Of a stretch of 64,000 bases of DNA, positions 1 through 64,000 are shown one piece after another. How positions within the stretch are numbered: position 1 is the first letter of the stretch; each line of letters begins with the position of its first letter. Under the pieces are notes generated by a model. That model did no database searches. It saw only the letters and a program-made list of their open reading frames with translations, and was not told the DNA's origin. A program made the position numbers and the translations under genes. The DNA is from Naegleria gruberi (Eukaryota): NCBI GenBank assembly GCA_000004985.1, contig GG738849.1; one strand, written 5' to 3'.

Positions 1-2799
1 TAATTTGACTTTAAATTAAGATAGGTCAAGGTTTGATTAGTTCTCAATGCCTCAGCAAGAGAAAAGCCTCCCAACTCTCCAACCTTGTTCTTTTGCAAGT
101 CCAAATAAGTTAGTGTTTGATTCTTCTTTAGAACTTGTGCCAGACAGATGGCTCCTTTCTCAGTAATTAAATTTCTACCAATTGTAAGAATGAGAATAGA
201 GCTTGAATTCATTAAACCTCTAGACAAGTATTCTACACCCAAATCTCCTAAATTATTATAGTCGAGAGCTAGTTTGGTAATTTCAAAAGGTCTGTTCTTG
301 ATTGGTATCTCTGAGACTTGATATAAAAAGTTAGACAAGTGAATGGTACCTTCAGGGTACATTTCTACACTGCTCAAATCAAGAGAAAACGGAACAGGAA
401 ACTCTGCTCTTTTAGCATTTTGAACACTCTCTATCATGTCACTAAAAACAAATCCTAAATCATCGGATTTTGAGGTCTGTCTACAATCAATACTGAATCC
501 ATATCTTTCACCTGCTGAGCATTCAAGAGATTTTCTTATAACATAATTTGCGCCCACACTTTGGATAGGATTCAAACGGAAGGAGATTGAAGTCAAGGAC
601 TTGTTATGTTCCAAAGTGTCAATAATGATTTTGGCACCTTTAGCACCAATAGAATTCCAACGTAAATCCAAAGTTTGGAGAATGCACTTTTCACTCAGCA
701 AATACTTGGCAATGGCTGGAGCAGATTTATCAGTCAGGAAACAAGCCCCAACGTCAATCAGAGTCAAGTTAGAACATGACTCCAATATTTGGAACAATTC
801 TATGGCTCCCTTATCTTCAATTCTACAACCTCTGATATCAATTTCTTGCAAGTATGTAATATTTACATGAGGAAGGGCTAAACTCTTTACAATTCCTTCC
901 CAACCCTGATATGAGAATCTTCTTCCCTTGATTCTAATATTTTCCAAATAGACTTGTCTATCTTTAACATTTGAATAGTAATCATAAATGTAATCTCCCA
1001 TGATTTTTTCGTGAATTTCTCTACCAAAAACAACACCAGTGGTTGATGAGTAGACTCTAATCTTTTCCTCCTCACTCACAATTGAATCGCTCAATTGTTG
1101 AATATCTATATTGTTCAACCTTTGTTTATAATCTACTGTTCTCGGTTCAATGGATTTTGTCAATTCGTCAAAATTCAATTGTTCAAACTTGGTAAGGGTT
1201 GGTTTGGCAAGATCAGTCAGCCTATTCCACTGTTCTGATGGTGTGAATAAATAATTATCAAGTGTGTACATGAGAGATTCTTGAGAAGTTACCAAATGTG
1301 AAGCTCTTCCACGAGTGATTAAACTTTTTTGAATGTGTCTCAAACCGTCATCTTTGGAAACAATGAAAATCCTAGTGTGTAAATCTGTGATACGATGTAA
1401 TGCACCAGCAATGGCTCCTAGTAAATAATCAGCAGCATCCTTGAACTTTTTAAAGTATCCCTTATCATAAAAATCAAATAAATACTTTTCAAATGAATTC
1501 ATTCCACTCAAATTCTGTTCCGACAATCTGATCTTTACAAAGTGTAGACTGGAACCACGTTCACGAAGTACCTCCTCACTCACCTTGATAGAAGTTGAAT
1601 ATTTTGGACCTGCTACACCTATTAAAAGACAATCCTTTCCATAATCAAAGTTCCTCTCCTTGAGTAAAAAGATTGACTGGCCCACATTATCCAAATCAAG
1701 AAGAATAATATTCTTAAATCTTCCATATGGATTTTCATGTTTCTTCTCATTGAAATGCAAGTCCAGAATGTCCTTTGTGTACCAATTTGGTTCAAATGCA
1801 TTATAGTAACCCCAGACAAAGTATCTCACATTGTCAAGACATGCCTTGTTCATGAAAAATCCACCCCTCTTTACAAAAACCTCCTCAGATATTGTGGAAA
1901 GTGCTGAATCATCAGTTGGAGGTTTCTTTTGTTTCTTTGCTTCTTTCAATAGTTTGTTTCTGATTCGTTTCAATTCCTTCTTGCTCTTCTTTTCTCCCAC
2001 TGTCGAATCCGTTGTTGATGAAGAATCAATAGAAATGTTATCCGATTCTAAAGGTTGTTGTTGTTGATCAGTTGAATTCAATCCCTCTTCTTGTTGAACA
2101 AGATTCAATGGAACAGGTTGAGGATTTTCCTGTTGTTGATTTTGTTGTTGTTGATTTTCTAAGTCCTGTTGTAATAATTGTTGTGTAGCAAGTTTTTGTT
2201 TGACATACTTTTCAACTCCTGGAAATTCCTTCTTCTTTGTTGGAATTGAACTAAATGTTTCAAAATCAACAAATTCATACAATCTCCACCATAATTCCTC
2301 ACAATATAATTTCCACAAACAATCAATATTGGAAACTTTACAAATTTCAAATAATTTATCCATTCTATCACCATCATTTAATATTTCTAAAATTCTTGTT
2401 CGGAAATCAGAGTTATCATCACACTGATCAATTTGACAATAATCAGTGAATAATTTCCTTGCTTCTATCCAAATGGTAGGAATATCCTTTTTGTGAAAAC
2501 ATTTCTTTTCCTTGAAAACTCTAGTGATTGTATAGGTCAAAATTTGTCCAATCTTTTTAATGTATTCTTCATCGAGAATTATTTCTTGATCATCATCGGA
2601 TATGAATTGTGAAAGTAAAAAGGCTTGATTTAATTCCTGTCTTGCAAGGTACATTGACGGAAATCTGCAACATGTTAAATTTAATAACTCAACTAGCAGT
2701 TTTATTCCATTTGATGATGTGTCTTCATCTTGACTGTTCAGAGTTGTAGTAGTAGATAAATTACCACTATATTGATCACCTTGTTGAGAGAGTTCTGAC
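1..2799 (-). CDS. Partial gene (ATG at 2797-2799, runs off window at position 1) for a protein with a central NYN/LabA-like nuclease-type domain followed by ribonuclease-inhibitor-type leucine-rich repeats
   Basis: Translating the minus strand by hand from ATG 2799 gives MSELSQQGDQYSGNLSTTTTLNSQDEDTSSNGIKLL... with no stop down to position 1 (about 930 aa). It is absent from the ORF track because there is no stop in the window. Motifs IILLDLDNVGQSIF and RIFIVSKDDGLRHIQKSLITRG match the NYN/LabA signature (D-x-D-N ... S-x-D-D-G). Downstream are RNI-type LRRs (LDLRWNSIGAKGAKII, LALDYNNLGDLGVEYL, LDLQKNKVGELGG). Confidence 0.55.
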
Positions 2800-2866
2800 A
2801 TTTTTTTTAAATTGTTTACATTTCAAAAGTGCACCTTCTCTCTTCCAAAACTTTTGTAAACATGGT

Positions 2867-4435
2867 CTATTTCAAAATACAAGGGCACAATCTTCTTGTT
2901 AATGCATGTGAATTGTGGCAATTAAAATCACTTGCTCTGAATCCCAAATAGCAATTTCCATGTTTCATGGCTGGTAGACTGCTTGAAGAAGATCCTTTCT
3001 CATAGGAGCATTTGCAATTCTTTGTGAACTTATCAAATTCATCGCATCTGTTAATGTATTCGAAAAAGCTCACATCACACTTTGCTCCTAATTTACTACA
3101 ACACTGATTACAGTTCTCCCCACTATCACAAAATACGCTCTCCACGTTTTTCAAATCTGAAAGTGAAAACCTATGAGTTGGAGCAAAGGAAGGAAGCATG
3201 GCAGTATTGTGAACGAATTCCGCGTTTGCATTACCAACCTCAGTATCTATTTTCTTTTTTATCAATTCTTGGCAAGGTGAGAAAAGAGAATGAGAACAGC
3301 TTTCCAAATCAAAATCAGATTGAGTTTCATAGCATTGAGATTTTTGGCTCTTTCCCAATGAGAGAAGTTGAAATCTGAATCGGAATGAAATTCTATCCTT
3401 AAAATCAGGGTTATCCAAAAAGAAATTGTCCAATAAATATTTGAGAGAATGTCTTGAATCTTTTTTCTTTTCAAAATAATCAATTGTTGTGGTGATATCC
3501 TTTCTGTTAATAATAGTTCCACTCATTCCATGAGAGAGACGATAACTAGACCAATCCTTTCCCTTCTCACCTAAGTGTTGCATATGCTCAAACACCAGAG
3601 AAAGATGAGAGATTGCCCGAGAGCAGATAATAGCACTCTCATCCATGAACAGTAATGGAGCATCGGAAGAACCTATCACTCTTGTAACAGACTCCTCTAC
3701 CGAATTAAAATCATCAAGTATGTATGTTTTCTTAAATAATCTCACCATTTCATAGAATATCTTTGCCCTGGAAGTAGAATCTTGCCCCACCTTACCAGGA
3801 TAATTAATTACATCCACAACAGCTTCGTGTTTCTTCGAGAAATCATCAACAACTTTTTTCAATCTGTCCTTATAATCAATATCTTGATTAAAGAGGACAA
3901 TACATGGATGGAACAATCTTTGCTTGAACCTTGATAAATTATCCAAGTTTCTCTCAATGTGGTCGTATTCGTGTCCAATATGATTAACCTTAGGATTGCA
4001 AGCAATTAGTACAGTCAAATGACATCTTTCCACAGGTAAACTGTACCACTGAGATTCACCATCAATCGGAATGTAGGGTTGATATTTGTATTGTGTCTTG
4101 GGTTGCTCCACAAAGAAAACCATACTAATATGACATAAAGATATAATAAATAATATTTGGAATGTTGTGAATAGGAACCAACTACTAGCAAAAATTGAAT
4201 AAATAAACCTAACAAAACCAAATATTAATCTAAATATCATTATCGGCACTGAAATTATTAAGAAGAATAAATTTAAAATGAAATTCATAAGTCCCTGTCC
4301 TTTTGTAGAGCACAATGTTCTCAGCTTGAAGTTTAAATTCGCCCAGAACTCCCTCCAAAATATCTTTGCAGAGGAGGATGGAAATCTTGTCGAGGAAGTG
4401 ATTACACCACCAGTATTAAAACTCGTTCGAATCAT
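2867..4435 (-). CDS. Type II membrane glycosyltransferase resembling GT13 (N-acetylglucosaminyltransferase I-like), with a Cys-rich C-terminal region
   Basis: Single 522-aa ORF starting at a real ATG at 4435. The architecture is a 49-aa cytosolic tail, one TM helix (MNFILNLFFLIISVPIMIF), a stem and a catalytic region with LTVLIACNP (cf. GnT-I PILVIACDR) and LLFMDESAI (cf. EDDLE). The tail has many Cys. Confidence 0.5.
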   Translation of the reverse strand: MIRTSFNTGGVITSSTRFPSSSAKIFWREFWANLNFKLRTLCSTKGQGLMNFILNLFFLIISVPIMIFRLIFGFVRFIYSIFASSWFLFTTFQILFIISLCHISMVFFVEQPKTQYKYQPYIPIDGESQWYSLPVERCHLTVLIACNPKVNHIGHEYDHIERNLDNLSRFKQRLFHPCIVLFNQDIDYKDRLKKVVDDFSKKHEAVVDVINYPGKVGQDSTSRAKIFYEMVRLFKKTYILDDFNSVEESVTRVIGSSDAPLLFMDESAIICSRAISHLSLVFEHMQHLGEKGKDWSSYRLSHGMSGTIINRKDITTTIDYFEKKKDSRHSLKYLLDNFFLDNPDFKDRISFRFRFQLLSLGKSQKSQCYETQSDFDLESCSHSLFSPCQELIKKKIDTEVGNANAEFVHNTAMLPSFAPTHRFSLSDLKNVESVFCDSGENCNQCCSKLGAKCDVSFFEYINRCDEFDKFTKNCKCSYEKGSSSSSLPAMKHGNCYLGFRASDFNCHNSHALTRRLCPCILK

Positions 4436-5237
4436 TGCGAGCCTCTCTATTCAATGCCTGAGAAGAAAATATTAAGGTTTTTTTTTGATAAGGCTGTTAC
4501 ACTTTGATATGAGTTCAACGGAAAAACACCACGTTATTTGAATTCCATGGAGCTAGATATCGTGTCATCGTCATCATGAGTGTAGACAAGCGAATAACAA
4601 AGTACTTGTAGGAGTTTCATTTTTCGAAATACTTCCACTTGACAGTCATTATGATGACTTTTATATTAATTATTGTAATATTATCTGGTGTTGCTGAAAA
4701 AAGCAGAAAAAAAAGTATTGATTGTAGATGAATTGAGTTAAAATTCATAGCATACAGCTGATTTACACGCAGAAGTTGAAAAGAAACAATTAAGCGAATT
4801 TACAACTGTTAACGATGTTCTTAGTATGATTGGTTCCAAATGGGATTCTATCAAGAAGTTTGTAAATGAATTGCAAAAAAAACGAACTTTGAAAACAGTT
4901 TAGCCCTTGCTTCTCTAAATTCTTATTTGCCAAAGAAGTAGTTGAAAGAAACACAACAAAAGAAAATTGAACAGATTGAAAGAAAAGCATGAGTAATAGC
5001 CCTCAAACATTATCAAACAAATAAATCTTAAATATTATTCAAGTAAACTGTTTTGTAGTGCTTAGCGGATGAAAAATTCATGTCGTACTTGAAATCAGCT
5101 TTCAATCTGCTTGTGTGTGTTTGATGAGAGAAGAGCTGATAATTACAATAGAAAAAAATAGATCCTCTTCTTCTCCATTGCTTCCAATAACAAGTTATTG
5201 TCCCTAAATTTTATTACTATTGGAAAGTTAAGAAAAT

Positions 5238-7246
5238 ATGATGAGAAATTGTAAAAATTGGTTTCATGTTGTTAACAAGACGAGAAATGGTCTTGCATCA
5301 ATGAATAAGAAGAATACATTAACATCTTCCGCACTTGTTAACAGCAGTAATATGCTAATGAATAGAAGTTTTCAAAAGTCAATCATCTCATCATCATTTA
5401 ACAAACAACAATATTCAATGGAAGATTACTTTCATTTGGGACATATTCTTTGTGATCAACATGTTAAAAAGGATGAAAAATCAATTGCGTTGAACTATTT
5501 GACAAGTGATGGAAAATTTCAATATACTTTTAAACAATTGAGTGATTATAGTGAACAGTTTGGTCAATTTTTGAAAAGTCTTGGTTTGAAACGTCAAGAT
5601 AGAGTTTCAATCCTATTACCAAAGTGTCCAGAATTAATGATAAGTGGTCTAAGTATTTGGAGAAATGCAATGACCTATGTTCCTCTATTTACTGCCTTTG
5701 GACCAGATGCTATTGCACATAGAGTTTTTGACTCTGAATCCAAGGTTATCATTACTGATGAGGCTAATCGCCCAAAATTAGATCCCATTCTCAGTCAATT
5801 AGAAGAGAGAGGTGTTAAAATTGTCATTGTTGAGAAGAGTATTGCAGAGAGTATGGCCTATAGAGTAGTGGATGGAAATGCACCACTATTAACCTCATTT
5901 AGCTCTTTCAAACCAAATGAATACAGATTTTGGAATAGTTCAATTTTATCTAGTCAACAAAGACCAATCATTAGAGATTCTACTGGAATGGATAAGAATG
6001 ATATCATGATTCTCTTGTACACTAGTGGTACTACTGGTAAGAGCAAGGTTAGTATTTCTTCTTGTCAATACACTTATTTTTCTAACAATTATTATCAATT
6101 AACATCCATATTAATTATTATTTTGAATTATTTTGCTTGAATATCCAATTTTTAATCTTTATTTAATAATAGGGTGTACCAGTTTCAGTAAAAGCTTTGG
6201 GATCATTTGAAGTGTATATGAAATATGGACTCCATGTTGAACATGATGATGTATTTTTAAATATTGCAGACCCTGGTTGGGCCTATGGCTTGTATTATAA
6301 TGTTTTAGGAACTCTTCTATTGGGAATTCCAACTTATTTTGTCAATAGATCATTCAATCCTCAAGTAATTTATGAAATATTACAAAATGAACGTGTGACT
6401 AACTTTGCTGCAGCTCCAACAGCATATCGAGCAATGAAAGCACAAGGTCCAGAACTAGCTCAACAATACAAGTTTTATCTCAAAAAGGCCAGCTCAGCAG
6501 GAGAAGCATTAAATAACGAGGTAGTTACCTTCTTTGAGAATATTTGGGGTACAAGAATTAAGAGTCACTATGGTCAAACTGAACATGGTATGCTTATTAA
6601 TTATCATCACCATCCAGAATTAGCTCTTTCATCTGTATCGGAGGTAACAACTATTGGACAACCAATTCAAGGATTTACAGTCACTCTGTTGGATGACGAC
6701 TTTAGAGAAATTTCAGAACCCTATGTGAAAGGTCATTTGGTTATTGATATTGCTAACTCACCTGCTAGGTTCTTTACTGGATACTGGAATCAACCTGAAA
6801 AAACTGAGGAAAAAATGGTTCAATCCCCTTCTTATACAGATGGTCGTTTATTTGAATTGACCGGTGATAGTGCCTATAGAGACGAAAATGGCCTTTATTT
6901 CTTTAGTGGAAGAAGTGACGATATTATCACATCTTGTGGTTATCGTATCTCACCAAAAGAAGTTGAAGATTGTCTGATAGAACATGAAGCTGTTTTTGAG
7001 TCTGGAGTTGTAGGTCAAAAGGACGAGTTGAGAACTGAAATGGTTGTTGCATTTGTTGTGCTCAGATCAGGTTATCAGCCAAGCAAACAACTTGAGCAAG
7101 AGTTGTGTGAACATGTCAAGAAAAAACTCTCAGCTCACCAATATCCAAAGAGAATTTTCTTTGAGGACAAGCTTCCATGCACCGAAGCTGGAAAAGTTAA
7201 GAGAAATATTTTAAGGGATAAGGCAAATGCAATGCTATCTCAATAA
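5238..7246 (+). CDS. AMP-forming acyl-CoA synthetase / acyl-activating enzyme (medium-chain ACS family), 2 exons
   Basis: Exons are 5238..6047 and 6173..7246 (627 aa); the intron runs 6048..6172 (GTTAGT ... AATAG). Splicing recreates the AMP-binding motif YTSGTTGKSKGV. The protein also has YGQTE and a C-terminal K of the adenylate-forming superfamily. The ORF-track M at 6197 is a TTG, not a real start. Confidence 0.85.
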
Positions 7247-7482
7247 ATTGAGAATAACTTTTTTACAGAGAGCTTTAGATTTGTATCTTAACAACTCGAG
7301 ATAGTCCACTTCCACATTCCATATTACCAAAAATAGATTTTGAACTGTTCAAACAATTTTTAACATGCATTTTTTAAAGATGATCCAGCCATTCTGATAT
7401 TAGCAAAGATAACACTTTTGAGAAGAAAGTTCAATTCCAATACATTTACCAAAATTTTTTACTCTTAGATTATAATAGAAAT

Positions 7483-8994
7483 TTAAGGCCAGATACCGAG
7501 TTCATTGTAAGAGAGGGTAATCTTATCAATAGCACTGACGTAAGCAGCAGTTCTGAGGTTGACATTCTTTTCACGAGAAATCTTGATAATATTTTCCCAA
7601 GCTTCATGAACAGTACCTTCCAAACCAGAGTAGACAAAGTCTCTTTCTGATGAACCGTGAGTCAAAGTTTGATATTCAGATTCCTTCAATTCACGACCAG
7701 TCAATAATTGCAAGTGACGAACCATTTCTCTCTTGCCTTTTTCTTCAGCCTTCTTTGTCAAACGACCGAATTGAACGTGACCCAAATTCTTCAACCATTC
7801 GAAGTAAGAAACAGTGACACCACCAGCATTACAGAACAAGTCTGGAATGATGATAACACCTTGCTTTTCCAAAATTTCAGAGGCACCTGGAGTAGTTGGA
7901 CCGTTAGCACCTTCAGCAATAATCTTAGCTTGAATCTTGCTGGCATTCTTCAAAGTAATTTGACCTTCCAAAGCAGCTGGGACCAAAATGTCACAATCAG
8001 CTTCCAAGATTTGTTGAGCATTTTCCAAAACCTTCTTACATCTTGGATAACCCAAAATAGTCTTCTTAGCTTGAACATAAGTCTTGACATCAGTAACATC
8101 CAAACCATTTGGATCATAAACAGCACCATCTCTTTCACCAATACCAACAATGATAGCACCATTTTCTTCAAAGAACTTAGCAGCGTGATAACCAACGTTA
8201 CCCAAACCTTGAACAACAACTCTCTTTCCTTCAATACCAGTCTTCAAACCAACAGACTTCATCAATTCAGCATCAGCACAAGCTTCTCTGACAGAGTAGA
8301 AAACACCCAAACCAGTAGCTTCAGCTCTACCACGAATACCGTTTTGAGAAACTGGCTTACCAGTGACAACACCGAAAGCATTGATATCATTTGGATGGAA
8401 AGTTTGATAAGTGTGAGCAATCCAAGACATTTCTCTTGGACCAGTACCATAATCAGGAGCTGGAACATCGATAGCTGGACCAATAACACCACGTTGGATC
8501 AATTCAGCAGCGAATCTACGAGTAACTCTTTCAATTTCTTCAACAGTGTGAGCAGCAGGATCAATACAAATACCACCCTTGGCACCACCGAATGGAACAT
8601 CAACACAAGCACACTTGAAAGTCATCAATGAAGCCAAAGCCATAACTTCATTTCTATTGACCATGGTATCGTAACGAATACCACCCTTGGTTGGGAGTCT
8701 GTGGTGAGAGTGTTGAGCTCTGTAGGCACGGATAGTTTGAACGACCTTCTTACCGTTCTTATCAATTCTTTCGTGTGGGATGATGAATTCATAAACACTA
8801 TCAACTTCCTTGATGAATTGCAAAAGACCAGGTTCGTGGAGAGTAGAGTTGGCAGCCTTGTCAAAGTACATTTCAACTTGTTCCAAGAACTTTGGTTCGT
8901 CGTCTTCAACAGCACTTCTGTTGGCAACAGTTGTGGAGAACAATCTCTTTTGATTGCTCAAGCCCTTGATGAGTTTGGTTGTATTTCTGAGCAT
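7483..8994 (-). CDS. GLUD: Glutamate dehydrogenase (ELFV family, mitochondrial-type, GLUD-like)
   Basis: 503-aa single exon with a real ATG at 8994. It has the GGAKGG catalytic motif, the NAD(P) Rossmann motif GLGNVGYH and an N-terminal basic presequence (MLRNTTKLIKGLSNQKRLF). Confidence 0.95.
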   Translation of the reverse strand: MLRNTTKLIKGLSNQKRLFSTTVANRSAVEDDEPKFLEQVEMYFDKAANSTLHEPGLLQFIKEVDSVYEFIIPHERIDKNGKKVVQTIRAYRAQHSHHRLPTKGGIRYDTMVNRNEVMALASLMTFKCACVDVPFGGAKGGICIDPAAHTVEEIERVTRRFAAELIQRGVIGPAIDVPAPDYGTGPREMSWIAHTYQTFHPNDINAFGVVTGKPVSQNGIRGRAEATGLGVFYSVREACADAELMKSVGLKTGIEGKRVVVQGLGNVGYHAAKFFEENGAIIVGIGERDGAVYDPNGLDVTDVKTYVQAKKTILGYPRCKKVLENAQQILEADCDILVPAALEGQITLKNASKIQAKIIAEGANGPTTPGASEILEKQGVIIIPDLFCNAGGVTVSYFEWLKNLGHVQFGRLTKKAEEKGKREMVRHLQLLTGRELKESEYQTLTHGSSERDFVYSGLEGTVHEAWENIIKISREKNVNLRTAAYVSAIDKITLSYNELGIWP

Positions 8995-9497
8995 TTTGAT
9001 GTGTTGTATTTTTTATCAAAATTTAATTTTTAAAAAAATCGAGATGCGTTGCGCAAAAGAAAAACGGAATGTGATGTGGCGGCCTCATTGAGAAGATGAG
9101 GAGCTTTCGTTGAAAACAAAATGGAGGCTGTGTTTGGTTGCAAGTACTCATGACTCTTTTCAGAGGTTGGTACTCAATATGGCCAAATATGCGCATTGTA
9201 AACTATAGTTCCAGCACAAACATAAGATTTTTGAAGTTTCTTCCGAACCAATCAATTTTGCAAAGAGTATTGAGGCATTGAGGGATTTAACAACAGGATC
9301 CAACAAACTGGACCTATTTATGGGAATAAAAAAAATACGCCTCGTTGAGTGAGATTTGTTCAATTGAACTTTTACTTGGAGCTTATAATTGTGTTGAGAG
9401 TAAATTTGTAATTCTCACTTTCCAAAATTAATTATCTCTGTATTTAGAGTTCTTGGGCATTTTTGATTGAAAAAAATTGTTTTAATGTTTAATTTAT

Positions 9498-11165
9498 TTA
9501 TCGGTGGGGAGAGGCACCAGGAGAGCTAGTGATATTAGAATCAACAGTAAAATTGTTATTAGAAACAACAATGTTAGGTACACTCATGTGGTGTCGAAGC
9601 ATTTCTTGTCTCTTTCTGAGAGATCTTTTGAATTGTGTTTGAATGTGAAAGTATTGAAGAGTTTCAGTAGCCAAATCAAGTGCCACTTTTCCTTCTTCAT
9701 CTTTTATCGTTACGTCAGCTCCATATTCTATTAAAATTCTGACACAATCTGGAAATCCTCTTAATGAGGCCTTTTTTAAATAATTGAAATTAAATAAATT
9801 AAATAAATTGAATAAAACATAAAGTTAAATTAATAAATTCAATAAATATATATTATTAATAAAGAGGTGAATAAATAATAACATACATAATGAAGTGCAG
9901 TTCTTCCAAAAGTATCTACACTATTAATTTTTGCTCCAAATTGTAAGAGCACTTGAAGGACAGATCCATGTCCCTTCGATGATGCAAAATGCAAACTTGT
10001 CCAATTATGTGATAGTTCACATGTTTCATTCACGTAATGTTCTTGTTCTTGTGGTGTCAAGTTAGTTTGATTAATAAGGTAGTATGCAGTCTCATCGTGA
10101 CCTTGTTCTGAACAAACCATTAGACAAGAGAGTCCGCTTGTCAAATCACGTTCATAAATTGACACGTTGTATTGAAGGATGAGTGAGACAATATCTGTAA
10201 AACCAAATGAACAAGCCATTAACATGGGTGAATAACAAGTTGATGATGAGGAGGGTGATGTTGATGAAGATTCACTTCCTGTTGAGCCTCCACTCAAACT
10301 TCTCTGATGGTGAGAAAGTCTCGGAATGTGAAGAATGGTAGAAATTGAAGTTTTTGGGTAGGGTGAAAGATCTCCTGCTGAAGAAGATGAAGAGGTAGGA
10401 TTGTTAGGATGAAGAGGAGCACCATATCTTAGTAACAATTCACAAATGTGAACATGATTTTTCTGAATTGCAAAGTGAAGAGGTGTCATGTATTGAAGTG
10501 AGGGAACTGTTGCAGTGATACTGGCATTATTATTGAGTAGTAAGGCACACATCTCAAAATCACCATTCTCTGCGGCTGCATGAAGACATGTTTTCCCAGT
10601 CTTGGTGGGTTCATTAGGTGAAGCTCTCAATTCGAGTAGCAATTTGGCAACTTGCAGATGATTATTTTCAACTGCTCTATAGAGTGCAGTACAACCGTAT
10701 TCATCTTTTTCATTGATGGAAATGGTTGTACACTCTACTACTAAATTTTGAACTGTTTCAATATCTCTAAAATGTTTAAATATCCACATTTCCATAAAGT
10801 TTGTATTTTCATATTTAATTTAATCATCACCATGTTGTAATATATTAACAATAATAATATTTCATTTCAACAACAGTATTATTTACGGAAAAAGTAACCA
10901 TTCATAGATTCATTATTCGTACAATGATGAGTATTTTCCAATTCAAAATTAAAACTTACCCATTAGAGGCAGCTTTTGCCAATCTACTTGCTTCAAATGA
11001 AAAGGTCTTTGGGTCTGAATAATCAAGTAATCTCTCCTAAATTTATAAAATAATTAATTTTATCACAGAATTCCCCAAGTTTGTAAATACTGCTACTATA
11101 ACAATTAAAGTACTAACATTTGAAGGTAAAAGATGTATTCTCATACATTGAATGCACTGCCCCAT
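9498..11165 (-). CDS. Ankyrin-repeat protein, 4 exons (425 aa), N-terminal MGQCIQC possible acylation site
   Basis: Exons (minus strand) are 11165..11118, 11036..10960, 10766..9887 and 9770..9498; total 1278 nt = 426 codons. Donors are GTTAGT, GTAAGT and GTATGT. Splicing yields ...LAKAASNG|DIETVQNLV... and TALHY|ASLRGFPDCVRILIEYGADV, consistent ankyrin consensus (G-TALH-A...GADV). Confidence 0.6.
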
Positions 11166-11532
11166 GTTGTTGCTGTTGTTGTTATATATTCTTGTTATTT
11201 TTGTATTTACAAATCCTAGTGTTCGTGTGCCCTCGCTCTGTTAGAGTATTATCCACGTGATCAAAAGGTATTAATTTGTGGAGATCAATTCTAATCTCTC
11301 CAATAAGATGATGAGATAGAAACAGATGATTGAGTGCTTCCAATTTTTTATTCAAATCGATTTGCTAACATGAACGTTGGCCATGAAGGGCGGAATTGAA
11401 AGGAACCAAAAATAAAATCACACACAATTTTTTGATTGAGGGTGGCCATAATAAACTCTTTCCACAATAGATTAATAATAGAAACCAACAGCCTCTGAAC
11501 TCAATAGAAAATGCATGGAAGGAATCAAAAAA

Positions 11533-14500
11533 TTAAAAATTATCAGTGACACCCAACTTTTCCTTCCAATCAAATCCAAGACATACACTCAAATTCCTTA
11601 TCTCATCCTTTTCTTCATTGGTGAGTGGTATTGAGCTGGGGTAATCTTTCAAAGTACCCCATGAATCTCCAATTTGAACCTTTACAGGCAGTGGTACTAG
11701 AAGTTTCTTATCTGTATTCTGCATAATATTTTTTGTACAATAGATAAATGTACTGAGAGAGTCTTCTCTCACTTCAAAGAGTAGCTCATCATGAATTTGT
11801 AGTAACATGTATGCTCTTTCTTCTTTCTTATTAAAATGTCTCATAAATGAATAAATACCTAACATGACTATTTTCATAATATCAGAGGCAGAGCCTTGAG
11901 AAACAGTATTGAGAGCAGCTCTTCTAGCTGCAGCTCTCTTTGATGAATCATCAGAACAAATATCATGGATAAATCTCTTTCTTGAATATGAGGTTTCAAC
12001 ATAGTGCTTTTCCACAAGGTGATTCTCTACAAAGTCCTTATATTGCTTCAATCCTTGATATTTTTCAAAAAAATTTTGCTTGTATCTTTCAGCAGCTTCA
12101 ATTCTATCCTCACCAGGCCTCAACATAAAATCCTCATTCTCACTATTGAACATTTTACCAGAGAGAGTTTCTGAGCCCATACAATAGGAAATTCCATAAA
12201 TGATCTGCTTGACCAGACTTCTATGAGATAATGGAACTGGTTCTTCAGGTCTAAAATTCCAAAAGTTTCTAGCAATTTCCTCAAAAATATCTCTTTCTGT
12301 ATTACTGAGAATGTCTGAAAGGGTTCTATCTTGTGAGAGGTGGGCTAAAATTCTCAATTCAATATTCTTATAATCAATTGAAACCATTACATAACCATTT
12401 CTTGGGATGAAGGCGCTTCTAATACTCAGTGTGATTATGGATTTCTGAGAGAAAGGGTCCTTAATGTCGATATCATTTGGAATATTTTGAAGGTTTGGAT
12501 TCTTGACACTTAAGCGTCCAGTTGCTGAAGTGGTTTGCATTTGAGAGGCAAATATTCTATATTCTTGAGTGTCTGGGCAGTATTTGATATCATTGGGCAT
12601 GTTTTGAATGTGATGAGTCTTAATATTCAGCAAGTATCTGTATTCACTGATTTGCTTCATAATATAAGACTTATCGGGGTAGAGTTTTTTCAACTTTTCC
12701 AATATTTCCTTGTTTGTTTTCCTCTCTGTACCCTTAAGTTTTAATTTATCAAAGAGGAGTAATGCAACATGGTCATTATTGGACACATCAATCTTTTTAC
12801 CATCCAAAATTTGTAAACTGTTCAAATCTCTTGTAATTTCATCGAGTTTAGCATCTATGAGTTTCGTATTATGTTTGATCCAATGATAATTGAAACGTAT
12901 TCCATTATGTTCCATTGTGCTTAAAACTTTGGAGAAGCTCATTTCAAATTCAAACATTTGTCTCAATTCCAAATTAATAATGGATACCATAACAGCAGTC
13001 ATTATTGGCCAACATTGGCTAGCTGTCTTTACAATGACAAACTTGTCATTCTTGGGAGTAAATAGAAATGAATCAGATGGGAAATATTTCAAGTATATTT
13101 CCTCAAGAGTTTTCTCATTATCCGAATCATCTGGATGTTGTACCCAGTCTCCAATCATTGGATCAAGTACGGGATCTTTAACAATTAAGTCCCAAGCCTG
13201 TAAGAGTCTTGTTTGTTGTTTTTTAAATCCGAATGTAAGTTTGGGTTTTCTCTTGTCTTGCAGCATTCGTTTTACTATCTTGGATCTATAATCATCTAGA
13301 TGGATAAAATAGCATTTGCAAGGAATATTTGGATCGATTTTGGTTTCACATCTCTTCTCAAAAGTTAAATAATCCTCAAATACTTCATTAAAACAAATTG
13401 AGAGTCCCTTCACCGTATAAACATCCCTATTCTTAATAAAGGTGGTTGGATTGTCTTGCTTTTTCTTAATTCCAAATTCGAAACAGAATGAAAATACTTT
13501 TGAATTATTCCAACGCTCCAAAAACTCATCAAATAATTGATTATCACCAAGTTTTAGTTCTATCACAGAATCTTCCTTTTTCTTTTTGTGCTCTGCCTGA
13601 TTATCATCAAAGGCGTTACATCTCTTTTTTCCTCTCTTTTTTGGAGAGCTATTTTGGAATAGGAATGTATCTTCGTCTTGTGGCCCAAATATCCACTCTA
13701 AAGGAAGTAATTTCTCCTCTACAATTGCCTTTGCTCCTTCTACAATCAAATTAGCTTTAGTTCTACTTTCTGTTGTGTTTTGAGAGCCTTTAACAAGTAT
13801 ATTTTCGATACTTTCTGGTGTTTCATCAGCAACCTGTGCAATTGTTCTGAGACCAGCACTGAATAACAATCTTGCTCTTGATGAACCAACAAATGGAATT
13901 TGAACAAGAGGTACAAGTTCCTGTCTCACTCCAGAAACAAGTCGTTCTTTGATTTCTTTGAATGCTTCCGAGAAAAAGCTTGGTAAGGCAGCATATTTAC
14001 AAAAACTTGAGAGTACAGATGCTTTTGAGGCAGCATCTTTTTGAACATTTTGTACAGATCCTCTTGCATCTGAGTCTCCAAAATATGTCTCTGCAATATT
14101 TTTGATTGGATATTCCAGTATAATGTCATAGAGTATAAATGTTTTTCTCAATGTGTAGATAGTTTCGCTCAATTCTCGTTGATGACTACTTCTATTTCCC
14201 ACCGACAAGATGTAACCTCTCAATTCATTAATGTCTCTAATCTTGTTATTTACAAATTCTGAAAACTCTCTTCTCTTGATGGCAATATTTACAATTTTTT
14301 CAGCAACTTTTGAGAATGTATCGTTATAATCAGTATGAAATAGACTATTTTCAGAGAAGGAGGCAAGAATGTAAATCATTCCTAGATCATCTTCCAAGTA
14401 GAAATTTTTCAATTCATTCTTAATGGTTTGGTAAAACTTGAGAGAAAGATAGGGACAAATATTGGCGATTTGTGTTGCAAATCCCAATGGTTTACAATCG

Positions 14501-16551
14501 AAGGAGTCTTTACCGTTTATCCATCTAATAAATCCATTCTTTTCCAGAAAAACTTTTGAGTTGATTCCTATACTTCTGAGTTCTTTCTCTGGAATACATT
14601 TCGATAGAAATGTACATTTTAAATAGGACACAATATCATGAGCAGTCCTAATAATACCAGTTGAAATATTTTCCAATAAAGCTCTTGATATGTGTTTTTC
14701 ATTTAGACAAGATTTCATGGGTGTGAATTTGGAAGATAATAATTTTGAACCAGACTCCAACGAAGGAACTATAAGATACGATTCACCCTTTACATCTATA
14801 CCTGCTCTACCTGCTCTACCAGCTGCTTGCTTGTAGTTAACTATTGATAAATCATCCCTACCCATGGTGAGTGAGGAAATAATGACTCTTCTTGCAGGAA
14901 GATTCACACCCTAATAATCATTAAATAGTTTCAATAAATATATTCCTATCTCAATACATGAAAGATATGACTATTAACTTACAGTTGCAAGGGTTGTTGT
15001 ACATAGTAGAATTTTGATCATTCCATTTCTAAATGCCAATTCAACTAACTTTTTCTCTTCCATTGTTAGTGACGAGTGATGAAAACCTACTCCTCTCCCC
15101 ATTGAAAAATTCAAATCAGGATCCAATCCTGTTGTGGATAGTTTGAGGTTAGTTAGTAATTCTTGTCGTTGTTGTACCAAGTGCTCTGGAATATGTTGTG
15201 GTTGATTTTCTTCAGCAATAAACTTGGCAAATAATTTACATTTTAGCTTAGAGCTGCAGAATATAATTGTAGCAAACTCTGTGTCAATTAGTGATAGTAT
15301 GGAAATATTAAATCCATCAGGTAGTTTTTTAGAAACAGTGTAAGGTGTTAGATTTCTTACTAGATTACAATTTGTATCGAATACTTTGGAATCATGTACC
15401 ATGTATTCAGAGAGTGGAACTGGTCTATAATCAGTCACAAACAAGTAGGCATTAAGAAAACTGGCAAGTTTGTCAACATTTGGTAGGGTAGCAGACATCG
15501 CAATGATTTGAATTTTTGGTTTAAGATAAATAATTTTCGTTAGAATGAGTTCTAGAATATAACCTCTATCAGGCTCTGTTATACTATGAAGTTCATCAAT
15601 AATGATGGTTCCAATTTCATCAATTTTGCCAGTCCTAATCAATCCATTCAGAATACTATTTCCTCTCTCAAAGGTACATACCATCACTCTCTCATCATCA
15701 TCATTGAAGGATGCTGTATCAATGAGTTTTACTGCTTCAGAGTGATAGGGATTGGCTTTCCATCCAACATTCTTGAATTTTTCATTCAAATCAGCTACCT
15801 TTTCCTCAATGATAGCTTTAAAAGGAAGCATGAAAACAACTTTTGATTTGTTTCTTGTCAATCTTCGAACCATTATAATTTCACTGACTAGGGTTTTACC
15901 TCCACTTGTTGGAGATGAGTAGATAATATTCTTTCCTCCATCCAGAATTTGATTGTTTTCTAATAATGCTACTTGCCAAGGATATAAAGACTTGTGTTTG
16001 TAATTGTCAGCAATTTGGTAGGGAATGTAATGATAGAGGGATGTGGGATCATTCATATCATCCTCTGTATGAGTGGCTTTTAGTGATGTATTGAGAAGGT
16101 TACTAGTATTGGAAAAAGTTTTATCGGAAGAAGGAATTGTATTGTTCGAATCAGCTTCATCTAATAAATTCACAATTCCACTAATATCCAACTCATCATC
16201 TAGAGTATTTTCCGATTCTTCTCCAATATTCAACTCGTCATCATCTAAATTTTCCAATTGTTCAACTTCGATATCACTAATATCACTTAATTCTAAATCT
16301 TCATCAATATTGAAATAATATTCATCTTCGGGTGTTGATGGACTACCAACAGACATACTGGATCTTGATGATTGACTAAATGGTGGCCAAAAATCCACAC
16401 TAGCCTCACCTGTTGATTTCGGAGTGGTGGTACTCACACTACTAGCAGAAGAAGGATTGGATACATTTTTCAATGTTTTCGGAAGAGGTGTTGCTGCAAC
16501 CACATTTGTTGGTTGTGATTTGTTCTTGTTGTGGTTGTTATTGGAAATCAT
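11533..16551 (-). CDS. POLQ: DNA polymerase theta-like protein: N-terminal superfamily-2 helicase fused to C-terminal family-A DNA polymerase, 2 exons
   Basis: Exons are 16551..14983 and 14910..11533 (1648 aa); the intron runs 14911..14982 (GTAAGT ... TATTAG). The junction rebuilds helicase motif VI TTLAT|GVNLPARRVII. The helicase has GKTLVSE, DELH and SATLPN. The polymerase has the O-helix-like RRAAKAINFG analogue (ARRAALNTVSQGSASDIMK) and motif C LQIHDELLFEV. Confidence 0.85.
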
Positions 16552-17475
16552 CACAGTAACTTTGCCTAATGGTGAGCATATTTTTTTGATGTTTTTTCTC
16601 TAGTTTTTGCTGGAAATTTTTGCCAACCTGCTTTTTTAGGATTACGGTTTTGCCCGCTAAAACATTGTTAAACTTTAAACAAAAATTAAGAAGTTTACAA
16701 ATATTTGTGGCCAGATTTGTTGCTAAAATTAATTCTTTCTTGTGTTATAACATAAGGCATCATGTTCACTACATATGTGGGGAAGAAACAACTGAACACA
16801 TTTTCCTACCAAAATTCAATAACTAAACAATTTTACCAACAATAGGAATCAAGAGGAGGAAAATACTGAAACATACACAGAAACCAACTCTACAACACTG
16901 GACAAAAACTAGACCTCATTGGCAATTGTCACAAAATCAAAGAAACCACAAAAGCTAATACTAGCATCTGGAAAGAAAGGAACGACTGGCTTCCCGAAAA
17001 CAATGAATGGAGCAAAGACCTTAACAAATATGTAAGCATTCTGTAGATAACAATCTACAGCATGCAATTTATTCAACCACGAGTCTGAATGACAATTAAA
17101 TAAATATAAATTAAATAAAAAAAAATTCACTACAAAATGACCACCTCAACTGTCCTCCTTATTTGCAACAATTCCCAAATGCAAAACCAATAACAGCCAA
17201 GGTTCAATAAAAGTGTTCGATTTAATCACCAAATCTACTCAAATCACCATCTATCAGATGAAAAACTATCTGTTACTGATATCCAATAGTCCACCAAATG
17301 AACTAAATGCATCATCCAACCACTTTTCCCTCTTTTTAAAGTAAAAAAAACGCCAACAATCCATCTGATGCAAAGAATCATGCTTCTCTGCAGTGTGTGT
17401 TGCCATAAAAATTACCCAAATTGAAAAAATTTCAAACTCTTTGCGCAATACAACAACAAATTAAAGAACGCAAAT

Positions 17476-18545
17476 ATGCCTAACAGTAAATCAAACAGTT
17501 GGAAGTATGGATTGGCTGGAGGATTTTCTGCATTTTCTACTCATGCAGTATTGGTTCCTCTTGATGTAAGTATTACCGCACTGAATTATTTTGTTGGTTG
17601 ACTCTCTTGATCTCCATGATGAAACAATTGCGTTGAACCCACAAACGGCATGCATCTAAATAATTCATGTTGTGATTATGGTTGTTTTGCTTGTAACAAT
17701 AACAGGTTATTAAAACTAGAATTCAAATCTATCCACAACAATATCAGAATGGTACCTTATCAACTCTAAAAACCATTGCAAGGAATGAAGGTCTTGCTGC
17801 ATTAACTCTTGGTTTCTCTTCAACTGCTATTGGTTACTTTTTACAAGGTTCAATGAAGTTTGGTTTATTTGAGGTGATTAAATCAAGCATTATGAATTCA
17901 TCATTAATTGGTGGAAAGGAAAGAGTAATGGGAAGAGGTGGTGATTTATCCTATCTTCAATTTCCAATTTATATCACTTCTAGTGCCATGGCTGAAGCTT
18001 GTGCTACTGTTGTTTTGTGTCCTTGGGAAGCCATTAGAATCAAGACAGTCAATCAACCACTCAAATATGGAAATGTTAATGTTTTTAAGGGGCTGAAAAT
18101 GATTGCAGTTGAAGAGGGATTATTGAATGGATATTTTAGAGGTTTAATCCCAATTTTAGCCAAGCAAGTACCTTATACATGTGTTCAATTGACTTGTTTC
18201 TCATACACAACTGAATTCTTTTACGGAAATTTCCTTCCTAATCGTCTTGGAATGAAGAAACAAGATTTGACCACTACTCAACAATTGAATTTGAGTGTTG
18301 GCGCTGGTATTCTAGCAGGTATGGTCTCATCCCTTGCTTCACACCCAGCAGATACTCTTCTCAGCTTGGTTAATAAACCAGGCGAACAGAGAAATATTTT
18401 CCAAATCATGAAAGATATTGGGTTTAAGGGTGTTTGGAGAGGAGTGGTTCCACGTTGCTTGATGGTGTCATTCTTGAGTGCTGGCATGTTTTTGGTTTAT
18501 GACAGTTCTAAATTGGCTCTTGGTTTGCAAACTACTGGTGGTTAA
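17476..18545 (+). CDS. Mitochondrial phosphate carrier (SLC25A3 / PiC family), 2 exons
   Basis: Exons are 17476..17565 and 17706..18545 (309 aa); donor GTAAGT, acceptor AACAG. Similarity to PiC runs throughout, e.g. SHPADTLLSLVNK...GFKGVWRGVVPR versus SHPADSVVSVLNK...GFKGVWKGLFAR. Confidence 0.85.
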
Positions 18546-18635
18546 ATTGTTAACCACAAACACTTATGAAAACAAATTTGAACAAGTGAGCTGTTAATTC
18601 TGACGTGTAAATTATCATACAATTGTAATATACAT

Positions 18636-19640
18636 TTAATAAAGAATAAATCTACAAATATCCAAACAATTATCATTTTCAAACCCATCCACTTCAATCT
18701 TTTTCAATTTTTTGCAATGATCCATTAATGTTTGACATTCCACTTCTTTGAATAGCTTGGTAATGGCCACATGTTCCAGGTTTGGACAAGATTTGTACAA
18801 GTTAATCCACATGCATGTTGCTGCATCATCATTGATAATATCATGCCCAAATAATTTCAATATTCTCAGTTTTGGAAATTCCACATTTGAAATCTTGGTT
18901 AAAACATCTCCAATTGTCAAGCCACCGCATTGTAGACATAATTCCTGAAGTGAAAAGTGACTACTCTCAATGCACTTATCAACACCAAGAAACATTTTAC
19001 CATTCAGATACAAATGTTCAATTCTATTCTGTGGAATGTGAGACAAATCAAAATATGGAGGTCTCTTTTCACTTCTCTCATTAAAATTATCCTGAAATCT
19101 CATATCCAAATTACTATGCAAAGAGAGGCAAGTCAATTTAGGGCACTGTTTAAAGATACTTTGTAAATCTGTTGAATTAATATATACATTATTTAAAATT
19201 AGTTTCCTCATTGTATTTTTCATAAATCGACTTATAAAAACAGGTAGCTGAGTTTCCAACATGTCACTATGTCTGAAAATATCATAACAAAACGAAACAG
19301 TTTCATATTTTGGAAATGTTCTAATTAAATTGTACATTTGTGGAATGGAATCAATCAATAGACCATCAATGTGTTTTAAATCTCTCGTTGTTAATTTTAG
19401 AGCATGTTCTAATTGTAAATCAACATTTCCGCAAATATATTCCAATCGAGAGAATAATTTAAGAAAATCAATAACGTAAATTCTTGAATTAATTCTTTTT
19501 GACATGTTTAGTACAGTAACAGAATTATAGTAACTGGCATTCCATTCCGAATTTATAAATCTTGATAATTGTTTTTCATTATTAGTAAGAAATGTTTGTA
19601 TGAGAGTTAATAATTCTGATGGCAAGGCAAGTTTAGTCAT
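18636..19640 (-). CDS. F-box-like / LRR protein
   Basis: 334-aa ORF with a real ATG at 19640. The N-terminus has an F-box-like LPSELLTLIQTFL. The C-terminal half has LRR/RNI-like CPKLTCLSLHS and CPNLEHVAITKL. Confidence 0.45.
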   Translation of the reverse strand: MTKLALPSELLTLIQTFLTNNEKQLSRFINSEWNASYYNSVTVLNMSKRINSRIYVIDFLKLFSRLEYICGNVDLQLEHALKLTTRDLKHIDGLLIDSIPQMYNLIRTFPKYETVSFCYDIFRHSDMLETQLPVFISRFMKNTMRKLILNNVYINSTDLQSIFKQCPKLTCLSLHSNLDMRFQDNFNERSEKRPPYFDLSHIPQNRIEHLYLNGKMFLGVDKCIESSHFSLQELCLQCGGLTIGDVLTKISNVEFPKLRILKLFGHDIINDDAATCMWINLYKSCPNLEHVAITKLFKEVECQTLMDHCKKLKKIEVDGFENDNCLDICRFILY

Positions 19641-19749
19641 TTTTTTTTAATGGAAAGCTGGTGATAGGTTATGTTACAATAACCATATTTGATCGACTTG
19701 ATTCTCATACCAATGAAACATTACTCTCAAAAGTATTTAGAGAAATAAT

Positions 19750-21555
19750 TTATTTTTGAATCTTAATAGTTCCCTTCAACTTTTCAATCTTCTTCTTGAG
19801 TTCTTCAATAGGTAATGGAGTGTAAATCTTCTTGCCTGTCTTTTGATAGTACAATAATGAAGGACTATAATATCCATTAACACCCATAGTAACATAACCA
19901 TTTTGCAAGATCAAGTTTGGATTGACCAAATTGAATCCTGGTAAAACACTTGAAAAGTCAACCAATTGAACACCAGCAGCCAAATCTTGATTCAAAATTG
20001 GCAAGTAAGCATCAATCAAAGCAACTTGAATAATTTGTTGCAAACTGGTTACACTAATTGGTCCAATCCATGATTGAGAAACTGAGAGTTGGAATTGAGG
20101 ATTAGCAATTTGAGCAGTAAAGTACAACTTGGATCCAGAAGAAACAACCAACTTTGGACTATCAAGAGTAGCATTAGCAACGAGTGAAATAATAAAAGCA
20201 TTGGTGGAAGATCCATCTTGATTCAAAACTTGGAATTCAACATTACCATAGAAGAAGGCAGTAATACTTCCACCATTGTTTTGAGTAATCTTAATATTTG
20301 GATATTGACCAGGATTACCAGCAGTATTACTATAGACAAATAAGTTAACAAGCTTATTTGGATAGGCATTGTATAATTGAGGAAGCAACAATTTCAAACT
20401 TGTAGTATTCAATTGAATTGGAGAGTTGGATGGAATCATTGTTGGTGTAACATAGGTTTGCATTTGATTGCTAGAATACAAGGCATAGAGAAGTGAGTTA
20501 ATAACAAAATCAGTTCCATAAGCATCAATCAAATCATCAATTTGAGTTGGGGCAACCTTTGGAAGTTGAACATGACCAAATGGGAGAGGAGCAGATGGTC
20601 CCTTGTTTGGATCGTAGAAAGTAGCTCTAGTAGCAATAACCAAGAAATTATTACTTTGAACATCACATTCAGTCAAACGATAGTCTACAATAACTTTGAA
20701 ATTGTTTGAACCAACAGTCATATTCAAAGTTGGAATAAGGTTAGCAGTTTGAATGTCAGCATTGGCTTTAGCAACAGAGGAACTGACAGCATTTTGAATG
20801 GCTGATTGAACAGATGATTTGATTTGGGAAGAGAAGAGGGATTGCAATAAATCCAAAATCCATCCAGATCCTCCTGAAATGTTAATATTCAAATTACCCA
20901 AATCAACAGTATTAGTAGTGACTTGGAATTGTGGTTTACCACTGTTAATATCTAAAGTAATGAGAACAGTTTCTTGAATTTGGATGGTATTGGTAGAAAC
21001 AACAACAGTTCCTGATCCAGAAGAGTGTGGCCAACTTTGTTGACGATAAGCCCAGTTAGCATTGATTGTTAATTGAGCATTTTGATCAGAGAGAGTGACT
21101 TGATTTGGTTGTTGCATCAATACTTGCAAATTACCCAATGAAACTCCAGCAATTTTAATATTTGTAACACTAATGTCAACATCACCAATAATACTGACAT
21201 GTTCTGTTTCAACCATATTTCAATCAGTAATTATATAATGATTTTACATTTCAACCAATGATTATAAATTATTCAGTTAACAAAAATGTGTTAATAATAT
21301 TATTTCAATATATATATATAAATTATAAAAATAATTAAATATTAAACACGTACGAGTAAACTTCATATCAGCAATAGTTTGTTCTTCAATAGTTTTAGCA
21401 AATAATGGACTTTCCTTTGTCAATAATTCATTCAAATCCGAGTCAGACAAGAAGGCACGAACAGTTGATAATTGTCCCATTGCTTCCTGAATATTCATCA
21501 TCATTGCGATCAACCCCAAAAGAAGGAGAAGCACAAGACTAGCAGATGATCTCAT
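19750..21555 (-). CDS. Secreted BPI/LBP/PLUNC-fold lipid-binding protein, 2 exons
   Basis: Exons are 21555..21354 (signal peptide MRSSASLVLLLLLGLIAMM...) and 21203..19750; total 552 codons. The donor is GTACGT in phase 1. The mature part is Gln/Ser/Asn-rich beta-rich sequence with the VTNIKIAGVSLGNLQVL...GSGWILDLLQSLF pattern typical of the BPI N-domain. Confidence 0.55.
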
Positions 21556-22126
21556 CTATATATATTTTTATCATCATTGACAAGTTATCATCATCATAGA
21601 ATTTCATCATTGTGTATTGGTGTGATATCGTGTGTTGTGATCACACATACGAAGTGGTTAGTTTTTTGGGTTAAAAAAGCACTACCTACATTGTTTTTGT
21701 TTTTTTTCAAAGTGAAACTTTCAAGTGTTATTACTTGATGGGATGAAGACATGAAGACAATGGAGTAAGACAAGTCTTGTGGGGAAAAAACTCTCCGAAC
21801 CAATGATGAATTATCGAATCTTATGAATCATTATAATATGTAATAGAGATTTTACAATGTGGTTTATATGATGAGTTGACACACACATTTAAAATATAAT
21901 TTTCAAATCACTAAGGGTTCAGGGAAGAAGTTAAAAAGTTAAAGTGACGAGTCCAAAAAATACCTTCACTACAACTTTACATATTAAATTGATGAAAAAT
22001 TGCAAGATGTAATATTATTTAATTATTTTCAAATTGAAAATCTGAAATCAGTATTAAAATTTACAGCTTGATAATATTGCTTTGCAGATGATTATTCTAT
22101 TGTCGTTTTCACTTTAGAATAAAAAA

Positions 22127-23632
22127 ATGTCATCACCCCAATTAGAAAATTACAAGTTTCAAGTATTTAAAGGACACACTGGTTTGCCAACATGTGAATA
22201 TTTTGCCAGAGAACAATCCACCAATGAACAAGTTATTAATTTCCTCTCCACAAAATTAAATGATAGAAAATTAGCAGAAGAATTGGATCAATCCGATACT
22301 CTTGCTCACATGAGAAATGAATTCAACTATCCAGATATGATTCCAAAGGAATTAATTTGTCAAGTTGATGAAAACTCCTCTGATGAATGTGTGGAAAAGA
22401 AAATTATTTATTTCTGTGGTAATTCACTTGGACTTCAACCAAAGTGCCTTTCAAAGAATATTGAAAAGGAATTACAAAAGTGGGCACATATTGGTGTTGA
22501 AGGACATTTCAGTGCATCGTTTGGAACTAACAAATGGTTTGAAGTTGAAGAATCTGTGAAGAATGCAATGGCTAAGGTTGTTGGAGCTAAACCAATTGAA
22601 GTTACTGTTATGAATAGTTTAACTGCTAATTTACAAGTTTTACTCACTTCTTTCTATAGACCAACTGCACAAAAATACAAGATTTTAGTTGAACAATATC
22701 CATTCCCAAGTGATATGCATGCTGTGACCTCTCATGTCAGATGCAGAATTGAAGAATTGAGAAGTATGTTGGGAAGTCATTTGTCAAGTGATGAAATTGT
22801 TGAAAAGTGTATCACTCTTGTTGGTCCAAGAGAAGGAGAAGAAATTATTAGATCTGAAGATATTGTGGAATGTTTAAAGAGTGATTCCTCTATTGCACTT
22901 TCACTTGTTGGAGGAGTTCAATTCATGACTGGTCAATGTTTTGATATGAAAACTATTGCACAAACTTGTCAAGAGTTGGATATTGTTTGTGGATTTGATT
23001 TGGCACATGCTGCTGGTAATATTGATTTGAGACTTCATGATTGGGGAGTTGATTTTGCATGTTGGTGTTCTTACAAGTATTTGAATAGTGGACCAGGTGG
23101 AATTAGTGGAATTTTTGTACATGAAAAACATTCAAATGAAACTATGGAACAAAGACCAAGATTTATGGGTTGGTGGGCAAGAGAAAAGGCAACTCGTTTT
23201 TCACTTTCGACCAAGTTTGAACCTCAACCAGGTGCAGCTGGATTCCAAATGTCGAATCCTTGCATTTTAAGTATGACTGCTATTCTTTCGAGTTTGAGAG
23301 TTTTTGAAATGGCTGAAAAAGATGGCCAAATAATGAGCGTTTTGAGAAGCAAATCTAATTTGTTAACTACTTATTTAGAATTGCTCATTAGACAAGAGTT
23401 GAGTGACAAGATCTTTATCCTCACACCATCAAATCCAAATGCTAGAGGTTGTCAATTATCTATTAGAGTTTTGCACAAGAATTTGGACTATGTTGATTCT
23501 GAACTCAAGAAGAGAGGAGTCATTATTGACATTAGAGAGCCAGATATTATCAGAGTATCTCCAACACCTCTCTATAATCAATTTGTTGAAGTTTATGATT
23601 TTGTTCAACTTTTGAAAGAAATTTTGAATTAA
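22127..23632 (+). CDS. KYNU: Kynureninase (PLP-dependent, tryptophan catabolism)
   Basis: 501-aa single exon with a real ATG at 22127. It has the YFCGNSLGLQP N-terminal motif, the class-V aminotransferase fold and a conserved WWAREKATRF. Confidence 0.9.
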   Translation: MSSPQLENYKFQVFKGHTGLPTCEYFAREQSTNEQVINFLSTKLNDRKLAEELDQSDTLAHMRNEFNYPDMIPKELICQVDENSSDECVEKKIIYFCGNSLGLQPKCLSKNIEKELQKWAHIGVEGHFSASFGTNKWFEVEESVKNAMAKVVGAKPIEVTVMNSLTANLQVLLTSFYRPTAQKYKILVEQYPFPSDMHAVTSHVRCRIEELRSMLGSHLSSDEIVEKCITLVGPREGEEIIRSEDIVECLKSDSSIALSLVGGVQFMTGQCFDMKTIAQTCQELDIVCGFDLAHAAGNIDLRLHDWGVDFACWCSYKYLNSGPGGISGIFVHEKHSNETMEQRPRFMGWWAREKATRFSLSTKFEPQPGAAGFQMSNPCILSMTAILSSLRVFEMAEKDGQIMSVLRSKSNLLTTYLELLIRQELSDKIFILTPSNPNARGCQLSIRVLHKNLDYVDSELKKRGVIIDIREPDIIRVSPTPLYNQFVEVYDFVQLLKEILN

Positions 23633-23640
23633 ATAATTTA

Positions 23641-26604
23641 TCATTTTAATTGTTTGTGACTGGCATTACTTGTGTTCAGTTTGGAATTAATTTTGTGTAA
23701 AGATCTTGGAGAGACAGTTCCCTGTTTGATAATATTCAATTCCTCACTCTTTTTAAGAATTTTCCTCTCAACATCTGGATCAATATCTTTAATTTCCTTT
23801 CTCTTCTTATCTATTAAAACTTTCTTAATAAATGACTCAGATAATAGCTTTGGTTTTACAGAAAAACTGAAACTTTTTTCTGAAGCTGACAAACCAGATC
23901 TTGGTGACTCGTCGTGGAATTCATTTTCCCATTTCTCTAACAGAGTCATTTCCTTCTTTTCATTTTTCATTTTGAAATGAGTTTTCTTATTGTAAATTAC
24001 TGTATTTGAGAAGAGTCCATCTCCGCCTACAGGTTTAACAAATGATTCACTTTCTTTTTTGTATAGTATATGATTGGTTATTCCTTCATCCTGTTTGGCA
24101 GTGAGAAATTCTCTTAATCTGTGTTGAGTATCGACACTACTTGGCTGATGAGGAATACCTCCAATCAAGCCGTCCAAATACCCGCTATAGAAATGTTTGT
24201 GACGTAGGGGGACATAGTTTCGTGTTGGACGGTTGCCTGACTTGATTTTGAAGCTAAGATTGTGATCAGAAACTTGGGTGATTAAGCAATCCACCAGATC
24301 GTGATTTTCCTTCTTTTCTCGCACAAATGAAAGGAGGAATAGTAGAAATCTTTGAATTTTTGAAAAGAGTAGATATTTCCTCATTTTCTTCTTCCTTTCC
24401 TTCTCGAAAAATTGAAGGAAAATTCTGATAAATTGGGAAAAGGATTGAATATTCGAAAAGCAAATATTATTTCCAAAATCCAAATGTTTGTGACCACTAA
24501 CAATGGATCGTTCATGTCTAATCAACAATTCCTCCATTACATCTGGAGAATATTTACAAAATTCTAGTAATCCTTTGGCAGAAACTGATTTCAAATGGCT
24601 CAACAAGTTACTATTACAAAAAATTAAAATATAATGTTCTGCTACCATTTCCAAATCTAAATTACTCCAAATGTGGTCTTTGGAGAGAATATTTGTCAAC
24701 ATTTGGAAACAACTTATACGCTGATACAGATAGCTGTTGTAATCTTCATTACATCTGATAACATTGAGTGCCTTACTGTACAAAATGTTCCAAAAATCAA
24801 ATATTGGTGAGTTGGCTATTACATTAAAATACTTAATTATCTAAACACTATATGAGTCAACTTACAATGTTGTGCATAAGCAGCAATAAGTGCAACTACC
24901 TTTCCAGAAAGACTGAAATTAGTAGAGGTGATACTTTCAATAATTCGTTGTAGCTTTTTTTCTGACAAAATTTTCAAATTAGCATTACCAGAGCTTCCCT
25001 TATTGGCTGCAATTGTATTGTTATCATAAATATTTTCCAAATAACAACAACTTACCACTATTTACATAGGATATAACAATATTTAGGCAGAGAATTATCT
25101 TTTTCTGATCATGATTTTGACTTTCTAGAATATCCAACATTTTGTTAATGGCTCCAGAATGCATGAAATATAATCTAAACTCTTGTGTATCAGAAATGTC
25201 TGATAGAATATGTAAAACCCCCATAAACACATCGTATTCATCAATGTCAGTATGTGATGTTGTTATGAAACAATTCACTGCTGCCTTTACAATCCCATAC
25301 TGTTTCACAAAAATTGTGGCATATTCCTTATTTCTTAACATTCTGGCAAGGGTTTTCACTCCCCAATATTTTGAAGTTCTATCTTTGAAAGCTAATTGTG
25401 GGGAAAGTATATCGCCACCACCTGCATCAATAATTTCCTTCTGGAATCTTTCTATGGCTGACATGTGGTACACTACTTCGTCGCAAACTCGTCTCACATC
25501 CCTTGAGATTGTTTCCTTGATAGTTGTCAATAGAGATGGTACAAAAGTTGTGGAGAAGAGGTGAGACTTTTCATAGATCCAATCCTTCTTTACAAATGAT
25601 CTGAGAACAACAACTTGAATGAGCTCGCATGAATTTGATCTCAAAATCCATTCTACAAATTCCAAGTTTTGATATCTATCAATAAGAGCTATAATCTTGT
25701 GTTGTTTGGATTCTCTCACTATACAATCAAATGTCTTGGCAATACAGTGTTTGGTTAAATAGTCACGTTCTTGATATCTGTTCATCAAAAATACTATCAT
25801 TTGATGGTTGTCCAGAAATGGATCAATCGTGTACTGATTATTAATTAAATTGAAACAAGTATTGGCAGCTGATCTTTTCGTCTCCACATGAGTAATGGAG
25901 GTGTTCATGAGTGATCTCAACATATTGACCAATTCTAATTTTTCTGCATGCATCATACTCACAGCAATTTTCTCAAATTTTGTAAAATTACCAAATACTT
26001 TAGCTATCAAATCAACCATTGTAATATCTACTTCTCTGTATCCTTCTATATGTTTCCTCAATACATCCCCCAATAGTTCCAATCCCCAAACTTCAATCAC
26101 TCTCGAAGCACAATCTCCTCTCAAATCAGACATGGCAAGAGTTTTAAAAACTTCTTGCAATAGTTCAATATTTTGTTCCTTTTTAAGGAGACACATTATT
26201 GGAAGGAGAGCTCCATCAGAAACAAATCTTCCACTGCTACAAGGATGTTGAGCTAATAATCCAGCACATCTAACTGCCACTATCTGACATGGAACATTCA
26301 TTGATGAAATAATTGGTGCCAACACTTTGAAACATTGTTTTTCCTTAACCAATTTCTGAGTATATTCCTTCTCCTTCGCCAAATTACATAATGCCATCAA
26401 ACAATACTGAATAATTTGTAAATTCTCTACATTTCCAATTAGATGTAAGATGGCATCCAAGGCATCAATGACCAATAAGAGCTTTGTTTTCTGCTCCGAT
26501 AAATAAAAAAACAATTTACTACTCTCCAATTTAGAATCCTCTCCTCCTTTAAACGAAATTAAAATGTAATGATCGATGGTTCCTCCCGAAGTATTGGCTC
26601 TCAT
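23641..26604 (-). CDS. Large armadillo/HEAT-repeat protein, 3 exons (about 955 aa), function unknown
   Basis: Exon A is 26604..about 25036 (ARM-like helical repeats). Exon B is about 24988..24852 (ANKGSSGNANLKILSEKK...AAYAQH). Exon C is about 24801..23641. The introns are about 47-50 nt (GTAAGT..TTGCAG, GTAAGT..GTAATAG) and phases are consistent with the ORF-track frames. Intron edges are approximate. Confidence 0.5.
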
Positions 26605-26831
26605 TATTATGATTTAAAATTATTATTATTATATTAATATTGTATTTAAACTACTATCAATCATAATCAGTTTCTTTCTTTTATTCTAAAATACTTGAAA
26701 TCTGTAATAAAACGGTTGAAAATTCAGTTAGAGATAACATCCTTTGATGGAGGTTTCTTGTTTAATCTTTAAATTTTCAAATTTATAGCCGTTTATGAAG
26801 AGTTTCATTTTTTATTAATTAAATAAGAAAA

Positions 26832-27169
26832 ATGTCTAAATGGCAAGAGAAGTGGAAACGTTCGGAGAGGGAAGAAGTAGACAATATGAAAAAGAAGGAT
26901 ATTACCTCTCCAGATAATATTGTTTGTATTTTTCAATAATATATATTTTAATATTTAATTTCAAAATTAATGCAAATATTATACAAATTAAATATGTATT
27001 ATATTAAAAATAGTTTACACTTGTATTGGGTGTTGGTATCATTGGATTGGGTGCTTTATTATTTAATACTTTTTTTGCTAACGTAGACAGTGATGGAAAT
27101 GAAATCAAGGTAAAAGCAATCACTGCCGATTATGATAACACTGTTTATCATCCCGAAGAGGAACTCTAG
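26832..27169 (+). CDS. Small single-pass membrane protein (81 aa), 2 exons, not in the ORF track
   Basis: Exons are 26832..26921 and 27014..27169; donor GTTTGT, acceptor AAATAG. The product is MSKWQEKWKRSEREEVDNMKKKDITSPDNI|FTLVLGVGIIGLGALLFNTFFANVDSDGNEIKVKAITADYDNTVYHPEEEL: a basic N-terminus, one TM helix and an acidic tail. Confidence 0.3.
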
Positions 27170-27259
27170 AAGAAGAGAATTTGAATTACAATTTTTCATC
27201 ATGTGAGAACACTGTGAGATAATGGATCATTGATGAATTGATGAAGAATTTGATGGGCA

Positions 27260-29737
27260 ATGAACTTGGATCTATGCATACTGGCATGTTCGTCAACAGA
27301 CAAAACACAACAATTAAAAATGTCAGCACTTCAACCATCTGTGGAACCCATTCGATTTATTGGTCAGAAATCAGAGAGTGGCAATACACCAACAATAAAT
27401 GTTCCATTTAAATCTATTGTTAGTCATGCAATGGCATCAACTATTGTGGATCCGTTCAGTAATAAGAATGAAGATATTCCCTTCTCTCTCTTTCTATTTG
27501 GTGGTCAGATAAATAACAAAAGAAGTGACGGAATGTTTGAGTGTCGTATTGAAAAGATGGTTGCCTATGATGAGAAGGAAGTTCAAGATTTATTATTGGA
27601 AACAAAAGTTGCCAATAATTCAATGTTGACCATTACAGAATTTATCACTTGTGAGAAGAGGGATGGTTGTTGGCCATCTGCTCGATCTCATCATCAAATG
27701 GTTTATAGACCACCTAATGATGAACATATTGATGGAAGTTTGGTTTTATTTGGTGGACAAGATAGTCAATTTAAAGCACTTGGAGATTTATATGAATTTG
27801 ATATTCATACTAGAGAGTGGAAACAAATAGTTGAACAATCTGGTCAATTGTGGCCTACTCGTAGACATGGACATTCAATGATATATAGACCTAGTAAGGA
27901 CAGTCTTGTAATTTTGGGAGGTGTTGATACACTAAACAGAACTATTTTTGAACCATTCGAATATCTATTCCCTGAAAAAAAATGGAAAAAGATTGAATTA
28001 ATAGCCAAGACTGGTAGTGCACTCTCCCTGACAAGCACTTCCTCTATTGATCCACTCTGTTTAAGGCCTCGTGCTAATCATTCTGCTGTTTTGTACAATG
28101 CTCAAAATTCAAGATTTGTTCAATTTCACACTTTGAACAATGCAGAAACTGTTGAGGATGGAACTCAAGATGTTATGATTATATTTGGAGGTAATAATGA
28201 ACAGGATTATTACAATGACATGTTTTCTATCAATCTTGGTACTTTGAACGTCGATATTATTATGAGTTCGCATCGTATTAATGTCTATCCTCGAATGAAA
28301 CATACGTGCATTATTACACGAGGTGAAAAGGCCTTGGTTATTGGTGGAAACAGAAAAGCCAGATATGATGAAATGAAAGTCGTCTCTGGAAAGACTTCAA
28401 AATCATTCTTCATGAGTGTTTTGGGAAGTATAGCACCAAAATCCAGCATTGATGCACCAATTCTCAATGGAATGGTAGCCAGAAATTTAATTACCGATTT
28501 TACTGTTAAAAATCAAGAAGCAGAACTTGATTTTAATGACATTTCACATCATACCACATGCAGTGTTTCTCCTTCATGCTTTATCTTTGTTGGTGGTCAA
28601 TTCAATAATGTTGGCGAAAAGATGACCACCAATACAAAGAATGACAAGATTTGGGTTTGCAATTTGGGTCAGTACTCTGAAACTATTGAAAAATTACAGA
28701 ATGCTGAACAAAAGAAAGAATTTGGAAAGGAGTTTTACAGAAGAATGCTAGACAATTTGGGAGAGTATGGACCTATCGGATATGATTTGAGAGTTAACGT
28801 ACTCAATGAAAAGACGTTCCTTGTTCACAAATTTATGCTCTCCAGATTTGAATATTTTAGAAAGCTCATCAAAGAACACTCCTCTCATCAAGTTGGAGGC
28901 ATTGTTGAGATACCAATTTCTGATGCTTCAGTTGATACAATCAGTAATGTCATTGACTACATTTATGGTATTGAACCACCAGTTTTTAGCAATCCAGAAG
29001 AAGTCCAAATCCTGACCAAATATTGTGAGAAACACTCTATGGGATCAATTGTCAAATATACTCATGGAAAGGTTTATCTCCAAAGATCGGATTATGAATC
29101 CTACTTGCCAGAAATTCAATTACTTTTATTCTTCAAGAGAGTGTACATGGGAGAATTCCCTGAATTGCATCAATATTTCAATTCTACTGTTCGTCTAATT
29201 ACTCAAGGTGAAAATGCAGAAAACACCAATATTGATATTCAACTTCCTTTGCAAATTCTTGTAAATAATGATTTTTTCCATGGATGTTTAAGAGACTTGT
29301 ATATCAAACACAAACTGCACGGTCAAGATTCTCAAAATTACATTATTGAAATTGATAATTCAATTTTCCCATTCCTCGACACTAGCTATTTTCCAATTAT
29401 TGAAAGATATATTGCCACTCTCTATCAGGCACCAGTTCATATTTTTAGCTCTGAAGGAGAAGCTGTAGTTTCACAACTCATTCAATTATATTTGGTCAGT
29501 AATTTATTGAGTGATACATATATGGAAGTATTGATTATGGACTCAATCAAGAGAAGAATTTCATTTGAAAATGCATTCCAATTGTTATGTTTTGCTTATC
29601 AACATCAATCACCTAATGAAGTTGTATTCATTTACAATGAATGTATTCGAAAGTTGAAGGAAGTTATTCCGTTGGAAGATGTGAACAAAATAATCAATTT
29701 CCTCAATCAAGAATACGCCAAACAATTTGATATTTAA
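27260..29737 (+). CDS. Kelch-repeat protein with C-terminal BTB/POZ domain(s) (LZTR1-like order: Kelch then BTB)
   Basis: 825-aa ORF with ATG at 27260. The N-terminal half has six Kelch-type blades (LFGGQ, LVLFGG, LVILGG, IIFGG, ALVIGG, IFVGG). The C-terminal half has a BTB (YDLRVNVLNEKTFLVHKFMLSRFEYFRKLIK) and a second BTB/BACK-like region. Confidence 0.7.
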   Translation: MNLDLCILACSSTDKTQQLKMSALQPSVEPIRFIGQKSESGNTPTINVPFKSIVSHAMASTIVDPFSNKNEDIPFSLFLFGGQINNKRSDGMFECRIEKMVAYDEKEVQDLLLETKVANNSMLTITEFITCEKRDGCWPSARSHHQMVYRPPNDEHIDGSLVLFGGQDSQFKALGDLYEFDIHTREWKQIVEQSGQLWPTRRHGHSMIYRPSKDSLVILGGVDTLNRTIFEPFEYLFPEKKWKKIELIAKTGSALSLTSTSSIDPLCLRPRANHSAVLYNAQNSRFVQFHTLNNAETVEDGTQDVMIIFGGNNEQDYYNDMFSINLGTLNVDIIMSSHRINVYPRMKHTCIITRGEKALVIGGNRKARYDEMKVVSGKTSKSFFMSVLGSIAPKSSIDAPILNGMVARNLITDFTVKNQEAELDFNDISHHTTCSVSPSCFIFVGGQFNNVGEKMTTNTKNDKIWVCNLGQYSETIEKLQNAEQKKEFGKEFYRRMLDNLGEYGPIGYDLRVNVLNEKTFLVHKFMLSRFEYFRKLIKEHSSHQVGGIVEIPISDASVDTISNVIDYIYGIEPPVFSNPEEVQILTKYCEKHSMGSIVKYTHGKVYLQRSDYESYLPEIQLLLFFKRVYMGEFPELHQYFNSTVRLITQGENAENTNIDIQLPLQILVNNDFFHGCLRDLYIKHKLHGQDSQNYIIEIDNSIFPFLDTSYFPIIERYIATLYQAPVHIFSSEGEAVVSQLIQLYLVSNLLSDTYMEVLIMDSIKRRISFENAFQLLCFAYQHQSPNEVVFIYNECIRKLKEVIPLEDVNKIINFLNQEYAKQFDI

Positions 29738-29860
29738 TAATAAACATGTAGCATTTCCATAATAATAACAAACCAAAAGAGGTACTGTTATCTTGGATTC
29801 TATCCATGTAGATTATCACAACGAGAAAATTTCCAAACAAAAAAGCCAAAACAAAAAACA

Positions 29861-30661
29861 ATGGTAGAATCTTCATTAAGTATCACAGACGGTATTGAAT
29901 GGTTGAAGCAAGAACATCAACTTATCAGACAATTATTCGATTCATGGCATAACTCTCACATACAGCACGAACGAAATGCTATCGTTGAAAAGTTTATCAG
30001 TGAAATCTGTATCCATGCAAGTATTGAGGAAAGATATGTCTATCCATTAATTGAGGAGAAAGTTCGTGGTAGATATGGTAAACTATTATCAGATAGAAAC
30101 TATCTCGATGACCAATTGAATAAGGAAATGCTTCAATTCCTAATGGACAATGTCAATGAATTGAAGAATGATAATGAAAGAAACATGTTCAATAAGGTAG
30201 TTGAGAAATTCATCACCATTGAAACTGATCACTTGAAACAAGAGGAGGATGATGTCTTTCCACTCTTGAAATTAGCACTCACATCTCAAGAGCTGAAAGA
30301 AATGTGTGACAATCTCAAGAATGGACGAACATCAGCTCCAACTCATCCTCATCCAATGAGCCCAATGAAGTTTGGTAGTAAAATCTTGCATCCAATTGCT
30401 GGAGCATTCGATAAGATTATGGATAATATGGGAATGGGTCTGAATCAACATTTAGATTTACCTCCACTTACTGAAACAATTGAAGAATCTGTCAGCACTC
30501 AAGCAAAACCATTATTGGAATTTGATACTCCAACTACAATTGGAAATGTTGAGAGTAAGCAAATGACTGATGTACCATTGACTACCTTGCAAGAACCAAA
30601 ACAAAAACAACCAATCTATGTGGAGAATGAATCAATTTTCGATACTCCTTCTAATTTGTAA
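29861..30661 (+). CDS. Hemerythrin-like (HHE cation-binding) domain protein
   Basis: 266-aa ORF. It has two H-x(3)-E-containing helical pairs (WLKQEHQLIRQLFDSWH..., IHASIEERYVYPLIEE, HLKQEEDDVFPLL). Confidence 0.55.
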   Translation: MVESSLSITDGIEWLKQEHQLIRQLFDSWHNSHIQHERNAIVEKFISEICIHASIEERYVYPLIEEKVRGRYGKLLSDRNYLDDQLNKEMLQFLMDNVNELKNDNERNMFNKVVEKFITIETDHLKQEEDDVFPLLKLALTSQELKEMCDNLKNGRTSAPTHPHPMSPMKFGSKILHPIAGAFDKIMDNMGMGLNQHLDLPPLTETIEESVSTQAKPLLEFDTPTTIGNVESKQMTDVPLTTLQEPKQKQPIYVENESIFDTPSNL

Positions 30662-30765
30662 ATATCTTGAATAAAAAACTGCATTGCAAATCTATTGTTT
30701 CAATCTTTGTTCATTCCTTGACATTTCAATTCATTTGGTTGTTATTTCATTACAGAACTGTTGGT

Positions 30766-32538
30766 TTATTTCTTTTTGGGATTGAAAGAATGAAAAGTCA
30801 AACCTGTTGATTGATCCTTAATAGGTTGTTCTGTCTGGTCAAATGAGTGGAAAGTCCAAGAAGAGGAAGAAATACTAGCCGAATGCATGTTTGATTTCTT
30901 AGGAGATTGTTCAGCAGAATTAACGGATGGATAGTTTGCAACAATTTGAATGGGTTGTGAATTATTGTTCGTCCAAACAGGAGGAGCAGTACCACTAACA
31001 ATCTGTATTGTTGTTGCAGGTTTTCTTTCCTGTTGTGTTGAATTTGCAACATTGTTAGCAGTGGTACCTGTTGCTGCTGAGACATTCTTATTGGAAAGTG
31101 ATGATTGCTGACTATTCGATTGTTGTTGTTGAATTGATAGAGTATTACTTGGAACACAACCTTCAAAATCAGAATTTGTAAAGGTTGGGAAATTGCTAGT
31201 TACAATAGATTTAGATGATTTGCTAACCTTGGCAGCTGAACCTTCTACATTATTTCCTGTGCTGTTTCTCTTTTTTGGATTTGGTGAATCGCTATTCTTC
31301 ATCATTATTTGATTGGATGGCATGTAATCAATGTGTGATAATGGTTGTGCATAATTATTGGAATAGTCAGTAATTTTGAATTGACCTAAAGGAGGTTGAG
31401 AAACGTGGAATTGATGAGTAATATTCTTAGTAGCATTAGTTTGATTATTATTATTTACAATTTGAGTGGACGGTTGTGCCTTAATTGGTTCATAATTTGA
31501 AAATTGAATTGTTTGTGACTGATTAGTGGAAGGTTGATAGTTTGTAAATTTAGTATTGTTTGTTTTTTTCAGTGATGTTACATTTGGTTGTTGCACTGTT
31601 TGCTGTTCTGATAAATTAATTGTTGACATCATTGGTGGAGAAGATTGAATTGGTTGTTGTGGTTGTGGATTTGCAAAATTATGAAATGTAAAATTGTTTG
31701 GAATGTTTGATTCTTTTGGTTTGTTGTTCTTCTTCTTGGATTGACCTGGTTGCATGGGAGACGATTGATTGACTTGTTCAACAAAAACCAGTGGTTGATT
31801 ATTTATCATTACCTGTTCCGAAATGGTAGTAGTTGTAATAGTGTTATTACCAATTGATTGTTGTTGAATTCGTTGTTGATGTTGTGGTTCAAAGACTTGT
31901 TGAGAATCATTTCCTCCTTGTTTGTTGAAATTATGGAACACTAGAGTTGTATTCATTCCATTGTTATTATTATTGGATGACATCAATGTTGTCTTTGATT
32001 GTTGTTGTTGAATGGATATCATATTATTAGAAGATGGAAGGAGGGAATAATTATTATTCAATGATGGTGATGATGTACTAGTGGTGGTGGTTATGATTGT
32101 TTGTTGTAAATTATTGTTATCCTCTCCATTCTGATTGATGGAGGATGTATTATTTCTATTCAGCATTGAAAGTATCACCGATTGATTGTTATTATTACTT
32201 GCACTCATCAGCATGATATTATTATTAGTCTTATTAATATTCATTTGTATCGATGGTGGTATATTCTCAAGAGTGTTGTTATCTTTTGATTGAATTGTTG
32301 ATGTGATTGTTGTTGTTGGTGGTGGTGGTTGATAGTTTACATTTGAACAAGTATCATTGGTAAGGGTTTCTTCCCCTCCGCTTATTGGTAGAGTTGTTAA
32401 GTTATCATTGGTGGAAGCTTCTACATTCTGACCATCAGATGGTTCCATGACATTCCTCAGCAATGATGATGCCGATTCTGATTCTGATGCTGGCGATGGT
32501 GCAATATTATTGAATTGCTGACTTGTTGCTTGGCTCAT
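30766..32538 (-). CDS. Q/N/S/T-rich low-complexity (prion-like composition) protein
   Basis: 590-aa ORF with a real ATG at 32538. Long poly-Q/N/T runs are encoded by (CAA/AAC/ACA)n and no globular domain is recognisable. The codon use is coding-like, which is typical of dictyostelid low-complexity proteins. Confidence 0.45.
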   Translation of the reverse strand: MSQATSQQFNNIAPSPASESESASSLLRNVMEPSDGQNVEASTNDNLTTLPISGGEETLTNDTCSNVNYQPPPPTTTITSTIQSKDNNTLENIPPSIQMNINKTNNNIMLMSASNNNNQSVILSMLNRNNTSSINQNGEDNNNLQQTIITTTTSTSSPSLNNNYSLLPSSNNMISIQQQQSKTTLMSSNNNNNGMNTTLVFHNFNKQGGNDSQQVFEPQHQQRIQQQSIGNNTITTTTISEQVMINNQPLVFVEQVNQSSPMQPGQSKKKNNKPKESNIPNNFTFHNFANPQPQQPIQSSPPMMSTINLSEQQTVQQPNVTSLKKTNNTKFTNYQPSTNQSQTIQFSNYEPIKAQPSTQIVNNNNQTNATKNITHQFHVSQPPLGQFKITDYSNNYAQPLSHIDYMPSNQIMMKNSDSPNPKKRNSTGNNVEGSAAKVSKSSKSIVTSNFPTFTNSDFEGCVPSNTLSIQQQQSNSQQSSLSNKNVSAATGTTANNVANSTQQERKPATTIQIVSGTAPPVWTNNNSQPIQIVANYPSVNSAEQSPKKSNMHSASISSSSWTFHSFDQTEQPIKDQSTGLTFHSFNPKKK

Positions 32539-32719
32539 TTTTTTATGCTATTTGCCATTTGGGTAGGGAAGTACAAATTTGTAGCATGTTCTAAAAAGCT
32601 CAAAAATTCGCAATAAGGAATAAGGGTTTGAATCTTTACAAATAATATTATAATGAGAATAAATTACATGGACAATTAACAATATAATAGGTCATTGTTG
32701 TAATTCGTTAACAATTTTA

Positions 32720-33613
32720 CTAGAGAACGTCCTCATCATCATCAAACATGTTATTTGAACTCATTCCCTCACCAGACATGTCTTCTTCACTGGTGGGTGA
32801 ATTAATAATGTCAATATATATCTCTGATTGTTGCTCTCTTTTAACTAAAAAATCAATTTCAACCTGAGACATTAAGCCATTACCATCAAATGATAAAGTA
32901 TGATTGGTGGCAAATGCTGGTTTGTTTAAATAACTTTGGAAAGTAATCTTTACCTTGACTGTGAAATATCCCCAACCAAATCTTGTCAACTCAAATGGTG
33001 CTTTATCCACAACAACTACATTGGGTTTAAATGTTGGATGAAGTCTATATTCTACACTATGAATGAAATCCGAAACATTCTCTCGACTGTCCATTCTGAC
33101 AAACATGGTCCACTTGTGAATGTTTTGATCCGACCTAGATATTACCGTATGCTCGTTTCCAATAAAGAATGACTTACGAATTGTTTGTGTCTGTACATAT
33201 TCTCTTCTCTCCTTCTCCACTTCCAATCTTCTCATCTCGTATTGTTCTTTAAAAAGCATGGGTAGTACATTCCGAAGTGTTAAAAGAGGACGAATATTCT
33301 TTAACGTAATCAGTGAATTATTACCATCACTGAATGGGGCTCTACAACAGGGACATGCATTCATAGAACCATTACTAGCTAATAATCTTTCAATGCAAAA
33401 TTTACAAAAGGTGTGACCACAGTGGAATCCTACAGGTTCGTATAATAAATTTAAACAGAGTGGACATTCAAAATCTGATATTACCGGATTACTGTTGTTG
33501 TTGTTATTACTACTATTTATCGGAGTGGTGTTATTTCCTGTGCTTGTTTGTTGACGTGATGTGGTTGTTGTTGTTAATGGATTCAGACTGTTGTTATTAT
33601 TATTGATAAACAT
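32720..33613 (-). CDS. RING-finger (C3HC4) + YEATS-domain protein
   Basis: The N-terminus is CPLCLNLLYEPVGFHCGHTFCKFCIERL...CPCCRAP (RING). The C-terminus is HKWTMFVRMDSRENVSDFIHSVEYRLHPTFKPNVVVVDKAPFELTRFGWGYFTVKVKITFQ, matching the YEATS consensus (H-x-W-x-VFVR ... F-x-LH-x-SF ... GWGEF). Confidence 0.75.
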   Translation of the reverse strand: MFINNNNNSLNPLTTTTTSRQQTSTGNNTTPINSSNNNNNSNPVISDFECPLCLNLLYEPVGFHCGHTFCKFCIERLLASNGSMNACPCCRAPFSDGNNSLITLKNIRPLLTLRNVLPMLFKEQYEMRRLEVEKERREYVQTQTIRKSFFIGNEHTVISRSDQNIHKWTMFVRMDSRENVSDFIHSVEYRLHPTFKPNVVVVDKAPFELTRFGWGYFTVKVKITFQSYLNKPAFATNHTLSFDGNGLMSQVEIDFLVKREQQSEIYIDIINSPTSEEDMSGEGMSSNNMFDDDEDVL

Positions 33614-34213
33614 AATTTAAATTAATATTATATTAATGTACAAGGAAAGTTGATGAAAAAATCGAAAAATTGCAAAGCAACAGTTAGGAAATTGCTGCGT
33701 TTACTTTTTTTCTTTTTTTTATTTAAATTCGTTAAACAACATATCAAATTTCTGGTTATAAGCTTGAAACATGTTTTTTGATTAAAGATGACTTGCAAGG
33801 TTCACCACTGAGTTTGTTTGCTTTTTGGTATTATCAAGGAATTTCCTCTCTTATTTACAAATATGATTGGCGCAACAAAGTCATACAATTAAGGGTTTTA
33901 CTTAAGTTCTGTAATTGTAATCAAAATGTTCAGTAGTTAATGTTCTTACTTCGTCGCCAAGTACCCACTATTAATAATAGTCTTGATGGAATCTTACCAA
34001 AGAAATAATAGAAGGTAACTAGAAGGATCGATACCAACAACCATTGGGCACCAACCTTTAATGAACACACCTGCTGTTACCCAGGTAATGAAAAACTTGT
34101 CGATTGGATGAACTAAAAAACACTTTGAAAAAAATATCATCATCGCCAAATTAGCTTGCACAAACAAGTTCGTTGCTGAATCTTTGATTATCCCATAGCA
34201 CTCTAGACATTTA

Positions 34214-36614
34214 ATGCTTCCACAACAAGGAATGACTTCAGGTACATCTGCTTCATCCTCTATCAGTGGTACTGAGCACGTTAATTTTCAGGAAATTGTT
34301 TCATCACTCCATAATGAAAATGCTATAGAATCAGCCCTTTACAAGGATGCTTCCAATGTTATCACTGATAGATTGGAGTTTGGCATTACTGTTGATGCTA
34401 TTCTTGTTAAACCTAATGTTGAAGGAAGTAATGATACCGTTGTTGAAAAGATTTGCAATGCTGTCAATGAAAATGGTGTTTCTATGCTCAGATCAGCTCT
34501 CGGAACAACAGTCATTGATCAAGGTACTATTAGAGTTGTTATGCACAATGGTCGTGTTGAAGTTTGTGGACCAGGTAAGTTTTATTGTGGTTGTGATGAA
34601 ATTTTTAACACATACTTTTGGATATTCTTCCAATATCATGTTGTGATGATCATTTCTACCATTATAATTTACATTGAAATAATAACAGGAAGATACATGA
34701 GAATTAATCCAAGAGCTCACTGGAGTGACACCTACAATTTGGAAAATGATGTTATTGTTCACGAAACTTTGAAAATTATTCGTATAAGAAAGGGTTATTA
34801 TGGCTTGGCTAATTTGAACGGACAACCTTTAATTCTCGGAGAGGGTTTGCACGTTAGAAATACCAGATTATTCTCTTTTAAGGAAGCTAAGGAAATTAAC
34901 CAAGAAAGAATTGAACATGGTACCATTAATATTTTGAGAATTCCTCAAGGGTACTATGGTAAGGTTATTGAGAATAACATTCCTAAATTGTTGAAGGCAG
35001 GTAATTATGTCGTTGATAGTGCTCTCTTCAGTTATCATGGTTTAGTTTCAATTAACGAAACTCATATCAAGCACTCTACCATTCAAATTATCAGAATTCC
35101 AAAGAGTTCTATTGGTTTAGTCACTGTTGGAACCAAGCCTTCATTATTGCAAGAAGGATTGTATATTTTCAATGATCAAAATGTTACTTATAATGGAATG
35201 AAGGATATTACAGACTCAGTAATTAGACATCCTCCAATTACTAGATTTAGAGTTACTTTGGGTGAGTTGGCTCTCTGTTGGTACAAGAGTGTCCCTGTCT
35301 TTATTTCTGGTGAGTAGTTTTTCTTGATTGTTATGATGATTTTAACACTTTTCAATCCAGAACCTCAAGTTTATGAAGTTAACAGTACTGACTTTTTATT
35401 CGAAAAGTGTGTACCTGTGAAAACCAAGACTATTATTTTGGGTTCATCAATGAGAATTATTGTTAATGAAGGTGAAGTTTGTGTTACTTACAAACGAGGT
35501 AAACTGGATATTCTTAATCCAGGTACCTTTGTTTTCACTAATGAATTGGATCGTACATTCGAATCATACATGTCAACTAGATTAATGTCCATTCCTTTGA
35601 TTGAAGATGTTTCCAAGGAAACCTTCTTGAGATGTGACACTCGTGACTTTGTTGAAGTTGGTATTAGAGCTGCTGTTTCATTTAGAATTTCTGATCCAAA
35701 ATTGACTTTAACTATTGGTAAGTAGTAGTATTTTTGAAAACAGTTCTTATATCTTCTCAGTTGGTAATGAAGCTCAAACCATCAAATTAATTAAGGATCA
35801 AAGTATTGCTGCTTTGCAAGCCATTGTTAGATCTACTGCATTGAATCAATTGGCTCAAAACAAGACCATTCCAGCCTCTGAACTTAAAGAACAAAATACT
35901 CAAACAAGTGATCACAGTGATCCTAATGTTTCTTCAAATCCATCAGCTCCACAATTCTTTGAAAACCTTCACGATGAATTCATTTCAAAACTCCATGACA
36001 CCTTCAAGAAGAGTTATGGTATTGAAATTGATAATATCCGTATTGAAGATTTCCAAATTATAAATCAAGAATTGGCAACAAACATTTCCAAACAAGCCAT
36101 CATTACTGCTGAAACCAGTACCAAATTGGCCAACTTGGAAGCTCAAAGAGAAATTGAATTGGCTGGTCAAGAAAGATTGAATTCTATCAACTCTATCAAG
36201 GCTACTGCTGAAGCTTTCAAATTAAAGACTGAAACTGAAGCCAAGAATAATGCTACCATTATTGAAGCTGAAACTAAGGCCATTGAAATCAAGACACTTG
36301 CCAAGGCCAGAGCTGAAGCTCTCACTATTGAAGCAGAAGCTGAAGCCAAAGCTATTGAAATTAAGGCTCTTGCTGAAAAGAAGAGAGCTGAATATTTGAG
36401 TTCAACTGAATTTGGTAAACAAGAAGCTCTCTTGACAAAACACCACGACATGGTTGTTCAAGCCATGAAGAGTGTTTCTCAAGTTGTTTACCTTCCTAGT
36501 GATGCAAATATGGGTTGCTTGCCTTTGCAAATGTTTGGCATGCAAGGTGGAATTCCTAATTTCGATAGTATTACTAAGGATGCTGGCAGAAGTAATGGTA
36601 GAAAAAAAGACTAA
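34214..36614 (+). CDS. SPFH/band-7 family protein (flotillin/vacuolin-like), 4 exons, with N-terminal tandem degenerate beta-hairpin repeats
   Basis: Exons are about 34214..34574, 34688..35309, 35361..35717 and 35761..36614. Donors are GTAAGT, GTGAGT and GTAAGT, all phase 1. The C-terminus is a flotillin-like coiled coil (EAEAKAIEIKALAEKKRAEY), the core is an SPFH domain, and the N-terminus has repeats (see findings). Confidence 0.7.
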
Positions 36615-36796
36615 GACTCTAAGTAATTTGTAAATAAAATAGAAAAGATTGTAATAATTACATTTTTAATAAATATCAATCACTGCTTCCTCCATAAATC
36701 GGATAACAAAAAATCAACTGTTTCATGATTGATGTGTGACTTTTTGACTCTTCATCAAGCAAAAAACAAGACTGAAAACCAATAAGAATCAAAAAA

Positions 36797-38973
36797 ATGA
36801 TCACATCCACACTCCTCTTCTCTCTCCACATTGGAATCAGTTATTACAAACATTATTCCTTTGTGAGTGGATATAATCAAGTAATGGAAAAACACAAACA
36901 AACTTTTGTGACCGATGAAACTCTACTCACCATTCTATCACCCTATTTTCTATTGTTAATATTGGAAAATATTCTATCGAGTATATTATTGGATTTACCT
37001 ATTGTATTATTATTGGCTATTAGTTTATTAATTGGTATGTGTATTAATCTATCATTATTAAAACAGTTTAAATATATATTAACATTTTATAACAATATAT
37101 ATAATCATCAAAATATTAACATTTTACAATCTATTATCAATATATATTTGTTTTTAATATATGAAAAGTTGGAGGATTATATTATAAGAAACCATCTCCT
37201 ATTGTTAGTGTAGCGTCATCCTCATCAACATCATCCTCATTAACTATATATTCAATTGTGTCCAATCTTGTTATTGACAGTTTATTCATTTCACTTTTAT
37301 TAATTGAATCAAGTGGAAATTTCTACAAAATCCTATTAGCAATCATGTATATTATTACTGCCTTTGGACTTGTCAAGACACTTTCCTATACCATCTACTA
37401 TTCACATACTCAATTACTTGTCAAATTAGCTCAATTTTTCATTCCAATTAGAATTAATTCTGAAATTAGACAAATTGCTCATGATTTGTACAAATTTGAT
37501 TTTAATTCTTTGATTGCCTATGTAATGACTTTATTTTCTATTGTAATTATATTGTTACCTTTGGCATCTGGTGGTCAGGAATTGAAAGGAAAGTTGATTA
37601 TTTTATTTGGAACTAGTTTATTACAATTAGTTCATTTACCACAAATTCAACATTATTTACAAAAAGCAATTTCATTGGATGAATTTGTTAAATCTAAATT
37701 GACTAGTATTGTTCCTGTTGGTGGTAGTACTGAACATTCTCAACCAAAGACAAGCCAAGTAGTTTCGAATATTTCCTCCTCATCTTCTGTTAAAGAAAAG
37801 GCTAAATTATTCGAAAATAATAAGGAACAACCACAACAACAACCTATTGTTGAAAAGAAGCCAGTTATTGTCAAGAAACCAATTGAACAACCTTCAGCAA
37901 CTAGTCAACCTGCTCAACCAAAACAAGTTTCCAAATTGGCCTCAACTAGTACAACATCTTCTACTATTGAAAAGGAACAACCAACCATTGTAAAACCTTC
38001 TACTGTAGTTGCCACTGAATCTATTTCTAAGAAACCAGTTGAAAAGCCTTCAAATAATATTCCAACTAGTCAACCAGAAATTTCTAAACCAATTATTCCA
38101 AAAGAAACAATTCCACCAAAAGAAGATACCAAATTAACTATCACACCATCAGAATCTTCTACTAATGCTGCCAATGTGAGTGGTGGTGTTAAAATTTCCA
38201 AACTCAATCTCTCACAACTTTCCAATATTCCACCTTCCACTGATAATGCAACTTCTGCTGAAACTCTTTCATCTGCCAGAGATTCTTCACGTGACAGTGG
38301 TTCTCTCTCAGCTAGACGTTCAGGTTCCTTTGTAAATATCATGAAAAATGTTCAATCTCCAAGGGATTCAATGAATTCACCTCGAAATACTTCAGCACTT
38401 GATGGAGTGACAAGTCCACGTGGTACTGCTTTGTTATCACCAAGAAATAGTAGTAATTTCAGTCAGATTGCTGAGAGAATGAAACAAAAATTGAATTTGA
38501 AACCTAAAGTTGAATCAAATGGGCCAGTGGTTGAAAGTTCATCTACTCAATTGGGACAAACTCAAAAATTGCATGAATCTCCTAATACTATGGACAAATT
38601 CAAGAAGGCTAAACTGGCTCAACCTCGTAAAGAACGTACACGTGCCAATGTCAAACAATTACTCAATAACGTCCAAGAATCCAATGAAAATTTAATAGAG
38701 CTACCTAAACAAGACGATTTTGAAAAATTAGAACAAGCATCTAAAAATGAAAAGAAATTTGGACTCACCAATCCAATCTTTAGATTACCTCCTCCTCAAT
38801 CATCTATTTTACCATCTGCATCCTCAACTGTTGAAGAAAAAGAAGAAAAAAAGGTTAATCTCGATAAGGTTATTGGAAAATCAAAACAACAACAAGGAAT
38901 GGGTGGAATTGACTTACAATCTGTATTGAATGCAAGAAACAAATTAAAGAAAACAGGAGAAGAATTGAAATAA
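36797..38973 (+). CDS. Membrane protein with multi-TM N-terminus and long S/T/P-rich disordered tail ending in a WH2-like motif; probably 2 exons
   Basis: ORFs 36797..37213 and 37258..38973 are probably joined by an AT-rich intron (about 37037..37277). The exact donor is uncertain. The C-terminus GGIDLQSVLNARNKLKKT resembles a WH2 actin-binding motif. Confidence 0.4.
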
Positions 38974-39045
38974 ATATCCAATAAAACATTTCCATCAAAA
39001 ATCATTAAAATGTCATTTTGAAATCGTCAACTTTCTAGAAAAAAA

Positions 39046-42005
39046 ATGCTAACGAAACTAAAGAACTCTTTCAGAAAGAAGGGAGCATCCAATTCTACTG
39101 AAGAATCGTCTTCCTCCTCTGAAAACATTGGTAATCAGTCCATTACTAGATCATTTCACAATTTAATTCAAGACAAAACAGAAAAAACTCAAGAAGTGAA
39201 AGAAACTAAACAACGAAGAGAAAGTGAAGGATATCTATTGTTACATTTGATAGGAGCAAGTAATTTACCATCGGCTGATGCTAACGGATTGTCAGGTATG
39301 TTGTGATGAAAAAAATTGATGAATTTTAATTGATGATGAAAATTTGATGGATGACATTTAGATCCATTCTGTAGTATCAAGATTAAAAACACAGGTCTCA
39401 GTGAATCAGAGGAACAATATCAAAAAACTGAAGTAATTAAGAAAGAATTGAATCCACATTGGAATTCATTCTTTTTCTTTGATGTGATTGAATTTAATGG
39501 AACTTTTGTAGAGTTTGAGGTTTATGATTATGATAGACTTTCAAAGAATGAGTAGGTTTTTATTTACTTTGGTTGAATTTTCTAATTTTGGAAATTTTAC
39601 AAAACAATTTAAATAATTTAAAATATTTAAAAATATAAATTTAAAACAACAAGTTTATTGGGAGGATGTGCATTTAATATTAAACTATTAACACCATGTG
39701 TTCAAACAGAATTATCTATTGGATTAGATACTAAAGGAACAGTTGACTGTAACATGATGTACATTCCACAAACAACTTTTGGTTTCTTGATGAAGAAATG
39801 TATTGAAACAAAGAACATGTACATTGATAGGGATTTCCCTGCCACCACTACATCCATTTGTCATAATGAAACCTTTTTATCAAGTAAGGGAATTGACCCT
39901 TCTTCCATTAGTAAGTTTTTCACACATACACACACTTTAAAATTCTTAAAATTCTTCATAATTTCAAACGCACAGATTGGATGAGACCTAAAGAATTCTG
40001 TAAAGGATCTCTGAGACCAGAACTTTTCCTAGCAGGTGTTGAACCAGCAGATATCAGACAAGGTAAAATTGGTGATTGTTACTTTTTGGGAGCTATTGCA
40101 GTTGCAGCATTGCATCCAAAATTAATCAAATCCTTGTTTATTCCATCTGCCTATAATGAATATGGTATCTATCAGATTAAAATGTTTTATAATGGTATTT
40201 GGCAAGAGGTCATTATTGATGATTATGTTCCAGTGGTTGTCTCTTCAAAGATTGAACAAAAATCAAGAAGTAATTATGCACCACTTTTTGTAAGATCAAC
40301 TGATTTGGAAGAATTATGGGTAATTTTATTGGAAAAGGCATATGCTAAATTACATGGATCATATGAAGATATTGAAGGTGCTCATTCAATTCGTGAAGCA
40401 TTTGAACATTTAACTGGTGGTTGGTCAGATGCTATCGAATTAGCTCCATACATGAACGGTAAAAAATCAAATACTGACCTATTTAATAACATGTTGGAAT
40501 GGAAAAAGAATAGACATTTGATGGCAACTTCAACTGCTAGTGATAATGATTTTGATTTTGAGAATTATCTTGTTCCTAATGATAATGGTATAGTTCCAAA
40601 ACATGCCTATTCAATTCTAGATGTTCGTTATGTTTCAAAAGAGGAAAGTCCTGAAAATATTCCATATCAACTTGTCAAATTGAGAAATACATGGGGTAAA
40701 ACTGAGTGGAAAGGTAAATTCGCTGATGATTGGGAAGGATGGACTGATGCATTGGCTAAAAAACTCAATCAGGTTAATAGTGATGATGGTTCTTTCTGGA
40801 TGAGCATTGATGATTACGTTGAACAATTTAATTACTTGTACATTTGTCGTGTTCCAATCACTGATGGATTTATTAGAGAAATTTCAGCAATTCCAGTTGA
40901 TTTGGATATTAAAAAGATGATTAAGGAAAGAGCTAGTAATGCACACATTATTTTCGATAAGAGAGGAGGAGCATGTGAGTGGAATCAAGAACTTTATCAA
41001 AATGCAGGTGGACAAATTTATTTCAAGGAGAGTTTCTTCCAAAACCCACAATTTAGATTGACCATTGATTTACCACCATCTTTAGCGAATCAAGATGATA
41101 CAGCAAGTATTTCAGATTTTAAATCAAACATGATTCGTATCATTGTTTCTATTCGTATAGTTGACGATGAAAAGACAAAGGATGCCAAACGAAAGAAACA
41201 AACCAAACCAAATCCTCTAGGTCTATACGTTTTCAGAAATAGAAAGGCACAAAAATCTGGCAAGTATGCCTTAATGGACTTTCCAGATAATGCAGCTGAT
41301 AGAGTTGGAGAAACCAACATGAAGAAATTGAGTCGTGATGCTGTGGAAATTTATCTCCCAAGACCAAATCCAAAGAAATACGAACAGGAGAAACAAGAAG
41401 GATTGCACGATTATACCATTGTGGCAAGTCGTTGGTATCCTAATACAGAAGGTTCATTTGCTATTCAAGTTTGTTCAGATTACAAACATTTACAGTTTGA
41501 GGCAATTGATGGATCTCAATCAGCAGCTGCATTTTGTAAAAAGGTTATTAAGAGTGAGTGGAATGGAGTGGACTCATGTGGAGCTCATTGGCAAACATCA
41601 ACCTTTTCTACCAATCCAAAATTCCTTATTCAATGTAAGGAAATTCCTAACCACCCACAAGGTAGTGAAGATTCTCAATTTATTAGAAATGCTGTGAATA
41701 TTTATGTGGAATCTGAGAATGGAAAGATACCATTCTTTCCCTATGTAGTTTCATTGGTCAAGTTTAAAAAGTGGATGCAACAATCTGTACTGCAACCAAT
41801 CACTGAAGATCAATGTGTTCTATTTCCACCTAATGGAAATGAGTTCTTTACCATTCGTCATTCTTTTGATTGTGAGTTGGCCTGCAGAAGAGATAAACCA
41901 GTTTCATACTTGCTCATCTTGGGAACACCTTACAAGATGGCTGGAAAATTTACAATTGTTGTTAAGGCTGAACAAGAAATTACTATTGAACAAGTTTCAC
42001 TCTAA
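39046..42005 (+). CDS. Calpain-family cysteine protease with N-terminal C2 domain, 4 exons (908 aa)
   Basis: Exons are 39046..39295, 39362..39551, 39654..39910 and 39976..42005 (2727 nt, in frame). Donors are GTATGT, GTAGGT and GTAAGT. Exons 1-2 encode a C2 fold (LSG|DPFCSIKIKNTG...FEVYDYDRLSKND). The catalytic triad contexts are QGKIGDCYFLGAIA (Cys), VPKHAYSILDV (His) and VKLRNTWGKTEWKG (Asn). Confidence 0.8.
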
Positions 42006-42197
42006 TACAATAATTTATTAATTTACAATTAAAAAAAAATGTTAATGATTAGTACAATAGTTTGGATTTTCAGTTGGAATTTGATTTTTTATTCCTTACT
42101 GGATACTTTCTTTGTGTAGGATTGTTGCCCTCGATAATATAAGTGGAATAGTAAAAAAAGATTAGATAAGCTAATTGGAAAATATTATAAAATCCAT

Positions 42198-45100
42198 TTA
42201 TAAGAAATCAAGAGTTTCTTCTGTTGTGTGATGAGTGTGAGAATGAGAGGAATGATGGTTACGAGAGTGATCCATGAGGGAACCAACAATTTCATCATCC
42301 TTACTCATGTATGAACTGAAACGGAGATGACTCAAGAGGGCATCCTTCAATTGATTAATGTTTTGTTCTTCAAGATTGGCGCTCTTTTCCTCCTTTTCTT
42401 CCTTTTCACCACTTTCTGCCTTCTCTAAAGTGTATGATCTCAGAGTTGGGAAGAAGGTAATATATTGCTTTTGAGCCAACTCGGCAACATATTGCTCAAT
42501 ACCTGTATATTCATCTTTTGGTTTCTTTTCGAGATAGATTAAAAAGTAAACATAATTCCACATGTTGTGTTCCTTCTTAATGTGTCCTTCAAAGGTAATA
42601 CCTTCATTGGCACGAACGTCGAATCTGGACTTTTCATTAGAACATATAAAGCAGAAACCTGACTTTTCCTCATCCAATTCTTGTTTCTCTTCTCTTCTTT
42701 CACTGAAACTTTCAAGCACAATACCGAAAACAACATTGACCAAAATAATGATAATCAAGAGTGAAAAGTACAAATCAATAAAGATACGGGTGACATCAAG
42801 TGGGTATGGATCAGTAATATCTTCCCAGAAACCACCTCCACGAAGACCATAATTGACAATGGACATGAAGCATGTTAATGTTTCCTTACAAACAATAACC
42901 TTGTTGAAAACAAACTGATCATACTTGAAGGAAAACATGAGGAAGGTGTGAACAATCATGGCAAATGCAGTCAAGACACCAGTGTAGAATAACTTTTCAT
43001 AATTTTGACCAATGGCAACAATAATATCCAATAAACCATCAGGAGATAAGAAGATTATTTCAAATGTCAATATAATATATGCCAAAGGTGTTACAAATAT
43101 ACCAATCAAAATCATGCAGAAATAGATTAAAATCCACCACAAGTAAGGATCTTGAGCAGTGTACAGGGCAAACTTTCTGAAAAATTCACGATCCTTATGC
43201 AATGTATCCCACGATTGATCCTTCTCCAGTTTGAATTTCTTCTTAATGTTCAACATTAGGAAGAAGTACAAGTGTATTCCCAATAATCCAAAGGTTAACA
43301 ATAATAGTATGAGACCCAATATTTCAACCACAATACCAATAGGCATATAATTAAAACTATTTCTATACTGTATGCCATCTGGTAGGGCAATACCTGGAAC
43401 AACTACTGGACCAGAAATTGAATCAAACTGTTTAGTATATGTAGCAGTGACCAGAATATTAATGAGTACTGCAATCAAAAACACTCCAACCTTAATCTTG
43501 TACCAATTCTTTTCTATAAATTTCCATCCTCTTGCTTTCAAACTATTTGGATTGTCCATAAGACTCTTCAAGTGCATCATTTCAATTCTTGCAATTTGAT
43601 AAGTCCAATCAAAGAGGGATTTCACCTTGGTTTGTGGAGATTCTCTGTTACAGCTTTCAACAAACTCATCCTTGGTAGATTCTTGTAAATGTCTACATTG
43701 TTTGATGATTTTAAAGTGAACGATTTCTAATTGGTTATCTCTAATGACTTCTATGGTACCAACTCTTGATTCATAGTAATTGAGCCATGCCTTTTCTCCT
43801 TCATCCATTTGACTAATAGTCTTGTCTTCCGAGTCAAGATAGTCTGGAGTAATTTCATTGAAATCAAAGTCCAAATATTTAAGGAGAATGAAAATAGAAA
43901 TACCAATGTTTTGGGATTTCTTGATGCAAGTACGAACATCAGCAGGATTAGGCGTTTCTGTCTTGTTTTCAAAAGCAAGTATTTTCTTGATTTTTTCCTT
44001 ATATTCTGAATGACCGTCTGTGAATAAAATCATGAGTTTGCATAATGACTTGAAATCTAGGGACTTTTTGATATGATTCTTTGAAATTTTGTTACCACCT
44101 TCTAACATACTGGTAAGAAGAATGATAATCTTTTCAATCAGCTCTAGTTCATCCTCAACCTTCAAGTGATCAACAAATTCACCTTCCAAATCGTCATCTG
44201 GGAAGTCCATATCCTTATCTTCTGGATCAAGAGATTTTCTACCCAAAATTTCATTAATGACAGTCATTAATCTGGTTGAGGAGGCAAGTTCAATAGATGT
44301 TTCAATACAAGGACCTTGAATCATTTCATTGAGAGTATCGAATGCTTGAATAAAGTTTTCAGCACTGTCTTCGCTCAAATACTTGAACAAACCCAAAACA
44401 TAGTCAATACATTCGGAAACTAGATTTACGGAAATCTTATTGAAAGGTTGATTGTAGAGCATTTGTTGATTTGGCAAGTAGTGACCTTCACACAACAACT
44501 TTAAAAAGAGCAAGACATCCTTTGCATTGGTTGTATCATGTTGAGCATCTTGGGAATTATTTCTCTTTCTTATAGAGAAGTATTCCTTAACTTCGTAGGT
44601 TGATTGTCTGAGACGGTTCTTCATGGCCATAAAGAATGACTCATAATTGCCACTTCTGACAATAGTACCAACAACCTTTCTGGTTTCAACTGAGGTCAAC
44701 ATTTCATGAGAGAGTTTGAGAGCTGGAACAACAATTTCATAATCCGCTGTCAAAAGTTGCAAGACCAATTCTGGTATTCCATTTTCAACAGAAAATTCTG
44801 GCTTTTGATCTTTGATAGCATACTTGATGGTTTCAATAGCTCCAATAAAGGTCTCAACTAAATCTTTGGTAATACCAATGGACATGATTCTTTGTAAAAC
44901 CCCAATTAGTGTCTTGAATTGACCTTCATAGGCGTTAACAAACAATTTGGCCAGATCTGAGAAGATTGATTCTGCACTTTGAGCTTGAATTGATTCAATG
45001 AAAAGCTTGAAACGTTTGGCTACTTCGTTACCAACATCAACTGTGAGTGCCTTGTTTTGAATGGCTTGTGGTGGAACAATCTTGACAAGGGCATTTCTCT

Positions 45101-48100
45101 TTACTTGCAAGAACTTGACCTCCAATTCGTGGGAAATTCTTGTACGTTGGTGAATTTCATAAAAGCACTTATCAATATCCTTTCTATAGTTTTCATTAGC
45201 AGTATATTTGTACAATTCTATGAGGTTGGTCAAAATTTCTTCAATAATTTGCAATGTATCACTCTCGTTGGACTCTTTTGCATTGGAGAGAGTTTCTTTG
45301 GAATAATAATTAATAAAGTAATTAGTCAGGAGTGGAATAATAATTGAATAAATGTACTTTTCACTGACATAGTACTCGGCACTAATATCATCATTGTCAT
45401 CCTGAGGAAGATCATTTCTGAGTGGAGGTAATTGATACGTGACATCTCTTTCTAATTTACAAATATTTCTACCCTTGCAGTCAATATAATATTTAATTTC
45501 TTCCTTGATTCTCTTGAAGAGACGCCAAATAGTAGTATTGGCAATAACGTCATTGGATTTCTTCTCTGTATTAATGTATAATTCGTTGAGCAAGCTCATG
45601 AGAGGATCTCTTACTAGAGGAATCAACTTTTCAGATAATAAAGAAATACAATCATCAAATGACAAGATGGATTGAATTTTGACTTCTGCCTCCTTTACGG
45701 TACCCAAGGTACAATCACTGAGTAAGTATAACATGTTAATGTGATAGTTCAAAAGAGAACCTGAAACTTTGTATTCCTTGTTGAGAATTCTTTGTCTTCT
45801 CTCCTCTATACCAACATCATCGTTGAAGAGAACAATGATATCTTTTCTTTCTGTTGAAAGGTAGATGGCAATAATATCTTGGTTTCTTTGTAAATTGGAA
45901 GTACCAATTCTCGTTAAAACTCTTAAAAAGTTTAAATGCCAAGACTTTTTACCCAACTCTCCAATCTTGTCAATATATTTGTGGATAAGTTTTTCGTCCA
46001 AGTTGATGAGGAGTTGCTTATTATCTCTCACAATTTCACATAACAATTCACTGGTATCTAATTTATCGGAGAAGATACCAATCAAAAAGGCAATGTGAGA
46101 GAAGAGCTCTGATTGATTTTCAGTATTACTTCTAACAAATTCTGTCAGCACTAAAACCGCTTTTTGATAAATATTACTCTTGATGTTTTCTGGGTAAATT
46201 TTAGTGAGGCAGAGAATCATGAGTTCGTGAATTTGCAAATTTCTCAGAATGCTTTGAGCACTATGGCCATACTTTTTCACGTCGGCAAGAATTCCCTTGA
46301 TGGTATTCTTGAATTCCTTATATTCTTTAGAATCTCTACCACCAGAGAAAGTGGCATTATTGACCAGATTGTTCAACTTGTTATAATAATTGAAAATAGT
46401 TTCATAGGATTGGACTAACTTTGGTGTGGTCAATAAAACTAATCTTTCCAAGTTATTCTTCAATTCAATATCTTGCATGGATGAACGAAGTAAAATCTTG
46501 AGAGCCTTGATTGGAAGTTCATTATTTTGATACTTGAGTAAGAAGAGCATTGTTGGAATGAATTTTAAAGGAGGAAGACTTGAATTGCTATGAGTATAAT
46601 CTGTCTTATCAAATTGGAAGAATGAAATATTCTTAATCTTCATCGCTAAAGTATCCATCATTCTGGTGTTATTGTCGTCAGACTTGGCTTTGAAAAAGTC
46701 AAGAATCAAACTAATACGATAGTCAATACGCATATCAATAACATAGAGTAGAATGTCACAAATTCTATTCTTAATCTTGATAATTAGACGATTGTTTTCC
46801 GAATCTACAAAGTTCAACTCTTCGTTGGCATCAGTTGTGGCCTTTAGGGTTGCCAATAATAAGTGAATAATGTTGGAAATTTCTTCCTGATCAGTGGTAT
46901 AACTTTCGTCCAACTTTTTGTGTTCCAAATCATCACCATATGGATTGTAAGCTCTGTACAAGAAGAGTTTGTGGCAAATCTTAACTAATTGATAGCTAAA
47001 CCATTGATCTTGGTTGGTAGTGAGTTTTCTATTGGCAGAAACGAAAAAGTGTTTGTAAATAAAGTCCTTCAGTCTCTTATGTTGATATCTGTAATCTTCA
47101 AAGGTAGTAGTGGTTCTAAGTGTACTGTTACTGTTTGTCCACTTTCTAGTAAGTTTAATTGCAGGTACTTGTTCAATACCAACAGCATCAACATACAAAT
47201 ATTCCATCAAATTGGAAAAAGCAGAACGAATACTCAGAGGAGCAGTTGCATCTTCAATACATTTCAATACCAAATCGTATGGGAAAATTCTTTGAACAAA
47301 GGGAATAGCCATTGTATTCTTACCAGAACACAATGAGGCGAAAAATCTGATTGAGCTTATCATAAATTCGAAATATTCAGTCTCACAAAAGTGTTTAAGT
47401 GATTTGGTTTCACCTGTTGAAGGGATATCCACAATAGGTTTCCCCTCCTCAATTCTTGGTACAATGAAAAGTCTTGGATGTTTTTGGATGGCATCAGATA
47501 AAAGTTCTACCAATCTGTTTTGATTCTTTTGGATTGGTCTTTCCTCACATTTACATAAAATTGTCAAAAGTTTGAGGTAGAGATCCTTCTTTCTGGTATT
47601 TTCAACTAAAAGATTGAAAAATCCCTCAATTTGACTCGATGAAATACTGTCCAATAGCTCCATATTATCCTTAATCATACCAATCAAAAGTTCTGTATTG
47701 GTCTGACCAATAGAGTTGGCAAAATCTTTGGAAGAGTTTAGGACAACTTCTGAAGATTCTCCCAAGATGTGATTTTGTAATTCGTGGAAATACTTTTCAA
47801 AGACGTATAAACTGTTTGGTACGTGAAGAAGTGTAATTTGTCTGATAGATCTGAAACTATATTGATAAAGTTGATCCCATTTGTCATCCTTGCCAAATAT
47901 TTCACCAGAATCCTTGATAACTTGCATAATAGTGTCAATGAGACCAATATCTCTGAATGCAGATTGCCTCTCAGGATATGGAATACCTTCTCTTTTCATT
48001 ACATCTTGTTGAGTACTTTCAGTACAAAATCTGATAATGTGACGTAACATTTCTAAAACAGATTCAATGTCAACACGTTGTGGTTGTTGAATGGATGTTT

Positions 48101-49972
48101 CCTTTTTCATCTTTCTAAAGTTACTCACAATTCTAAAAATTTGATAAACAATAGTAAAGTCCTTCAATTCCTTCTCTGAAGCTAAAAAGATAGAAAAAAC
48201 ATCTGTTTCCTTTTTTCTATAATCAAAAGTCAAATCTATAAACATGGTATTATCATTTACATTGAACATTTGTGGAGCAAGAGAGCTACGTCTATTTGAT
48301 ACAGAGTCTTTTCTGAAAAGACTTCCACGACCACTTCCAGTATTATTCGAATCATTCTTTGAAGATCTTTCTGCTGCGTGAAGCCATGTGTCAGTTCTCA
48401 AGTGACGAATTCTGACAAGATTTTTTCTTTCAACAGGTTGACCATATCCAACGGCCTCTGATGCACCAACTTCAGGTGAGTGCAATGTGAAGAGAGTATC
48501 GTCGTTGGCCTCTTTGATTAGACCAGGTCTAAGAACTTGTTTTAAGGTTTTCTTAATTTTCAACCAACCACGTGCTGTTTGAGAACCATCATTAGCATCT
48601 GAAACTTCAGTCTTTTGAATACATAGATATTGTCCTGAAGGCAAGTGTTTTAACCTGAAAGGCACACTATATCTGACGAAACCGCCTTTGAATTTATCCA
48701 CATTTTCAATCTCGAATAAAGCGTTCACAGATGAGAGAGCATATTTCTCAGTAAATAATTTTACAAACTCCTTTTGTTGGAATAAATACCCTTCAGCATC
48801 CTTGTGAAACAATCTGATAACATCTCCAGTTTTTAAATAAGCCTTTGCTGAATAGACTGAATAGGGTGTATACAGATTAATTCTCCAAACATTTGATGAA
48901 TTAGATGCTGTAGCATTCACTTCATTTCTATTATCTCTATTCACTAAAGGTTTGTTATAAACCACTTGTGAAAAGTGGAGAGTATGTTTTGATTTTTCAT
49001 TGAATAGAACAATCTTATCGGACAATCTTACAGGTTCATTCTCTTGTCTAAATTTGAAATGTGGCATAATTTGAAAGAATGTTCTACTTCCACTAGTTGC
49101 CAATGAAATTGCAATACAAGCCTTTTCTAATTCTGCATTGGTACGAAGAACTGTTAAATATTCTTGTGATTGTACGTGTAATAATTGAATTCTAGCACCG
49201 TATGATACTACTTTTCCGAGAGCCTATAATGTATTCCGACAAATCATAGAATGTTATATCAAATATGAAATCCAAAAAAAAATTATTTATCCAATTAATC
49301 AAATAATTAATAGAATGAACATTTTTTTTCAATTGTTTTTTTAAAAATTATTAATTTGTGTAACATTCTACTAATACATACCTTTTGGGCTTCTATTATA
49401 TTTTGTTGTTCTTCTCTTTCCATTTTGATTTTCAACTTTTTAGATTCTACACTCTTCTCTGGATGTTTATTCGAGTTGATCATTGAGAGAATATTCTTTC
49501 CGTACTTCATGGATGTTCTTCTGGAGGCAAATAGAGCCTCTCCCAAGGCACTTGTTGAAGACATCTTGTTATCCACAAATTCATTATATCTTTTGAGAGC
49601 CGAATAGGAACCTCCCTTCATGACTACGAATAAACTTTCCTTTGAACTTGCTGATTGACTATCAATTTCTGATGATGAAGTGAATGGAGTTGCTCCACAT
49701 CGAATTGGATTTAATCCTCTAATTGAAAGATAGGATTTTTCATCTTCGTATACTAGAGAAATAACATCTCCATATCGAAGGAATAAATTTTGATTAGAAT
49801 TTGATGAGGATGATGTAATAGATGACGAAACGATGGCAATTGATGAATTACTAGAATTTGTTGTTGTTGTATTGGAATTGTTGGAGAGGAGAAGAGACTG
49901 CTGATTGCTAGAGTTGGCTGCCTGCAATGCCACAGACATCAACATTGAATTGTTCGCTGAAAGTGCAGACAT
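42198..49972 (-). CDS. ITPR: Inositol 1,4,5-trisphosphate receptor / ryanodine receptor-like Ca2+ release channel, 2 exons (2538 aa)
   Basis: Exons are 49972..49382 and 49223..42198; the intron runs 49224..49381 (GTATGT..TTATAG). The N-terminus has IP3R suppressor/MIR-like sequence (LFLRYGDVISLVYEDEKSYLSIRG, VVSYGARIQLLHVQSQEYLTV). Central RIH/helical regions follow. The C-terminus has 6 TM helices and a pore loop (LRGGGFWEDITDP) followed by ...FCFICS. Confidence 0.9.
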
Positions 49973-50130
49973 TTTTTGTTTTGATGGGTGACTTTCAGTT
50001 CATCACTGAAATTAGCACAATCCACAATCAACATACAACGAATCTAATATTCCGATTCTCTTCAAAACGAGCTCATTGAGATAGTGGATAAATATTTGTG
50101 AATAACAATGTACCCTGATGTTTATATATA

Positions 50131-52778
50131 CTATTGATCCAGATCCACATTCATATTCAATTGGGAGAAGGACTTTTTAAGTGAAATAGTAGATCCAAAA
50201 TAACGTAAAATACCAGTATCACACTCTTGTATGTGCATTGGCAAGTTTTCTCCAACATGTCTCTTATTGGCCTGAATGAAAAACTTGGCCCTTCTTGACC
50301 AGTCGTGAATTAATGATTTCAAAATATTCTGTTCAATATCGTAGAGAGTATTGTAATCCATATTGGAGGTTGTGGAATATTGTTGGACGTGTGTAAAAAT
50401 TGTTTGGAAAAAGAGTTTTTCAATTTCCTTGCCTAGAGTTGTTTCCTTATATTCTTGCTCGGTATGAATTGATATCTCCTCGATATCATTCGACGAATAT
50501 CCCTCAATATCAAGTAGAATGACAAATCTAAAATCAACACTATCCTCAGTGATTTGAACATGTTTAGGTACTGTGAGAAAATTGGCATCATATGGGAACA
50601 CATAGGATTCACTGTCTTGAACCATTTTGGCACATTCCTTTGGAACGATGGTTGTGAAGAGCCGGCAAATCTCATTCCTCATTTGAACATTGTCACTCCT
50701 AACTATTAATTGGTTCCCTATGAGAACATTATAGATGAGTGATTTGATCATTTCCTCACTTTGAGTGTAAGACTCTTCATTTGCATCATCAGTATCAGCA
50801 AGCTCGATACCAATAAATAAATTTCTCTCCAGTAAAACCTTATTGAAAAGGCTCTTTTTAACCATTTTTGAAAAATCTGACAACAAGTTAAAACAGCCAT
50901 TTGCTGGTGTGGATGGTGAATCACTTTCATTCGAGGTAATGCTAGAATTACTAATAAATGACCTAATCCTTGGCATTTCACAAGATGGAATCGAATAATT
51001 ATTGTACATGTCTAATTTTTGATAATTTGAATTATCCAATTCAATTTCAGATAATTTGCTGTAAAATGATTGTAATAATCCAGAAAAGCAATTGTGTAAA
51101 TCCGAATAAAAATCTGGATAATTCAATAAAAGAGGTAAATCTCTCATAGGACCTTTGGAACGTTTTTGTCTGAATACATCTGCTGAGAGTGGACCTCCAG
51201 AATGGAAAAATCTATAACCATGATCCTCAGCATTAGTACCATCCTCATTGAGAGCATTAGAGGAACCTGATCGCTTTTGTTTTTCCTTCTCCTCTAAAAA
51301 TATTTGTTGAGAACGAGCTCGAATAAGCTTGACAATTCTACCCATACCACTATTGAGGAAGGGCCAACTAATTGTAAGCATTGAAAGAGAAGTATCCATT
51401 AATACTATGGCAAACCATCTGGCAAACCCTCTTGCCATACTATCCTTAACTTTGAAAATATAGGCAAAATTGTATCCATTAATTTCATCACCAAATAGAA
51501 CTGGGCCCTCTCTTCCTTGACCCACTGAAATTTCTGCTGATGTGCTACGAATGGCTAAAGTTTTAAAGTGAGCTGAAAATTTTGAACTTTCTTGATGTGA
51601 ACTCACAAAAATTTGCTCATTATCTCGATCTATTGTTAATTGCTCAATTGAGGATAACATTAATAATTGATTAAAATGGTCATTTTCCTCCTGTTGATTT
51701 GAGTTGTGTTCTTTTCCGAACAAGTTAGGATAGTATTTTTTGAGATGCAACATTAAATCTTTAGAGGCAAGGGACGAAATTGTTTGAGGATGATCTAGAT
51801 TTTCCAAATTAGTGATATCCAAATTATTGGTAGAAGATGAGTTGCTATTTGATTCTTGTAATGGTGTTGTTGAAGTGATTTCACTACCGTTTGGTGTTGG
51901 ACTAGTTGTGGAAGAAGGAGGAGAACTTGTTGAGGTGGATGATGTTTTGTGTTGTTCTGTAACTTGGTGACGATGGTGATGTTGATGATGACTCACTATT
52001 TGAGTTGTCTTGTGTTGTTCAAGGACGAATTTCTCTAAATGTGAAATATCATGAATATTATTAATCATTTGAGTGCAATAGACAAATGAAGGTCCTTTTT
52101 GTTCACAAAACTGGGCTAACACAATAGCATGCTTGTTGTATATATTCACTGTATTGGAATTGGCACCACTATTTGCATTATTCATGATGGAAGATAATTT
52201 ACTGGAAGGATTAACTCTCATACTTTTCGAAATGTTTCTCTGCTTTGGTGAAATATCCATTATTTCCGAAGTATGTCTCGTCATTACTCTCTGAAACATT
52301 CCATTATTATTTTGTTATTGTGATGAGAATTATTTGATGTTGTGAGTGGGCTTCCGGATTGATCACTTCCCATAAAACAAGAGCTATTTACACTATTCAT
52401 CATGAGTGTTGTTGATGCTGTACTGACATTTCCTGTACTACTGCTACCATTACTTTGCATTGAGAAGGGTATTCCGGAAATATTATTTTCTTGTTGTTGC
52501 TGGTTAGGAGTTGTTTCAAATTGTTGTTGTCTATCTGATGAGTTTGTTTGTTGATTGGTTGGGGTGAGAGTGCTTCTTCGTTGTGCTCCTACTTTAATCA
52601 TTCTCTTCCTTGCTGTTGATGATGTTGTAGTTGAAGCATTGTTTGGAGTAATACTCCCACCAGAAGAATTGTTTGATTTTGAATCGTTGTTATTATTATT
52701 GTTGATGGATCCACTAACAGCAACACTGTTACCACTCCCAGAAGGGTTTAAAGGGGAGGATGTTTTGTTATTGATCAT
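50131..52778 (-). CDS. FLCN: Folliculin (FLCN) homolog, uDENN/DENN family, 2 exons (848 aa) with low-complexity N-terminal extension
   Basis: Exons are 52778..52392 and 52290..50131; the intron runs 52291..52391 (GTAAAT..TTTCAG, phase 0). AIVLAQFCEQKGPSFVYCTQ matches human [61 protein letters not shown] matches [39 protein letters not shown]. Confidence 0.85.
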
Positions 52779-53055
52779 CTTGGAAATTTAAATTATCAAA
52801 CAAACTCCTGGTGATGGAGTTGTTGTTGAGATTGTTTTTTGTTGTGTGATTTAAAAGAAACAAGAAACAATAACGCGAATTTTCCCAATCCTCTATCAAA
52901 TTGGTCAAAGATAAAAGTACCTATTGTAAAAAGTGCTGGAAAGACTCCTTTAAGTTGTTATTTAAATATTTTGTTTGAGGAGAATAGAATTTATAGATTC
53001 GGAAAGTATTACAGATTTTTATGGATGATTAATTGATAAATAATATCAAATGATT

Positions 53056-53470
53056 TTTAAGCATGAAGGAATGAATAGGTAAAAACCCAACTCAAGATGA
53101 ATAAACTCAGAGCAGGAAATAAACCTTCGGTAATGACAGTCGATGCTGAATCAATAACATCGTCAGAAACTCGCATAATAGTAAAAGCAACACTGTAGGC
53201 AATTAAAGAAACGGATACTCCAAAGCTTGTAAAGCCAATAAATCCGATAATTGGAATTATACCAAAAACAATTCCACAAATGATGGCATAAATTTGTTTA
53301 ATCCAAAAAATTGCTATTAATCATAATTTGATGTGATGATAAATTGATGATAAGCGAAAAATAATATTATAATATGATCAAGATGATGATAAGATTAAAT
53401 TGACAATAACAAGACATACTATTTAAAACTTCTTCCTTGTCCTTCCATTCCGATTTGCTCAACAATTTTC
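53056..53470 (-). CDS. Small two-TM membrane protein (about 105 aa), 2 exons, not in the ORF track
   Basis: Exon 1 is 53470..53413 (MSLGKLLSKSEWKDKEEVLN, donor GTATGT). Exon 2 is about 53313..53056 (acceptor TTAATAG) and encodes TIFWIKQIYAIICGIVFGIIPIIGFIGF...ALSLFILSWVFTYSFLHA*. Confidence 0.35.
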
Positions 53471-53681
53471 CTAGAGACATTTTTTTAATTTTTTAATTAT
53501 CAAAATTTTGATATTCAATTAATTAATTTCTGCTTTACAATAGTAATTAACACACCATGTAAAACTAAGGTGACCAAGTTGGATAATAGAATTGTAGGAA
53601 CTGCATTAGCAAATAGAACAGTCCGAAAGAAATAATAAATAATTTGAATATCTTAATTTTAGAATTTAAGAATACAAAAAA

Positions 53682-54310
53682 ATGTCCACTACAACAAACA
53701 ACAGATTTCTCAATAGAAATCCTGAAAAATCGGAATACAACCAATACTGGTACTCTAAAGACACAATTGGAACATTTGTGAAAGTAATAGAGGATCATCT
53801 TAGAGAAGATCCATCAAATAGAGCGGTTTTTATGTCAACTCCATCAGTTTACTTTTCATTGAGTGCAGATCTTCAAAAACAGGCTAAATTATTTGAGGTA
53901 TGAGAGTCTCTATTTCAATGCTTAATTATCTTTTAATTGCTGTTTACTCTTTCTAGTTTGATAAAAAATGGGAAAAGGATCAAGGATTTGTTTTTTGGGA
54001 TTTTAATCAACCTGAGGTATTTAGTGAAGAATTGAATGAAAGTTGTACAATTGCCCTAATTGATCCTCCATTTATTACAAGAGAAGTTTGGGAAAAGTAT
54101 GCAACATGTGCATTGAAAGTTTTGAAACCAAATGGAAAATTAATTTGTTCTACAATTTCAGAAAATGAGGTCATGATGGATGAATTATTAAAAGTTAAGC
54201 CTGTAATTTATCAACCATCCATTCCACACCTTGTTTATCAATATAATTTATATACTAACTTTAACCATGATGCATTGAGTTGTGTAAATGATGAACTTGT
54301 AAATTATTAA
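53682..54310 (+). CDS. EEF1AKMT1: EEF1A lysine methyltransferase 1 (N6AMT2 / Efm5 family, DPPF-motif methyltransferase), 2 exons (189 aa)
   Basis: Exons are 53682..53897 and 53957..54310 (donor GTATGA, acceptor TTTCTAG, phase 0). The protein has QYWYS, FVFWDFNQPE and IALIDPPF, as in human N6AMT2 (QFWYS ... FIFYDYNNP ... IVIADPPY). Confidence 0.85.
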
Positions 54311-54417
54311 ATAATTATTAAATTAAAAAATTTAAAAAGATAATTAAAATAAAAAATAAGTTTTAAAAATTTATAAATATATTTATAGTCAAAATATTTG
54401 TTAAATAAGTCTCACAA

Positions 54418-56731
54418 TTATTCATACCTCCAAACTCTTGCTCGGAAATCACCACTACCAGTTGCAAAAAGTGGACGTTTTGGATTCAAAGAAACACTAA
54501 TAACAGAATTCTTGTGACCTTGAAGCATCAAATGTAAAACATTACTACGAGGATCCCAGAATTGAACACTTCTATCCTTTGAACCACTGACCAACCATTT
54601 ACCATCAGGTGAATAAGCAACACTGAGAACAAAATCTCTGTGACCAGAGAGAGAGGCGATACAAGAAGCGGATTTGATATCCCAAATCTTTAAGGTTCTA
54701 TCTAAAGAACCAGAGGCAAGTGTTTTACCATCAGGAGAGAAGGCAACACTATAAACAGAATCATCATGGCCACCATTTCCACTAAAAGCTTCAATTAAAT
54801 CACCAGTAGCCATATCCCACAATCGTACAACACAATCCAATGATCCTGTAGCAACAGTTTTACCATCAGGAGAAATAGCAACACTAGTAACACCTTCACG
54901 TGGACCAATTTCTTCATTACCACATGTATGTCTACATTCACCAGATTCCATATCCCAAATTTTAGCTTTACCATCACCACTGCCACTAACTAAAAATCTA
55001 CTATCAGGAGAGAAATCAAGTGAATAAATATCTAATTCGTGTCCTTCTAATGAACGGTAAATTTGCTTTGATTCAACATCCCAAATTTTAACAGTCTTAT
55101 CATCAGCACCTGCAACAAGGTATTTACTGTCAGGAGAGAAACAAACACTTCTAATGTATGAATCTTCTTTCATACCTCCTTCAACAATATCATCATCATT
55201 TGATATCTTCTTTGGAGGTTCTTCACGTTCATCATCTTCATGTTGTACACTACTTCCGACAGGTCCAATTGTTGAAAAGGTTCCAAATTTCTTTCCTGTA
55301 TCAACATCAAAAACAATAGCTTGTTTGTTACTTCCAGTTGCCAAATATCTACCACATGAACTGAATTTAACACAACAAACAACACTTTCTTGATCTAAAT
55401 TATGATACAAGCTCATATTTAAATTTGTTGTTGCTGTAACTTGTGGATTATAAACAACAACCCAATCATTTCCTTCTTTCTTTACAACATTATCATTACT
55501 TCTCTGATCGAATAAATTAACCTGATTTGTTGTTGGGGTTGGTTGAGGAGGAGGAACATTCCCATTTGGTTGTGCGCTTTGTAAGTTAGGATTTCCATTA
55601 GTTTGTTGTGGAGGATTATGAATCTGAGAATTATTTACTGATTTTGGTCTCTCAATGAATGCTTGTGATGGTTGACTTACATTATTATTGACTGATGGCA
55701 CCGAAGGTGTGTTATTTCCATTTTTTGGTGGTTGAATAGAAGGTAATGAAGATCCATTTGGAGGTACGTTATGCATTGGCATCAACATATCATTTGGAGG
55801 TAAAGCTTGTCCATTTACAGGTGGAAATGGGCTTGCTCGTTGTTGTTGTTGTGGTGGTTGTTTGTTGCCTTGTTGATATGAATCATGATATGGAGGTAAA
55901 TGATTCATTCCACCATTTGGAGGTGGTGGATTACCACCAATAGGTGGAAGTGGAGGTGAAGAACCATTAAGTGGAGGTTGATTTAGATTGGAAGGAGGTT
56001 GACTCGACATCATGGATGGTAATGATTGTGAAGATGGTGGTAAATTTGGTGGTGGTAATGTAGATAATCCAGGAGCATTTGTAAAGTTTTCTCTTCCCAT
56101 ACCGTGCATTGGAGGTGGTTGTGAGTAATTAGGTGGTGGAACTTGTCCATTTGATACAGGTGGATATCCATGTACATTATCTTGTTGTTGTTGTTGACCC
56201 AGTTGTTGTTTAAGTTCATGAATAGTAGCATTAAGTTGTTGAATACGTTCTTCATAACTGTTGCACAAGAAAATTGTATTAATATCAACAAAACAATGTT
56301 GGAGAGTGAAAATATTTTAAAAATAAGAATTGGTGTTAATAATGACATGACATGATTACTTACTGTTGTTTAGAGGCAGTAAAAGCATTTTCTAGATCGA
56401 AAATAGCGTTGTGCATAACTTGGAAATCTCCAAGTTGACTCTCTAATTTTCTTTCCAATTCTTCCTTAAGATGTTTAATATTTAAATATTCTTGTTCTAA
56501 TGTCAAGTAATCTTTCTTGATTTGTTCCATCCAATCAACAACTCTCTCACCTCCAACAAAAGGAACGTGGGAAGTTGGACCTCCACTTGGGTGAACTGGG
56601 TGTGATACAACAGAAGAATGTGGAGGTTGATTTACAATTTGTTGTGGACCATGTGGATTAGCCATTGGTGGTTGGTGATGGAGGTGGCCTGGAGGTGGAC
56701 CTCTTGAAGGTGGGGCATTGTGACCAAACAT
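54418..56731 (-). CDS. TUP1: Tup1/Groucho-like WD40 transcriptional corepressor, 2 exons (735 aa)
   Basis: Exons are 56731..56364 and 56257..54418; the intron runs 56258..56363 (GTAAGT..CAACAG, phase 2). The N-terminus is a Tup_N coiled coil (DWMEQIKKDYLTLEQEYLNIKHLKEELERKLE). The middle is Q/P-rich. The C-terminus has 7 WD40 repeats (GH...WD units). Confidence 0.9.
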
Positions 56732-57148
56732 TTTACTATTAAAACAACAATCAACAATGAAAGGAAACGATTAAACGTGTTGATGACGTTGTATTTTTTT
56801 TAAATAAAAATATATTGGAAAATATTTTAAATTAGCGATAATCGCACAATTTGAAGTTTTTGAAACAATTTTCTTCTCAATAGAAGCAATTAGATATTGA
56901 TTTTAGATACAATTCAATTAAATCAAAGCATTTAGTTTATTTGGAAATTATGAAATATCATAAAGACTTGATGTTGTTGGAAAGGAAATCAATGACTAGA
57001 TTTTCTTCTTATCATACAATATCTTGTTAATAACATTCTGAGAATCACACAACTTGCTCAAAGTAGAAATCTTACTTCAAGTAGCACATCATAATGTCTT
57101 TTCATGTGAGGTGATCAATAGTACTCTTAAATTTGTCAAACTAATAGG

Positions 57149-59757
57149 TTACACATTTTCTTGAAGTCTAAATTGTAAATGTTCATACAAATCATTGGAA
57201 ACTACATGAATGTCAGTTGCACTAGGACTGCCTTGTTGTTGGCTGGTAAGGAAGAATAATACTTTATCACCATTGTTTGGAAGGATAGATGCCTTATTGA
57301 AATTCTTGATATGGAAAAATACGAGTGGAATTCTGTCAACTTCAGGCATATTTGAAGGATGTGCCATAACGTTAATCTTACCAAATGTTTCCTTTTTGCC
57401 AATAATTTCTCCAAGACAATAGTTAAATTGAGAAATTAGTTCATCTGGTAAATCACCAAGTTCGAATAATTTTCGTGCTATTGGCTTTTCTTGTGGAGGT
57501 GAATCTGTGTCGGCCTCATAAGGACTTGGTTGTAGTAATATATTCTTTGATTCTCCTTTGATGGTACTTTGTATGGATCCAGATGCAGATGTTGATGATC
57601 CTTTAGATTTAGTTGGCTGGGTGGTAGTTGTTTTCTTCTTCTTTGATTGTCTAACTTTGAAAGTAATGTTAGTACCATGAGATTCTTTTAACTTTTTCAA
57701 ATCTTCCTTTAGCTGACCGAATAATTCTGGGAAGTTTTGTGGAACGTTTTGTAATCTTTCTATAAGCTCAATATTCTGAGCGTATTCATTTCCTGAAATT
57801 GTTTGGAATTGAATCAAATCCCCCAATTGTAAGTTTTCAATTCTACATCTCAAAGAGGAAGTAGATGTGAGAATCTTTCCAAATGGCTTTTCCAATTCAA
57901 TCACAATACCTATGTCATATCCAGTTTTGATAGTAAAGTCAACACGTTTGTAAAGTTGAGCTTTCTTTAATTTTTCAGTTTCTTCCAAGGCTTTATCATT
58001 AAACTTCTTTCTTTCCACAGCTTTGGCAAATTTACCTACATTAAATGTTAGAGAATTTTAAATTTTAAAATATTAAACATACCTACGCTGAGGACAACCT
58101 TAATTTCCTCTGGTTCTTGTTGTGTTGTATTTGATATTGCTTCGTTTTGTTTTGTCTCAGCTGATGTTGTAGAAGATGAACTAGTATCTGGTAAAGTACT
58201 CTGTTTTGTGGTTCTAGTCTTCTTTTGAGGAACAATGTTCTCATTGGAAGTTTGATCCTTTGTGTTATTAATTTCCTTATTGGCAGATTTCTTCTTTGAT
58301 TTGGTTGTAGGTGCATTATTGACCACAGGCGCACTCAAGGTTGTAGTTTTTGGTGTCTCTGAAAGTTTTTCATAATAGGCCAGCTGTTCACCATAACCTC
58401 CACATGCTTCTGTTGGACAAGTAATACTTCTATCATTATTTCTGTTAGCTCTGTAATACTTTAGCCAACATTCCTTGTGGAAATTGAGCTTGCACTTATT
58501 AGAACAAGTACAAATATAAAAATCATCTTTGTTTGTAATTGTTCTACCACCAGATTGGTTACAGAATAAACAAGTACCCAATTCAATAATTTCAATTTGA
58601 GGCTCATTAGAGGTGTTGGATGGTACTTCAACTTTTGGTGTTGATGTAGGTTGTTGCTCTTGCAAAAGTTGTTGTCTTTTCTGTTCCTCTCTCTGTTTCT
58701 TATTTTCTTTTCTCTTTTTAGATTCTTCTAATTTGGCCTTATATTCTTCCCATTCTTTCTTATTCTTTTCAGTATTTCTTGGAGCTCTTCGTTTAACTGT
58801 TTCAGGAATGGTGCTGCTAGTTGGGTCCTTCTGGTTCTGCATTCTTCTCATTTGAGTAGCTTGGAAAAAGTCTTCATCGTCACTATCTTCTCCACTGTGA
58901 AAAGAATCAGAATCGTCATCACTATTTGAATCATCCTCAATTAAATCAGGTAGATCACTATCATCATCTTCCTCATCTTCATCATCCACTAAACCAGGCA
59001 TGCCTTCATCACTTGTTTCTACTAGAGGAGGTAATTCATCCTCACTATCGTCCTCTTCATTATCAGTATCCATTAGTGGTGGAGGTAGAGAGTCGTCGTC
59101 ACTATTTTCGTCATTTTCATCTACATCCTCCCAATCATCTTCATTCTCTTCATCATCAGTTGTATCTACTAGAGGTGGTAATTCATCCTCTTCCGATTGT
59201 GTTTTTAGACTTGGATTGGTAATTACTTCTGGCTGGTTTTTGAGTTTTTGATCATCTTGTTTCTCCTCTTCATCATCGATATCAACTAAAGGTGGTAATT
59301 CATCCTCTGCACTATCCTTGTCTAATTTCTCTTCTTCATCCTCAGTATCCACCAATGGAGGCAAAACATCTTCTTCAGCCTTCTCCTCTTCATCATCAGT
59401 TTCCATTAGTGGAGGTAATTCATCCTCTTCCTCGTCATCAGTATCCATTAGAGGTGGCAAATCTTCACCATCGGAATGATCACCAGAATCTGTTGCTTTT
59501 GATTCACTATTTCTGGTAGTAATATTATCAGAGCTTGAAGCCTTGTTGTTACTAACTTCCTCTTTATCATCAGTATCCATAAGTGGAGGTAATTCATCCT
59601 CTTCCTCATTATCGGTATCCATCAGAGGTGGCAATTCATCTTCATTATCAGTGCCAACCAAAGGAGGTTGGTCTGATTCTTCTTCCTCGTCCGTATCCAT
59701 TAGAGGTGGTAAGTCTTCTTCCTCCTCTTCATTATCGGTATCTATCAGAGGTGGCAA
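57149..59757 (-). CDS. Acidic tandem-repeat protein (about 15 LPPLMDTDDEEE-type units) with C-terminal Cys-rich zinc-binding-like module and basic linker; 5' end incomplete (upstream exon expected)
   Basis: ORFs 59757..58048 and 58018..57149 are joined by a roughly 45-nt intron (GTATGT..AATGTAG) that gives ...VVLSVG|KFAKAVERKKFNDK.... The ORF-track M residues at 59757 and 58018 are TTG and GTG, not real starts. The in-frame upstream sequence has an AG acceptor at about 59770 and a TAG, which implies an upstream 5' exon. The Cys-rich module is CLFCNQSGG...CTCSNKCKLNFHKECWLKYY...CPTEACGGY. Confidence 0.55.
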
Positions 59758-59760
59758 TTC
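58900..59760. repeat. Coding tandem repeat: degenerate 36-60 bp units (ggtggtaattcatcctcttc... / gaggtggcaattcatc...) encoding D/E-rich LPPLMDTDxEEE units
   Basis: Direct repetition of ggaggtaattcatcctcttcctc / agaggtggcaa(a/t)tc motifs more than 12 times. Several alternative-frame ORFs in the track (59000..59251, 59543..59788, 58926..59222, 59583..59897) are frame artefacts of this repeat. Confidence 0.8.
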
Positions 59761-60226
59761 ATCCTCATCAACACTTCTCGAAGCCTAGTTTTGATTTCCG
59801 ATATTTAATCACAATTAAAAAACCTACTGTATTATGTTTGTTCATTTTTTTATTTTATTTAGGCTTGCTTTTCACAAAGAAGAAGCTAGGCTTGTAATAA
59901 TGAGTATTGTGAATAAGCCTTACACTTGAAATACAATACATGTTGTCAAGATTTATGTCTTTCAAACACTTCCCTCAATGTGTGAGTTTGAATGAACCTT
60001 GTTAATGAACTTTGTACTCGGTTTCTTCCTTTCTCTTTATCACAAGTGATGAACTTGTTATTATATTTCATTAAAAAAAATAATTAGAATTGCTCTCCAC
60101 GAGTAGATCAAGTCGTCGTGTATAAATCATCATCAGTATCAACATTCAAATTTTCATCATACAACCAACAGGTTTTTTTTAAAAAGAATAGTCACATTTG
60201 TATAGTATAATAATAAAATCAGAAAA

Positions 60227-61676
60227 ATGTTACCATCATCAAGAACAGAACCTTTAACAGAATTACAAAGAAAGGCAATTATTCCTGTTCGTTCCGATAT
60301 TGCAACAAGTGCATCGGAAGATTATGAAAAGGGATGGAGAAATTTGGAACAATATGTTGATGAAGTTATTTCATTTAGTTCTAGTTATAGGTTTGTTTTG
60401 TAATTATGAATCATTTGAATTTAATTTTTCAAAATCAGTGGGCAATCAGGTGGTAGTTATGGACCTGATAATTTGAAAGGAAAACCAAAAACATATCCAA
60501 GACATCAAAGTTCTGGAGCATCATGGTGTCCTCAAACTGTAAATTCTAATCAAGTAAGTAATGAGAACTAACAATAATAATTGAACTTTTTAATTGCAGC
60601 ATGTTATTGTAAAATTCCATCATCCAGTTTATGTAAATGAAGTACACATTTATGAGACATCTTTTCCTGGATCTGTAGTCAAAATTTCATGTAAAGTAAA
60701 ACAACAAAATGAGGAAGCAGTTGTTCCTGAAAAGAAATCATTCTTAAGAAAGGCAATAGAAAAAGTTATAGGGAAGGACGGAGAGGTATGTCACTAAATT
60801 ATTTGCCATTCTCTTATTCAATTTTTTCATAATTCAATGTTGAACTCTTACAAGTGGGTTGTGTTATTTGAAAGACCTGATGCTGTATTTGTTACTGGTG
60901 CACAAGATTTTTCACCAGAACTTTCTAATAAGGGAACTTACTCTGATACTATTAGAATTGACATGAAATTGGGTGCAAATTGGAGTGAAATTGATGCCAT
61001 CAAACTTGTTGGTAAAACAAAAGTGGATTTGCCAAAAATTACTAAACTGGGAGCAATCTATAAGAAGATGTTTGATGATGCTCTCTTTACAGATTTGAAC
61101 ATTGTTCACAAACAATCAGGAAATACCCTCAGAGTTCACAAGTCAATTATGACTTCCCGATCAGAATATTTCAAAGTTATATGTGAAAGTGAAATGATTG
61201 AATCTAAAACCTCAATTATTGAATTTGAAGAAGATGTACCATTCAATACCTTTAAGGATGTCGTTGAATTTATTTACAGTAATCACATTAATATTAATCA
61301 GGAAAATATTTATCAAGTATATCTTTTAGCAGATCAATTTTTAATTGGTTCTTTATCAACTTATTGTGGAAGACTCTTCTCCACTTGGATGGATGGAGAG
61401 AATGCCTTTGAAATGGCAAGAATGGCTAAAAAGCACTGTTGCCACAAGCTCAATGAAGTGGCTTTAGAATACATTGTTGATAATTATACATTACTCTTCT
61501 TAAATCCTCAATTTGAAGATTTAGAACATGAAGATGTGATTACAATCTGTAGGAGACTTGCTGAAAGACACAACTCTAAAGATCAAGAAGCAAACCCTAA
61601 ACCAAATACCAACACCAGTGAGACTGTTAGCGAGTGTACAGAAGACCCATGCTCAGAAGAGATTTGTGATGAGTAA
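60227..61676 (+). CDS. BTB/POZ-domain protein with N-terminal DOC/APC10-like (galactose-binding fold) domain, 4 exons; exon 2 shows an apparent frame break
   Basis: Exons are 60227..60390, about 60438..60553, about 60592..60786 and about 60864..61676. Donors are GTTTGT, GTAAGT and GTATGT. WCPQTVNSNQHVIVKFHHPVYVNEVHIYETSFPGSVVKISCK resembles APC10 [44 protein letters not shown]. The BTB is LNIVHKQSGNTLRVHKSIMTSRSEYFKVICESEM...VEFIYS. Confidence 0.6.
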
Positions 61677-61689
61677 AGTTTGTAAATAT

Positions 61690-63464
61690 TTAACTATTAA
61701 TTATCTTTTCTGAAATTGTAGAAGGACAATACAGTTTAACCATTTCAGATGAAGGACACAACAAGTAAATCAATCCACTTGTGACCAATAACATGGACAA
61801 ATCAAGAGTGTTGAAATTAACAGATCTATAAAACAAGCCAATCAACACTTGACTTGCTGCATATTCAATAATAATCAAAATCATTTGTAAAAACACAAAC
61901 AGAGCAGCCACAAATATTATCATGATAGCTCTTGTAAATTTGATTTGGAATATTGACAAATTATTAGCCTTTTTCAATTGAATGAATAATTTACCACCAA
62001 ATACTGAAAAACCAACAACCAAAAAGATGGTCAAAACAACTGTCAGAATGAAAAATGTCAAATTGAATATTTTTGCTATTGAGGGTAGTCCAATATAAAT
62101 CAAAGGTAATACCAATAAGAGACCGAACGTGAGTAAGAATGTTGCTAGTATGATTTTCAAATACTTGTGAATGGTTATTGAATTTGCTCCAACAGAATTT
62201 TTGCTATTTGTTTGTAATAACAAGTTGACCCACATTACAAAAATACAAAATAGAGCTGAGAATAAGCACAGTAAACTGATAGCTCTAAAGAAACCAGATC
62301 CTATTCATTAGCAATGATGGTATTCAATTTTAAACTTTCCAATAGAAATTGAATAAACTTACCGATTGACGATTTTGCCTGAAACATTCCAACAGTTGCT
62401 AAACTTAGTAAATTTTCCAAAGCAGAGAAAATCAAATGCAACATTAGAAACACAATAATTAACCATGAAATTGAAATCACCTCTTCCAACACCGCTTTTT
62501 GAATTGGCATTAAATTATTCTTCATATTCACTTTTGCATTCTTAACATTTCTGTAAATGGTTGGAATCACCAATGTGAAAACACAAACGACCATCAATAA
62601 CAAAGTCAACACAAAGCAAATAATTGGATAAGCTCTGAAAGTGAATGGAATAAACAATGTGGAAAAGTAGTCACACTTGAAAGCATATTGCAATTGACCA
62701 CATGAACATTGCCATGGAAGAAATACGTCCTGATTCAGTAGGGAAATGCCATGAAGAAGTGGAATTTCAAGTTCTGATTCTTGATTGTAATCTAATTGAT
62801 GAACTGTAGAGGCTGTGAGTGAATCTATCGTTAGAGTTTGAAAATTATTGGGTGGTTGATTGTAATTACAAAAATTTGCACTCACAAATGTAAAGCATTG
62901 TGTAGAATTGAGTGTCGTGTGAAAAGATATAAAGTCATCTCTATTGCAGTATTGACAATAGTTGACCAAGTAGGCCAGTTCTGCAATGACTTGTCTTGTT
63001 TTTTGACTGGACGAAACATTGTAATGTTGGAGAAGATTATTCTTTACAGTGGAACTAATGTTATTGCTCTGTTCAAAACTCTTTCCAATAAGTTGGGGTA
63101 TACTATTACAAAAAAGTGAGGAACACGAATCAATGTTATATTTTGTAAAGAGTTGATTAGTCACAACAGCACTACACAGTTCTGAATATTTCGAATCAAA
63201 GAAGGGATAAAATAGAGAGAATTGAACCGTATCCTCATATCTATAATTTACAGTTGTTTCGTTTGGAATAACGATAGAAGTACATGTGAGAAGAGAGTAT
63301 TGTTGTTGTGATGATGAGGAGGAGGATGGAATGTAGATCATTGAGCAATTACTCACTCTGTTAGCTCTGGTAAGTGAAGAGTGGACGAAAGAAAGCGAAA
63401 TATTAAACAAGCAGACGATCAACAAGAGAAAGCAACAAAACACAGGTGAGCAGTGTTTTTTCAT
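61690..63464 (-). CDS. Seven-transmembrane receptor-like protein with signal peptide and Cys-containing N-terminal ectodomain, 2 exons (570 aa)
   Basis: Exons are 63464..62363 and 62300..61690; the intron runs 62301..62362 (GTAAGT..GAATAG, phase 1; 1713 nt in frame). There is a signal peptide (MKKHCSPVFCCFLLLIVCLF), an ectodomain of about 270 aa with about 18 Cys, then 7 predicted TM helices. Confidence 0.6.
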
Positions 63465-63697
63465 TCTACTGGTATCAAATGGTTCTGTTTTTTAAAAAAC
63501 TTGTTTTCTTTGTTCTTTGAAGAAGAGACAATAGATCTTGGGTTTCGCTTTGTTTATAATGCTCAAATTTCCACTTCTTTATTTGTAAATCTAGTGTCGG
63601 ATAGTTCTAAGCGGCTAGCCATATTAGTGACTGAAAGGCAGACCTTAGAAAGAATGGTTTTTATTTTAAAGTTCAAAATGGTCATGCATGGAAACAC

Positions 63698-64000
63698 TTA
63701 ATGTTGATAACCTTGTGAGAGCGGTTGGGTTAATGTTGTTTCTCCTGATGTTAATTTGTAGCTTGTTCCTAATTGATATGGATTCGATTCGGATTGACTT
63801 GAATCTTCCTCTGGTTCTACTTGCTTGTTTCTTCCACTCTTTTTGGTAATATAGTCCTGATATTTCTGTAGAGTAGCATCCTTGATACATGGACAGAATA
63901 TTTGTCTAAATTCTGCATTTGGTGTCATTTGATAAATGATACCACTAGCCAATAAACACATACTTAAATCCAATGTATTGAAATTCACACTTCTATAAAA
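63698..64000 (-). CDS. 3' exon of a paralogous 7TM receptor-like gene (continues beyond window end)
   Basis: Its C-terminus MNFNTLDLSMCLLASGIIYQMTPNAEFRQIFCPC aligns with VNFNTLDLSMLLVTSGLIYLLCPSSEMVKLYCPS of the preceding gene. The minus-strand frame stays open upstream to the window edge. Confidence 0.5.
   Translation of the reverse strand, partial: FYRSVNFNTLDLSMCLLASGIIYQMTPNAEFRQIFCPCIKDATLQKYQDYITKKSGRNKQVEPEEDSSQSESNPYQLGTSYKLTSGETTLTQPLSQGYQH

What the first reader, a model, noticed from the sequence alone, without database searches (positions are those of the whole stretch)
1..2799. NYN-type nuclease domain fused to RNI-like leucine-rich repeats (gene missed by ORF track, truncated at window edge)
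The minus strand from ATG 2799 is one uninterrupted reading frame to position 1. It carries LLDLDNVG ... IFIVSKDDG, the D/D/N + S/D/D acidic signature of NYN/LabA-like PIN-fold nucleases. These are followed by ribonuclease-inhibitor-type LRRs. A predicted RNase-like catalytic module joined to an LRR sensor/scaffold is an architecture reminiscent of innate-immunity sensor logic (nuclease effector + LRR), and it is not a commonly described combination. The N-terminal ~250 aa has no recognisable domain. The gene starts only about 67 bp downstream of the stop codon of the preceding same-strand glycosyltransferase gene (2867).
Basis: partly seen in the sequence, partly recalled or inferred. Interest (0 to 1): 0.6.

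Follow-up and report, generated by a model that had tools for sequence, protein, structure and literature searches.

The report
Amoeba NYN-like nuclease fused to LRRs
This is a real but uncharacterised Naegleria gruberi gene that joins a probable NYN/PIN-type nuclease domain to a long ribonuclease-inhibitor-type leucine-rich-repeat arm; the combination was found only in a handful of free-living amoebae, is apparently undescribed, and has no tested function.

Summary
The ATG is at 2801-2799 on the minus strand, and the frame stays open for 933 codons to the window edge. The window is Naegleria gruberi NEG-M. The protein is collinear (58% identity) with N. fowleri FDP41_005967, a 1415-aa hypothetical protein, so about 380 aa of C-terminal LRRs lie outside the window.

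D369, D371, N372, D458, S482 and D484 are invariant across seven homologues that diverge to 27% identity. An exhaustive search of 1.84 billion proteins found only six clusters, all with the same architecture. No NTPase switch and no defence-system match were found, so the immune-sensor idea remains speculation.

Verdict: a new architectural variant of a known nuclease kind, of moderate interest.

The parts
1..2801 (-). 5' part (933 codons) of a protein-coding gene of Naegleria gruberi. It is truncated at the window edge, and about 375-390 further codons of LRRs are expected to the left.
   Evidence: Open frame. Collinear with N. fowleri P0007 aa 189-1023 of 1415 (58% id) and with P0002 up to aa 909 of 1282. 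Organism identified.
2799..2801 (-). Start codon ATG in an A-rich context (AAAAAAAATG), with an in-frame TGA 8 codons upstream at 2825-2823.
   Evidence: Sequence read.
2802..2866 (-). 65-nt spacer between the stop of the upstream same-strand GT18-like gene (2867-4435) and this ATG.
2232..2705 (-). Family-specific N-terminal helical module (aa ~33-190) with three conserved blocks: LNLTxxRFP..E(L/I)xxxF; RVFKEKKCxHxxDxPTIWIEARxLF; WKLYCEELWWRLYxFxDYxxFSxIPT. It has no known homologue.
   Evidence: Alignment A3 with invariant K, W, F, EE, W. No Pfam or PDB match.
1866..2231 (-). Low-complexity linker (aa 191-312). It contains an N. gruberi-specific Q-rich insertion (aa ~188-236) and a conserved basic stretch KKSKKELKRIRNKLLKEAKKQKK (aa 271-293, window 1923-1991). 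That the basic stretch is NLS-like or nucleic-acid-binding is inference only.
   Evidence: Gaps against both orthologues. No plausible in-frame intron.
1227..1865 (-). NYN-group PIN-like domain (aa 313-525). Two N-terminal helices are followed by a five-strand beta-alpha core.
1680..1703 (-). Motif LLDLDNVG (aa 367-374) at the C-terminal end of predicted strand beta1. D369, D371 and N372 are invariant. It corresponds to the NYN 'DxxN' motif.
1419..1448 (-). Motif KFKDAADYLL (aa 452-461) at the start of the long helix before beta4. K452, K454, A457, D458 and L461 are invariant. It aligns with MARF1 'AKNAADDKL'.
1344..1370 (-). Motif IFIVSKDDG (aa 478-486), which is strand beta4 plus the acidic pair. 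S482 and D484 are invariant, and position 485 is D or E. It aligns with NYN 'LVSGDGDF'.
1305..1313 (-). Invariant RGR (aa 497-499) between the helix after beta4 and strand beta5, at the position of the NYN 'rerGk' turn.
882..1226 (-). Conserved inter-domain region (aa 526-640; ...VSEEEKIRVYSSTTGVVFGREIHEKIMGDYI...IRIKGRRFSYQGW). It probably packs as the N-terminal cap of the LRR solenoid (inference). The N. fowleri orthologue has an intron after ...KGRR, and the window copy does not.
3..881 (-). Ribonuclease-inhibitor-type LRRs (aa 641-933). Regular 28/29-residue units start at aa 651, 679, 708, 736, 841, 869 and 897, with an irregular but conserved stretch at aa 764-840.
   Evidence: LRR_6 E 3.7e-18. 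PDB sequence hits are to RNI-like LRR proteins, RNH1 and NLR LRRs. Unit spacing.

Best explanation
The region is the first two-thirds of a genuine Naegleria gruberi gene for a protein of about 1300 aa with four parts. These are a family-specific N-terminal helical module, a low-complexity linker with a basic stretch, a NYN-group PIN-like domain, and a long ribonuclease-inhibitor-type LRR solenoid. The most likely mechanism is that the PIN-like domain is an active metal-dependent endonuclease. D369/D371 at the end of strand 1, D458 at the start of the helix before strand 4, and D484/D485 after strand 4 would line the C-terminal edge of the parallel sheet and bind Mg2+ or Mn2+, as in MARF1, Regnase-1 and other NYN enzymes. 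The substrate is most probably single-stranded RNA. The LRR arm would be the specificity or regulatory module, binding a protein or RNA partner that recruits the nuclease to its targets or releases it from an autoinhibited state. Shown here: the gene is real and conserved, the LRRs are real, the architecture is the same in every homologue, and the putative active-site residues are invariant. Inferred: the NYN fold assignment (about 75% likely), catalytic activity, RNA as the substrate, and the role of the LRRs.
Confidence: 0.55

Rival explanations
1. The central domain has a PIN-like fold but is not a nuclease. It would serve as a protein- or nucleic-acid-binding module, and the protein as a whole would be an LRR scaffold or adaptor, for example in a cytoskeletal, axonemal or RanGAP-like regulatory role.
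For: PIN_11 in ZNF451 has no demonstrated nuclease activity and is reported to mediate protein interaction. Its deletion only modestly affects ZATT function. The best PDB sequence matches of the LRR part are axonemal LRR proteins, RNH1 and RanGAP1, and one homologue was auto-named 'RanGAP'.
Against: All acidic positions expected for a PIN/NYN metal site are invariant at 27-39% overall identity, while the surrounding sequence has diverged. That pattern is typical of retained catalysis. The LRR matches reflect only the generic RNI-type repeat. Balamuthia has no known flagellate stage (background knowledge), which argues against an axonemal role.
Confidence: 0.2
2. It is an NTPase-less innate-immune sensor-effector of amoebae. 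The LRR arm would recognise a viral or bacterial ligand, and binding would unleash the NYN RNase on foreign or host RNA, by functional analogy with RNase L (repeat sensor plus RNase) or NLRs.
For: The architecture pairs a repeat sensor-type domain with a nuclease effector-type domain. The known distribution is restricted to free-living amoebae that are hosts of giant viruses and intracellular bacteria. The five best structural matches in the viral library are all from giant viruses of amoebae.
Against: No NACHT, NB-ARC, TIR, Death or other signalling or switch domain was found. There is no match to PADLOC defence models. The gene appears single-copy and well conserved (58% between Naegleria species, collinear), with no sign of the lineage-specific expansion or rapid diversification typical of immune receptors. 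Neighbouring genes are housekeeping. No sequence-level relative was found in viral contigs.
Confidence: 0.1
3. It is a DNA-directed nuclease acting in the nucleus on DNA repair or replication intermediates, in line with the role of the nearest named relative, ZNF451/ZATT, in TOP2-DNA crosslink repair.
Against: Characterised NYN-group enzymes (MARF1, Regnase-1, KHNYN, N4BP1, PRORP, Rae1) act on RNA (PMC5499597, and the titles). No DNA-binding domain is detected. The ZNF451 link is distant and covers only the catalytic half of the domain.
Confidence: 0.1
4. The domain is a HAD-type phosphatase rather than a PIN-like nuclease. The invariant D-x-D-N-V would be HAD motif I (DxDx[T/V]), K452/K454 would be motif III, and the 'DD' after strand 4 would be motif IV.
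Against: No HAD-family Pfam model hits any of the 7 members even at E<=10, while PIN_11 and PIN7 hit 6 of 7. The HAD motif II Ser/Thr at the end of strand 2 is not conserved; the invariant residue there is Gly. The invariant AAD458 helix motif and N372 have NYN counterparts but no HAD counterparts. The model has a helix directly after strand 1, with no flap hairpin.
Confidence: 0.05

Closest known systems
PIN_11 (Pfam PF18479; C-terminal PIN-like domain of metazoan ZNF451/ZATT) and bacterial PIN_7 (PF18475), both in the NYN-like group of Matelska et al. 2017
   Same: These are the best and only recurrent Pfam matches, hitting 6 of 7 family members each, and the Balamuthia member scores above the PIN_11 threshold. 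All share a compact NYN-variant core with about four conserved acidic residues, and the K-x-A-A-D helix followed by hhhS-x-D strand is shared.
   Different: PIN_11 was described as Eumetazoa-specific and fused to C2H2 zinc fingers, and PIN_7 as bacterial. This family is from Heterolobosea and Amoebozoa and is fused to RNI-type LRRs and its own N-terminal module. The window protein scores below both gathering thresholds. The Cys/His residues noted for PIN_11 were not examined here.
Canonical NYN domains: MARF1 (PDB 5yaa, 6fdl) and VPA0982/LabA-like (PDB 2qip), Pfam PF01936
   Different: There is no significant PF01936 hit. Identity is 15-17%. The acidic pair is DD rather than DxD, and there is an extra Asp at +2 in the beta1 motif. 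MARF1 pairs NYN with RRM and LOTUS RNA-binding domains, not LRRs.
PRORP (protein-only RNase P): PPR repeats + NYN metallonuclease
   Same: The design logic is the same: a NYN-type nuclease joined to a solenoid repeat domain that supplies substrate recognition.
   Different: The repeats there are PPR (RNA-binding alpha-solenoid) rather than LRR, with a zinc-binding connector. The domain order is reversed (repeats N-terminal). No sequence relationship was detected here.
RNase L (ankyrin-repeat sensor + pseudokinase + KEN RNase) and NLR immune receptors (NACHT/NB-ARC + LRR)
   Same: A repeat domain that could sense a ligand lies in cis with an effector. The LRRs are of the same RNI/NLR subtype (PDB sequence hits to NLRP3, NLRP1, NOD2-like and NLRX1 LRRs).
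   Different: There is no NTPase or pseudokinase switch, no oligomerisation domain, a different RNase fold, and no evidence of an immune role.
Uncharacterised proteins of amoeba-infecting giant viruses (Marseillevirus LCMAC201 A0A481YWL2, Pithovirus LCDPAC01 A0A481YND2, Mimivirus L218, Orpheovirus A0A2I2L4K6)
   Same: These are the best Foldseek matches to the domain model in the viral structure library (E 1.5e-4 to 2.4e-3, probability 1.00). One of them also carries a dsRNA-binding motif. Their hosts are amoebae.
   Different: TM-scores are only 0.36-0.49. No sequence-level relative was found in 2.9 million viral contigs. None is known to carry LRRs. Their sequences could not be retrieved for direct comparison.

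Membership tests
Pfam PIN_11 (PF18479) | HMM score at or above the gathering threshold (26.6 bits) | tested here: not met
   The window protein scores 13.6 bits full-length, and the domain alone scores 18.4-20.3 bits, E 0.0024 to 6.5e-4. The homologue P0006 (Balamuthia) scores 34.1 bits, E 3.5e-8, and passes. Six of 7 members hit at E<0.1.
Pfam PIN_11 (PF18479) | [quoted passage not shown] | tested here: met
   D369, D371, D458 and D484 are invariant, and position 485 is D or E.
Pfam PIN_11 (PF18479) | Eumetazoan distribution and fusion to C2H2 zinc fingers (ZNF451 architecture) | tested here: not met
   The organisms are Naegleria and Balamuthia. No zinc-finger domains are present; the partners are LRR_6 repeats.
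Pfam NYN (PF01936) | Significant HMM match | tested here: not met
   There is no hit for the window protein, and only 1 of 7 family members hits, at E 0.06.
NYN-like group of the PIN domain-like superfamily | PIN-like three-layer alpha/beta/alpha fold resembling solved NYN domains | tested here: inconclusive
NYN-like group of the PIN domain-like superfamily | Motif series: beta1 D-x-x-N; mid-helix Asp; beta4 S-x-D-x-D; Gly turn before beta5 | tested here: met
   D369-L-D-N372, KDAAD458, S482-K-D484-D485 (DD instead of DxD) and R-G498-R are all invariant. They are in register with 2qip and MARF1 in hhalign, although those scores are not significant.
NYN-like group of the PIN domain-like superfamily | Metal-dependent endonuclease activity | not testable with these tools
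   This requires a biochemical assay.
RNI-type leucine-rich repeats (Pfam LRR_6, PF13516) | HMM above threshold and alternating 28/29-residue units with LxxLxLxxNxIgxxG cores | tested here: met
   64.5 bits vs a cutoff of 23.4, E 3.7e-18. Unit spacing is 28/29/28 and 28/28. PDB sequence hits are to RNH1 and NLR LRRs.
NLR / STAND immune receptors | Central NACHT or NB-ARC NTPase between effector and LRR | tested here: not met
   No NTPase family appears in the Pfam scans of the window protein or of five homologues. There is no PADLOC hit.
HAD phosphatase superfamily | Motifs I-IV (DxDx[TV]; S/T at the end of strand 2; K/R; acidic pair) and a HAD-family HMM match | tested here: not met
   Motif I and IV-like patterns are present, but the motif II S/T is not conserved, and no HAD family is hit at E<=10 in any of the 7 members.

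The most novel reading that the evidence does not exclude
The family is a minimal, NTPase-less sensor-effector of amoebal innate immunity. The RNI/NLR-type LRR arm would hold the NYN RNase in check until it binds a molecule from a giant virus or an intracellular bacterium, and the nuclease would then degrade viral or host RNA. This would be an independent, protist invention of the 'repeat sensor + RNase' logic seen in RNase L, possibly with evolutionary ties to PIN-like proteins of giant viruses.
Probability: 0.1. Interest if true: 0.8.

Novelty: new variant of a known kind. Interest (0 to 1): 0.4.

Why it matters
If the domain is an active nuclease, this is a previously undescribed way of deploying a NYN/PIN enzyme, tethered to an RNI/NLR-type LRR solenoid instead of the usual KH, RRM, LOTUS, zinc-finger or PPR RNA-binding modules. 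It would also extend the PIN_11/PIN_7 branch, described as metazoan plus bacterial, to Heterolobosea and Amoebozoa. The orthologue in the pathogen Naegleria fowleri (FDP41_005967) and a homologue in Balamuthia mandrillaris are both currently uninformative 'hypothetical' or 'LRRC74A' entries. The family has no detected relatives outside a few amoebae, so it could serve as a lineage-specific marker or target. On the practical side, neither homology search returned an N. gruberi protein for this locus. The reference annotation may therefore lack or mis-model the gene, but this could not be proven.

Tried and rejected
(1) Translation from exactly 2799 is full of stops; the true frame starts at 2801.
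(2) Single-sequence AlphaFold of aa 305-628 was unusable (pLDDT 32.5).
(3) A profile search of PDB sequences with the domain alignment found nothing, and the same search with the N-terminal module also found nothing.
(4) Foldseek against PDB gave only generic Rossmann-like matches.
(5) The afdb50 library was unavailable.
(6) I tried to recover the sequence left of the window through neighbouring genes. The GT18 ORF and the annotated GDH model are not on record, so the 3' end of the gene could not be completed.
(7) The word-indexed homologue search with the LRR part returned nothing and missed even known orthologues. The same index also missed P0002-P0004. Absence from that index is therefore not evidence of absence, and I do not claim that the gene is unannotated in N. 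gruberi.
(8) Scans of viral and metagenome contigs with the domain alignment found no relatives.
(9) The Q-rich insertion as a retained in-frame intron is rejected. The only in-frame GTATGT..AG options would delete the conserved basic stretch.
(10) The HAD phosphatase reading is rejected for lack of any HMM signal and of motif II.
(11) A known prokaryote-type defence system is rejected (PADLOC).
(12) Functional linkage to neighbouring genes is rejected. The neighbours are unrelated housekeeping genes in a eukaryote.
(13) hhalign against single NYN sequences gave the correct register but non-significant scores.

Full report
OBSERVATION. Translating the minus strand from 2799 gives a frame full of stops. 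The sequence around it reads ...TTAAAAAAAATGTCAGAACTC..., with the ATG at 2801-2799. From there the frame is open for 933 codons to the window edge, whereas the other two minus-strand frames have dozens of stops. An in-frame TGA lies eight codons upstream. The ORF is missing from the ORF list only because ORFs that run off the window are not listed. The upstream same-strand ORF 2867-4435 does match Glyco_transf_18, and the spacer is 65 nt. Both quoted peptides are present: LLDLDNVG at aa 367-374 and IFIVSKDDG at aa 478-486.

ORGANISM AND GENE REALITY. Three other ORFs of the window are exact matches to Naegleria gruberi NEG-M proteins XP_002681708.1, XP_002681874.1 and XP_002681881.1, on an 850-kb scaffold. 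The window is compact eukaryotic DNA with short introns; for example, an AMP-binding enzyme is split over 5238-6140 and 6197-7246. The best homologue (P0001/P0007) is N. fowleri FDP41_005967, a 1415-aa 'hypothetical protein'. In its contig the gene has two canonical GT..AG introns, after ...IKGRR and after ...LSK. The N. gruberi copy lacks both. The window protein is collinear with the N. fowleri protein over aa 79-933 vs 189-1023 at 58% identity, and with a second, metagenomic homologue, P0002, up to aa 909 of 1282. About 375-390 residues of C-terminal LRRs therefore lie beyond the left edge. I could not retrieve that flank. A Q-rich stretch (aa ~188-236) is absent from both orthologues, but it is not a retained intron, because the only in-frame splice options would delete conserved sequence.

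DOMAINS. LRR_6 is hit at E 3.7e-18. PDB sequence matches are all RNI-type LRR proteins: RNH1, NLR LRRs and axonemal LRR proteins. Seven regular 28/29-residue units are visible, interrupted by an irregular conserved stretch. The canonical NYN model PF01936 does not hit. What does hit, below threshold, are two PIN-clan families: PIN_11 (13.6 bits full-length, 18.4-20.3 bits for the isolated domain, gathering cutoff 26.6) and PIN7. According to Matelska et al. 2017 (PMC5499597), PIN_11 (the C-terminal domain of metazoan ZNF451) and the bacterial PIN_7 cluster with NYN and form a 'minimized NYN variant' in the NYN-like group.

THE FAMILY. An exhaustive phmmer search of aa 305-628 against 1.84 billion representative proteins gave only six hits. 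They are N. fowleri (70% identity in the domain), P0002 (63%), P0003 and P0004 (36-38%, unknown protists), a fragment P0005, and Balamuthia mandrillaris KAL6073093.1 (P0006). Every one has the same architecture: N-terminal module, central domain, then LRR_6 repeats. P0006 passes the PIN_11 gathering threshold (34.1 bits, E 3.5e-8). In P0003 the PIN_11 alignment spans profile positions 3-102, which includes strand 1. Scanned individually, 6 of 7 members hit PIN_11 (best E 2.8e-10) and 6 of 7 hit PIN7 (best E 2.1e-8). No other family recurs even at E<=10. In the seven-sequence alignment (A2) the invariant positions are L367, D369, D371, N372, G398, F444, Y445, K452, K454, A457, D458, L461, G466, H469, R470, S482, D484 and R497-G498-R499, with D or E at position 485.

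RIVAL FOLD. The motif D-x-D-N-V also fits HAD motif I. I reject a HAD phosphatase for four reasons. No HAD model hits any member at E<=10. The motif II Ser/Thr is not conserved. The invariant AAD helix motif and N372 have NYN counterparts but no HAD counterparts. The model has no flap after strand 1.

OTHER PARTS. The N-terminal ~190 aa is not featureless. It forms three conserved blocks shared by all full-length homologues (A3), with no Pfam or PDB match. A conserved basic stretch (KKSKKELKRIRNKLLKEAKKQKK) precedes the PIN-like domain in the Naegleria-type members. That it is NLS-like or nucleic-acid-binding is inference only.

FUNCTION. I commit to the following model, at a confidence of about 0.55. 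The protein is a metal-dependent NYN-type endonuclease, most likely acting on RNA as characterised NYN-group enzymes do. Its specificity or activation is provided by the LRR solenoid, through a bound protein or RNA partner. The design parallels PRORP (PPR repeats plus NYN). The fixed architecture and the invariant acidic constellation are shown here. Catalysis, the substrate and the role of the LRRs are inferred. The main rival (0.2) is a non-catalytic PIN-like module in an LRR scaffold protein. The nearest named relative, the ZNF451/ZATT PIN-like domain, has never been shown to cleave anything and contributes only modestly to ZATT function. For the immune idea I found no switch NTPase, no PADLOC match, no sign of expansion or rapid divergence, and housekeeping neighbours. 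In its favour are the restriction to free-living amoebae and the fact that the five best matches in the viral structure library are all giant-virus proteins of amoebae. These matches are weak (TM 0.36-0.49) and have no sequence-level echo in viral contigs.

NOVELTY. Both domains are known kinds. I found no paper describing their fusion: the PIN superfamily catalogue never mentions LRR, and the other searches found nothing either. The family is tiny and unannotated. I class it as a new variant of a known kind, with interest 0.4. Whether the N. gruberi reference annotation contains this gene could not be established. No N. gruberi protein appeared, but the word index is demonstrably leaky.

Noticed in passing
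window 1-8994 vs L001 10001-16443: Partial microsynteny with rearrangement. In N. fowleri the PIN-LRR gene is immediately followed by a convergent glutamate dehydrogenase gene (FDP41_005968). In N. gruberi the GDH gene (7483-8994, minus strand) lies upstream of the gene's 5' end, with a GT18-like gene and an AMP-binding enzyme gene in between.
   Followed up: partly
window 5238-7246 (+): An AMP-binding (acyl-CoA synthetase-like) enzyme is split across two ORFs (5238-6140 and 6197-7246), most likely by one short intron of about 57 nt. This is a useful local confirmation that the window is intron-containing eukaryotic DNA.
   Followed up: partly
window 11533-16554 (-): Adjacent ORFs encode a DEAD/ResIII helicase (14974-16554) and HTH_61 + POLQ_helical + DNA_pol_A domains (11533-14907). 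Together they look like one DNA polymerase theta gene interrupted by a short intron.
   Followed up: no
window 42198-49103 (-): A 2301-aa ORF carries MIR, RIH, RIH_assoc and Ins145_P3_rec domains. It is an IP3-receptor/ryanodine-receptor-like calcium channel in Naegleria.
   Followed up: no
window 2867-4435 (-): The upstream neighbour matches Glyco_transf_18 (GnT-V/MGAT5-like) only over its last ~90 residues (32.9 bits). This family is best known from metazoa. The exact 522-aa ORF product is not in the protein collection, which suggests a different or missing gene model.
   Followed up: no
model of window aa 313-525 vs BFVD: The five best Foldseek matches in the viral structure library are all uncharacterised proteins of amoeba-infecting giant viruses: Marseillevirus LCMAC201, two Pithovirus, Mimivirus L218 and Orpheovirus. 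One of them carries a dsRNA-binding motif, and a Hyperionvirus 'NYN domain-containing protein' ranks ninth. No sequence-level relative was found in viral contigs, and no literature on L218 was found.
   Followed up: partly
window 37258-38973 (+) and 58048-59757 (-): Two long ORFs (571 and 569 aa) have no Pfam match at E<=1e-5. They may be further lineage-specific Naegleria genes.
   Followed up: no
L001 4222-9429 (-): In N. fowleri the gene upstream of the orthologue encodes a 1735-aa ABCG-type (ABC2_membrane) transporter with a very long Cys-rich extracellular-looking N-terminal region. No counterpart is visible next to the N. gruberi gene within the window.
   Followed up: no

What the first reader, a model, noticed from the sequence alone, without database searches (positions are those of the whole stretch)
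32720..33613. RING E3-type finger fused to a YEATS acyl-lysine reader domain
A single 297-aa ORF combines an N-terminal C3HC4 RING (CPLCLN...CGHTFCKFC...CPCCRAP) with a C-terminal domain matching the YEATS consensus (HKWTMFVR...FxLHPTF...FGWGYF). Known YEATS proteins (AF9/ENL, GAS41, YEATS2, Yaf9, Taf14) do not usually carry a RING. A RING-YEATS protein would couple histone acyl-lysine reading directly to ubiquitin-ligase chemistry. The Asn/Thr-rich N-terminus before the RING is low complexity.
Basis: partly seen in the sequence, partly recalled or inferred. Interest (0 to 1): 0.65.

Follow-up and report, generated by a model that had tools for sequence, protein, structure and literature searches.

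The report
RING ubiquitin ligase fused to YEATS reader
This Naegleria gruberi gene really does encode a ubiquitin-ligase RING finger joined to a YEATS acyl-lysine reader, and it belongs to a large, widespread and apparently undescribed eukaryotic family that probably places ubiquitin where proteins (most likely histones) carry acetyl or crotonyl marks.

Summary
Window 32720..33613 (-) is one 297-aa ORF, identical to Naegleria gruberi XP_002681875.1 ("predicted protein"). Naegleria is a heterolobosean, not an amoebozoan. Pfam finds YEATS (85 bits, cut-off 22) and several RING models above threshold. An AlphaFold model matches solved Yaf9, YEATS2 and GAS41 YEATS domains. All eight zinc ligands, the E2-contact Leu52 and Arg91 after the last Cys are present. 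So are the acyl-lysine cage residues H192, T194, F195, W214, G215 and F217, the same Thr-Phe…Trp-Gly arrangement as in Taf14. These residues are conserved across 80 diverse relatives. The protein is not a one-off: 188 clusters at 50% identity match at E<=1e-30. Members occur in Heterolobosea, Amoebozoa, chytrid, blastoclad and ascomycete fungi, green algae and bdelloid rotifers. None was found in prokaryotic genomes or viral contigs. The RING plus its ~50-residue helical linker is closest to LONRF quality-control ligases, with YEATS where LONRF has its LON-N substrate-binding domain. The same YEATS subtype is also fused to sirtuins, as in the published Acanthamoeba AcSir2. No paper describing a natural RING-YEATS protein was found. 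The function, an acyl-lysine-directed E3 ligase, is inferred and not shown.

The parts
32720..33613 (-). Complete single-exon CDS (297 aa plus stop) of the RING-YEATS protein, identical to N. gruberi XP_002681875.1 / D2V2W3 / NAEGRDRAFT_63139
33482..33613 (-). aa 1-44: Asn/Thr/Ser-rich low-complexity N-terminus, not conserved and predicted disordered
33329..33475 (-). aa 47-95: C3HC4 RING. Zinc ligands are C50, C53, C65, H67, C70, C73, C87 and C90. Leu52 sits at the E2-contact position (BRCA1 Ile26 equivalent) and Arg91 sits directly after the last Cys (linchpin position).
33191..33328 (-). aa 96-141: conserved linker with two predicted helices (111-120 and 122-140, pLDDT 90-96). It is shared with the RING2-to-LON-N linker of LONRF proteins.
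32840..33190 (-). aa 142-258: YEATS immunoglobulin-like beta-sandwich
33029..33043 (-). aa 191-195, LHPTF: cage His192, Thr194 (acyl-amide hydrogen-bond donor, equivalent to Taf14 T61 and YEATS2 S261) and Phe195 (aromatic wall, equivalent to Taf14 F62 and YEATS2 Y262)
32963..32977 (-). aa 213-217, GWGYF: cage Trp214-Gly215 (the 'WG motif', equivalent to Taf14 W81-G82 and YEATS2 W282-G283) and Phe217 (YEATS2 F285)
32723..32839 (-). aa 259-297: a C-terminal helix followed by a disordered tail ending in an acidic patch (FDDDEDVL). The acidic tail is a recurrent but non-defining accessory of the family.

Best explanation
The gene encodes a compact modular E3 ubiquitin ligase. Shown here: a canonical C3HC4 RING, a rigid ~50-residue helical linker, and a YEATS domain with a complete acyl-lysine cage. 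This layout is conserved across a large eukaryotic family. Inferred: the YEATS pocket (F195/W214 sandwich, T194 hydroxyl, G215, H192, F217) docks onto an acetyl- or crotonyl-type acylated lysine. The most likely ligand is a histone H3 tail, as for every characterised YEATS domain. The RING (L52 E2-contact residue, R91 linchpin) recruits and activates an E2~ubiquitin conjugate. Ubiquitin is then transferred to a lysine at a fixed distance from the acyl mark, on the same or a neighbouring protein or nucleosome. This would convert an acylation signal into a ubiquitin signal. In architecture it is a LONRF-type RING-linker cassette in which the substrate-recognition module is a YEATS domain instead of the LON-N domain.
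For: Both domains exceed curated Pfam cut-offs. The structure model has pLDDT of about 86-96 over aa 41-260. Foldseek matches ligand-bound Yaf9, YEATS2 and GAS41 YEATS structures at probability 1.00 and TM 0.7-0.79 normalised to target.

The residues aligned with YEATS2 H259, S261, Y262, W282, G283 and F285, whose mutation weakens or abolishes H3K27cr binding (PMC4856769), are H192, T194, F195, W214, G215 and F217. The Thr/Phe/Trp-Gly combination is the one used by Taf14 to bind crotonyl- and butyryl-lysine (PMC6212594).

Across 80 diverse members the eight zinc ligands are 80/80. Position 52 is I/L/V in 78/80 and R91 is 79/80 (plus 1 Lys). In the cage, His is 70/80, Thr/Ser 76/80, Phe/Tyr 78/80, Trp/Tyr/Phe 78/80, Gly 77/80 and Phe217 80/80. 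Joint conservation of the catalytic-support and ligand-binding residues argues that both activities are under selection.

The distance from RING end to GWGxF is tightly constrained, with a median of 117 aa in 131 members. The RING plus linker is 36% identical over 113 aa to the second RING module of LONRF1. In LONRF that module is followed, after a linker of the same length (47-51 aa), by the substrate-binding LON-N domain. LONRF2 is an experimentally shown ubiquitin ligase (PMC10226518).

The same YEATS subtype (40% identity, gap-free over 104 aa) is fused to sirtuin deacylases, as in Acanthamoeba AcSir2. That links this YEATS clade to lysine-acyl biochemistry. N. gruberi histones carry post-translational modifications in proteomic surveys that searched for acetyl- and crotonyl-lysine.
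Against: There is no experimental evidence for any family member, so ligand, E2 partner, substrate and cellular location are all unknown. No obvious nuclear localisation signal is visible, though a 34-kDa protein could enter the nucleus passively. The closest RING relatives, the LONRFs, are protein-quality-control ligases rather than chromatin enzymes. The YEATS2 E284 equivalent, important for H3K27 peptide binding, is not conserved (Tyr here, mostly Thr or Val in the family), so site specificity cannot be transferred from YEATS2. The cage His is replaced in 10 of 80 members. Cage geometry was judged from alignment and fold match, not from inspected coordinates. The acidic tail that might suggest histone binding is present in only 24 of 63 members with a long tail.
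Confidence: 0.6

Rival explanations
1. It is an active E3 ligase directed at acylated lysines on non-histone proteins. An example would be marking acetylated or acylated cytosolic or metabolic proteins for degradation, an 'acyl-degron' reader analogous to the way LONRF ligases select damaged proteins.
For: The RING and linker are closest to LONRF quality-control ligases. No nuclear localisation signal or other chromatin domain is detected. The peptide-specificity residue of YEATS2 (E284) is not conserved. A GAS41 YEATS domain bound to an acetylated viral capsid peptide is in the PDB list (entries 9x8s and 9x8u), so YEATS domains can bind non-histone acetyl-lysine.
Against: All functionally characterised cellular YEATS ligands retrieved here are histone H3 acyl-lysines. 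The sister architecture AcSir2 was studied using nuclear extracts. Acidic tails typical of histone-binding proteins recur in the family.
Confidence: 0.22
2. The RING is not catalytic. It serves as a structural, dimerisation or regulatory zinc module (as in p300/CBP), and the protein acts only as an acyl-lysine reader or scaffold.
For: The activity is untested. The top RING matches, BRCA1 and TRIM21, are RINGs that depend on dimerisation through flanking helices. BRCA1's partner BARD1 shows that some RINGs in such pairs are poor E3s on their own (general knowledge).
Against: The residues that matter specifically for E2~Ub activation, rather than for folding, are almost invariant: hydrophobic position 52 in 78/80 and Arg91 in 79/80. 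The nearest homologous RINGs belong to LONRF2, a demonstrated ligase.
Confidence: 0.08
3. The YEATS domain here has been repurposed and does not read acyl-lysine. It might bind DNA, an unmodified peptide or another protein, so the ligase is targeted by a different cue.
For: The AF9 YEATS domain also binds DNA (paper abstract). The domain also scores above threshold on the prokaryotic pYEATS model (47.6 bits), and I know of no established ligand for pYEATS (my own recollection, not checked here). Ten of 80 members lack the cage His.
Against: Every cage position is conserved at 88-100% across distant lineages, which is hard to explain without the pocket being used. The eukaryotic YEATS model scores much higher than pYEATS (85 vs 48 bits). 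The fusion of the same subtype to sirtuins points to acyl-lysine.
Confidence: 0.08
4. It is an artefact: a chance ORF, or a mis-joined gene model fusing two neighbouring genes.
For: None beyond the general unreliability of protist gene models.
Against: The ORF is a single uninterrupted reading frame in raw DNA. The same order and spacing occur in 53 independent environmental loci detected at DNA level. They also occur in genomes and transcriptomes of at least five major lineages, including a gene on a 13.9-Mb Adineta vaga chromosome.
Confidence: 0.01

Closest known systems
Canonical YEATS readers (Taf14, Yaf9/GAS41, YEATS2, AF9/ENL)
   Same: The fold is the same and the acyl-lysine cage is complete. 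The Thr-Phe…Trp-Gly arrangement is that of Taf14 (T61, F62, W81, G82), and the LHPxF/YKPN…GWGxF sequence is most like YEATS2.
   Different: Canonical proteins pair YEATS with a partner-binding module (AHD, ET or coiled coil) and act as non-enzymatic subunits of large complexes. Here YEATS is C-terminal and is covalently joined to a catalytic-type RING. No AHD, ET or other domain is detected.
LONRF1/2/3 (RING plus LON N-terminal substrate-binding domain; LONRF2 is a protein-quality-control E3)
   Same: The RING and the ~50-residue linker after it are homologous: 36% identity over 113 aa at E=8e-18, and profile E-values of about 1e-32 to 1e-23. The RING-linker-recognition-domain topology is the same, with equal linker length.
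   Different: The recognition domain is YEATS, not LON-N. There is no PF02190 hit, no TPR and no first RING. The presumed selectivity is therefore for acyl-lysine rather than misfolded protein.
SIR2-YEATS proteins (Acanthamoeba castellanii AcSir2, plus environmental homologues)
   Same: They carry the same YEATS subtype at the C-terminus of a catalytic head: 40% identity, gap-free over 104 aa, sharing the IGNxH, LHPTF, GWGxF and HxLSF motifs.
   Different: The catalytic head is a sirtuin deacylase (an eraser) instead of a RING E3 (a ubiquitin writer).
TIF1-family TRIMs (TRIM24, TRIM28, TRIM33, TRIM66) and UHRF1: histone-mark readers fused to RING E3s
   Same: The logic is the same: a histone-mark reader, acetyl-lysine-binding in the TRIM24 and TRIM33 bromodomains, sits on one polypeptide with a RING E3. 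The RING here also resembles TRIM RINGs in sequence. The functional comparison rests on general knowledge and was not tested here.
   Different: This protein has no B-box, coiled coil, bromodomain or PHD. It is much smaller (297 aa) and has a different phyletic distribution.

Membership tests
YEATS domain superfamily (Pfam PF03366) | Significant match to the family HMM above the curated threshold | tested here: met
   85.1 bits against a cut-off of 22, E=3.2e-24, profile positions 2-79 of 80
YEATS domain superfamily (Pfam PF03366) | Immunoglobulin-like beta-sandwich fold superimposable on solved YEATS domains | tested here: met
   AF2 model with pLDDT about 87-96 over the domain. Foldseek matches to Yaf9, YEATS2 and GAS41 at probability 1.00, TM(target) 0.7-0.79, rmsd about 3-3.5 A.
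YEATS domain superfamily (Pfam PF03366) | Acyl-lysine cage: His, Ser/Thr, an aromatic residue, the aromatic-Gly 'WG' motif and Phe | tested here: met
   H192, T194, F195, W214, G215 and F217 align with YEATS2 H259, S261, Y262, W282, G283 and F285 and with Taf14 T61, F62, W81 and G82. They are conserved at 88-100% in 80 relatives.
YEATS domain superfamily (Pfam PF03366) | Binding of acetyl- or crotonyl-lysine peptides | not testable with these tools
   Needs ITC, peptide arrays or a co-crystal structure
RING-HC (C3HC4) E3 ubiquitin ligases | Eight cross-brace zinc ligands with canonical spacing, and an HMM match | tested here: met
   C50-x2-C53-x11-C65-x-H67-x2-C70-x2-C73-x13-C87-x2-C90. Five RING models exceed their cut-offs. 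The ligands are 80/80 conserved.
RING-HC (C3HC4) E3 ubiquitin ligases | E2-binding hydrophobic residue after Cys1 (BRCA1 Ile26 position) and a linchpin Arg/Lys after the last Cys | tested here: met
   Leu52 (I/L/V in 78/80) and Arg91 (R in 79/80, K in 1/80). The roles of these positions come from established RING-E2 structural literature, not from a test here.
RING-HC (C3HC4) E3 ubiquitin ligases | E2-dependent ubiquitin transfer | not testable with these tools
   Needs in vitro ubiquitination assays
LONRF family | LONRF-type RING plus post-RING linker | tested here: met
   36% identity over 113 aa, E=8e-18 against LONRF1 residues 280-385. LONRF proteins are the best non-YEATS hits of the family profile.
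LONRF family | C-terminal LON substrate-binding domain (PF02190) | tested here: not met
   No PF02190 hit even at E<=10, whereas LONRF1 and a minimal RING-LON protein show it at 1.6e-27 and 3.6e-22. The protein is therefore not a LONRF member; only the RING cassette is shared.
TRIM / TIF1 reader-E3 family | RING plus B-box plus coiled coil, with a C-terminal PHD-bromodomain | tested here: not met
   No B-box, PHD or bromodomain hit. Only the RING resembles TRIM RINGs.
SIR2-YEATS (AcSir2-like) | Sirtuin catalytic domain (PF02146) N-terminal to the YEATS domain | tested here: not met
   No SIR2 hit in the window protein. SIR2 is present in the environmental relatives L020, L048 and L086.
RING-linker-YEATS family (defined here) | N-terminal C3HC4 RING, a ~50-aa helical linker and a C-terminal LHPTF…GWGxF YEATS domain, with ~117 aa from RING end to GWG | tested here: met
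   The window protein is in the alignment that seeded the family profile. 188 representatives match at E<=1e-30, mostly in one stretch spanning both domains. Spacing statistics are, and Pfam confirms both domains in 10 named members.

The most novel reading that the evidence does not exclude
RING-YEATS proteins are an ancient eukaryotic family, possibly dating to the last eukaryotic common ancestor, of acyl-lysine-directed ubiquitin ligases. They would hard-wire histone acylation to ubiquitination crosstalk in a single small polypeptide. The family has been lost from the standard model organisms (yeasts, land plants and all animals except bdelloid rotifers), which is why it was overlooked. It is one arm of a wider 'C-terminal YEATS targeting cassette' that protists attach to different enzymes: a RING E3 as writer and a sirtuin as eraser.
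Probability: 0.4. Interest if true: 0.75.

Novelty: new variant of a known kind. Interest (0 to 1): 0.62.

Why it matters
YEATS domains are intensively studied acyl-lysine readers, and AF9, ENL, GAS41 and YEATS2 are cancer targets. In all characterised cases they act as passive subunits that recruit other enzymes. A natural protein that couples a YEATS pocket to an E3 RING through a linker of tightly conserved length would be the first direct YEATS-to-enzyme link for ubiquitin. It would give a minimal, testable system for acylation-to-ubiquitination crosstalk.

The family's spread across Discoba, Amoebozoa, early-diverging fungi, green algae and bdelloid rotifers bears on how the ancestral eukaryotic chromatin toolkit is reconstructed. 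The link to LONRF shows how one RING cassette has been re-targeted by swapping its recognition domain. An orthologue in the transformable chytrid Spizellomyces punctatus (SPPG_07111) makes the hypothesis experimentally accessible.

Tried and rejected
- **Back-translation from alignments:** The search for related loci with A2 and A1 failed because no stretch was conserved enough. I replaced it with a hand-built degenerate DNA pattern for LHPTF-x17-GWGxF, validated on the window with 1 hit against 0 expected.
- **Giant-virus carriage as an explanation for the patchy distribution:** there were 0 pattern hits in IMG/VR and only generic RING matches in the BFVD structure library. Rejected at this sensitivity.
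- **Prokaryotic origin or membership (pYEATS):** there were 0 pattern hits in 185,579 species genomes, and the eukaryotic YEATS model outscores pYEATS 85 to 48 bits.
- **The LHPTF…GWGxF signature as unique to RING fusions:** rejected. Only 53 of 122 environmental hits have a RING-linker upstream. Twelve are SIR2 fusions and 57 are neither or are truncated. The first regex-only count (40 of 100) undercounted intron-split RINGs compared with the HMM count.
- **The acidic C-terminal tail as a defining feature:** rejected, at 24 of 63.
- **Unavailable resources:** the AFDB50 fold search was not on the machine. The genomic record look-up for the window protein returned nothing. The 2008 Int J Parasitol survey of protist chromatin proteins could not be retrieved, so an earlier passing mention of this architecture in subscription literature cannot be excluded.
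- **Gene neighbourhood:** the neighbours are unrelated (ARM, Kelch-BTB, hemerythrin, calpain) and give no functional clue.

Full report
**Observation.** The window carries a single uninterrupted 297-codon ORF at 32720..33613 on the minus strand. Its translation is identical to Naegleria gruberi XP_002681875.1 / EFC49131.1 / UniProt D2V2W3, locus NAEGRDRAFT_63139, which the databases call only 'predicted protein'. All quoted motifs are present. The first 44 residues are 55% Asn plus Thr, are not conserved among orthologues, and are predicted disordered.

**Domain tests.** Pfam gives YEATS (PF03366) at 85.1 bits against a cut-off of 22 (E=3.2e-24, aa 164-243). Five RING models exceed their cut-offs over aa 47-95. 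No other beta-sandwich family competes. The prokaryotic pYEATS model scores lower, at 47.6 bits. Against PDB sequences the C-terminal half matches YEATS2 (1.6e-15), Yaf9 and GAS41, and the N-terminal half matches the BRCA1, TRIM21, TRIM5 and RNF125 RINGs. An AlphaFold2 model built on a 17-sequence family alignment has pLDDT of about 86-96 from residue 41 to about 260. It shows a RING, two linker helices (111-120 and 122-140) and an eight-strand sandwich. Foldseek places the model on ligand-bound Yaf9, YEATS2 and GAS41 YEATS structures at probability 1.00 and TM 0.7-0.79 normalised to target.

**Functional residues.** The RING reads C50-x2-C53-x11-C65-x-H67-x2-C70-x2-C73-x13-C87-x2-C90. Leu52 occupies the position of BRCA1 Ile26, the canonical E2-contact residue. 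Arg91 directly follows the last ligand, the 'linchpin' position that primes E2~Ub. The roles of these two positions come from established RING-E2 structural work. In the YEATS domain, the HMMER alignment to YEATS2 pairs H192, T194, F195, W214, G215 and F217 with H259, S261, Y262, W282, G283 and F285. Mutating those YEATS2 residues weakens or abolishes H3K27cr binding (PMC4856769). The Ser-to-Thr and Tyr-to-Phe differences reproduce yeast Taf14. There the T61 hydroxyl bonds the acyl amide, F62 and W81 sandwich the acyl group, and the W81-G82 'WG motif' is conserved in all YEATS members except AF9 and ENL (PMC6212594). The pocket is therefore complete at the sequence level. The YEATS2 specificity residue E284 is Tyr here and variable in the family, so the target site cannot be predicted.

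**A large family.** A word-indexed search found RING+YEATS relatives in N. lovaniensis, Willaertia, Acrasis and bdelloid rotifers. An exhaustive profile search of 1.84 billion cluster representatives found 188 at E<=1e-30. Most matched profile positions of about 5-220 in one stretch, which covers both domains. Names recovered through, with both domains confirmed by Pfam for ten further named or transcriptome-derived representatives, place the family in these groups:
- Heterolobosea: Naegleria, Willaertia, Acrasis.
- Amoebozoa: Balamuthia mandrillaris, Endostelium, Pyxidicula.
- Chytridiomycota: Spizellomyces, Gaertneriomyces.
- Blastocladiomycota: Allomyces, Paraphysoderma, Sorochytrium.
- Some Ascomycota: Neocucurbitaria, Lophiotrema, Knufia, Exophiala.
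- Chlorophyta: Volvox, and Parachlorella with a degenerate RING.
- Metazoa: only bdelloid rotifers (Adineta, Rotaria) among the named hits.

The A. vaga gene lies on a 13.9-Mb chromosome. A DNA pattern for LHPTF-x17-GWGxF hits the window once against 0 expected. It hits no IMG/VR viral contig and none of 185,579 prokaryotic species genomes. A rough bootstrapped NJ tree recovers each major taxon as a clade, which fits mainly vertical descent with many losses. Deep nodes are unsupported, and the rotifers do not group with fungi.

**Conservation across 80 diverse members.**
- All eight zinc ligands are conserved in 80/80.
- Position 52 is I/L/V in 78/80, and R91 is Arg in 79/80.
- W168 is conserved in 79/80.
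- The cage His is 70/80, Thr/Ser 76/80, Phe/Tyr 78/80, Trp/Tyr/Phe 78/80, Gly215 77/80 and Phe217 80/80.

The RING begins near the N-terminus (median residue 21). The distance from RING end to GWGxF is tightly constrained at a median of 117 residues in 131 two-domain members. Both domains and their spacing therefore appear to be under joint selection. The acidic C-terminal tail is only an accessory, present in 24 of 63 members with a tail of at least 25 aa.

**Where the parts come from.** The best non-YEATS matches of the family profile are vertebrate LONRF1, LONRF3 and LONRF4, at about 1e-32 to 1e-23. Pairwise, aa 26-138 of the Naegleria protein are 36% identical to LONRF1 residues 280-385, which are its second RING plus the following linker (E=8e-18). 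In LONRF1 and in a minimal 336-aa environmental RING-LON protein, the LON substrate-binding domain starts 47-51 residues after the RING. The YEATS sandwich starts 51 residues after the RING here. LONRF2 is an experimentally characterised quality-control ubiquitin ligase (PMC10226518). The simplest reading is a shared RING-linker cassette with interchangeable recognition domains.

The YEATS subtype is not restricted to RING fusions. Of 122 environmental signature hits, 53 have the RING-linker upstream, 12 have a sirtuin and 57 have neither, of which 17 are too truncated to judge. Pfam confirms SIR2+YEATS in three of them. The YEATS domains are 40% identical without gaps over 104 residues. This SIR2-YEATS architecture has been described in Acanthamoeba castellanii AcSir2 (PMC7376869).

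**Mechanism (inferred).** YEATS docks on an acylated lysine. The RING recruits an E2~Ub conjugate. The structured linker fixes the geometry so that ubiquitin is placed near the acyl mark. Histone H3 tails are the favoured ligand because every characterised cellular YEATS ligand retrieved here is one. N. gruberi histones are known to be modified. The main rival is an acyl-lysine-directed ligase for non-histone proteins, suggested by the LONRF kinship and the lack of any other chromatin domain. Less likely rivals are a non-catalytic RING or a repurposed YEATS pocket, and both are hard to reconcile with the conservation pattern. An annotation artefact is excluded.

**Novelty.** Ten full-text searches found no description of a natural RING-YEATS protein. 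The closest is the AcSir2 paper, which states that no other SIR2 protein carries a YEATS domain. A broad survey of eukaryotic chromatin readers did not count E3 ligases among its catalytic classes and does not mention YEATS in its text. Subscription-only surveys could not be checked. Databases already label the domains automatically, with names such as 'RING-type domain-containing protein' and 'Protein AF-9 homolog'. Reader-E3 fusions are a known principle, for example the TRIM24 and TRIM33 bromodomain RING proteins and UHRF1. I therefore rate this a new variant of a known kind: the first YEATS-based one, belonging to a sizeable and phylogenetically broad family that appears undescribed.

**Verdict.** Interest is 0.62. 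The structure and family membership are solid. The biochemical function is a well-founded but untested inference.

Noticed in passing
Metagenome loci L020, L028, L052, L021, L017 (one sirtuin type) and L048, L110, L032, L030, L086, L094 (another); ORFs listed: The same YEATS subtype (LHPTF…GWGTF, 40% identical to the window's) sits at the C-terminus of sirtuin (SIR2) deacylases in many environmental eukaryotic contigs. Only Acanthamoeba AcSir2 appears to have been described, and its authors state that no other SIR2 protein has a YEATS domain. At least two different sirtuin classes seem to carry it.
   Followed up: partly
L001 6001-6729 (Adineta vaga chromosome CP075497.1); P0010-P0014, P0016-P0020: Among the named hits, bdelloid rotifers (Adineta, Rotaria) are the only animals with this family. 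The gene sits on a 13.9-Mb chromosome and its span (729 nt for 224 aa) implies a short intron. In a rough NJ tree the rotifer clade does not sit with fungi. Either horizontal acquisition, which is common in bdelloids, or deep differential loss could explain this, and it remains unresolved.
   Followed up: partly
P0164 (Exophiala bonariae XP_064705953.1, 869 aa); P0130 (Pyxidicula operculata transcript, 1412 aa): The Exophiala member has an N-terminal HET (heterokaryon incompatibility) domain ahead of the RING-YEATS. The Pyxidicula transcript has CLU/eIF3_p135 sequence ahead of it, which may be a chimeric assembly. The HET fusion could hint at a conflict or cell-death role in some fungi.
   Followed up: no
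P0028 (336 aa, environmental): This is a minimal RING-linker-LON_N protein with the same cassette geometry as the RING-YEATS family (RING at 38-76, LON domain from residue 124). It suggests the single-RING LONRF-like cassette is older than the vertebrate multi-domain LONRFs.
   Followed up: partly
window 30766..32538 (-): The immediately downstream neighbour is a 590-aa ORF that is extremely rich in Asn, Gln, Ser and Thr and has no Pfam domain. It contains a recurring 'FHNF/FHSF' short motif.
   Followed up: no
window 34214..35317 (+), 35324..35725 (+), 35715..36614 (+): Consecutive plus-strand ORFs, probably exons of one gene, contain at least three ~45-aa tandem repeats of the form 'H.T(I/L).I(I/L)RIP.G(Y)YG…G.P.LL..G…'. 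The two ORFs scanned (34214..35317 and 35715..36614) had no Pfam hit at E<=1e-4, and the middle ORF was not scanned. The repeats loosely resemble the first strands of SPFH/band-7 domains.
   Followed up: no
window 25024..26604 (-), 27260..29737 (+), 29861..30661 (+), 39981..42005 (+): The other neighbours are ordinary and unrelated: an ARM-repeat protein (below threshold), a Kelch beta-propeller with a BTB domain, a hemerythrin-domain protein and a calpain-type cysteine protease.
   Followed up: yes

What the first reader, a model, noticed from the sequence alone, without database searches (positions are those of the whole stretch)
39046..42005. Calpain protease carrying an N-terminal C2 domain
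Four exons in consistent phase (2727 nt) join a canonical C2 beta-sandwich (DPFCSIKIKNTG ... FEVYDYDRLSKND) directly to a calpain catalytic core with intact Cys/His/Asn contexts (GDCYFLGA, HAYSIL, RNTWG). Classical calpains place C2-like domain III after the protease, and the TRA-3/CAPN5 type has a C-terminal C2. An N-terminal Ca2+/lipid-binding C2 is unusual and suggests membrane-recruited activation. The C-terminal ~350 aa after the protease core is not obviously domain III.
Basis: partly seen in the sequence, partly recalled or inferred. Interest (0 to 1): 0.5.

Follow-up and report, generated by a model that had tools for sequence, protein, structure and literature searches.

The report
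Known Naegleria calpain with N-terminal C2

Summary
Exons 39046..39295, 39362..39551, 39654..39910 and 39976..42005 (+) splice through three GT..AG introns into a 908-aa protein. Pfam finds C2 (aa 62-158, 5.5e-21), Peptidase_C2 (203-524, 2e-78) and Calpain_III (567-731, 2.2e-11).

The protein is 100% identical over its full length to Naegleria gruberi XP_002681712.1 / D2V2W6 / NAEGRDRAFT_63142. Zhao et al. 2012 (PMC3563603, Table S1) already list that accession as "C2-CysPc-C2L, 908 aa, C,H,N".

The C2-protease fusion is not an annotation artefact:
- Exon 3 alone encodes both the last C2 strands and the start of the calpain region.
- All three intron sites and phases recur in N. lovaniensis.
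- A metagenomic relative shows the same four coding blocks in the same order.
- The N-terminal C2 recurs in Willaertia, Acrasis and one further assembly.

All six synaptotagmin-type Ca2+ ligands of the C2 domain and the Cys/His/Asn triad are intact. Ca2+-triggered membrane recruitment is therefore plausible, but it is inferred, not shown.

Verdict: already known; low interest.

The parts
39046..42005 (+). Whole gene, ATG to TAA: four exons and three introns, encoding the 908-aa protein NAEGRDRAFT_63142 / XP_002681712.1
   Evidence: Splice and translate. 100% identity over 100% of the length to the N. gruberi predicted protein.
39046..39295 (+). Exon 1 (aa 1-83, ends in phase 1): disordered Ser-rich N-terminus, then C2 strand 1 and Ca2+ loop 1 up to ..ADANGLS
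   Evidence: AF2 pLDDT is below 50 for aa 1-57.
39296..39361 (+). Intron 1 (66 nt, GT..AG); gives an in-frame stop if retained. Same site and phase in N. lovaniensis
39362..39551 (+). Exon 2 (aa 84-146): the middle of the C2 domain, from DPFCSIKI to YDYDRLSKN
39552..39653 (+). Intron 2 (102 nt, GT..AG); gives an in-frame stop if retained. Same site and phase in N. lovaniensis
39654..39910 (+). Exon 3 (aa 147-232): a single open exon that holds the last C2 strands (DLLGGCAFNIKLL...) and the first part of the calpain region (IPQTTFGFLMKKCIETKNMYIDRDFP...). It physically links the two domains
   Evidence: The C2 hit runs to aa 158 and the Peptidase_C2 hit starts at aa 203. The calpain-3 alignment starts at aa 184.
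39911..39975 (+). Intron 3 (65 nt, GT..AG); causes a frameshift and stop if retained. Same site and phase in N. lovaniensis
39976..42005 (+). Exon 4 (aa 233-908 plus the stop at 42003..42005): the rest of CysPc and both beta-sandwich domains
39229..39687 (+). C2 domain (aa 62-158, interrupted by introns 1 and 2). Ca2+ ligand positions are D78, D84, D139, D141, S144 and D147
   Evidence: Pfam PF00168, 5.5e-21. Alignment to synaptotagmin-1 C2A and C2B. Foldseek match to E-Syt1 C2A, target-normalised TM 0.76.
39820..40850 (+). Calpain catalytic core CysPc (aa 203-524, interrupted by intron 3). Triad codons: Cys267 at 40077..40079, His442 at 40602..40604, Asn470 at 40686..40688
   Evidence: Pfam PF00648, 2e-78. 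PDB alignments. Foldseek target-normalised TM about 0.9 to calpain cores.
40977..41471 (+). First calpain-type beta-sandwich (domain III / C2L / CBSW), aa 567-731
   Evidence: Pfam PF01067, 2.2e-11, 44.6 bits against a cut-off of 21. The m-calpain match 3bow_A extends over 575 alignment columns.
41511..42002 (+). Second calpain-type beta-sandwich, aa 745-908. Pfam does not call it at significance

Best explanation
This is the annotated Naegleria gruberi gene NAEGRDRAFT_63142. It encodes a soluble, non-classical calpain with the layout: disordered N-terminus, C2, CysPc, CBSW, CBSW. Shown here: the gene structure, the four domains, the intact Cys267/His442/Asn470 triad, and all six synaptotagmin-type Ca2+-ligand positions of the C2 domain. 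Also shown: five of the six side-chain Ca2+ ligands of the protease core are kept. The Arg104/Glu333 positions of mu-calpain are Pro256 and Ser505 here. No transmembrane segment or EF-hand was found. The architecture is conserved in Heterolobosea. Inferred: a rise in cytosolic Ca2+ loads the C2 loops and docks the enzyme on acidic phospholipid membranes, as in synaptotagmin and PKC C2 domains and as reported for the C-terminal C2 of CAPN5. The same Ca2+ rise fills the two core sites and aligns the catalytic cleft, giving limited proteolysis of membrane-proximal substrates. In this reading the C2 takes the Ca2+/membrane-sensing role that penta-EF-hand domains have in classical calpains. I put the gene and domain identity at about 0.95, and the Ca2+-dependent membrane-recruitment mechanism at about 0.5-0.6.
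Against: No transcript, protein or biochemical data were available here. Both positions that I recall as the Arg104-Glu333 salt-bridge pair of classical calpains are replaced (Pro256, Ser505), so Ca2+ activation of the core may work differently or be weaker. The Willaertia and Acrasis relatives have lost the catalytic Cys (FDN and GDA in place of GDC) and most C2 aspartates. In those lineages the architecture therefore persists without protease chemistry or Ca2+ binding, which hints at a scaffold role. Conserved aspartates do not prove lipid binding.
Confidence: 0.75

Rival explanations
1. The C2 domain is not a Ca2+-dependent membrane anchor. It would serve instead as a protein-protein interaction, substrate-recruiting or autoinhibitory module, and the enzyme would work in the cytosol.
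For: Orthologues in Willaertia (P0006) and Acrasis (P0008) keep the N-terminal C2 fold but have lost most or all loop aspartates. The domain is therefore retained there for something other than Ca2+ binding. Many C2 domains are known to be Ca2+-independent interaction modules (general knowledge).
Against: In N. gruberi, N. lovaniensis and the L002 relative, the loop motifs ADANG/ADVNG..SDPF and YDYDRLSKN(D/E) are conserved with synaptotagmin spacing. That pattern argues for selection on Ca2+ binding in Naegleria.
Confidence: 0.2
2. The model is a fusion artefact: exons 1-2 belong to a separate upstream C2 gene, and the calpain starts downstream.
For: Only that no transcript data were examined here. 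Prokaryote-style gene callers on metagenome contigs do start the ORF at exon 4 (P0003 begins MRPKEF...).
Against: Exon 3 is one uninterrupted open exon containing both the C2 C-terminal strands and the calpain N-terminal region. Splitting the gene would leave a truncated C2. The upstream gene ends with TAA at 38971..38973, and an in-frame TGA lies at 39019. The same layout and intron sites recur in N. lovaniensis, and L002 has the same coding blocks in order. C2 and CysPc lie in one predicted protein in Willaertia and Acrasis.
Confidence: 0.02
3. The N. gruberi protein is a catalytically dead scaffold (pseudoprotease), like CAPN6.
For: Two related heterolobosean proteins lack the catalytic Cys.
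Against: N. gruberi keeps Cys267, His442, Asn470, Trp472 and the conserved Gln261 context. Zhao et al. score it C,H,N.
Confidence: 0.03

Closest known systems
N. gruberi XP_002681712.1 / UniProt D2V2W6, listed as calpain type 'C2-CysPc-C2L' in Zhao et al. 2012, BMC Evol Biol 12:193 (PMC3563603, Additional file 1)
   Same: It is the same protein: 908 aa, 100% identical, with the C,H,N active site and the N-terminal C2 noted.
CAPN5 / C. elegans TRA-3 (CysPc-CBSW-C2)
   Same: A non-classical calpain without PEF domains that combines CysPc, a CBSW and a true C2 domain. The CAPN5 C2 is reported to contribute to membrane localisation and activation (Bondada et al. 2021, cited in PMC13413365 and PMC10762896).
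   Different: The C2 is C-terminal in CAPN5/TRA-3 and N-terminal here. This protein has two CBSW domains.
CAPN7 / PalB / Rim13 group (MIT-MIT-CysPc-CBSW-CBSW) and CAPN10 (CysPc-C2L-C2L)
   Different: No MIT domain was detected; a C2 occupies the N-terminus. Phylogenetic affinity was not tested.
[quoted passage not shown]
   Same: A C2 domain lies N-terminal to CysPc.
   Different: Those proteins have 20 or more transmembrane segments between C2 and CysPc and often lack triad residues. Here only ~45 residues separate the Pfam C2 and CysPc matches, and no hydrophobic segment was found.
Euglenozoan DUF1935-CysPc-C2 calpains (P0014, P0015, P0022, P0032 from Diplonema, P0233)
   Same: These are the next-closest CysPc relatives that also carry a synaptotagmin-like C2. 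By my own taxonomic knowledge (not checked here), Euglenozoa and Heterolobosea both belong to Discoba.
   Different: The C2 is at the C-terminus (aa ~660-840), DUF1935 is at the N-terminus, and Pfam detects no CBSW.
Classical calpains (CAPN1/2/3: anchor helix-CysPc-CBSW-PEF)
   Same: The CysPc fold (target-normalised TM ~0.9), the triad, most core Ca2+ ligands and domain III.
   Different: No PEF/EF-hand domain, and the Arg104/Glu333 pair is absent. The extra N-terminal C2 and the second CBSW are additional. Small-subunit pairing was not tested.

Membership tests
Calpain family (MEROPS C2, Pfam PF00648 Peptidase_C2 / CysPc) | Full-length CysPc (PC1+PC2) domain | tested here: met
   Pfam 2e-78, profile positions 1-297 of 297. 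phmmer to calpain-3, -8 and -1 cores at 1e-39 to 1e-45. Foldseek target-normalised TM 0.85-0.91.
Calpain family (MEROPS C2, Pfam PF00648 Peptidase_C2 / CysPc) | Catalytic triad Cys/His/Asn | tested here: met
   Cys267 (GDCYF), His442 (KHAYS) and Asn470 (RNTWG) align to the corresponding residues of calpain-1 and calpain-3.
Calpain family (MEROPS C2, Pfam PF00648 Peptidase_C2 / CysPc) | Two Ca2+ sites in the protease core (mu-calpain V99, G101, D106, E185; E302, D309, M329, D331, E333) | tested here: inconclusive
   D258, E345, E476, D483, D503 and G253 are conserved. E333 is Ser505, and R104 is Pro256 (alignment; residue list; residues). Binding itself was not testable.
Calpain family (MEROPS C2, Pfam PF00648 Peptidase_C2 / CysPc) | Ca2+-dependent proteolytic activity | not testable with these tools
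   Needs an enzyme assay.
Classical calpains | C-terminal penta-EF-hand domain | tested here: not met
   No EF-hand family among the Pfam hits at E<=1. The C-terminus is a beta-sandwich.
C2 domain (Pfam PF00168), synaptotagmin/PKC-like | C2 beta-sandwich detected by profile and by fold | tested here: met
   75.2 bits against a cut-off of 22. phmmer to Syt1, Syt3 and Syt7 at 1e-22. Foldseek hits to C2 structures.
C2 domain (Pfam PF00168), synaptotagmin/PKC-like | Loop 1 and loop 3 acidic Ca2+ ligands (Syt1 D172, D178, D230, D232, S235, D238; numbering from my own knowledge) | tested here: met
   D78, D84, D139, D141, S144 and D147 align column for column with Syt1 C2A and C2B.
C2 domain (Pfam PF00168), synaptotagmin/PKC-like | Ca2+-dependent phospholipid binding | not testable with these tools
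   Needs a liposome-binding assay.
Calpain domain III / CBSW (Pfam PF01067) | Domain III immediately after CysPc | tested here: met
   aa 567-731, E 2.2e-11.
Calpain domain III / CBSW (Pfam PF01067) | Second, tandem CBSW (as in CAPN7 and CAPN10) | tested here: met
CAPN7/PalB subfamily | N-terminal MIT domain(s) | tested here: not met
   No MIT hit. The N-terminus is a disordered stretch plus C2.
CAPN5/TRA-3 subfamily | C2 domain at the C-terminus, after the CBSW | tested here: not met
   The C2 is at aa 62-158, N-terminal to CysPc.
Membrane-anchored calpains type 3/4 (C2-MEM-Linker-CysPc...) | Multi-pass transmembrane domain between C2 and CysPc | tested here: not met
   Only ~45 residues lie between the C2 and CysPc matches. 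The highest 19-residue Kyte-Doolittle mean is 1.53, and it falls in the active-site helix.

The most novel reading that the evidence does not exclude
The N-terminal C2 may define a Heterolobosea-specific clade of soluble calpains in which a synaptotagmin-type C2 replaces PEF or MIT domains as the Ca2+/membrane sensor. Proteolysis would then need both Ca2+ and acidic lipid. Some lineages (Willaertia, Acrasis) would have converted the same scaffold into Ca2+-blind pseudoproteases. A more speculative add-on is that the enzyme acts downstream of the IP3-receptor-type channel encoded tail-to-tail next to it.
Probability: 0.35. Interest if true: 0.3.

Novelty: already known. Interest (0 to 1): 0.12.

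Why it matters
It matters little beyond confirming the annotation. The gene model is in GenBank, and its C2-CysPc-C2L architecture has been in the literature since 2012. Three small additions come from this work:
- The C-terminus contains a second calpain-type beta-sandwich, so the layout is C2-CysPc-CBSW-CBSW.
- The N-terminal C2 is conserved, with shared intron positions, across several heteroloboseans, whereas euglenozoan relatives carry the C2 at the C-terminus.
- Naegleria keeps every C2 Ca2+ ligand and the catalytic triad, while Willaertia and Acrasis relatives have lost them.

If the C2 were shown to drive Ca2+-dependent membrane docking, this would be a tidy protist counterpart to CAPN5. 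It would not change how calpains are understood.

Tried and rejected
1. The exhaustive representative search with aa 58-300 was meant to count proteins with a collinear N-terminal C2 and CysPc. The top 150 were swamped by multi-C2 proteins whose repeats add up in score. Only P0006, P0005 and P0008 (Willaertia, Acrasis and one unidentified assembly) matched both parts in one stretch. The search therefore gives no evidence for this layout outside Heterolobosea, but it is not exhaustive.

3. A full-text search for the accession numbers found no paper. The listing is only in a supplement. Rawlings 2015 (PMC4631099) mentions the Naegleria TPR-calpains but not this one in its text.

4. A term search in the CAPN5 structure paper for Ca2+-site residues found nothing. 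PMC4057710 Table 3 was used instead.

5. Comparing this C2 with the C-terminal C2 of a euglenozoan calpain gave 40% identity over 67 aa. That is no better than generic C2 similarity, so common versus independent acquisition cannot be decided.

6. The tRNA scan of the window found nothing. The tandem-repeat scan of 36000..45000 found nothing within the gene.

7. The fusion-artefact hypothesis was rejected (see rival explanations).

Full report
**What is in the sequence**

The window is AT-rich (about 33% GC) and carries short spliceosomal introns. Joining 39046..39295, 39362..39551, 39654..39910 and 39976..42005 on the + strand gives a 2727-nt CDS and a 908-aa protein. The three introns are GT..AG and 66, 102 and 65 nt long. 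Retaining any one of them gives an early in-frame stop.

The ATG at 39046 is preceded by an in-frame TGA at 39019. The upstream + strand ORF ends with TAA at 38971..38973.

**Domains**

| Domain | Residues | Evidence |
|---|---|---|
| C2 | 62-158 | Pfam 5.5e-21, 75 bits |
| Peptidase_C2 | 203-524 | Pfam 2e-78, whole profile |
| Calpain_III | 567-731 | Pfam 2.2e-11, 44.6 bits vs cut-off 21 |

The full-length model has pLDDT 82 and pTM 0.75, with aa 1-57 disordered. It matches m-calpain over 575 alignment columns (3bow_A, E 8e-31) and calpain cores at target-normalised TM about 0.9. Its N-terminal sandwich matches C2 domains such as E-Syt1 C2A. No 19-residue window is hydrophobic enough for a membrane helix. 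The architecture is: disordered tail, C2, CysPc, CBSW, CBSW.

**One gene, not two**

No transcript data are available through these tools, but four lines of sequence evidence argue against a split.

- Exon 3 (aa 147-232) is one open exon. It encodes both the last C2 strands and the start of the calpain region, which already aligns to calpain-3 from aa 184.
- The N. lovaniensis orthologue (P0002, locus L001) has five introns. Three lie at exactly the same sites and phases as the three here: NGLS|DPF in phase 1, SKN|DLLGG in phase 2, and ..I/V|xWMRPK in phase 1.
- A metagenomic contig (L002) carrying a third Naegleria-like orthologue encodes the same four coding blocks in order. They include ADANG / DPFCVIKIKN...YDYDRLSKNE upstream of the ORF that a prokaryote-style caller had started at MRPKEF.
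- Contig L003 likewise has C2 exons upstream of P0005. The annotated Willaertia magna and Acrasis kona proteins have C2, then CysPc, then Calpain_III in one polypeptide.

**Identity and prior knowledge**

The protein is 100% identical over its full length to Naegleria gruberi XP_002681712.1 / EFC48968.1 / UniProt D2V2W6 / NAEGRDRAFT_63142. Zhao et al. 2012 (PMC3563603) list exactly this accession in Additional file 1 as "C2-CysPc-C2L, 908 aa, active sites C,H,N". In that table it is the only C2-CysPc-C2L entry.

N-terminal C2 domains are also described in membrane-anchored calpains of oomycetes and brown algae. Those have the layout C2-MEM-Linker-CysPc and 20 or more transmembrane helices. The finding is already known. 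What is added here is the second CBSW and the taxonomic spread.

**Residues that bear on mechanism**

C2 domain: D78, D84, D139, D141, S144 and D147 align column for column with the loop 1 and loop 3 Ca2+ ligands of synaptotagmin-1 C2A and C2B (lpaLDmggtSDpy ... vyDfDrfSkhD, residues checked). The Syt1 numbering D172, D178, D230, D232, S235, D238 is from my own knowledge.

Protease core: the triad is Cys267, His442 and Asn470. I used the mu-calpain Ca2+-site list in PMC4057710 Table 3 (site 1: V99, G101, D106, E185; site 2: E302, D309, M329, D331, E333). I mapped it through the alignment to 1tl9.

| mu-calpain position | Here | Status |
|---|---|---|
| D106 | D258 | kept |
| E185 | E345 | kept |
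| E302 | E476 | kept |
| D309 | D483 | kept |
| D331 | D503 | kept |
| E333 | Ser505 | replaced |
| Arg104 | Pro256 | replaced |

I recall Arg104 and Glu333 as the two partners of the inter-domain salt bridge that couples the two Ca2+ sites in classical calpains. Both are missing here, so the core probably still binds Ca2+ but may couple the sites differently.

**Comparative picture**

N. lovaniensis and the L002 relative keep the loop 1 and loop 3 acidic motifs (the last acidic position in L002 reads E rather than D in the tblastn alignment). N. lovaniensis also keeps GDCYF.

Willaertia (FDN in place of GDC, loop aspartates gone) and Acrasis (GDA, loop 3 gone) look like pseudoproteases built on the same scaffold.

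The next-closest C2-bearing relatives are euglenozoan DUF1935-CysPc-C2 proteins, with the C2 at the C-terminus. A direct comparison of the two C2 domains gave 40% identity over 67 aa. That is no better than generic C2 similarity, so it does not settle single versus double acquisition.

An exhaustive search designed to find collinear C2-CysPc proteins was dominated by multi-C2 proteins. It recovered only the heterolobosean-like proteins P0005, P0006 and P0008.

**Most likely mechanism**

This part is inferred, at about 0.5-0.6. A Ca2+ rise loads the C2 loops, which dock on acidic phospholipid. The same rise fills the core sites and aligns the cleft. The enzyme then performs limited proteolysis at the membrane.

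The arrangement works like CAPN5/TRA-3, where the C2 contributes to membrane localisation (Bondada et al. 2021, as cited), with the module at the opposite end. The main rival (about 0.2) is that the C2 is a Ca2+-independent interaction or autoinhibitory module. The degenerate C2 domains of Willaertia and Acrasis suggest this. A fusion artefact (0.02) and a dead scaffold in N. gruberi (0.03) are effectively excluded.

**Verdict**

This is a correct and careful reading of a real gene. The gene is annotated and its architecture is published. Novelty: already known. Interest: low.

Noticed in passing
window 42198..49103 (-): A single 2301-aa ORF lies tail-to-tail with the calpain gene, about 190 nt from its stop. 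It has Ins145_P3_rec, MIR, RYDR_ITPR and RIH_assoc domains, so it is an IP3-receptor/ryanodine-receptor-type Ca2+-release channel homologue. A Ca2+ channel next to a Ca2+-dependent C2-calpain is probably coincidence. In N. lovaniensis the two genes are in the same order, but three other genes lie between them.
   Followed up: partly
L001 16563..20450 (+) (N. lovaniensis PYSW02000004.1, between the calpain orthologue and the IP3R homologue): A 1248-aa product has OrfB_IS605 (weak) and Cas12f1-like_TNB hits, so it is a TnpB/Fanzor-like gene. This gene and its two neighbours there (an ARD/cupin gene and a 250-aa unknown) have no counterpart in the ~190-nt gap at the corresponding N. gruberi position.
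   Followed up: no
P0006 (Willaertia magna) and P0008 (Acrasis kona), alignment A1: The closest annotated non-Naegleria relatives keep the C2-CysPc-CBSW layout. Their catalytic Cys is replaced (FDN and GDA in place of GDC), and most C2 Ca2+-ligand aspartates are lost. They are likely pseudoproteases.
   Followed up: partly
window 37258..38973 (+): The upstream ORF of 571 aa (listed from a GTG, likely part of a larger multi-exon gene) has no Pfam hit and is low-complexity and Ser/Lys-rich. It ends 72 nt before the calpain ATG and lies in the same reading frame, separated by TAA at 38971 and TGA at 39019. In N. lovaniensis the upstream neighbour is a TPR protein.
   Followed up: no
window 40627..40666 region (aa ~450-462) and aa 525-566: Naegleria-specific insertions relative to other heteroloboseans: SKEESPENIPY in PC2, and a ~35-aa low-confidence linker between CysPc and the first CBSW (DGFIREISAIPVDLDIKKMIKERASNAHIIFDKRGG), with pLDDT about 56-60.
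   Followed up: no
L001 10478..10535 and 11467..11604: The N. lovaniensis orthologue has two extra introns, one inside the C2 at KKTL|DPRW and one in CysPc at EKAYAKLH. N. gruberi lacks both, so introns were gained or lost within the genus.
   Followed up: no

What the first reader, a model, noticed from the sequence alone, without database searches (positions are those of the whole stretch)
42198..49972. IP3R/RyR-like Ca2+ release channel with an atypical pore motif (GGGFWED)
The 2538-aa, two-exon gene has the IP3R N-terminal suppressor/MIR-like region and the six-TM C-terminal channel domain. However, the selectivity-filter position reads LRGGGFWEDITDP, where metazoan IP3R has GGGVGD and RyR has GGGIGD. 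The bulky aromatic Phe-Trp insertion and the Glu in place of the first Asp would be expected to alter pore geometry or selectivity. The gene lies head-to-tail only about 160 bp upstream of the folliculin gene, so both promoters are very short.
Basis: partly seen in the sequence, partly recalled or inferred. Interest (0 to 1): 0.55.

Follow-up and report, generated by a model that had tools for sequence, protein, structure and literature searches.

The report
Naegleria IP3R/RyR-like channel, divergent pore filter
This is an already-annotated Naegleria gruberi gene for a giant IP3-receptor/ryanodine-receptor-type calcium-release channel whose pore filter reads GGFWED instead of the near-universal GGGxGD; the change is same-length, conserved across a clade of related amoebae, and comes with loss of most IP3-binding residues.

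Summary
The gene is real. It lies on the minus strand: exon 1 49972..49382, a 158-nt GT..AG intron, exon 2 49223..42198, giving 2538 aa. The protein is identical to XP_002681876.1, "inositol 1,4,5-triphosphate receptor 2", of Naegleria gruberi, so the organism is a heterolobosean and not a dictyostelid.

Pfam, PDB sequence matches and an AlphaFold model all place it in the IP3R/RyR superfamily. GGGFWED (aa 2326-2332) sits exactly between the pore helix and S6, and no canonical motif exists elsewhere in the protein.

The "Phe-Trp insertion" reading is wrong. Pairwise and multiple alignments are ungapped here: R-G-G-G-F-W-E-D matches R-S-G-G-G-I/V-G-D. The filter is therefore GGFWED. The final Asp is kept, and F, W and E replace G, I/V and G.

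The motif is conserved in N. fowleri, N. lovaniensis and Willaertia magna orthologues. FWED-like variants occur in their paralogues, which form a clade found in 65 of 70 NJ bootstraps. Outside that clade 94 of 116 representatives are canonical.

The Ca2+-site Glu pair, the Zn finger and the S6 Phe are kept. Only 2 of 11 IP3-contact residues survive.

Best reading: a Ca2+-regulated cation-release channel of a lineage-specific subfamily, probably not classically IP3-gated. This is a new variant of a known kind, of moderate interest.

The parts
49382..49972 (-). Exon 1 (aa 1-197): low-complexity N-terminus and the start of the suppressor-like Ins145_P3_rec domain
   Evidence: ORF and translation. 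The start region is similar in the N. lovaniensis and N. fowleri orthologues.
49224..49381 (-). The single 158-nt intron (GTATGT...ATAG, 18% GC)
   Evidence: The spliced product equals the RefSeq protein. The ITPR2 alignment is ungapped across the junction.
42198..49223 (-). Exon 2 (aa 198-2538 plus stop)
48351..48839 (-). MIR domain (aa 326-488). It contains KLFT--EKY (48741..48761) where IP3R1 has the IP3-contact loop R265-T-T-G-R269.
   Evidence: Pfam; alignments; coordinates
47499..48053 (-). First RIH domain (aa 588-772). It contains YPERQSAFRD (R504->P, K508->S, R511 kept) and LHVPNS (Y567/R568/K569 -> H/V/P).
   Evidence: Pfam; MSA; coordinates
44244..44540 (-). RIH_assoc domain (aa 1759-1857) carrying the conserved Glu pair E1776 (44487..44489) and E1830 (44325..44327)
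   Evidence: Pfam; MSA; coordinates
42840..42881 (-). Pore helix (aa 2312-2325, TLTCFMSIVNYGLR), ending in the invariant Arg
   Evidence: AF2 model DSSP helix 253-266; invariant R and two Cys; coordinates
42819..42839 (-). Selectivity-filter stretch GGGFWED (aa 2326-2332). Residues 2327-2332 (GGFWED) occupy the columns of the canonical GGGxGD.
42657..42794 (-). S6 pore-lining helix and its cytosolic extension (aa 2341-2386), including NVVFGIVL with the conserved Phe-Gly
   Evidence: AF2 model helix 282-327; alignment to IP3R S6; coordinates
42567..42653 (-). C-terminal zinc-finger motif CFIC...H....H (aa 2388-2416)
   Evidence: Invariant C329/C332/H352/H357 in alignment A1; aligned to the IP3R CFICG...HIKEEH
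49973..50130 (-). 158-bp spacer between the folliculin stop codon and this gene's ATG. It must hold the folliculin 3' end and this gene's promoter and 5'UTR.

Best explanation
The locus encodes a full-length member of the IP3R/RyR superfamily of tetrameric intracellular cation (Ca2+) release channels from Naegleria gruberi. It belongs to a lineage-specific subfamily (Naegleria, Willaertia, other heteroloboseans and unnamed environmental relatives). In this subfamily the six-residue filter GGGxGD has been replaced, at the same length, by x-G-F-[WFL]-E-[DN], here GGFWED.

Shown: the domain architecture; the pore helix-loop-S6 geometry; the position and conservation of the motif; retention of the filter Asp, the invariant Arg before the filter, the S6 Phe-Gly, the C-terminal Zn finger and the two Glu of the cytosolic Ca2+-activation site; and loss of 9 of 11 IP3-contact residues.

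Inferred: the protein still forms a cation-conducting pore. An adjacent Glu-Asp acidic pair at the luminal mouth resembles the Asp-Glu pair of RyR (GGGIGDE), shifted by one position. The Phe and Trp side chains probably pack against the pore helix or neighbouring subunit, as the Ile/Val of the canonical filter does, rather than plugging the pore. Gating is primarily by cytosolic Ca2+ and/or an unidentified ligand, not by IP3 bound in the classical pocket. Conductance and divalent/monovalent selectivity probably differ from metazoan channels.
For: Identity and gene model. Superfamily domains. C-terminal 476 aa against PDB: ITPR1-3 at E~1e-39 and RyR1-3 at E~1e-25, with the filter aligned ungapped. 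AF2 model (pLDDT 75) shows pore helix 2312-2325, a loop, then S6 2341-2386. Foldseek top hits are the IP3R3 and RyR1 transmembrane domains, TMq 0.54-0.61.

Motif conservation: N. lovaniensis and N. fowleri GGGFWEDITDA, Willaertia magna GGGFWEDITP. Paralogues read GESFWED, SEAFLEN, GEGFLED, TDGFFED and SDSAFEN; Heterolobosea sp. BB2 reads SGGWWED. In 17 clade representatives Glu is present at filter position 5 in 16 and Phe at position 3 in 12. Outside the clade 94 of 116 representatives are canonical. The clade is monophyletic in 65 of 70 NJ bootstraps with the filter columns removed.

Other features: Ca2+-site Glu pair kept; Zn finger, Arg and luminal Cys invariant; IP3 contacts lost. Prole & Taylor 2011 (PMC3194816) report that trypanosomatid homologues keep GGGXGD and also lack many IP3-binding basic residues.
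Against: There are no functional data of any kind (conductance, selectivity, ligand, localisation). The filter part of the AF2 model has only about 66-67 pLDDT and is a monomer, so the orientation of the F, W and E side chains relative to the pore axis is not established. Replacing two filter Gly residues could abolish conduction. Loss of IP3-contact residues does not prove loss of IP3 sensitivity. The mapping of E1776/E1830 to the Ca2+ site (RyR1 E3893/E3967, hIP3R3 E1882/E1946) and the RyR D4899/E4900 comparison rest on my recollection of the structural literature plus motif matching. I could not determine whether N. gruberi also has a canonical GGGxGD paralogue.
Confidence: 0.7

Rival explanations
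1. It is a bona fide IP3-gated Ca2+ release channel, as its database name says. The pore change is functionally neutral, and the IP3 pocket is merely divergent in sequence.
For: The RefSeq name is 'inositol 1,4,5-triphosphate receptor 2'. The best PDB matches are IP3Rs rather than RyRs. The size and domain order are IP3R-like, with no SPRY or RyR repeats. T266 and R511 equivalents are kept.
Against: R265, T267, G268, R269, R504, K508, Y567, R568 and K569 equivalents are all absent or replaced (F, gap, gap, E, P, S, H, V, P), in both the pairwise alignment and the MSA. The database name is a homology-transfer label. The filter change is under clade-wide constraint rather than drifting.
Confidence: 0.2
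2. The FWED filter changes what the channel does. It could be a non-selective or monovalent-cation channel (for example a counter-ion or organelle-specific conductance), or a poorly conducting or regulatory subunit, rather than a Ca2+ release channel.
For: Two of the three filter glycines that are nearly invariant outside the clade (G3 in 106 of 116, G5 as G/A/S in 107 of 116) are replaced by Phe and Glu. The family has expanded into several paralogues per species with variable filters (SEAFLEN, SDSAFEN, TRFVLEN), which suggests functional diversification.
Against: The filter Asp and an additional adjacent Glu are retained, giving more rather than less negative charge at the pore mouth. The gating machinery (Ca2+-site Glu pair, Zn finger, S6 Phe-Gly) is intact.
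Confidence: 0.2
3. One reading: the canonical GGG is kept, and Phe-Trp is an insertion that pushes a Glu into the place of the filter Asp.
For: Read alone, the string GGGFWED invites aligning GGG with GGG. The downstream ED-I-x-DP resembles RyR DE-I-E-DP if a one-residue gap is placed before GGG (my own reading of the sequence).
Against: All computed alignments are ungapped from the invariant Arg to the Asp. Clade members with only two, one or no Gly before the Phe (SGGFWED, SNGFWED, AEGFWED, GESFWED) keep the same Arg-to-Asp spacing.
Confidence: 0.05
4. The motif is an artefact of sequencing error, a frameshift or a wrong gene model.
For: None found.
Against: The long exon-2 ORF is uninterrupted. 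The motif is identical in three other species' independent assemblies, and the flanking pore helix and S6 align well.
Confidence: 0.01

Closest known systems
Metazoan IP3 receptors (ITPR1-3)
   Same: Best sequence and fold matches. The size is about 2500-2700 aa. The domain order is the same: suppressor-like, MIR, RIH, RIH, RIH_assoc, 6-TM channel, Zn finger. Also kept are the pore helix, the GLR before the filter, the filter Asp, the S6 Phe-Gly, the luminal Cys pair and the Ca2+-site Glu pair.
   Different: The filter is GGFWED rather than GGGVGD. The luminal loop after the filter is 4 residues shorter. 9 of 11 IP3-contact residues are missing.
Ryanodine receptors (RyR1-3)
   Same: The channel-domain fold (TMq up to 0.61), the lack of IP3-contact residues, an adjacent acidic pair at the luminal end of the filter (ED here, DE in RyR GGGIGDE by my recollection), and a following I-x-D-P.
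   Different: There are no SPRY or RyR-repeat domains and the protein is half the size. The filter glycines are replaced.
Trypanosomatid IP3R/RyR homologues (TbIP3R, TcIP3R, Leishmania)
   Same: They are fellow Discoba, with the same general architecture, and also lack many IP3-binding basic residues (PMC3194816).
   Different: They are reported to keep the conserved GGGXGD filter (PMC3194816). The Naegleria clade does not.
Heterolobosean paralogues and orthologues (N. fowleri XP_044559953, XP_044566730, XP_044564172; N. lovaniensis XP_044554696; Willaertia magna KAL9643987 and others)
   Same: The same clade and the same FWED-type filter. The orthologue channel domains are 73-75% (Naegleria species) and 51-53% (Willaertia) identical.
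   Different: All are unnamed 'hypothetical' or 'MIR domain-containing' proteins. The paralogues vary at filter positions 1, 3, 4 and 6.

Membership tests
IP3R/RyR superfamily of Ca2+ release channels | N-terminal suppressor-like, MIR, RIH and RIH_assoc domains | tested here: met
   Pfam Ins145_P3_rec 4e-25, MIR 1e-16, RYDR_ITPR 4e-13 (2 stretches), RIH_assoc 2e-26, all above the curated cut-offs
IP3R/RyR superfamily of Ca2+ release channels | C-terminal six-TM channel domain with pore helix, filter loop and long S6, homologous to IP3R/RyR | tested here: met
   phmmer against PDB gives E~1e-39 to ITPR and 1e-25 to RyR. The AF2 model shows the helices. Foldseek top hits are the IP3R3 and RyR1 transmembrane domains.
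IP3R/RyR superfamily of Ca2+ release channels | GGGxGD selectivity-filter signature | tested here: not met
   The aligned columns read GGFWED, so only G1, G2 and D6 are kept. No canonical motif exists elsewhere in the protein. This feature is a signature of most but not all homologues: 94 of 116 outside the clade have it.
IP3R/RyR superfamily of Ca2+ release channels | C-terminal CxxC...HxxxxH zinc finger after S6 | tested here: met
   CFIC...HIKKEH at aa 2388-2416, invariant in alignment A1
IP3R/RyR superfamily of Ca2+ release channels | Two Glu residues of the cytosolic Ca2+-activation site (LLCE(G/N)H and (T/N)E(Y/F/M)xQGPC motifs) | tested here: met
   E1776 and E1830 are conserved. Their assignment to the Ca2+ site is from my recollection of RyR1 and IP3R3 structures.
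IP3 receptor sensu stricto (IP3-gated) | IP3-coordinating residues R265, T266, T267, G268, R269, R504, K508, R511, Y567, R568, K569 (IP3R1 numbering) | tested here: not met
   Only the T266 and R511 equivalents are kept. The others are F, gap, gap, E, P, S, H, V, P. The residue list is from my knowledge of the IP3R1 binding-core structure.
IP3 receptor sensu stricto (IP3-gated) | IP3 binding and IP3-evoked Ca2+ release | not testable with these tools
   This needs biochemistry or physiology. No paper on Naegleria IP3R function was found.
Ryanodine receptor | SPRY domains, RyR repeats, about 5000 aa | tested here: not met
   No SPRY or RyR-domain Pfam hits, and the protein is 2538 aa

The most novel reading that the evidence does not exclude
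The heterolobosean 'FWED' proteins are a functionally distinct third branch of the IP3R/RyR superfamily. They would be channels whose aromatic and doubly acidic filter gives a different ion selectivity or conductance, and which are gated by Ca2+ or an unknown messenger instead of IP3. The same GGFWED string in the jakobid Stygiella, which falls outside the clade in the rough tree, would then point either to an ancient Discoba-wide filter type or to convergent evolution of it.
Probability: 0.3. Interest if true: 0.65.

Novelty: new variant of a known kind. Interest (0 to 1): 0.45.

Why it matters
GGGxGD is treated as the signature of IP3R/RyR pores, and mutations in it are standard 'pore-dead' or disease alleles. 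A whole clade that has replaced three of the six residues under purifying selection is a natural experiment on how this filter works. It shows which positions (the Arg before the filter, G2 and the final Asp) are truly indispensable.

The clade includes Naegleria fowleri, the agent of primary amoebic meningoencephalitis. A release channel whose pore and ligand pocket both differ from the human proteins is, in principle, a selective drug target, following the logic of Prole & Taylor 2011.

The result also warns that the database name 'IP3 receptor' for these proteins is not supported at the ligand-binding site.

Tried and rejected
1. The search for homologous proteins was run twice. The first run used the C-terminal 476 aa and the second the 242-aa pore region. 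They returned only 1 and 7 fragments and missed even the query itself, so the tool was abandoned in favour of the exhaustive HMMER representative search.
3. Literature searches for IplA plus selectivity filter, for 'GFWED', for Naegleria plus IP3R, and for Naegleria plus trisphosphate receptor found nothing describing this filter or these proteins. Alzayady et al. 2015 (PMC4540961) is not held.
4. The organism is not a dictyostelid, and I had no verified IplA sequence among the fetched proteins.
5. Treating all FWED-bearing sequences including Stygiella P0043 as one clade failed: 12 of 100 bootstraps, with P0043 placed elsewhere. Without P0043 the clade holds in 65 of 70.
6. The gapped 'GGG=GGG' alignment was considered and rejected.
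7. No tRNAs are present in the window.
Full report
**1. Observation**

The region holds two minus-strand ORFs, 49307..49972 and 42198..49103. Joining them with a GT..AG intron at 49381..49224 (158 nt, 18% GC) gives exon 1 49972..49382 and exon 2 49223..42198. The product is a 2538-aa protein with a single terminal stop.

An exact-sequence look-up shows this protein is XP_002681876.1/EFC49132.1, 'inositol 1,4,5-triphosphate receptor 2 [Naegleria gruberi strain NEG-M]'. So the gene model is already public, and the organism is a heterolobosean amoeboflagellate, not a dictyostelid.

The splice is supported independently. The phmmer alignment to human ITPR2 runs ungapped through ...IIEAQK|ALGKVVSYGARIQLLH.... 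The N-terminus also resembles those of the N. lovaniensis and N. fowleri orthologues.

GGGFWED is at aa 2326-2332, window 42819..42839(-).

The folliculin gene (Pfam Folliculin and Folliculin_C) is the ORF 50131..52299 on the same strand. It lies upstream of this gene, with a 158-bp spacer. A calpain gene (39981..42005, plus strand) converges on the 3' end, 192 bp away.

**2. What it is**

Pfam finds Ins145_P3_rec (aa 62-316), MIR (326-488), two RIH stretches (best 588-772) and RIH_assoc (1759-1857), all above the curated cut-offs. It finds no SPRY or RyR repeats.

The last 476 aa hit ITPR1-3 chains in the PDB at E~1e-39 and RyR1-3 at E~1e-25.

An AlphaFold2 model of aa 2060-2480, built on an 18-sequence alignment, has mean pLDDT 75. 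It shows the expected helices, including a pore helix at aa 2312-2325, a loop carrying GGGFWED, and a long S6 at aa 2341-2386. Foldseek returns the IP3R3 and RyR1 transmembrane domains as top hits (TMq 0.54-0.61, E~1e-13).

No other GGGxG[DE]-like string exists in the protein.

**3. How the motif aligns**

The computed alignments disagree.

- phmmer aligns glrGGGFWEDi with glrnGGGVGDv without a gap.
- BLOSUM62 local alignments to 45 homologues do the same.
- A MAFFT alignment of 137 homologues also does the same.

The invariant Arg that ends the pore helix and the filter Asp are seven residues apart in both types. Clade members read R-S-G-G-F-W-E-D, R-S-N-G-F-W-E-D, R-A-E-G-F-W-E-D and R-G-E-S-F-W-E-D. 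This shows that the first Gly of the Naegleria GGG sits in the variable S/A/N column.

The canonical G1-G2-G3-(I/V)-G5-D6 therefore corresponds to G2327-G2328-F2329-W2330-E2331-D2332. G3 becomes F, I/V becomes W, G5 becomes E, and D6 is retained. The luminal loop after the filter is 4 residues shorter than in ITPR1/2.

**4. Is it more than a one-off?**

An exhaustive HMMER search of 1.84 billion cluster representatives found 4097 homologues at E<=1e-3.

The closest are orthologues. N. lovaniensis and N. fowleri are 73% identical over the C-terminal domain and read GGGFWEDITDA. Willaertia magna is 51% identical and reads GGGFWEDITP.

Next come paralogues. N. fowleri has GESFWED and SEAFLEN. W. 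magna has GEGFLED, TDGFFED, SDSAFEN and SGGGWD. Heterolobosea sp. BB2 has SGGWWED. Unnamed environmental sequences have SNGFWED, AEGFWED and TGGFFED.

In 17 clade representatives, position 5 is Glu in 16, position 3 is Phe in 12, position 4 is W, F or L in 14, and position 6 is D or N in 14. In 116 representatives outside the clade, 94 match GGG[ILVMF][GAST][DE].

An NJ tree was built on 256 channel-domain columns with the filter columns removed. It recovers the 21 FWED-type sequences as a clade in 65 of 70 bootstraps.

The jakobid Stygiella incarcerata also has SGGFWED but falls outside the clade in this rough tree. Whether that reflects ancestry within Discoba or convergence is unresolved.

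Prole & Taylor 2011 report that trypanosomatid homologues keep GGGXGD (PMC3194816).

**5. What else is conserved or lost**

Conserved features:
- The Arg of GLR and two luminal Cys before the pore helix are kept.
- The S6 NVVFGIVL aligns with NLIFGVII of IP3R.
- The CFIC...H....H zinc finger is kept.
- The two Glu in LLCEGHY (E1776) and LNEMIQGPC (E1830) are kept. From my recollection of the RyR1 and IP3R3 structures, these are the Glu residues of the cytosolic Ca2+-activation site (RyR1 E3893/E3967; hIP3R3 E1882/E1946).

Lost features concern the IP3 pocket:
- In the MSA with a vertebrate IP3R1 representative (P0049), FLRTTGRQ aligns with KLFT--EK. R265 becomes F, T267 and G268 are deleted, and R269 becomes E.
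- NRERQKLMR aligns with YPERQSAFR. R504 becomes P, K508 becomes S, and R511 is kept.
- DYRKNQ aligns with LHVPNS. Y567, R568 and K569 become H, V and P.
- In total, 2 of 11 contact residues survive, and the whole clade behaves the same way.

Such loss is common in protist homologues and was noted for trypanosomatids (PMC3194816). It argues against classical IP3 gating without proving it absent.

**6. Mechanism (best reading)**

The protein is a tetrameric endomembrane cation-release channel with intact Ca2+-dependent gating machinery and a remodelled filter.

The retained Asp plus the new adjacent Glu give an acidic pair at the luminal mouth. This is reminiscent of the RyR D4899/E4900 pair, one position earlier (the RyR part is from memory).

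The bulky Phe and Trp most likely pack against the pore helix or a neighbouring subunit. That is where the Ile/Val side chain of the canonical filter points. These last points are inference, and the filter region of the model has only about 66 pLDDT and is monomeric.

Rivals are a true IP3R with a cryptic pocket, or a channel with altered or abolished Ca2+ permeation. An artefact is excluded by cross-species conservation.

**7. Novelty and score**

The gene itself is annotated. I found no publication describing the FWED filter, the heterolobosean clade or Naegleria IP3R-like channels in the searchable library, which is incomplete.

It is a new variant of a known kind. It is moderately surprising to a channel specialist and directly testable by mutagenesis or structure, with some relevance to N. 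fowleri as a pathogen. Interest is 0.45.

Noticed in passing
P0091, P0101, P0137 (and gapped P0133); not in the window: A second, separate group of IP3R/RyR homologues has another non-canonical filter, G-A-P-[VT]-W-(D/I)(D). It also carries a Trp and forms its own cluster in the NJ tree. The source organisms were not looked up.
   Followed up: no
P0043 (Stygiella incarcerata, EukProt EP01028), aa ~1980-1990: A jakobid protein carries exactly GLRSGGFWED but groups outside the heterolobosean clade in the rough NJ tree. This could mean ancestral Discoba inheritance or convergence.
   Followed up: partly
window 39981..42005 (+): A calpain-family cysteine protease gene (Peptidase_C2 1.6e-71 plus Calpain_III) converges on the channel gene's 3' end with only 192 bp between the stop codons. 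A Ca2+-activated protease lies next to a Ca2+-release-channel homologue, which is probably coincidence.
   Followed up: no
window 50131..52299 (-): The folliculin homologue ORF of 722 aa is not in the protein collection as an exact sequence. The deposited gene model probably differs from this ORF, for example in start codon or an intron.
   Followed up: no
window 11533..16554 (-): Two adjacent same-strand ORFs look like one split DNA polymerase theta (POLQ) gene. They are a DEAD/ResIII helicase (14974..16554) and HTH_61, POLQ_helical and DNA_pol_A (11533..14907), separated by about 66 bp, presumably a short intron.
   Followed up: no
window 30766..32538 (-), 37258..38973 (+), 58048..59757 (-): Three long ORFs (569-590 aa) have no Pfam match at E<=1e-5.
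   Followed up: no
tool behaviour: The word-indexed protein search failed to return the query's own database entry or its 75%-identical orthologues, which the exact look-up and the HMMER representative search both found. A negative result from that tool should not be trusted for this kind of low-complexity-rich eukaryotic protein.
   Followed up: yes

What the first reader, a model, noticed from the sequence alone, without database searches (positions are those of the whole stretch)
57149..60100. Acidic tandem-repeat protein with Cys-rich zinc-module; ORF-track splits it and its true 5' exon is missing
ORFs 58048..59757 and 57149..58018 are one gene joined by a roughly 45-nt intron. Their apparent M starts are TTG and GTG. 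The N-terminal approximately 300 aa consist of about 15 units of (D/E)ELPPLMDTDxEEE, resembling acidic histone-chaperone-like or phospho-regulated repeats. These are followed by CLFCNQSGG...CTCSNKCKLNFHKECWLKYY...CPTEACGGY (about 8 Cys/His, a zinc-finger-like module), a Lys-rich linker and a roughly 190-aa C-terminal domain of unknown fold. An in-frame AG acceptor at about 59770 preceded by a TAG indicates at least one further 5' exon in 59770..60200.
Basis: seen in the sequence. Interest (0 to 1): 0.5.

Follow-up and report, generated by a model that had tools for sequence, protein, structure and literature searches.

The report
Naegleria acidic-repeat, zinc-module, cold-shock protein gene
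The two ORFs are one three-exon Naegleria gruberi gene, already annotated as a hypothetical protein, that joins 14 acidic LPPL motifs, a PHD/RING-like zinc module and two cold-shock-like barrels; it is a sound but fairly ordinary, uncharacterised, lineage-restricted gene.

Summary
The window is Naegleria gruberi NEG-M. ORFs 58048..59757 and 57149..58018 (minus strand) are joined by a 47-nt GTATGT…CTAAC…TAG intron (58082..58036). The N. fowleri orthologue reads straight through this junction. An 18-nt first exon (59845..59828, MNKHNT) joins the repeat ORF across a 43-nt intron. The resulting 868-aa protein is letter-for-letter the public model NAEGRDRAFT_78347 ("hypothetical protein"), so the gene structure is already known, although I saw no transcript evidence for exon 1.

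The protein has these parts:
- 14 acidic units, 12 LPPL-type plus MPGL and LPDL, in aa 16-289.
- A K/E-rich helix.
- A C4HC3-spaced cross-brace zinc module that is nearest to Pfam TTC3_DZIP3_dom and is not MYND or HIT.

An exhaustive profile search found only eight relatives: Naegleria, Willaertia and metagenomic sequences. All full-length relatives keep acidic hydrophobic-Pro-x-Leu motifs in variable copy number.

My best reading is a single-stranded nucleic-acid-binding adaptor whose acidic motif array docks partner proteins. The function is inferred, not shown. Interest is low to moderate.

The parts
59828..59845 (-). Exon 1 (ATGAACAAACATAATACA, encoding MNKHNT). The ATG sits in an AAAAAAATG context.
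   Evidence: Enumeration of ATG/GT/AG combinations compatible with the repeat frame. The resulting 868-aa product equals the public model NAEGRDRAFT_78347 exactly. No RNA evidence was seen.
59785..59827 (-). Intron 1: 43 nt, GTAGGT...AAAACTAG, phase 0.
58083..59784 (-). Exon 2 (aa 7-574): acidic repeat array, K/E-rich helix, zinc module and S/T/K-rich linker.
58036..58082 (-). Intron 2: 47 nt, GTATGT...CTCTAAC...TGTAG, phase 1.
   Evidence: The orthologue is continuous across this point. The spliced product matches the public model.
57149..58035 (-). Exon 3 (aa 574-868 plus the TAA stop at 57151..57149): two beta-barrel modules with flanking helices.
58936..59757 (-). Array of 14 acidic units [DE][DE]-L-P-P-L-[IMV]-[DE]-T-[DE]-acidic tail. 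Twelve have a PPL core; the other two are MPGL and LPDL. They span aa 16-289.
   Evidence: Regex map with coordinates and shuffle test. TRF periods of 42 and 54 nt. The motif recurs in all full-length relatives.
58660..58761 (-). K/E-rich helix (aa 348-381, KKEWEEYK...) containing the NLS-like KKRK at aa 362.
   Evidence: AF2 helix with pLDDT 86-89. KEWEEY is conserved in four relatives. KKRK was found by regex. The NLS reading is inference.
58375..58593 (-). Cross-brace zinc module (aa 404-476). Candidate ligands are C411, C414, C433 or C437, H442, C445, C462 and C467, in a C4HC3 PHD-like spacing.
   Evidence: AF2 pLDDT is 72-78.
57758..57919 (-). Beta-barrel 1 (aa 613-666): five predicted strands and no RNP motifs, so non-canonical.
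   Evidence: AF2 pLDDT 75-81. Foldseek alignments to multi-CSD Unr span 266-297 columns, which may take in both barrels. The sequence profile against CSDs is not significant, E 0.09.
57200..57421 (-). Beta-barrel 2 (aa 779-852): cold-shock-like, with the RNP1-like ETFGKI (F791) and the RNP2-like VFFH (F813, F814, H815).
59924..59941 (-). Alternative first-exon candidate (ATGTATTGTATTTCAAGT, MYCISS; GTAAGG donor; 139-nt intron to the same acceptor).
   Evidence: The resulting protein is not in the public collection. Not excluded without RNA data.

Best explanation
The region is one three-exon protein-coding gene of Naegleria gruberi on the minus strand: exons 59845..59828, 59784..58083 and 58035..57149. 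It is already annotated as NAEGRDRAFT_78347, 'hypothetical protein', 868 aa.

The protein is modular:
1. An extremely acidic, probably disordered N-terminal third. It carries 14 copies of a short linear motif with core hydrophobic-Pro-x-Leu-hydrophobic-[D/E], usually DELPPL(M/V)DTD followed by an acidic tail with a CK2-type Thr.
2. A K/E-rich helix with an NLS-like KKRK.
3. A two-zinc cross-brace module with PHD-like C4HC3 spacing. Its nearest described family is the TTC3/DZIP3 domain.
4. Two small five-stranded beta-barrels of the cold-shock/OB type. The C-terminal barrel keeps three of the aromatic/His nucleic-acid-contacting positions of canonical cold-shock domains.

Inferred mechanism, not shown: barrel 2 binds single-stranded RNA or DNA. 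The acidic motif array acts as a multivalent docking platform for a partner domain that recognises hydrophobic-P-x-L peptides with acidic flanks, in the way MYND fingers bind PxL/PXLE peptides. The zinc module adds a further protein contact. The protein would thus be an RNA-associated adaptor or scaffold.

Confidence by step: one gene and intron 2, about 0.97. Exon 1 exactly as given, about 0.65. Domain assignments, about 0.75. Adaptor mechanism, about 0.3.
For: Organism and annotation: neighbouring ORFs are exact matches to N. gruberi proteins. The spliced 868-aa product is an exact match to EFC49136.1 / XP_002681880.1 / D2V2X2. GC content of 33% and short introns fit N. gruberi (PMC8296547).

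One gene: canonical 47-nt intron. The N. fowleri orthologue is continuous across the junction and shares the Tup1 neighbour.

Motif array: 14 units, with no shuffle reaching the observed PPL count. The same acidic hydrophobic-P-x-L motif occurs 5 times in N. fowleri, 4 in P0016, 1 in P0017, 3 in P0020 and 1 in the acidic N-terminus of P0021. Flanking sequence otherwise aligns only through these units.

Zinc module: seven ligand positions are invariant across 7 relatives. All 7 modules hit PF19179. P0019 scores 30.6 bits and P0021 scores 31.7 bits, both above the 26.9 cut-off.

MYND fingers bind PxL peptides with a preceding non-polar residue and acidic flanks (PMC6916684).
Against: No transcript, expression or binding data were available.

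Exon 1 rests on a computational public model plus my enumeration. A rival exon (59941..59924) also fits.

The N. gruberi protein itself scores below the Pfam cut-offs for TTC3_DZIP3_dom (21.3 vs 26.9 bits) and CSD (19.1 vs 27 bits).

Barrel 1 has no significant sequence similarity to CSDs.

The AF2 model comes from only 8 sequences: mean pLDDT 58.7, pTM 0.27.

None of the 14 N. gruberi units matches the strict PXLE form, because the residue after Leu is I, M or V and the acidic residue comes one position later.

CspA W11, F20 and F34 equivalents are not kept in barrel 2.
Confidence: 0.6

Rival explanations
1. The acidic third is not a docking array. It is a charge device: a nucleic-acid mimic that folds back on the basic linkers and barrels to auto-inhibit them, or a chaperone for histones or other basic proteins.
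For: Net charge is -117 in aa 1-300 against +12 in aa 301-868, and there are 21 CK2-type sites. K-rich linkers follow the zinc module and the first barrel.
Against: Charge alone does not explain why the hydrophobic-P-x-L core is kept in every full-length relative while the surrounding sequence is not alignable. The two roles are not mutually exclusive.
Confidence: 0.2
2. The protein is a chromatin reader or chromatin-associated factor. The zinc module would be a true PHD finger reading histone tails, the barrels would act as Tudor/chromo-like or DNA-binding modules, and the acidic array would bind histones.
For: PHD_NSD scores 25.5-25.7 bits, above its 23.9 cut-off, when the module is scanned alone. 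The ligand spacing is C4HC3. KKRK is NLS-like.
Against: In the full-length protein PHD_NSD scores 20.2 bits, below cut-off. Generic PHD (PF00628) hit only 1 of 7 modules, at E 0.013. TTC3_DZIP3_dom is the only family hit by all 7 modules. The last ligand pair is Cx4C rather than Cx2C. The barrels match cold-shock domains first, not Tudor or chromo domains.
Confidence: 0.1
3. The protein is an E3 ubiquitin ligase. The zinc module would act as a RING-like E2-binding domain, as suggested by the family name TTC3/DZIP3 and weak similarity to the Deltex RING.
For: Weak profile hits to Deltex RING chains, E 0.05-0.07. Weak Pfam hits to zf-RING-like, SLX1_C and FANCL_C.
Against: All these hits are non-significant. 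From my own knowledge, the ligase activity of TTC3 and DZIP3 resides in a separate C-terminal RING-H2, and no such domain is found here. The ligand 4-5 spacing is x4, which is PHD-like, rather than the x2-3 of RING fingers.
Confidence: 0.07
4. The two ORFs are separate genes, or the repeat ORF is non-coding low-complexity DNA.
For: The mechanical ORF list splits them and gives non-ATG starts. A metagenome gene caller also called the 289-aa ORF alone (P0001).
Against: The orthologue is continuous. The intron is canonical and restores the frame. The repeat units vary at synonymous sites while keeping the peptide. The public model joins the ORFs.
Confidence: 0.02

Closest known systems
TTC3/DZIP3 domain proteins (Pfam PF19179; animal E3 ligases TTC3 and DZIP3/hRUL138)
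   Same: The Cys/His module aligns to profile positions about 54-105 of PF19179 in all seven family members. Two distant relatives pass the curated cut-off. From my own knowledge, DZIP3 is also an RNA-binding protein.
   Different: Here there is no RING-H2, TPR or HEPN domain (architecture of the DZIP3 family as listed in PMC3710099). N. gruberi's own score is below the cut-off, and only the C-terminal half of the profile is matched. The module is combined with cold-shock-like barrels and an acidic motif array.
Unr/CSDE1 (multi-cold-shock-domain RNA-binding proteins)
   Different: Two barrels instead of nine. They are separated by long disordered linkers. Sequence similarity is below the Pfam cut-off. 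Unr has no zinc module or acidic array.
Lin28 and plant/animal proteins combining a cold-shock domain with zinc knuckles
   Different: From my own knowledge, Lin28 has C-terminal CCHC knuckles. Here the zinc module is a two-zinc cross-brace placed N-terminal to the barrels.
MYND-finger ligands: PxLxP and PXLE motifs (p23, HSP90, FKBP38; ETO/BS69 ligands)
   Same: The pattern is a non-polar residue, then Pro, any residue, Leu, embedded in acidic sequence (PMC6916684). The relatives P0016 (LPPLED, VPPLED) and P0020 (MPGLEV) fit PXLE literally.
   Different: In N. gruberi the residue after Leu is I, M or V and the acidic residue follows it. There are 14 internal copies rather than one C-terminal copy. 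No partner is known and binding was not tested.
PHD fingers (NSD type, PF22908)
   Same: C4HC3 order and spacing. The score is borderline above the cut-off when the module is scanned alone (25.5-25.7 bits vs 23.9).
   Different: Below the cut-off in the full-length scan. The last ligand pair is Cx4C. Generic PHD models do not hit N. gruberi.

Membership tests
TTC3/DZIP3 domain (PF19179) | Whole-protein score at or above the Pfam gathering cut-off of 26.9 bits | tested here: not met
   N. gruberi scores 17.2 bits in the full-length scan and 21.2-21.3 bits with the module alone. The relatives P0019 (30.6) and P0021 (31.7) do pass. They are linked to N. gruberi by the profile search at E 1.4e-12 and 7.6e-4.
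TTC3/DZIP3 domain (PF19179) | Match over the whole 116-position profile | tested here: not met
   Only positions 54-104/105 are matched in N. gruberi. The best coverage is 23-107, in P0019.
TTC3/DZIP3 E3 ligases | Accompanying RING-H2 (plus TPR or HEPN) domains | tested here: not met
   No such Pfam hit at E<=1 in the 862-aa product.
PHD finger | C4HC3 ligand order with Cx2C ... Cx(2-4)C-x(4-5)-H-x2-C ... Cx2C spacing | tested here: inconclusive
   Observed: C411-x2-C414 ... C433-x3-C437-x4-H442-x2-C445-x16-C462-x4-C467. The order and the middle spacing fit. The last pair is x4, and the first Cys is not invariant in distant relatives.
PHD finger | Pfam score above the curated cut-off | tested here: inconclusive
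   PHD_NSD scores 25.5-25.7 bits (cut-off 23.9) for the isolated module but 20.2 bits in the full-length protein. Generic PHD PF00628 gives no hit for N. gruberi.
   Neither family was listed at E<=1 for the module or the whole protein, nor among families hit by any of the 7 modules at E<=0.1.
Cold-shock domain (PF00313) | Pfam score at or above 27 bits | tested here: not met
   19.1 bits for the C-terminal 295 aa and 14.2 bits in the full-length protein.
Cold-shock domain | Five-stranded OB-type barrel superposable on solved CSDs | tested here: met
Cold-shock domain | RNP1 (K-G-F-G-F-I) and RNP2 (V-F-V-H-F) motifs | tested here: inconclusive
   Barrel 2 aligns in register (hhalign E 8.8e-4). 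F791, F813 and H815 fall at CspA F18, F31 and H33, but the W11, F20 and F34 equivalents are lost. Barrel 1 shows no motif and E 0.09.
Cold-shock domain | Binding of single-stranded nucleic acid | not testable with these tools
   Needs EMSA or anisotropy with recombinant aa 770-868.
MYND-ligand PXLE / PxL motif | Literal [LMV]-P-x-L-E | tested here: not met
   0 of 14 N. gruberi units match. All have I, M or V after Leu, followed by D, E or G. There are 2 literal matches in P0016 and 1 in P0020. The looser non-polar-P-x-L core is met in all 14.
MYND-ligand PXLE / PxL motif | Binding to a MYND finger | not testable with these tools
   Needs peptide pull-down or complex modelling with Naegleria MYND proteins.

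The most novel reading that the evidence does not exclude
This tiny family, seen only in Naegleria, Willaertia and a few metagenomic sequences (probably uncultured eukaryotes), could be an RNA-binding scaffold. Its copy-number-variable acidic hydrophobic-P-x-L array (1 to 14 copies) would cluster many copies of one partner, such as a MYND-type or chaperone-associated domain, on bound RNA. Its zinc module would be an ancient protist counterpart of the functionally unexplained TTC3/DZIP3 domain of animals. That would give the animal domain a first functional context, namely RNA-associated.
Probability: 0.15. Interest if true: 0.5.

Novelty: new variant of a known kind. Interest (0 to 1): 0.27.

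Why it matters
The gene structure itself is already in the public N. gruberi annotation, so the main value is confirmation.

What is new is modest. A 'hypothetical protein' with no precomputed Pfam domains gets a domain map: an acidic short-linear-motif array, a TTC3/DZIP3-like cross-brace zinc module, and two cold-shock-like barrels. This architecture is not described for any characterised protein I could find.

It offers a testable hypothesis for a lineage-restricted Naegleria protein, with an orthologue in the pathogen N. fowleri. It also gives a possible protist foothold for the uncharacterised TTC3/DZIP3 domain.

Tried and rejected
- AF2 on the two-sequence alignment failed (mean pLDDT 33). 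The 8-sequence alignment was needed.
- The word-indexed homologue search with the 8-sequence alignment returned only the two proteins already known, probably because low-complexity words swamped it. With the zinc module alone it returned nothing.
- The afdb50 fold library was not available, so full-architecture structural neighbours and the zinc module's own structural neighbours were not obtained.
- An exact look-up of the 868-aa product on contigs found no record, so no transcript assembly could confirm exon 1.
- Literature searches for the locus tags and accessions, for the metagenome project and for TTC3/DZIP3 plus cold-shock gave nothing useful.
- The MAFFT alignment suggested that N. fowleri exon 1 is homologous to the spacer between N. 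gruberi repeats 5 and 6. BLASTP aligns the N-termini only through the motif units, at E 0.014, so I dropped the idea.
- I considered strict matches to EVH1, WW, clathrin-box, SIM and PP2A-B56 LxxIxE motifs from memory. None fits most units. Only 2 of 14 units have L-x-x-L-x-E.
- Repeat-number polymorphism: the one near-identical metagenomic strain differs from the window by 13 substitutions within the gene and has no indel in the repeats.
Full report
**Organism and locus.** The window has 31-37% GC throughout and many long ORFs interrupted by short GT..AG introns. Exact look-ups identify three neighbouring ORFs as Naegleria gruberi NEG-M proteins: NAEGRDRAFT_56956, _56957 and _78348, all on one 850-kb scaffold. 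This agrees with published N. gruberi statistics of 33% GC and 1.7 exons per gene (PMC8296547).

**Checking the observation.**
- The ORF list shows 58048..59757 (-) with a TTG start and 57149..58018 (-) with a GTG start.
- Between them lies GTATGTTTAATATTTTAAAATTTAAAATTCTCTAACATTTAATGTAG. It is 47 nt long, at window 58082..58036, in phase 1. Removing it joins ...VVLSV|GKFAKAVERKK... in frame.
- The repeat ORF stays open and keeps encoding repeat units (ASRSVDEDELPPLIDTD...) up to a TAG at 59787..59785.
- The first in-frame ATG is only at 59700, inside unit 2.

**The first exon.** I enumerated every ATG/GT/AG combination upstream that keeps the frame. Two candidates have good signals.
- ATG 59845, in an AAAAAAATG context, with a GTAGGT donor at 59827 and a 43-nt intron. 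It encodes MNKHNT.
- ATG 59941, with a GTAAGG donor at 59923 and a 139-nt intron. It encodes MYCISS.

The first candidate gives an 868-aa protein. That protein is letter-for-letter the public N. gruberi model NAEGRDRAFT_78347 (EFC49136.1, XP_002681880.1, UniProt D2V2X2, 'hypothetical protein'). The second is not in the collection. I saw no RNA evidence. An exact look-up of the product on assembled contigs found nothing, so exon 1 remains a prediction. Its A-rich start context resembles those of neighbouring genes.

**Orthologue evidence for one gene.**
- The conserved part retrieves a 770-aa protein (P0002, 42% identity, 97% coverage). Its cluster contains N. fowleri FDP41_005984 / XP_044559945.1.
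- It is a single ORF that runs straight across the position of N. gruberi intron 2 (VSVVGGKLAKAVEKKK).
- Its contig has a Tup_N + WD40 gene immediately downstream, just as the window has at 54418..56731.
- In N. fowleri, a 54-nt in-frame GTAAGT...TTTTTACAG segment (L001 1805..1858) sits just before the first LPPL unit. It is probably an unremoved intron at the position equivalent to N. gruberi intron 1.

**The repeats.**
- A regex map gives 14 units in aa 16-289 (window 59757..58936). Twelve have a PPL core (ten LPPL, one QPPL, one LPPPL); the other two are MPGL and LPDL. Each is followed by [IMVL][DEG], and most then by T-[DE] and an acidic run.
- Asp plus Glu make up 43% of the first 300 aa, and the net charge is -117.
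- PPL occurs 12 times, and none of 10,000 shuffles reached that count.
- There are 21 [ST]xx[DE] sites.
- Codons differ among units. TRF sees only diverged periodicity: 42 nt x5 at 62% matches and 54 nt x1.9 at 80%. The array is therefore old and is kept at the peptide level.
- Metagenome contigs 99.5-99.7% identical to the window show 13 substitutions within the gene and no indel in the repeats.
- Copy number differs between species: 14 in N. gruberi, 5 in N. fowleri, 4 in P0016, 1 in P0017, 3 in P0020 and 1 in the acidic N-terminus of P0021.
- The N-terminal regions of the two Naegleria proteins align only through these units. This points to selection on the motif rather than on composition alone.

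**Family size.** An exhaustive HMMER profile search of 1.84 billion representatives found only eight proteins at E<=0.001.
- The N. gruberi fragment and the N. fowleri protein.
- Two full-length metagenomic relatives: P0016 at E 1e-101 and P0017 at E 2.5e-65.
- A Willaertia magna fragment (KAL9657037.1).
- Three distant metagenomic proteins (P0019-P0021).

The family is therefore small and, among named organisms, heterolobosean.

**Zinc module.**
- Aa 411-467 read C-x2-C-x16-C-x-C-x3-C-x4-H-x2-C-x16-C-x4-C.
- Across seven relatives the invariant positions are the second Cys of the first pair, the Cx3C pair, H-x2-C and the Cx4C pair. This is the C4HC3 order and middle spacing of a PHD-type cross-brace.
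- Pfam gives PHD_NSD at 25.5-25.7 bits (cut-off 23.9) for the isolated module but 20.2 bits in the full-length protein.
- Pfam gives TTC3_DZIP3_dom at 21.3 bits (cut-off 26.9). All seven modules hit TTC3_DZIP3_dom, and P0019 (30.6 bits) and P0021 (31.7 bits) pass its cut-off.
- zf-MYND and zf-HIT give no hit.
- PDB sequence-profile hits (MyT1 CPTxxCxG, Deltex RING) are weak and local.
- I file the module as TTC3/DZIP3-like by transitive evidence, not as a tested member.

**C-terminal half.**
- With the 8-sequence alignment, AF2 gives pLDDT 70-85 for the zinc module and for two five-stranded barrels, each flanked by helices. The barrels are aa 613-666 and 779-852. The linkers are disordered.
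- Foldseek against the PDB ranks Unr CSD789 first (E 6.5e-4) and superposes CspA and YB-1 at TM 0.70-0.73.
- Sequence evidence agrees for barrel 2. Pfam CSD scores 19.1 bits, below cut-off. Unr CSDs come top in a PDB profile search at E 0.036. hhalign to CspA/CspB/YB-1 gives E 8.8e-4 in canonical register: ETFGKI under KGFGFI and VFFH under VFVH.
- Barrel 1 has no significant sequence similarity to cold-shock domains (E 0.09). It resembles the non-canonical barrels of Unr only by predicted fold.

**Mechanism (inferred).**
- The combination suggests a single-stranded nucleic-acid-binding adaptor. The parts are an RNP-bearing cold-shock barrel, a second structural barrel, a protein-contact zinc module, an NLS-like KKRK and a conserved, copy-number-variable short linear motif array.
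- The motif is a non-polar residue, Pro, any residue, Leu, within acidic flanks. It resembles the PxL/PXLE peptides bound by MYND fingers (PMC6916684). Some relatives carry literal LPPLE, VPPLE or MPGLE.
- N. gruberi's own units place I, M or V where PXLE has Glu. This is therefore a lead, not a membership.
- The rivals are a pure charge device or histone-type chaperone, a PHD chromatin reader, and a RING-like E3. They are listed with their tests.

**Verdict.** The added content is a domain map for an uncharacterised, lineage-restricted protein. Interest is low to moderate.

Noticed in passing
L001 1805..1858 (N. fowleri contig logan:SRR29240419_4475): The 770-aa N. fowleri orthologue model (cluster with FDP41_005984) reads through a 54-nt in-frame segment, GTAAGT...TTTTTACAG. 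It encodes an odd hydrophobic peptide (VSALGFCMGEQRQLKFLQ) just before the first LPPL unit. This is probably an unremoved intron at the position equivalent to N. gruberi intron 1.
   Followed up: partly
window 54418..56731 (-): A Tup1-like gene lies directly downstream. It has a Tup_N-like exon (56360..56731 ORF) and a Q/P-rich plus WD40 exon (54418..56268 ORF). I read the GTAAGT...CAACAG intron joining them by eye at about 56363..56258. The same neighbour is conserved in N. fowleri (L001 4526..7215).
   Followed up: partly
window 60227..61676 (+): A divergently transcribed BTB/BACK-domain gene has at least three short introns (49-70 nt; GTTTGT, GTAAGT and GTATGT donors). Its ATG lies only about 380 bp from exon 1 of the target gene, so the two probably share a compact bidirectional promoter region.
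   Followed up: partly
window 58926..59897 (+): Several Ser-, Gly- or His-rich ORFs lie on the opposite strand (for example 59000..59251, 59318..59479 and 59543..59788). They are antisense mirrors of the GAA/GAT-rich repeat coding sequence, not genes. The strong AT skew of -0.245 at 58001..60000 reflects the same bias.
   Followed up: no
L002 and L003 (ENA ERZ929261 / run ERR1078381) vs window 56874..59756: A public metagenome contains contigs 99.5-99.7% identical to this N. gruberi locus. They differ from the window by 13 substitutions within the gene and have no repeat-number change. A very close N. gruberi strain was therefore present in that sample.
   Followed up: partly
window 39981..52299: A run of signalling genes lies here: calpain with domain III (39981..42005, +), a 2301-aa IP3/ryanodine-receptor-like ORF (42198..49103, -) and folliculin (50131..52299, -). 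Elsewhere in the window are kynureninase (22127..23632, +) and glutamate dehydrogenase (7483..8994, -).
   Followed up: no
window 7483..8994 (-): The 503-aa ORF matches a metagenomic protein exactly. The public N. gruberi glutamate dehydrogenase model in the same 90% cluster is only 462 aa, while the N. fowleri and N. lovaniensis models are 510 aa. The N. gruberi model may be truncated or differently spliced.
   Followed up: no
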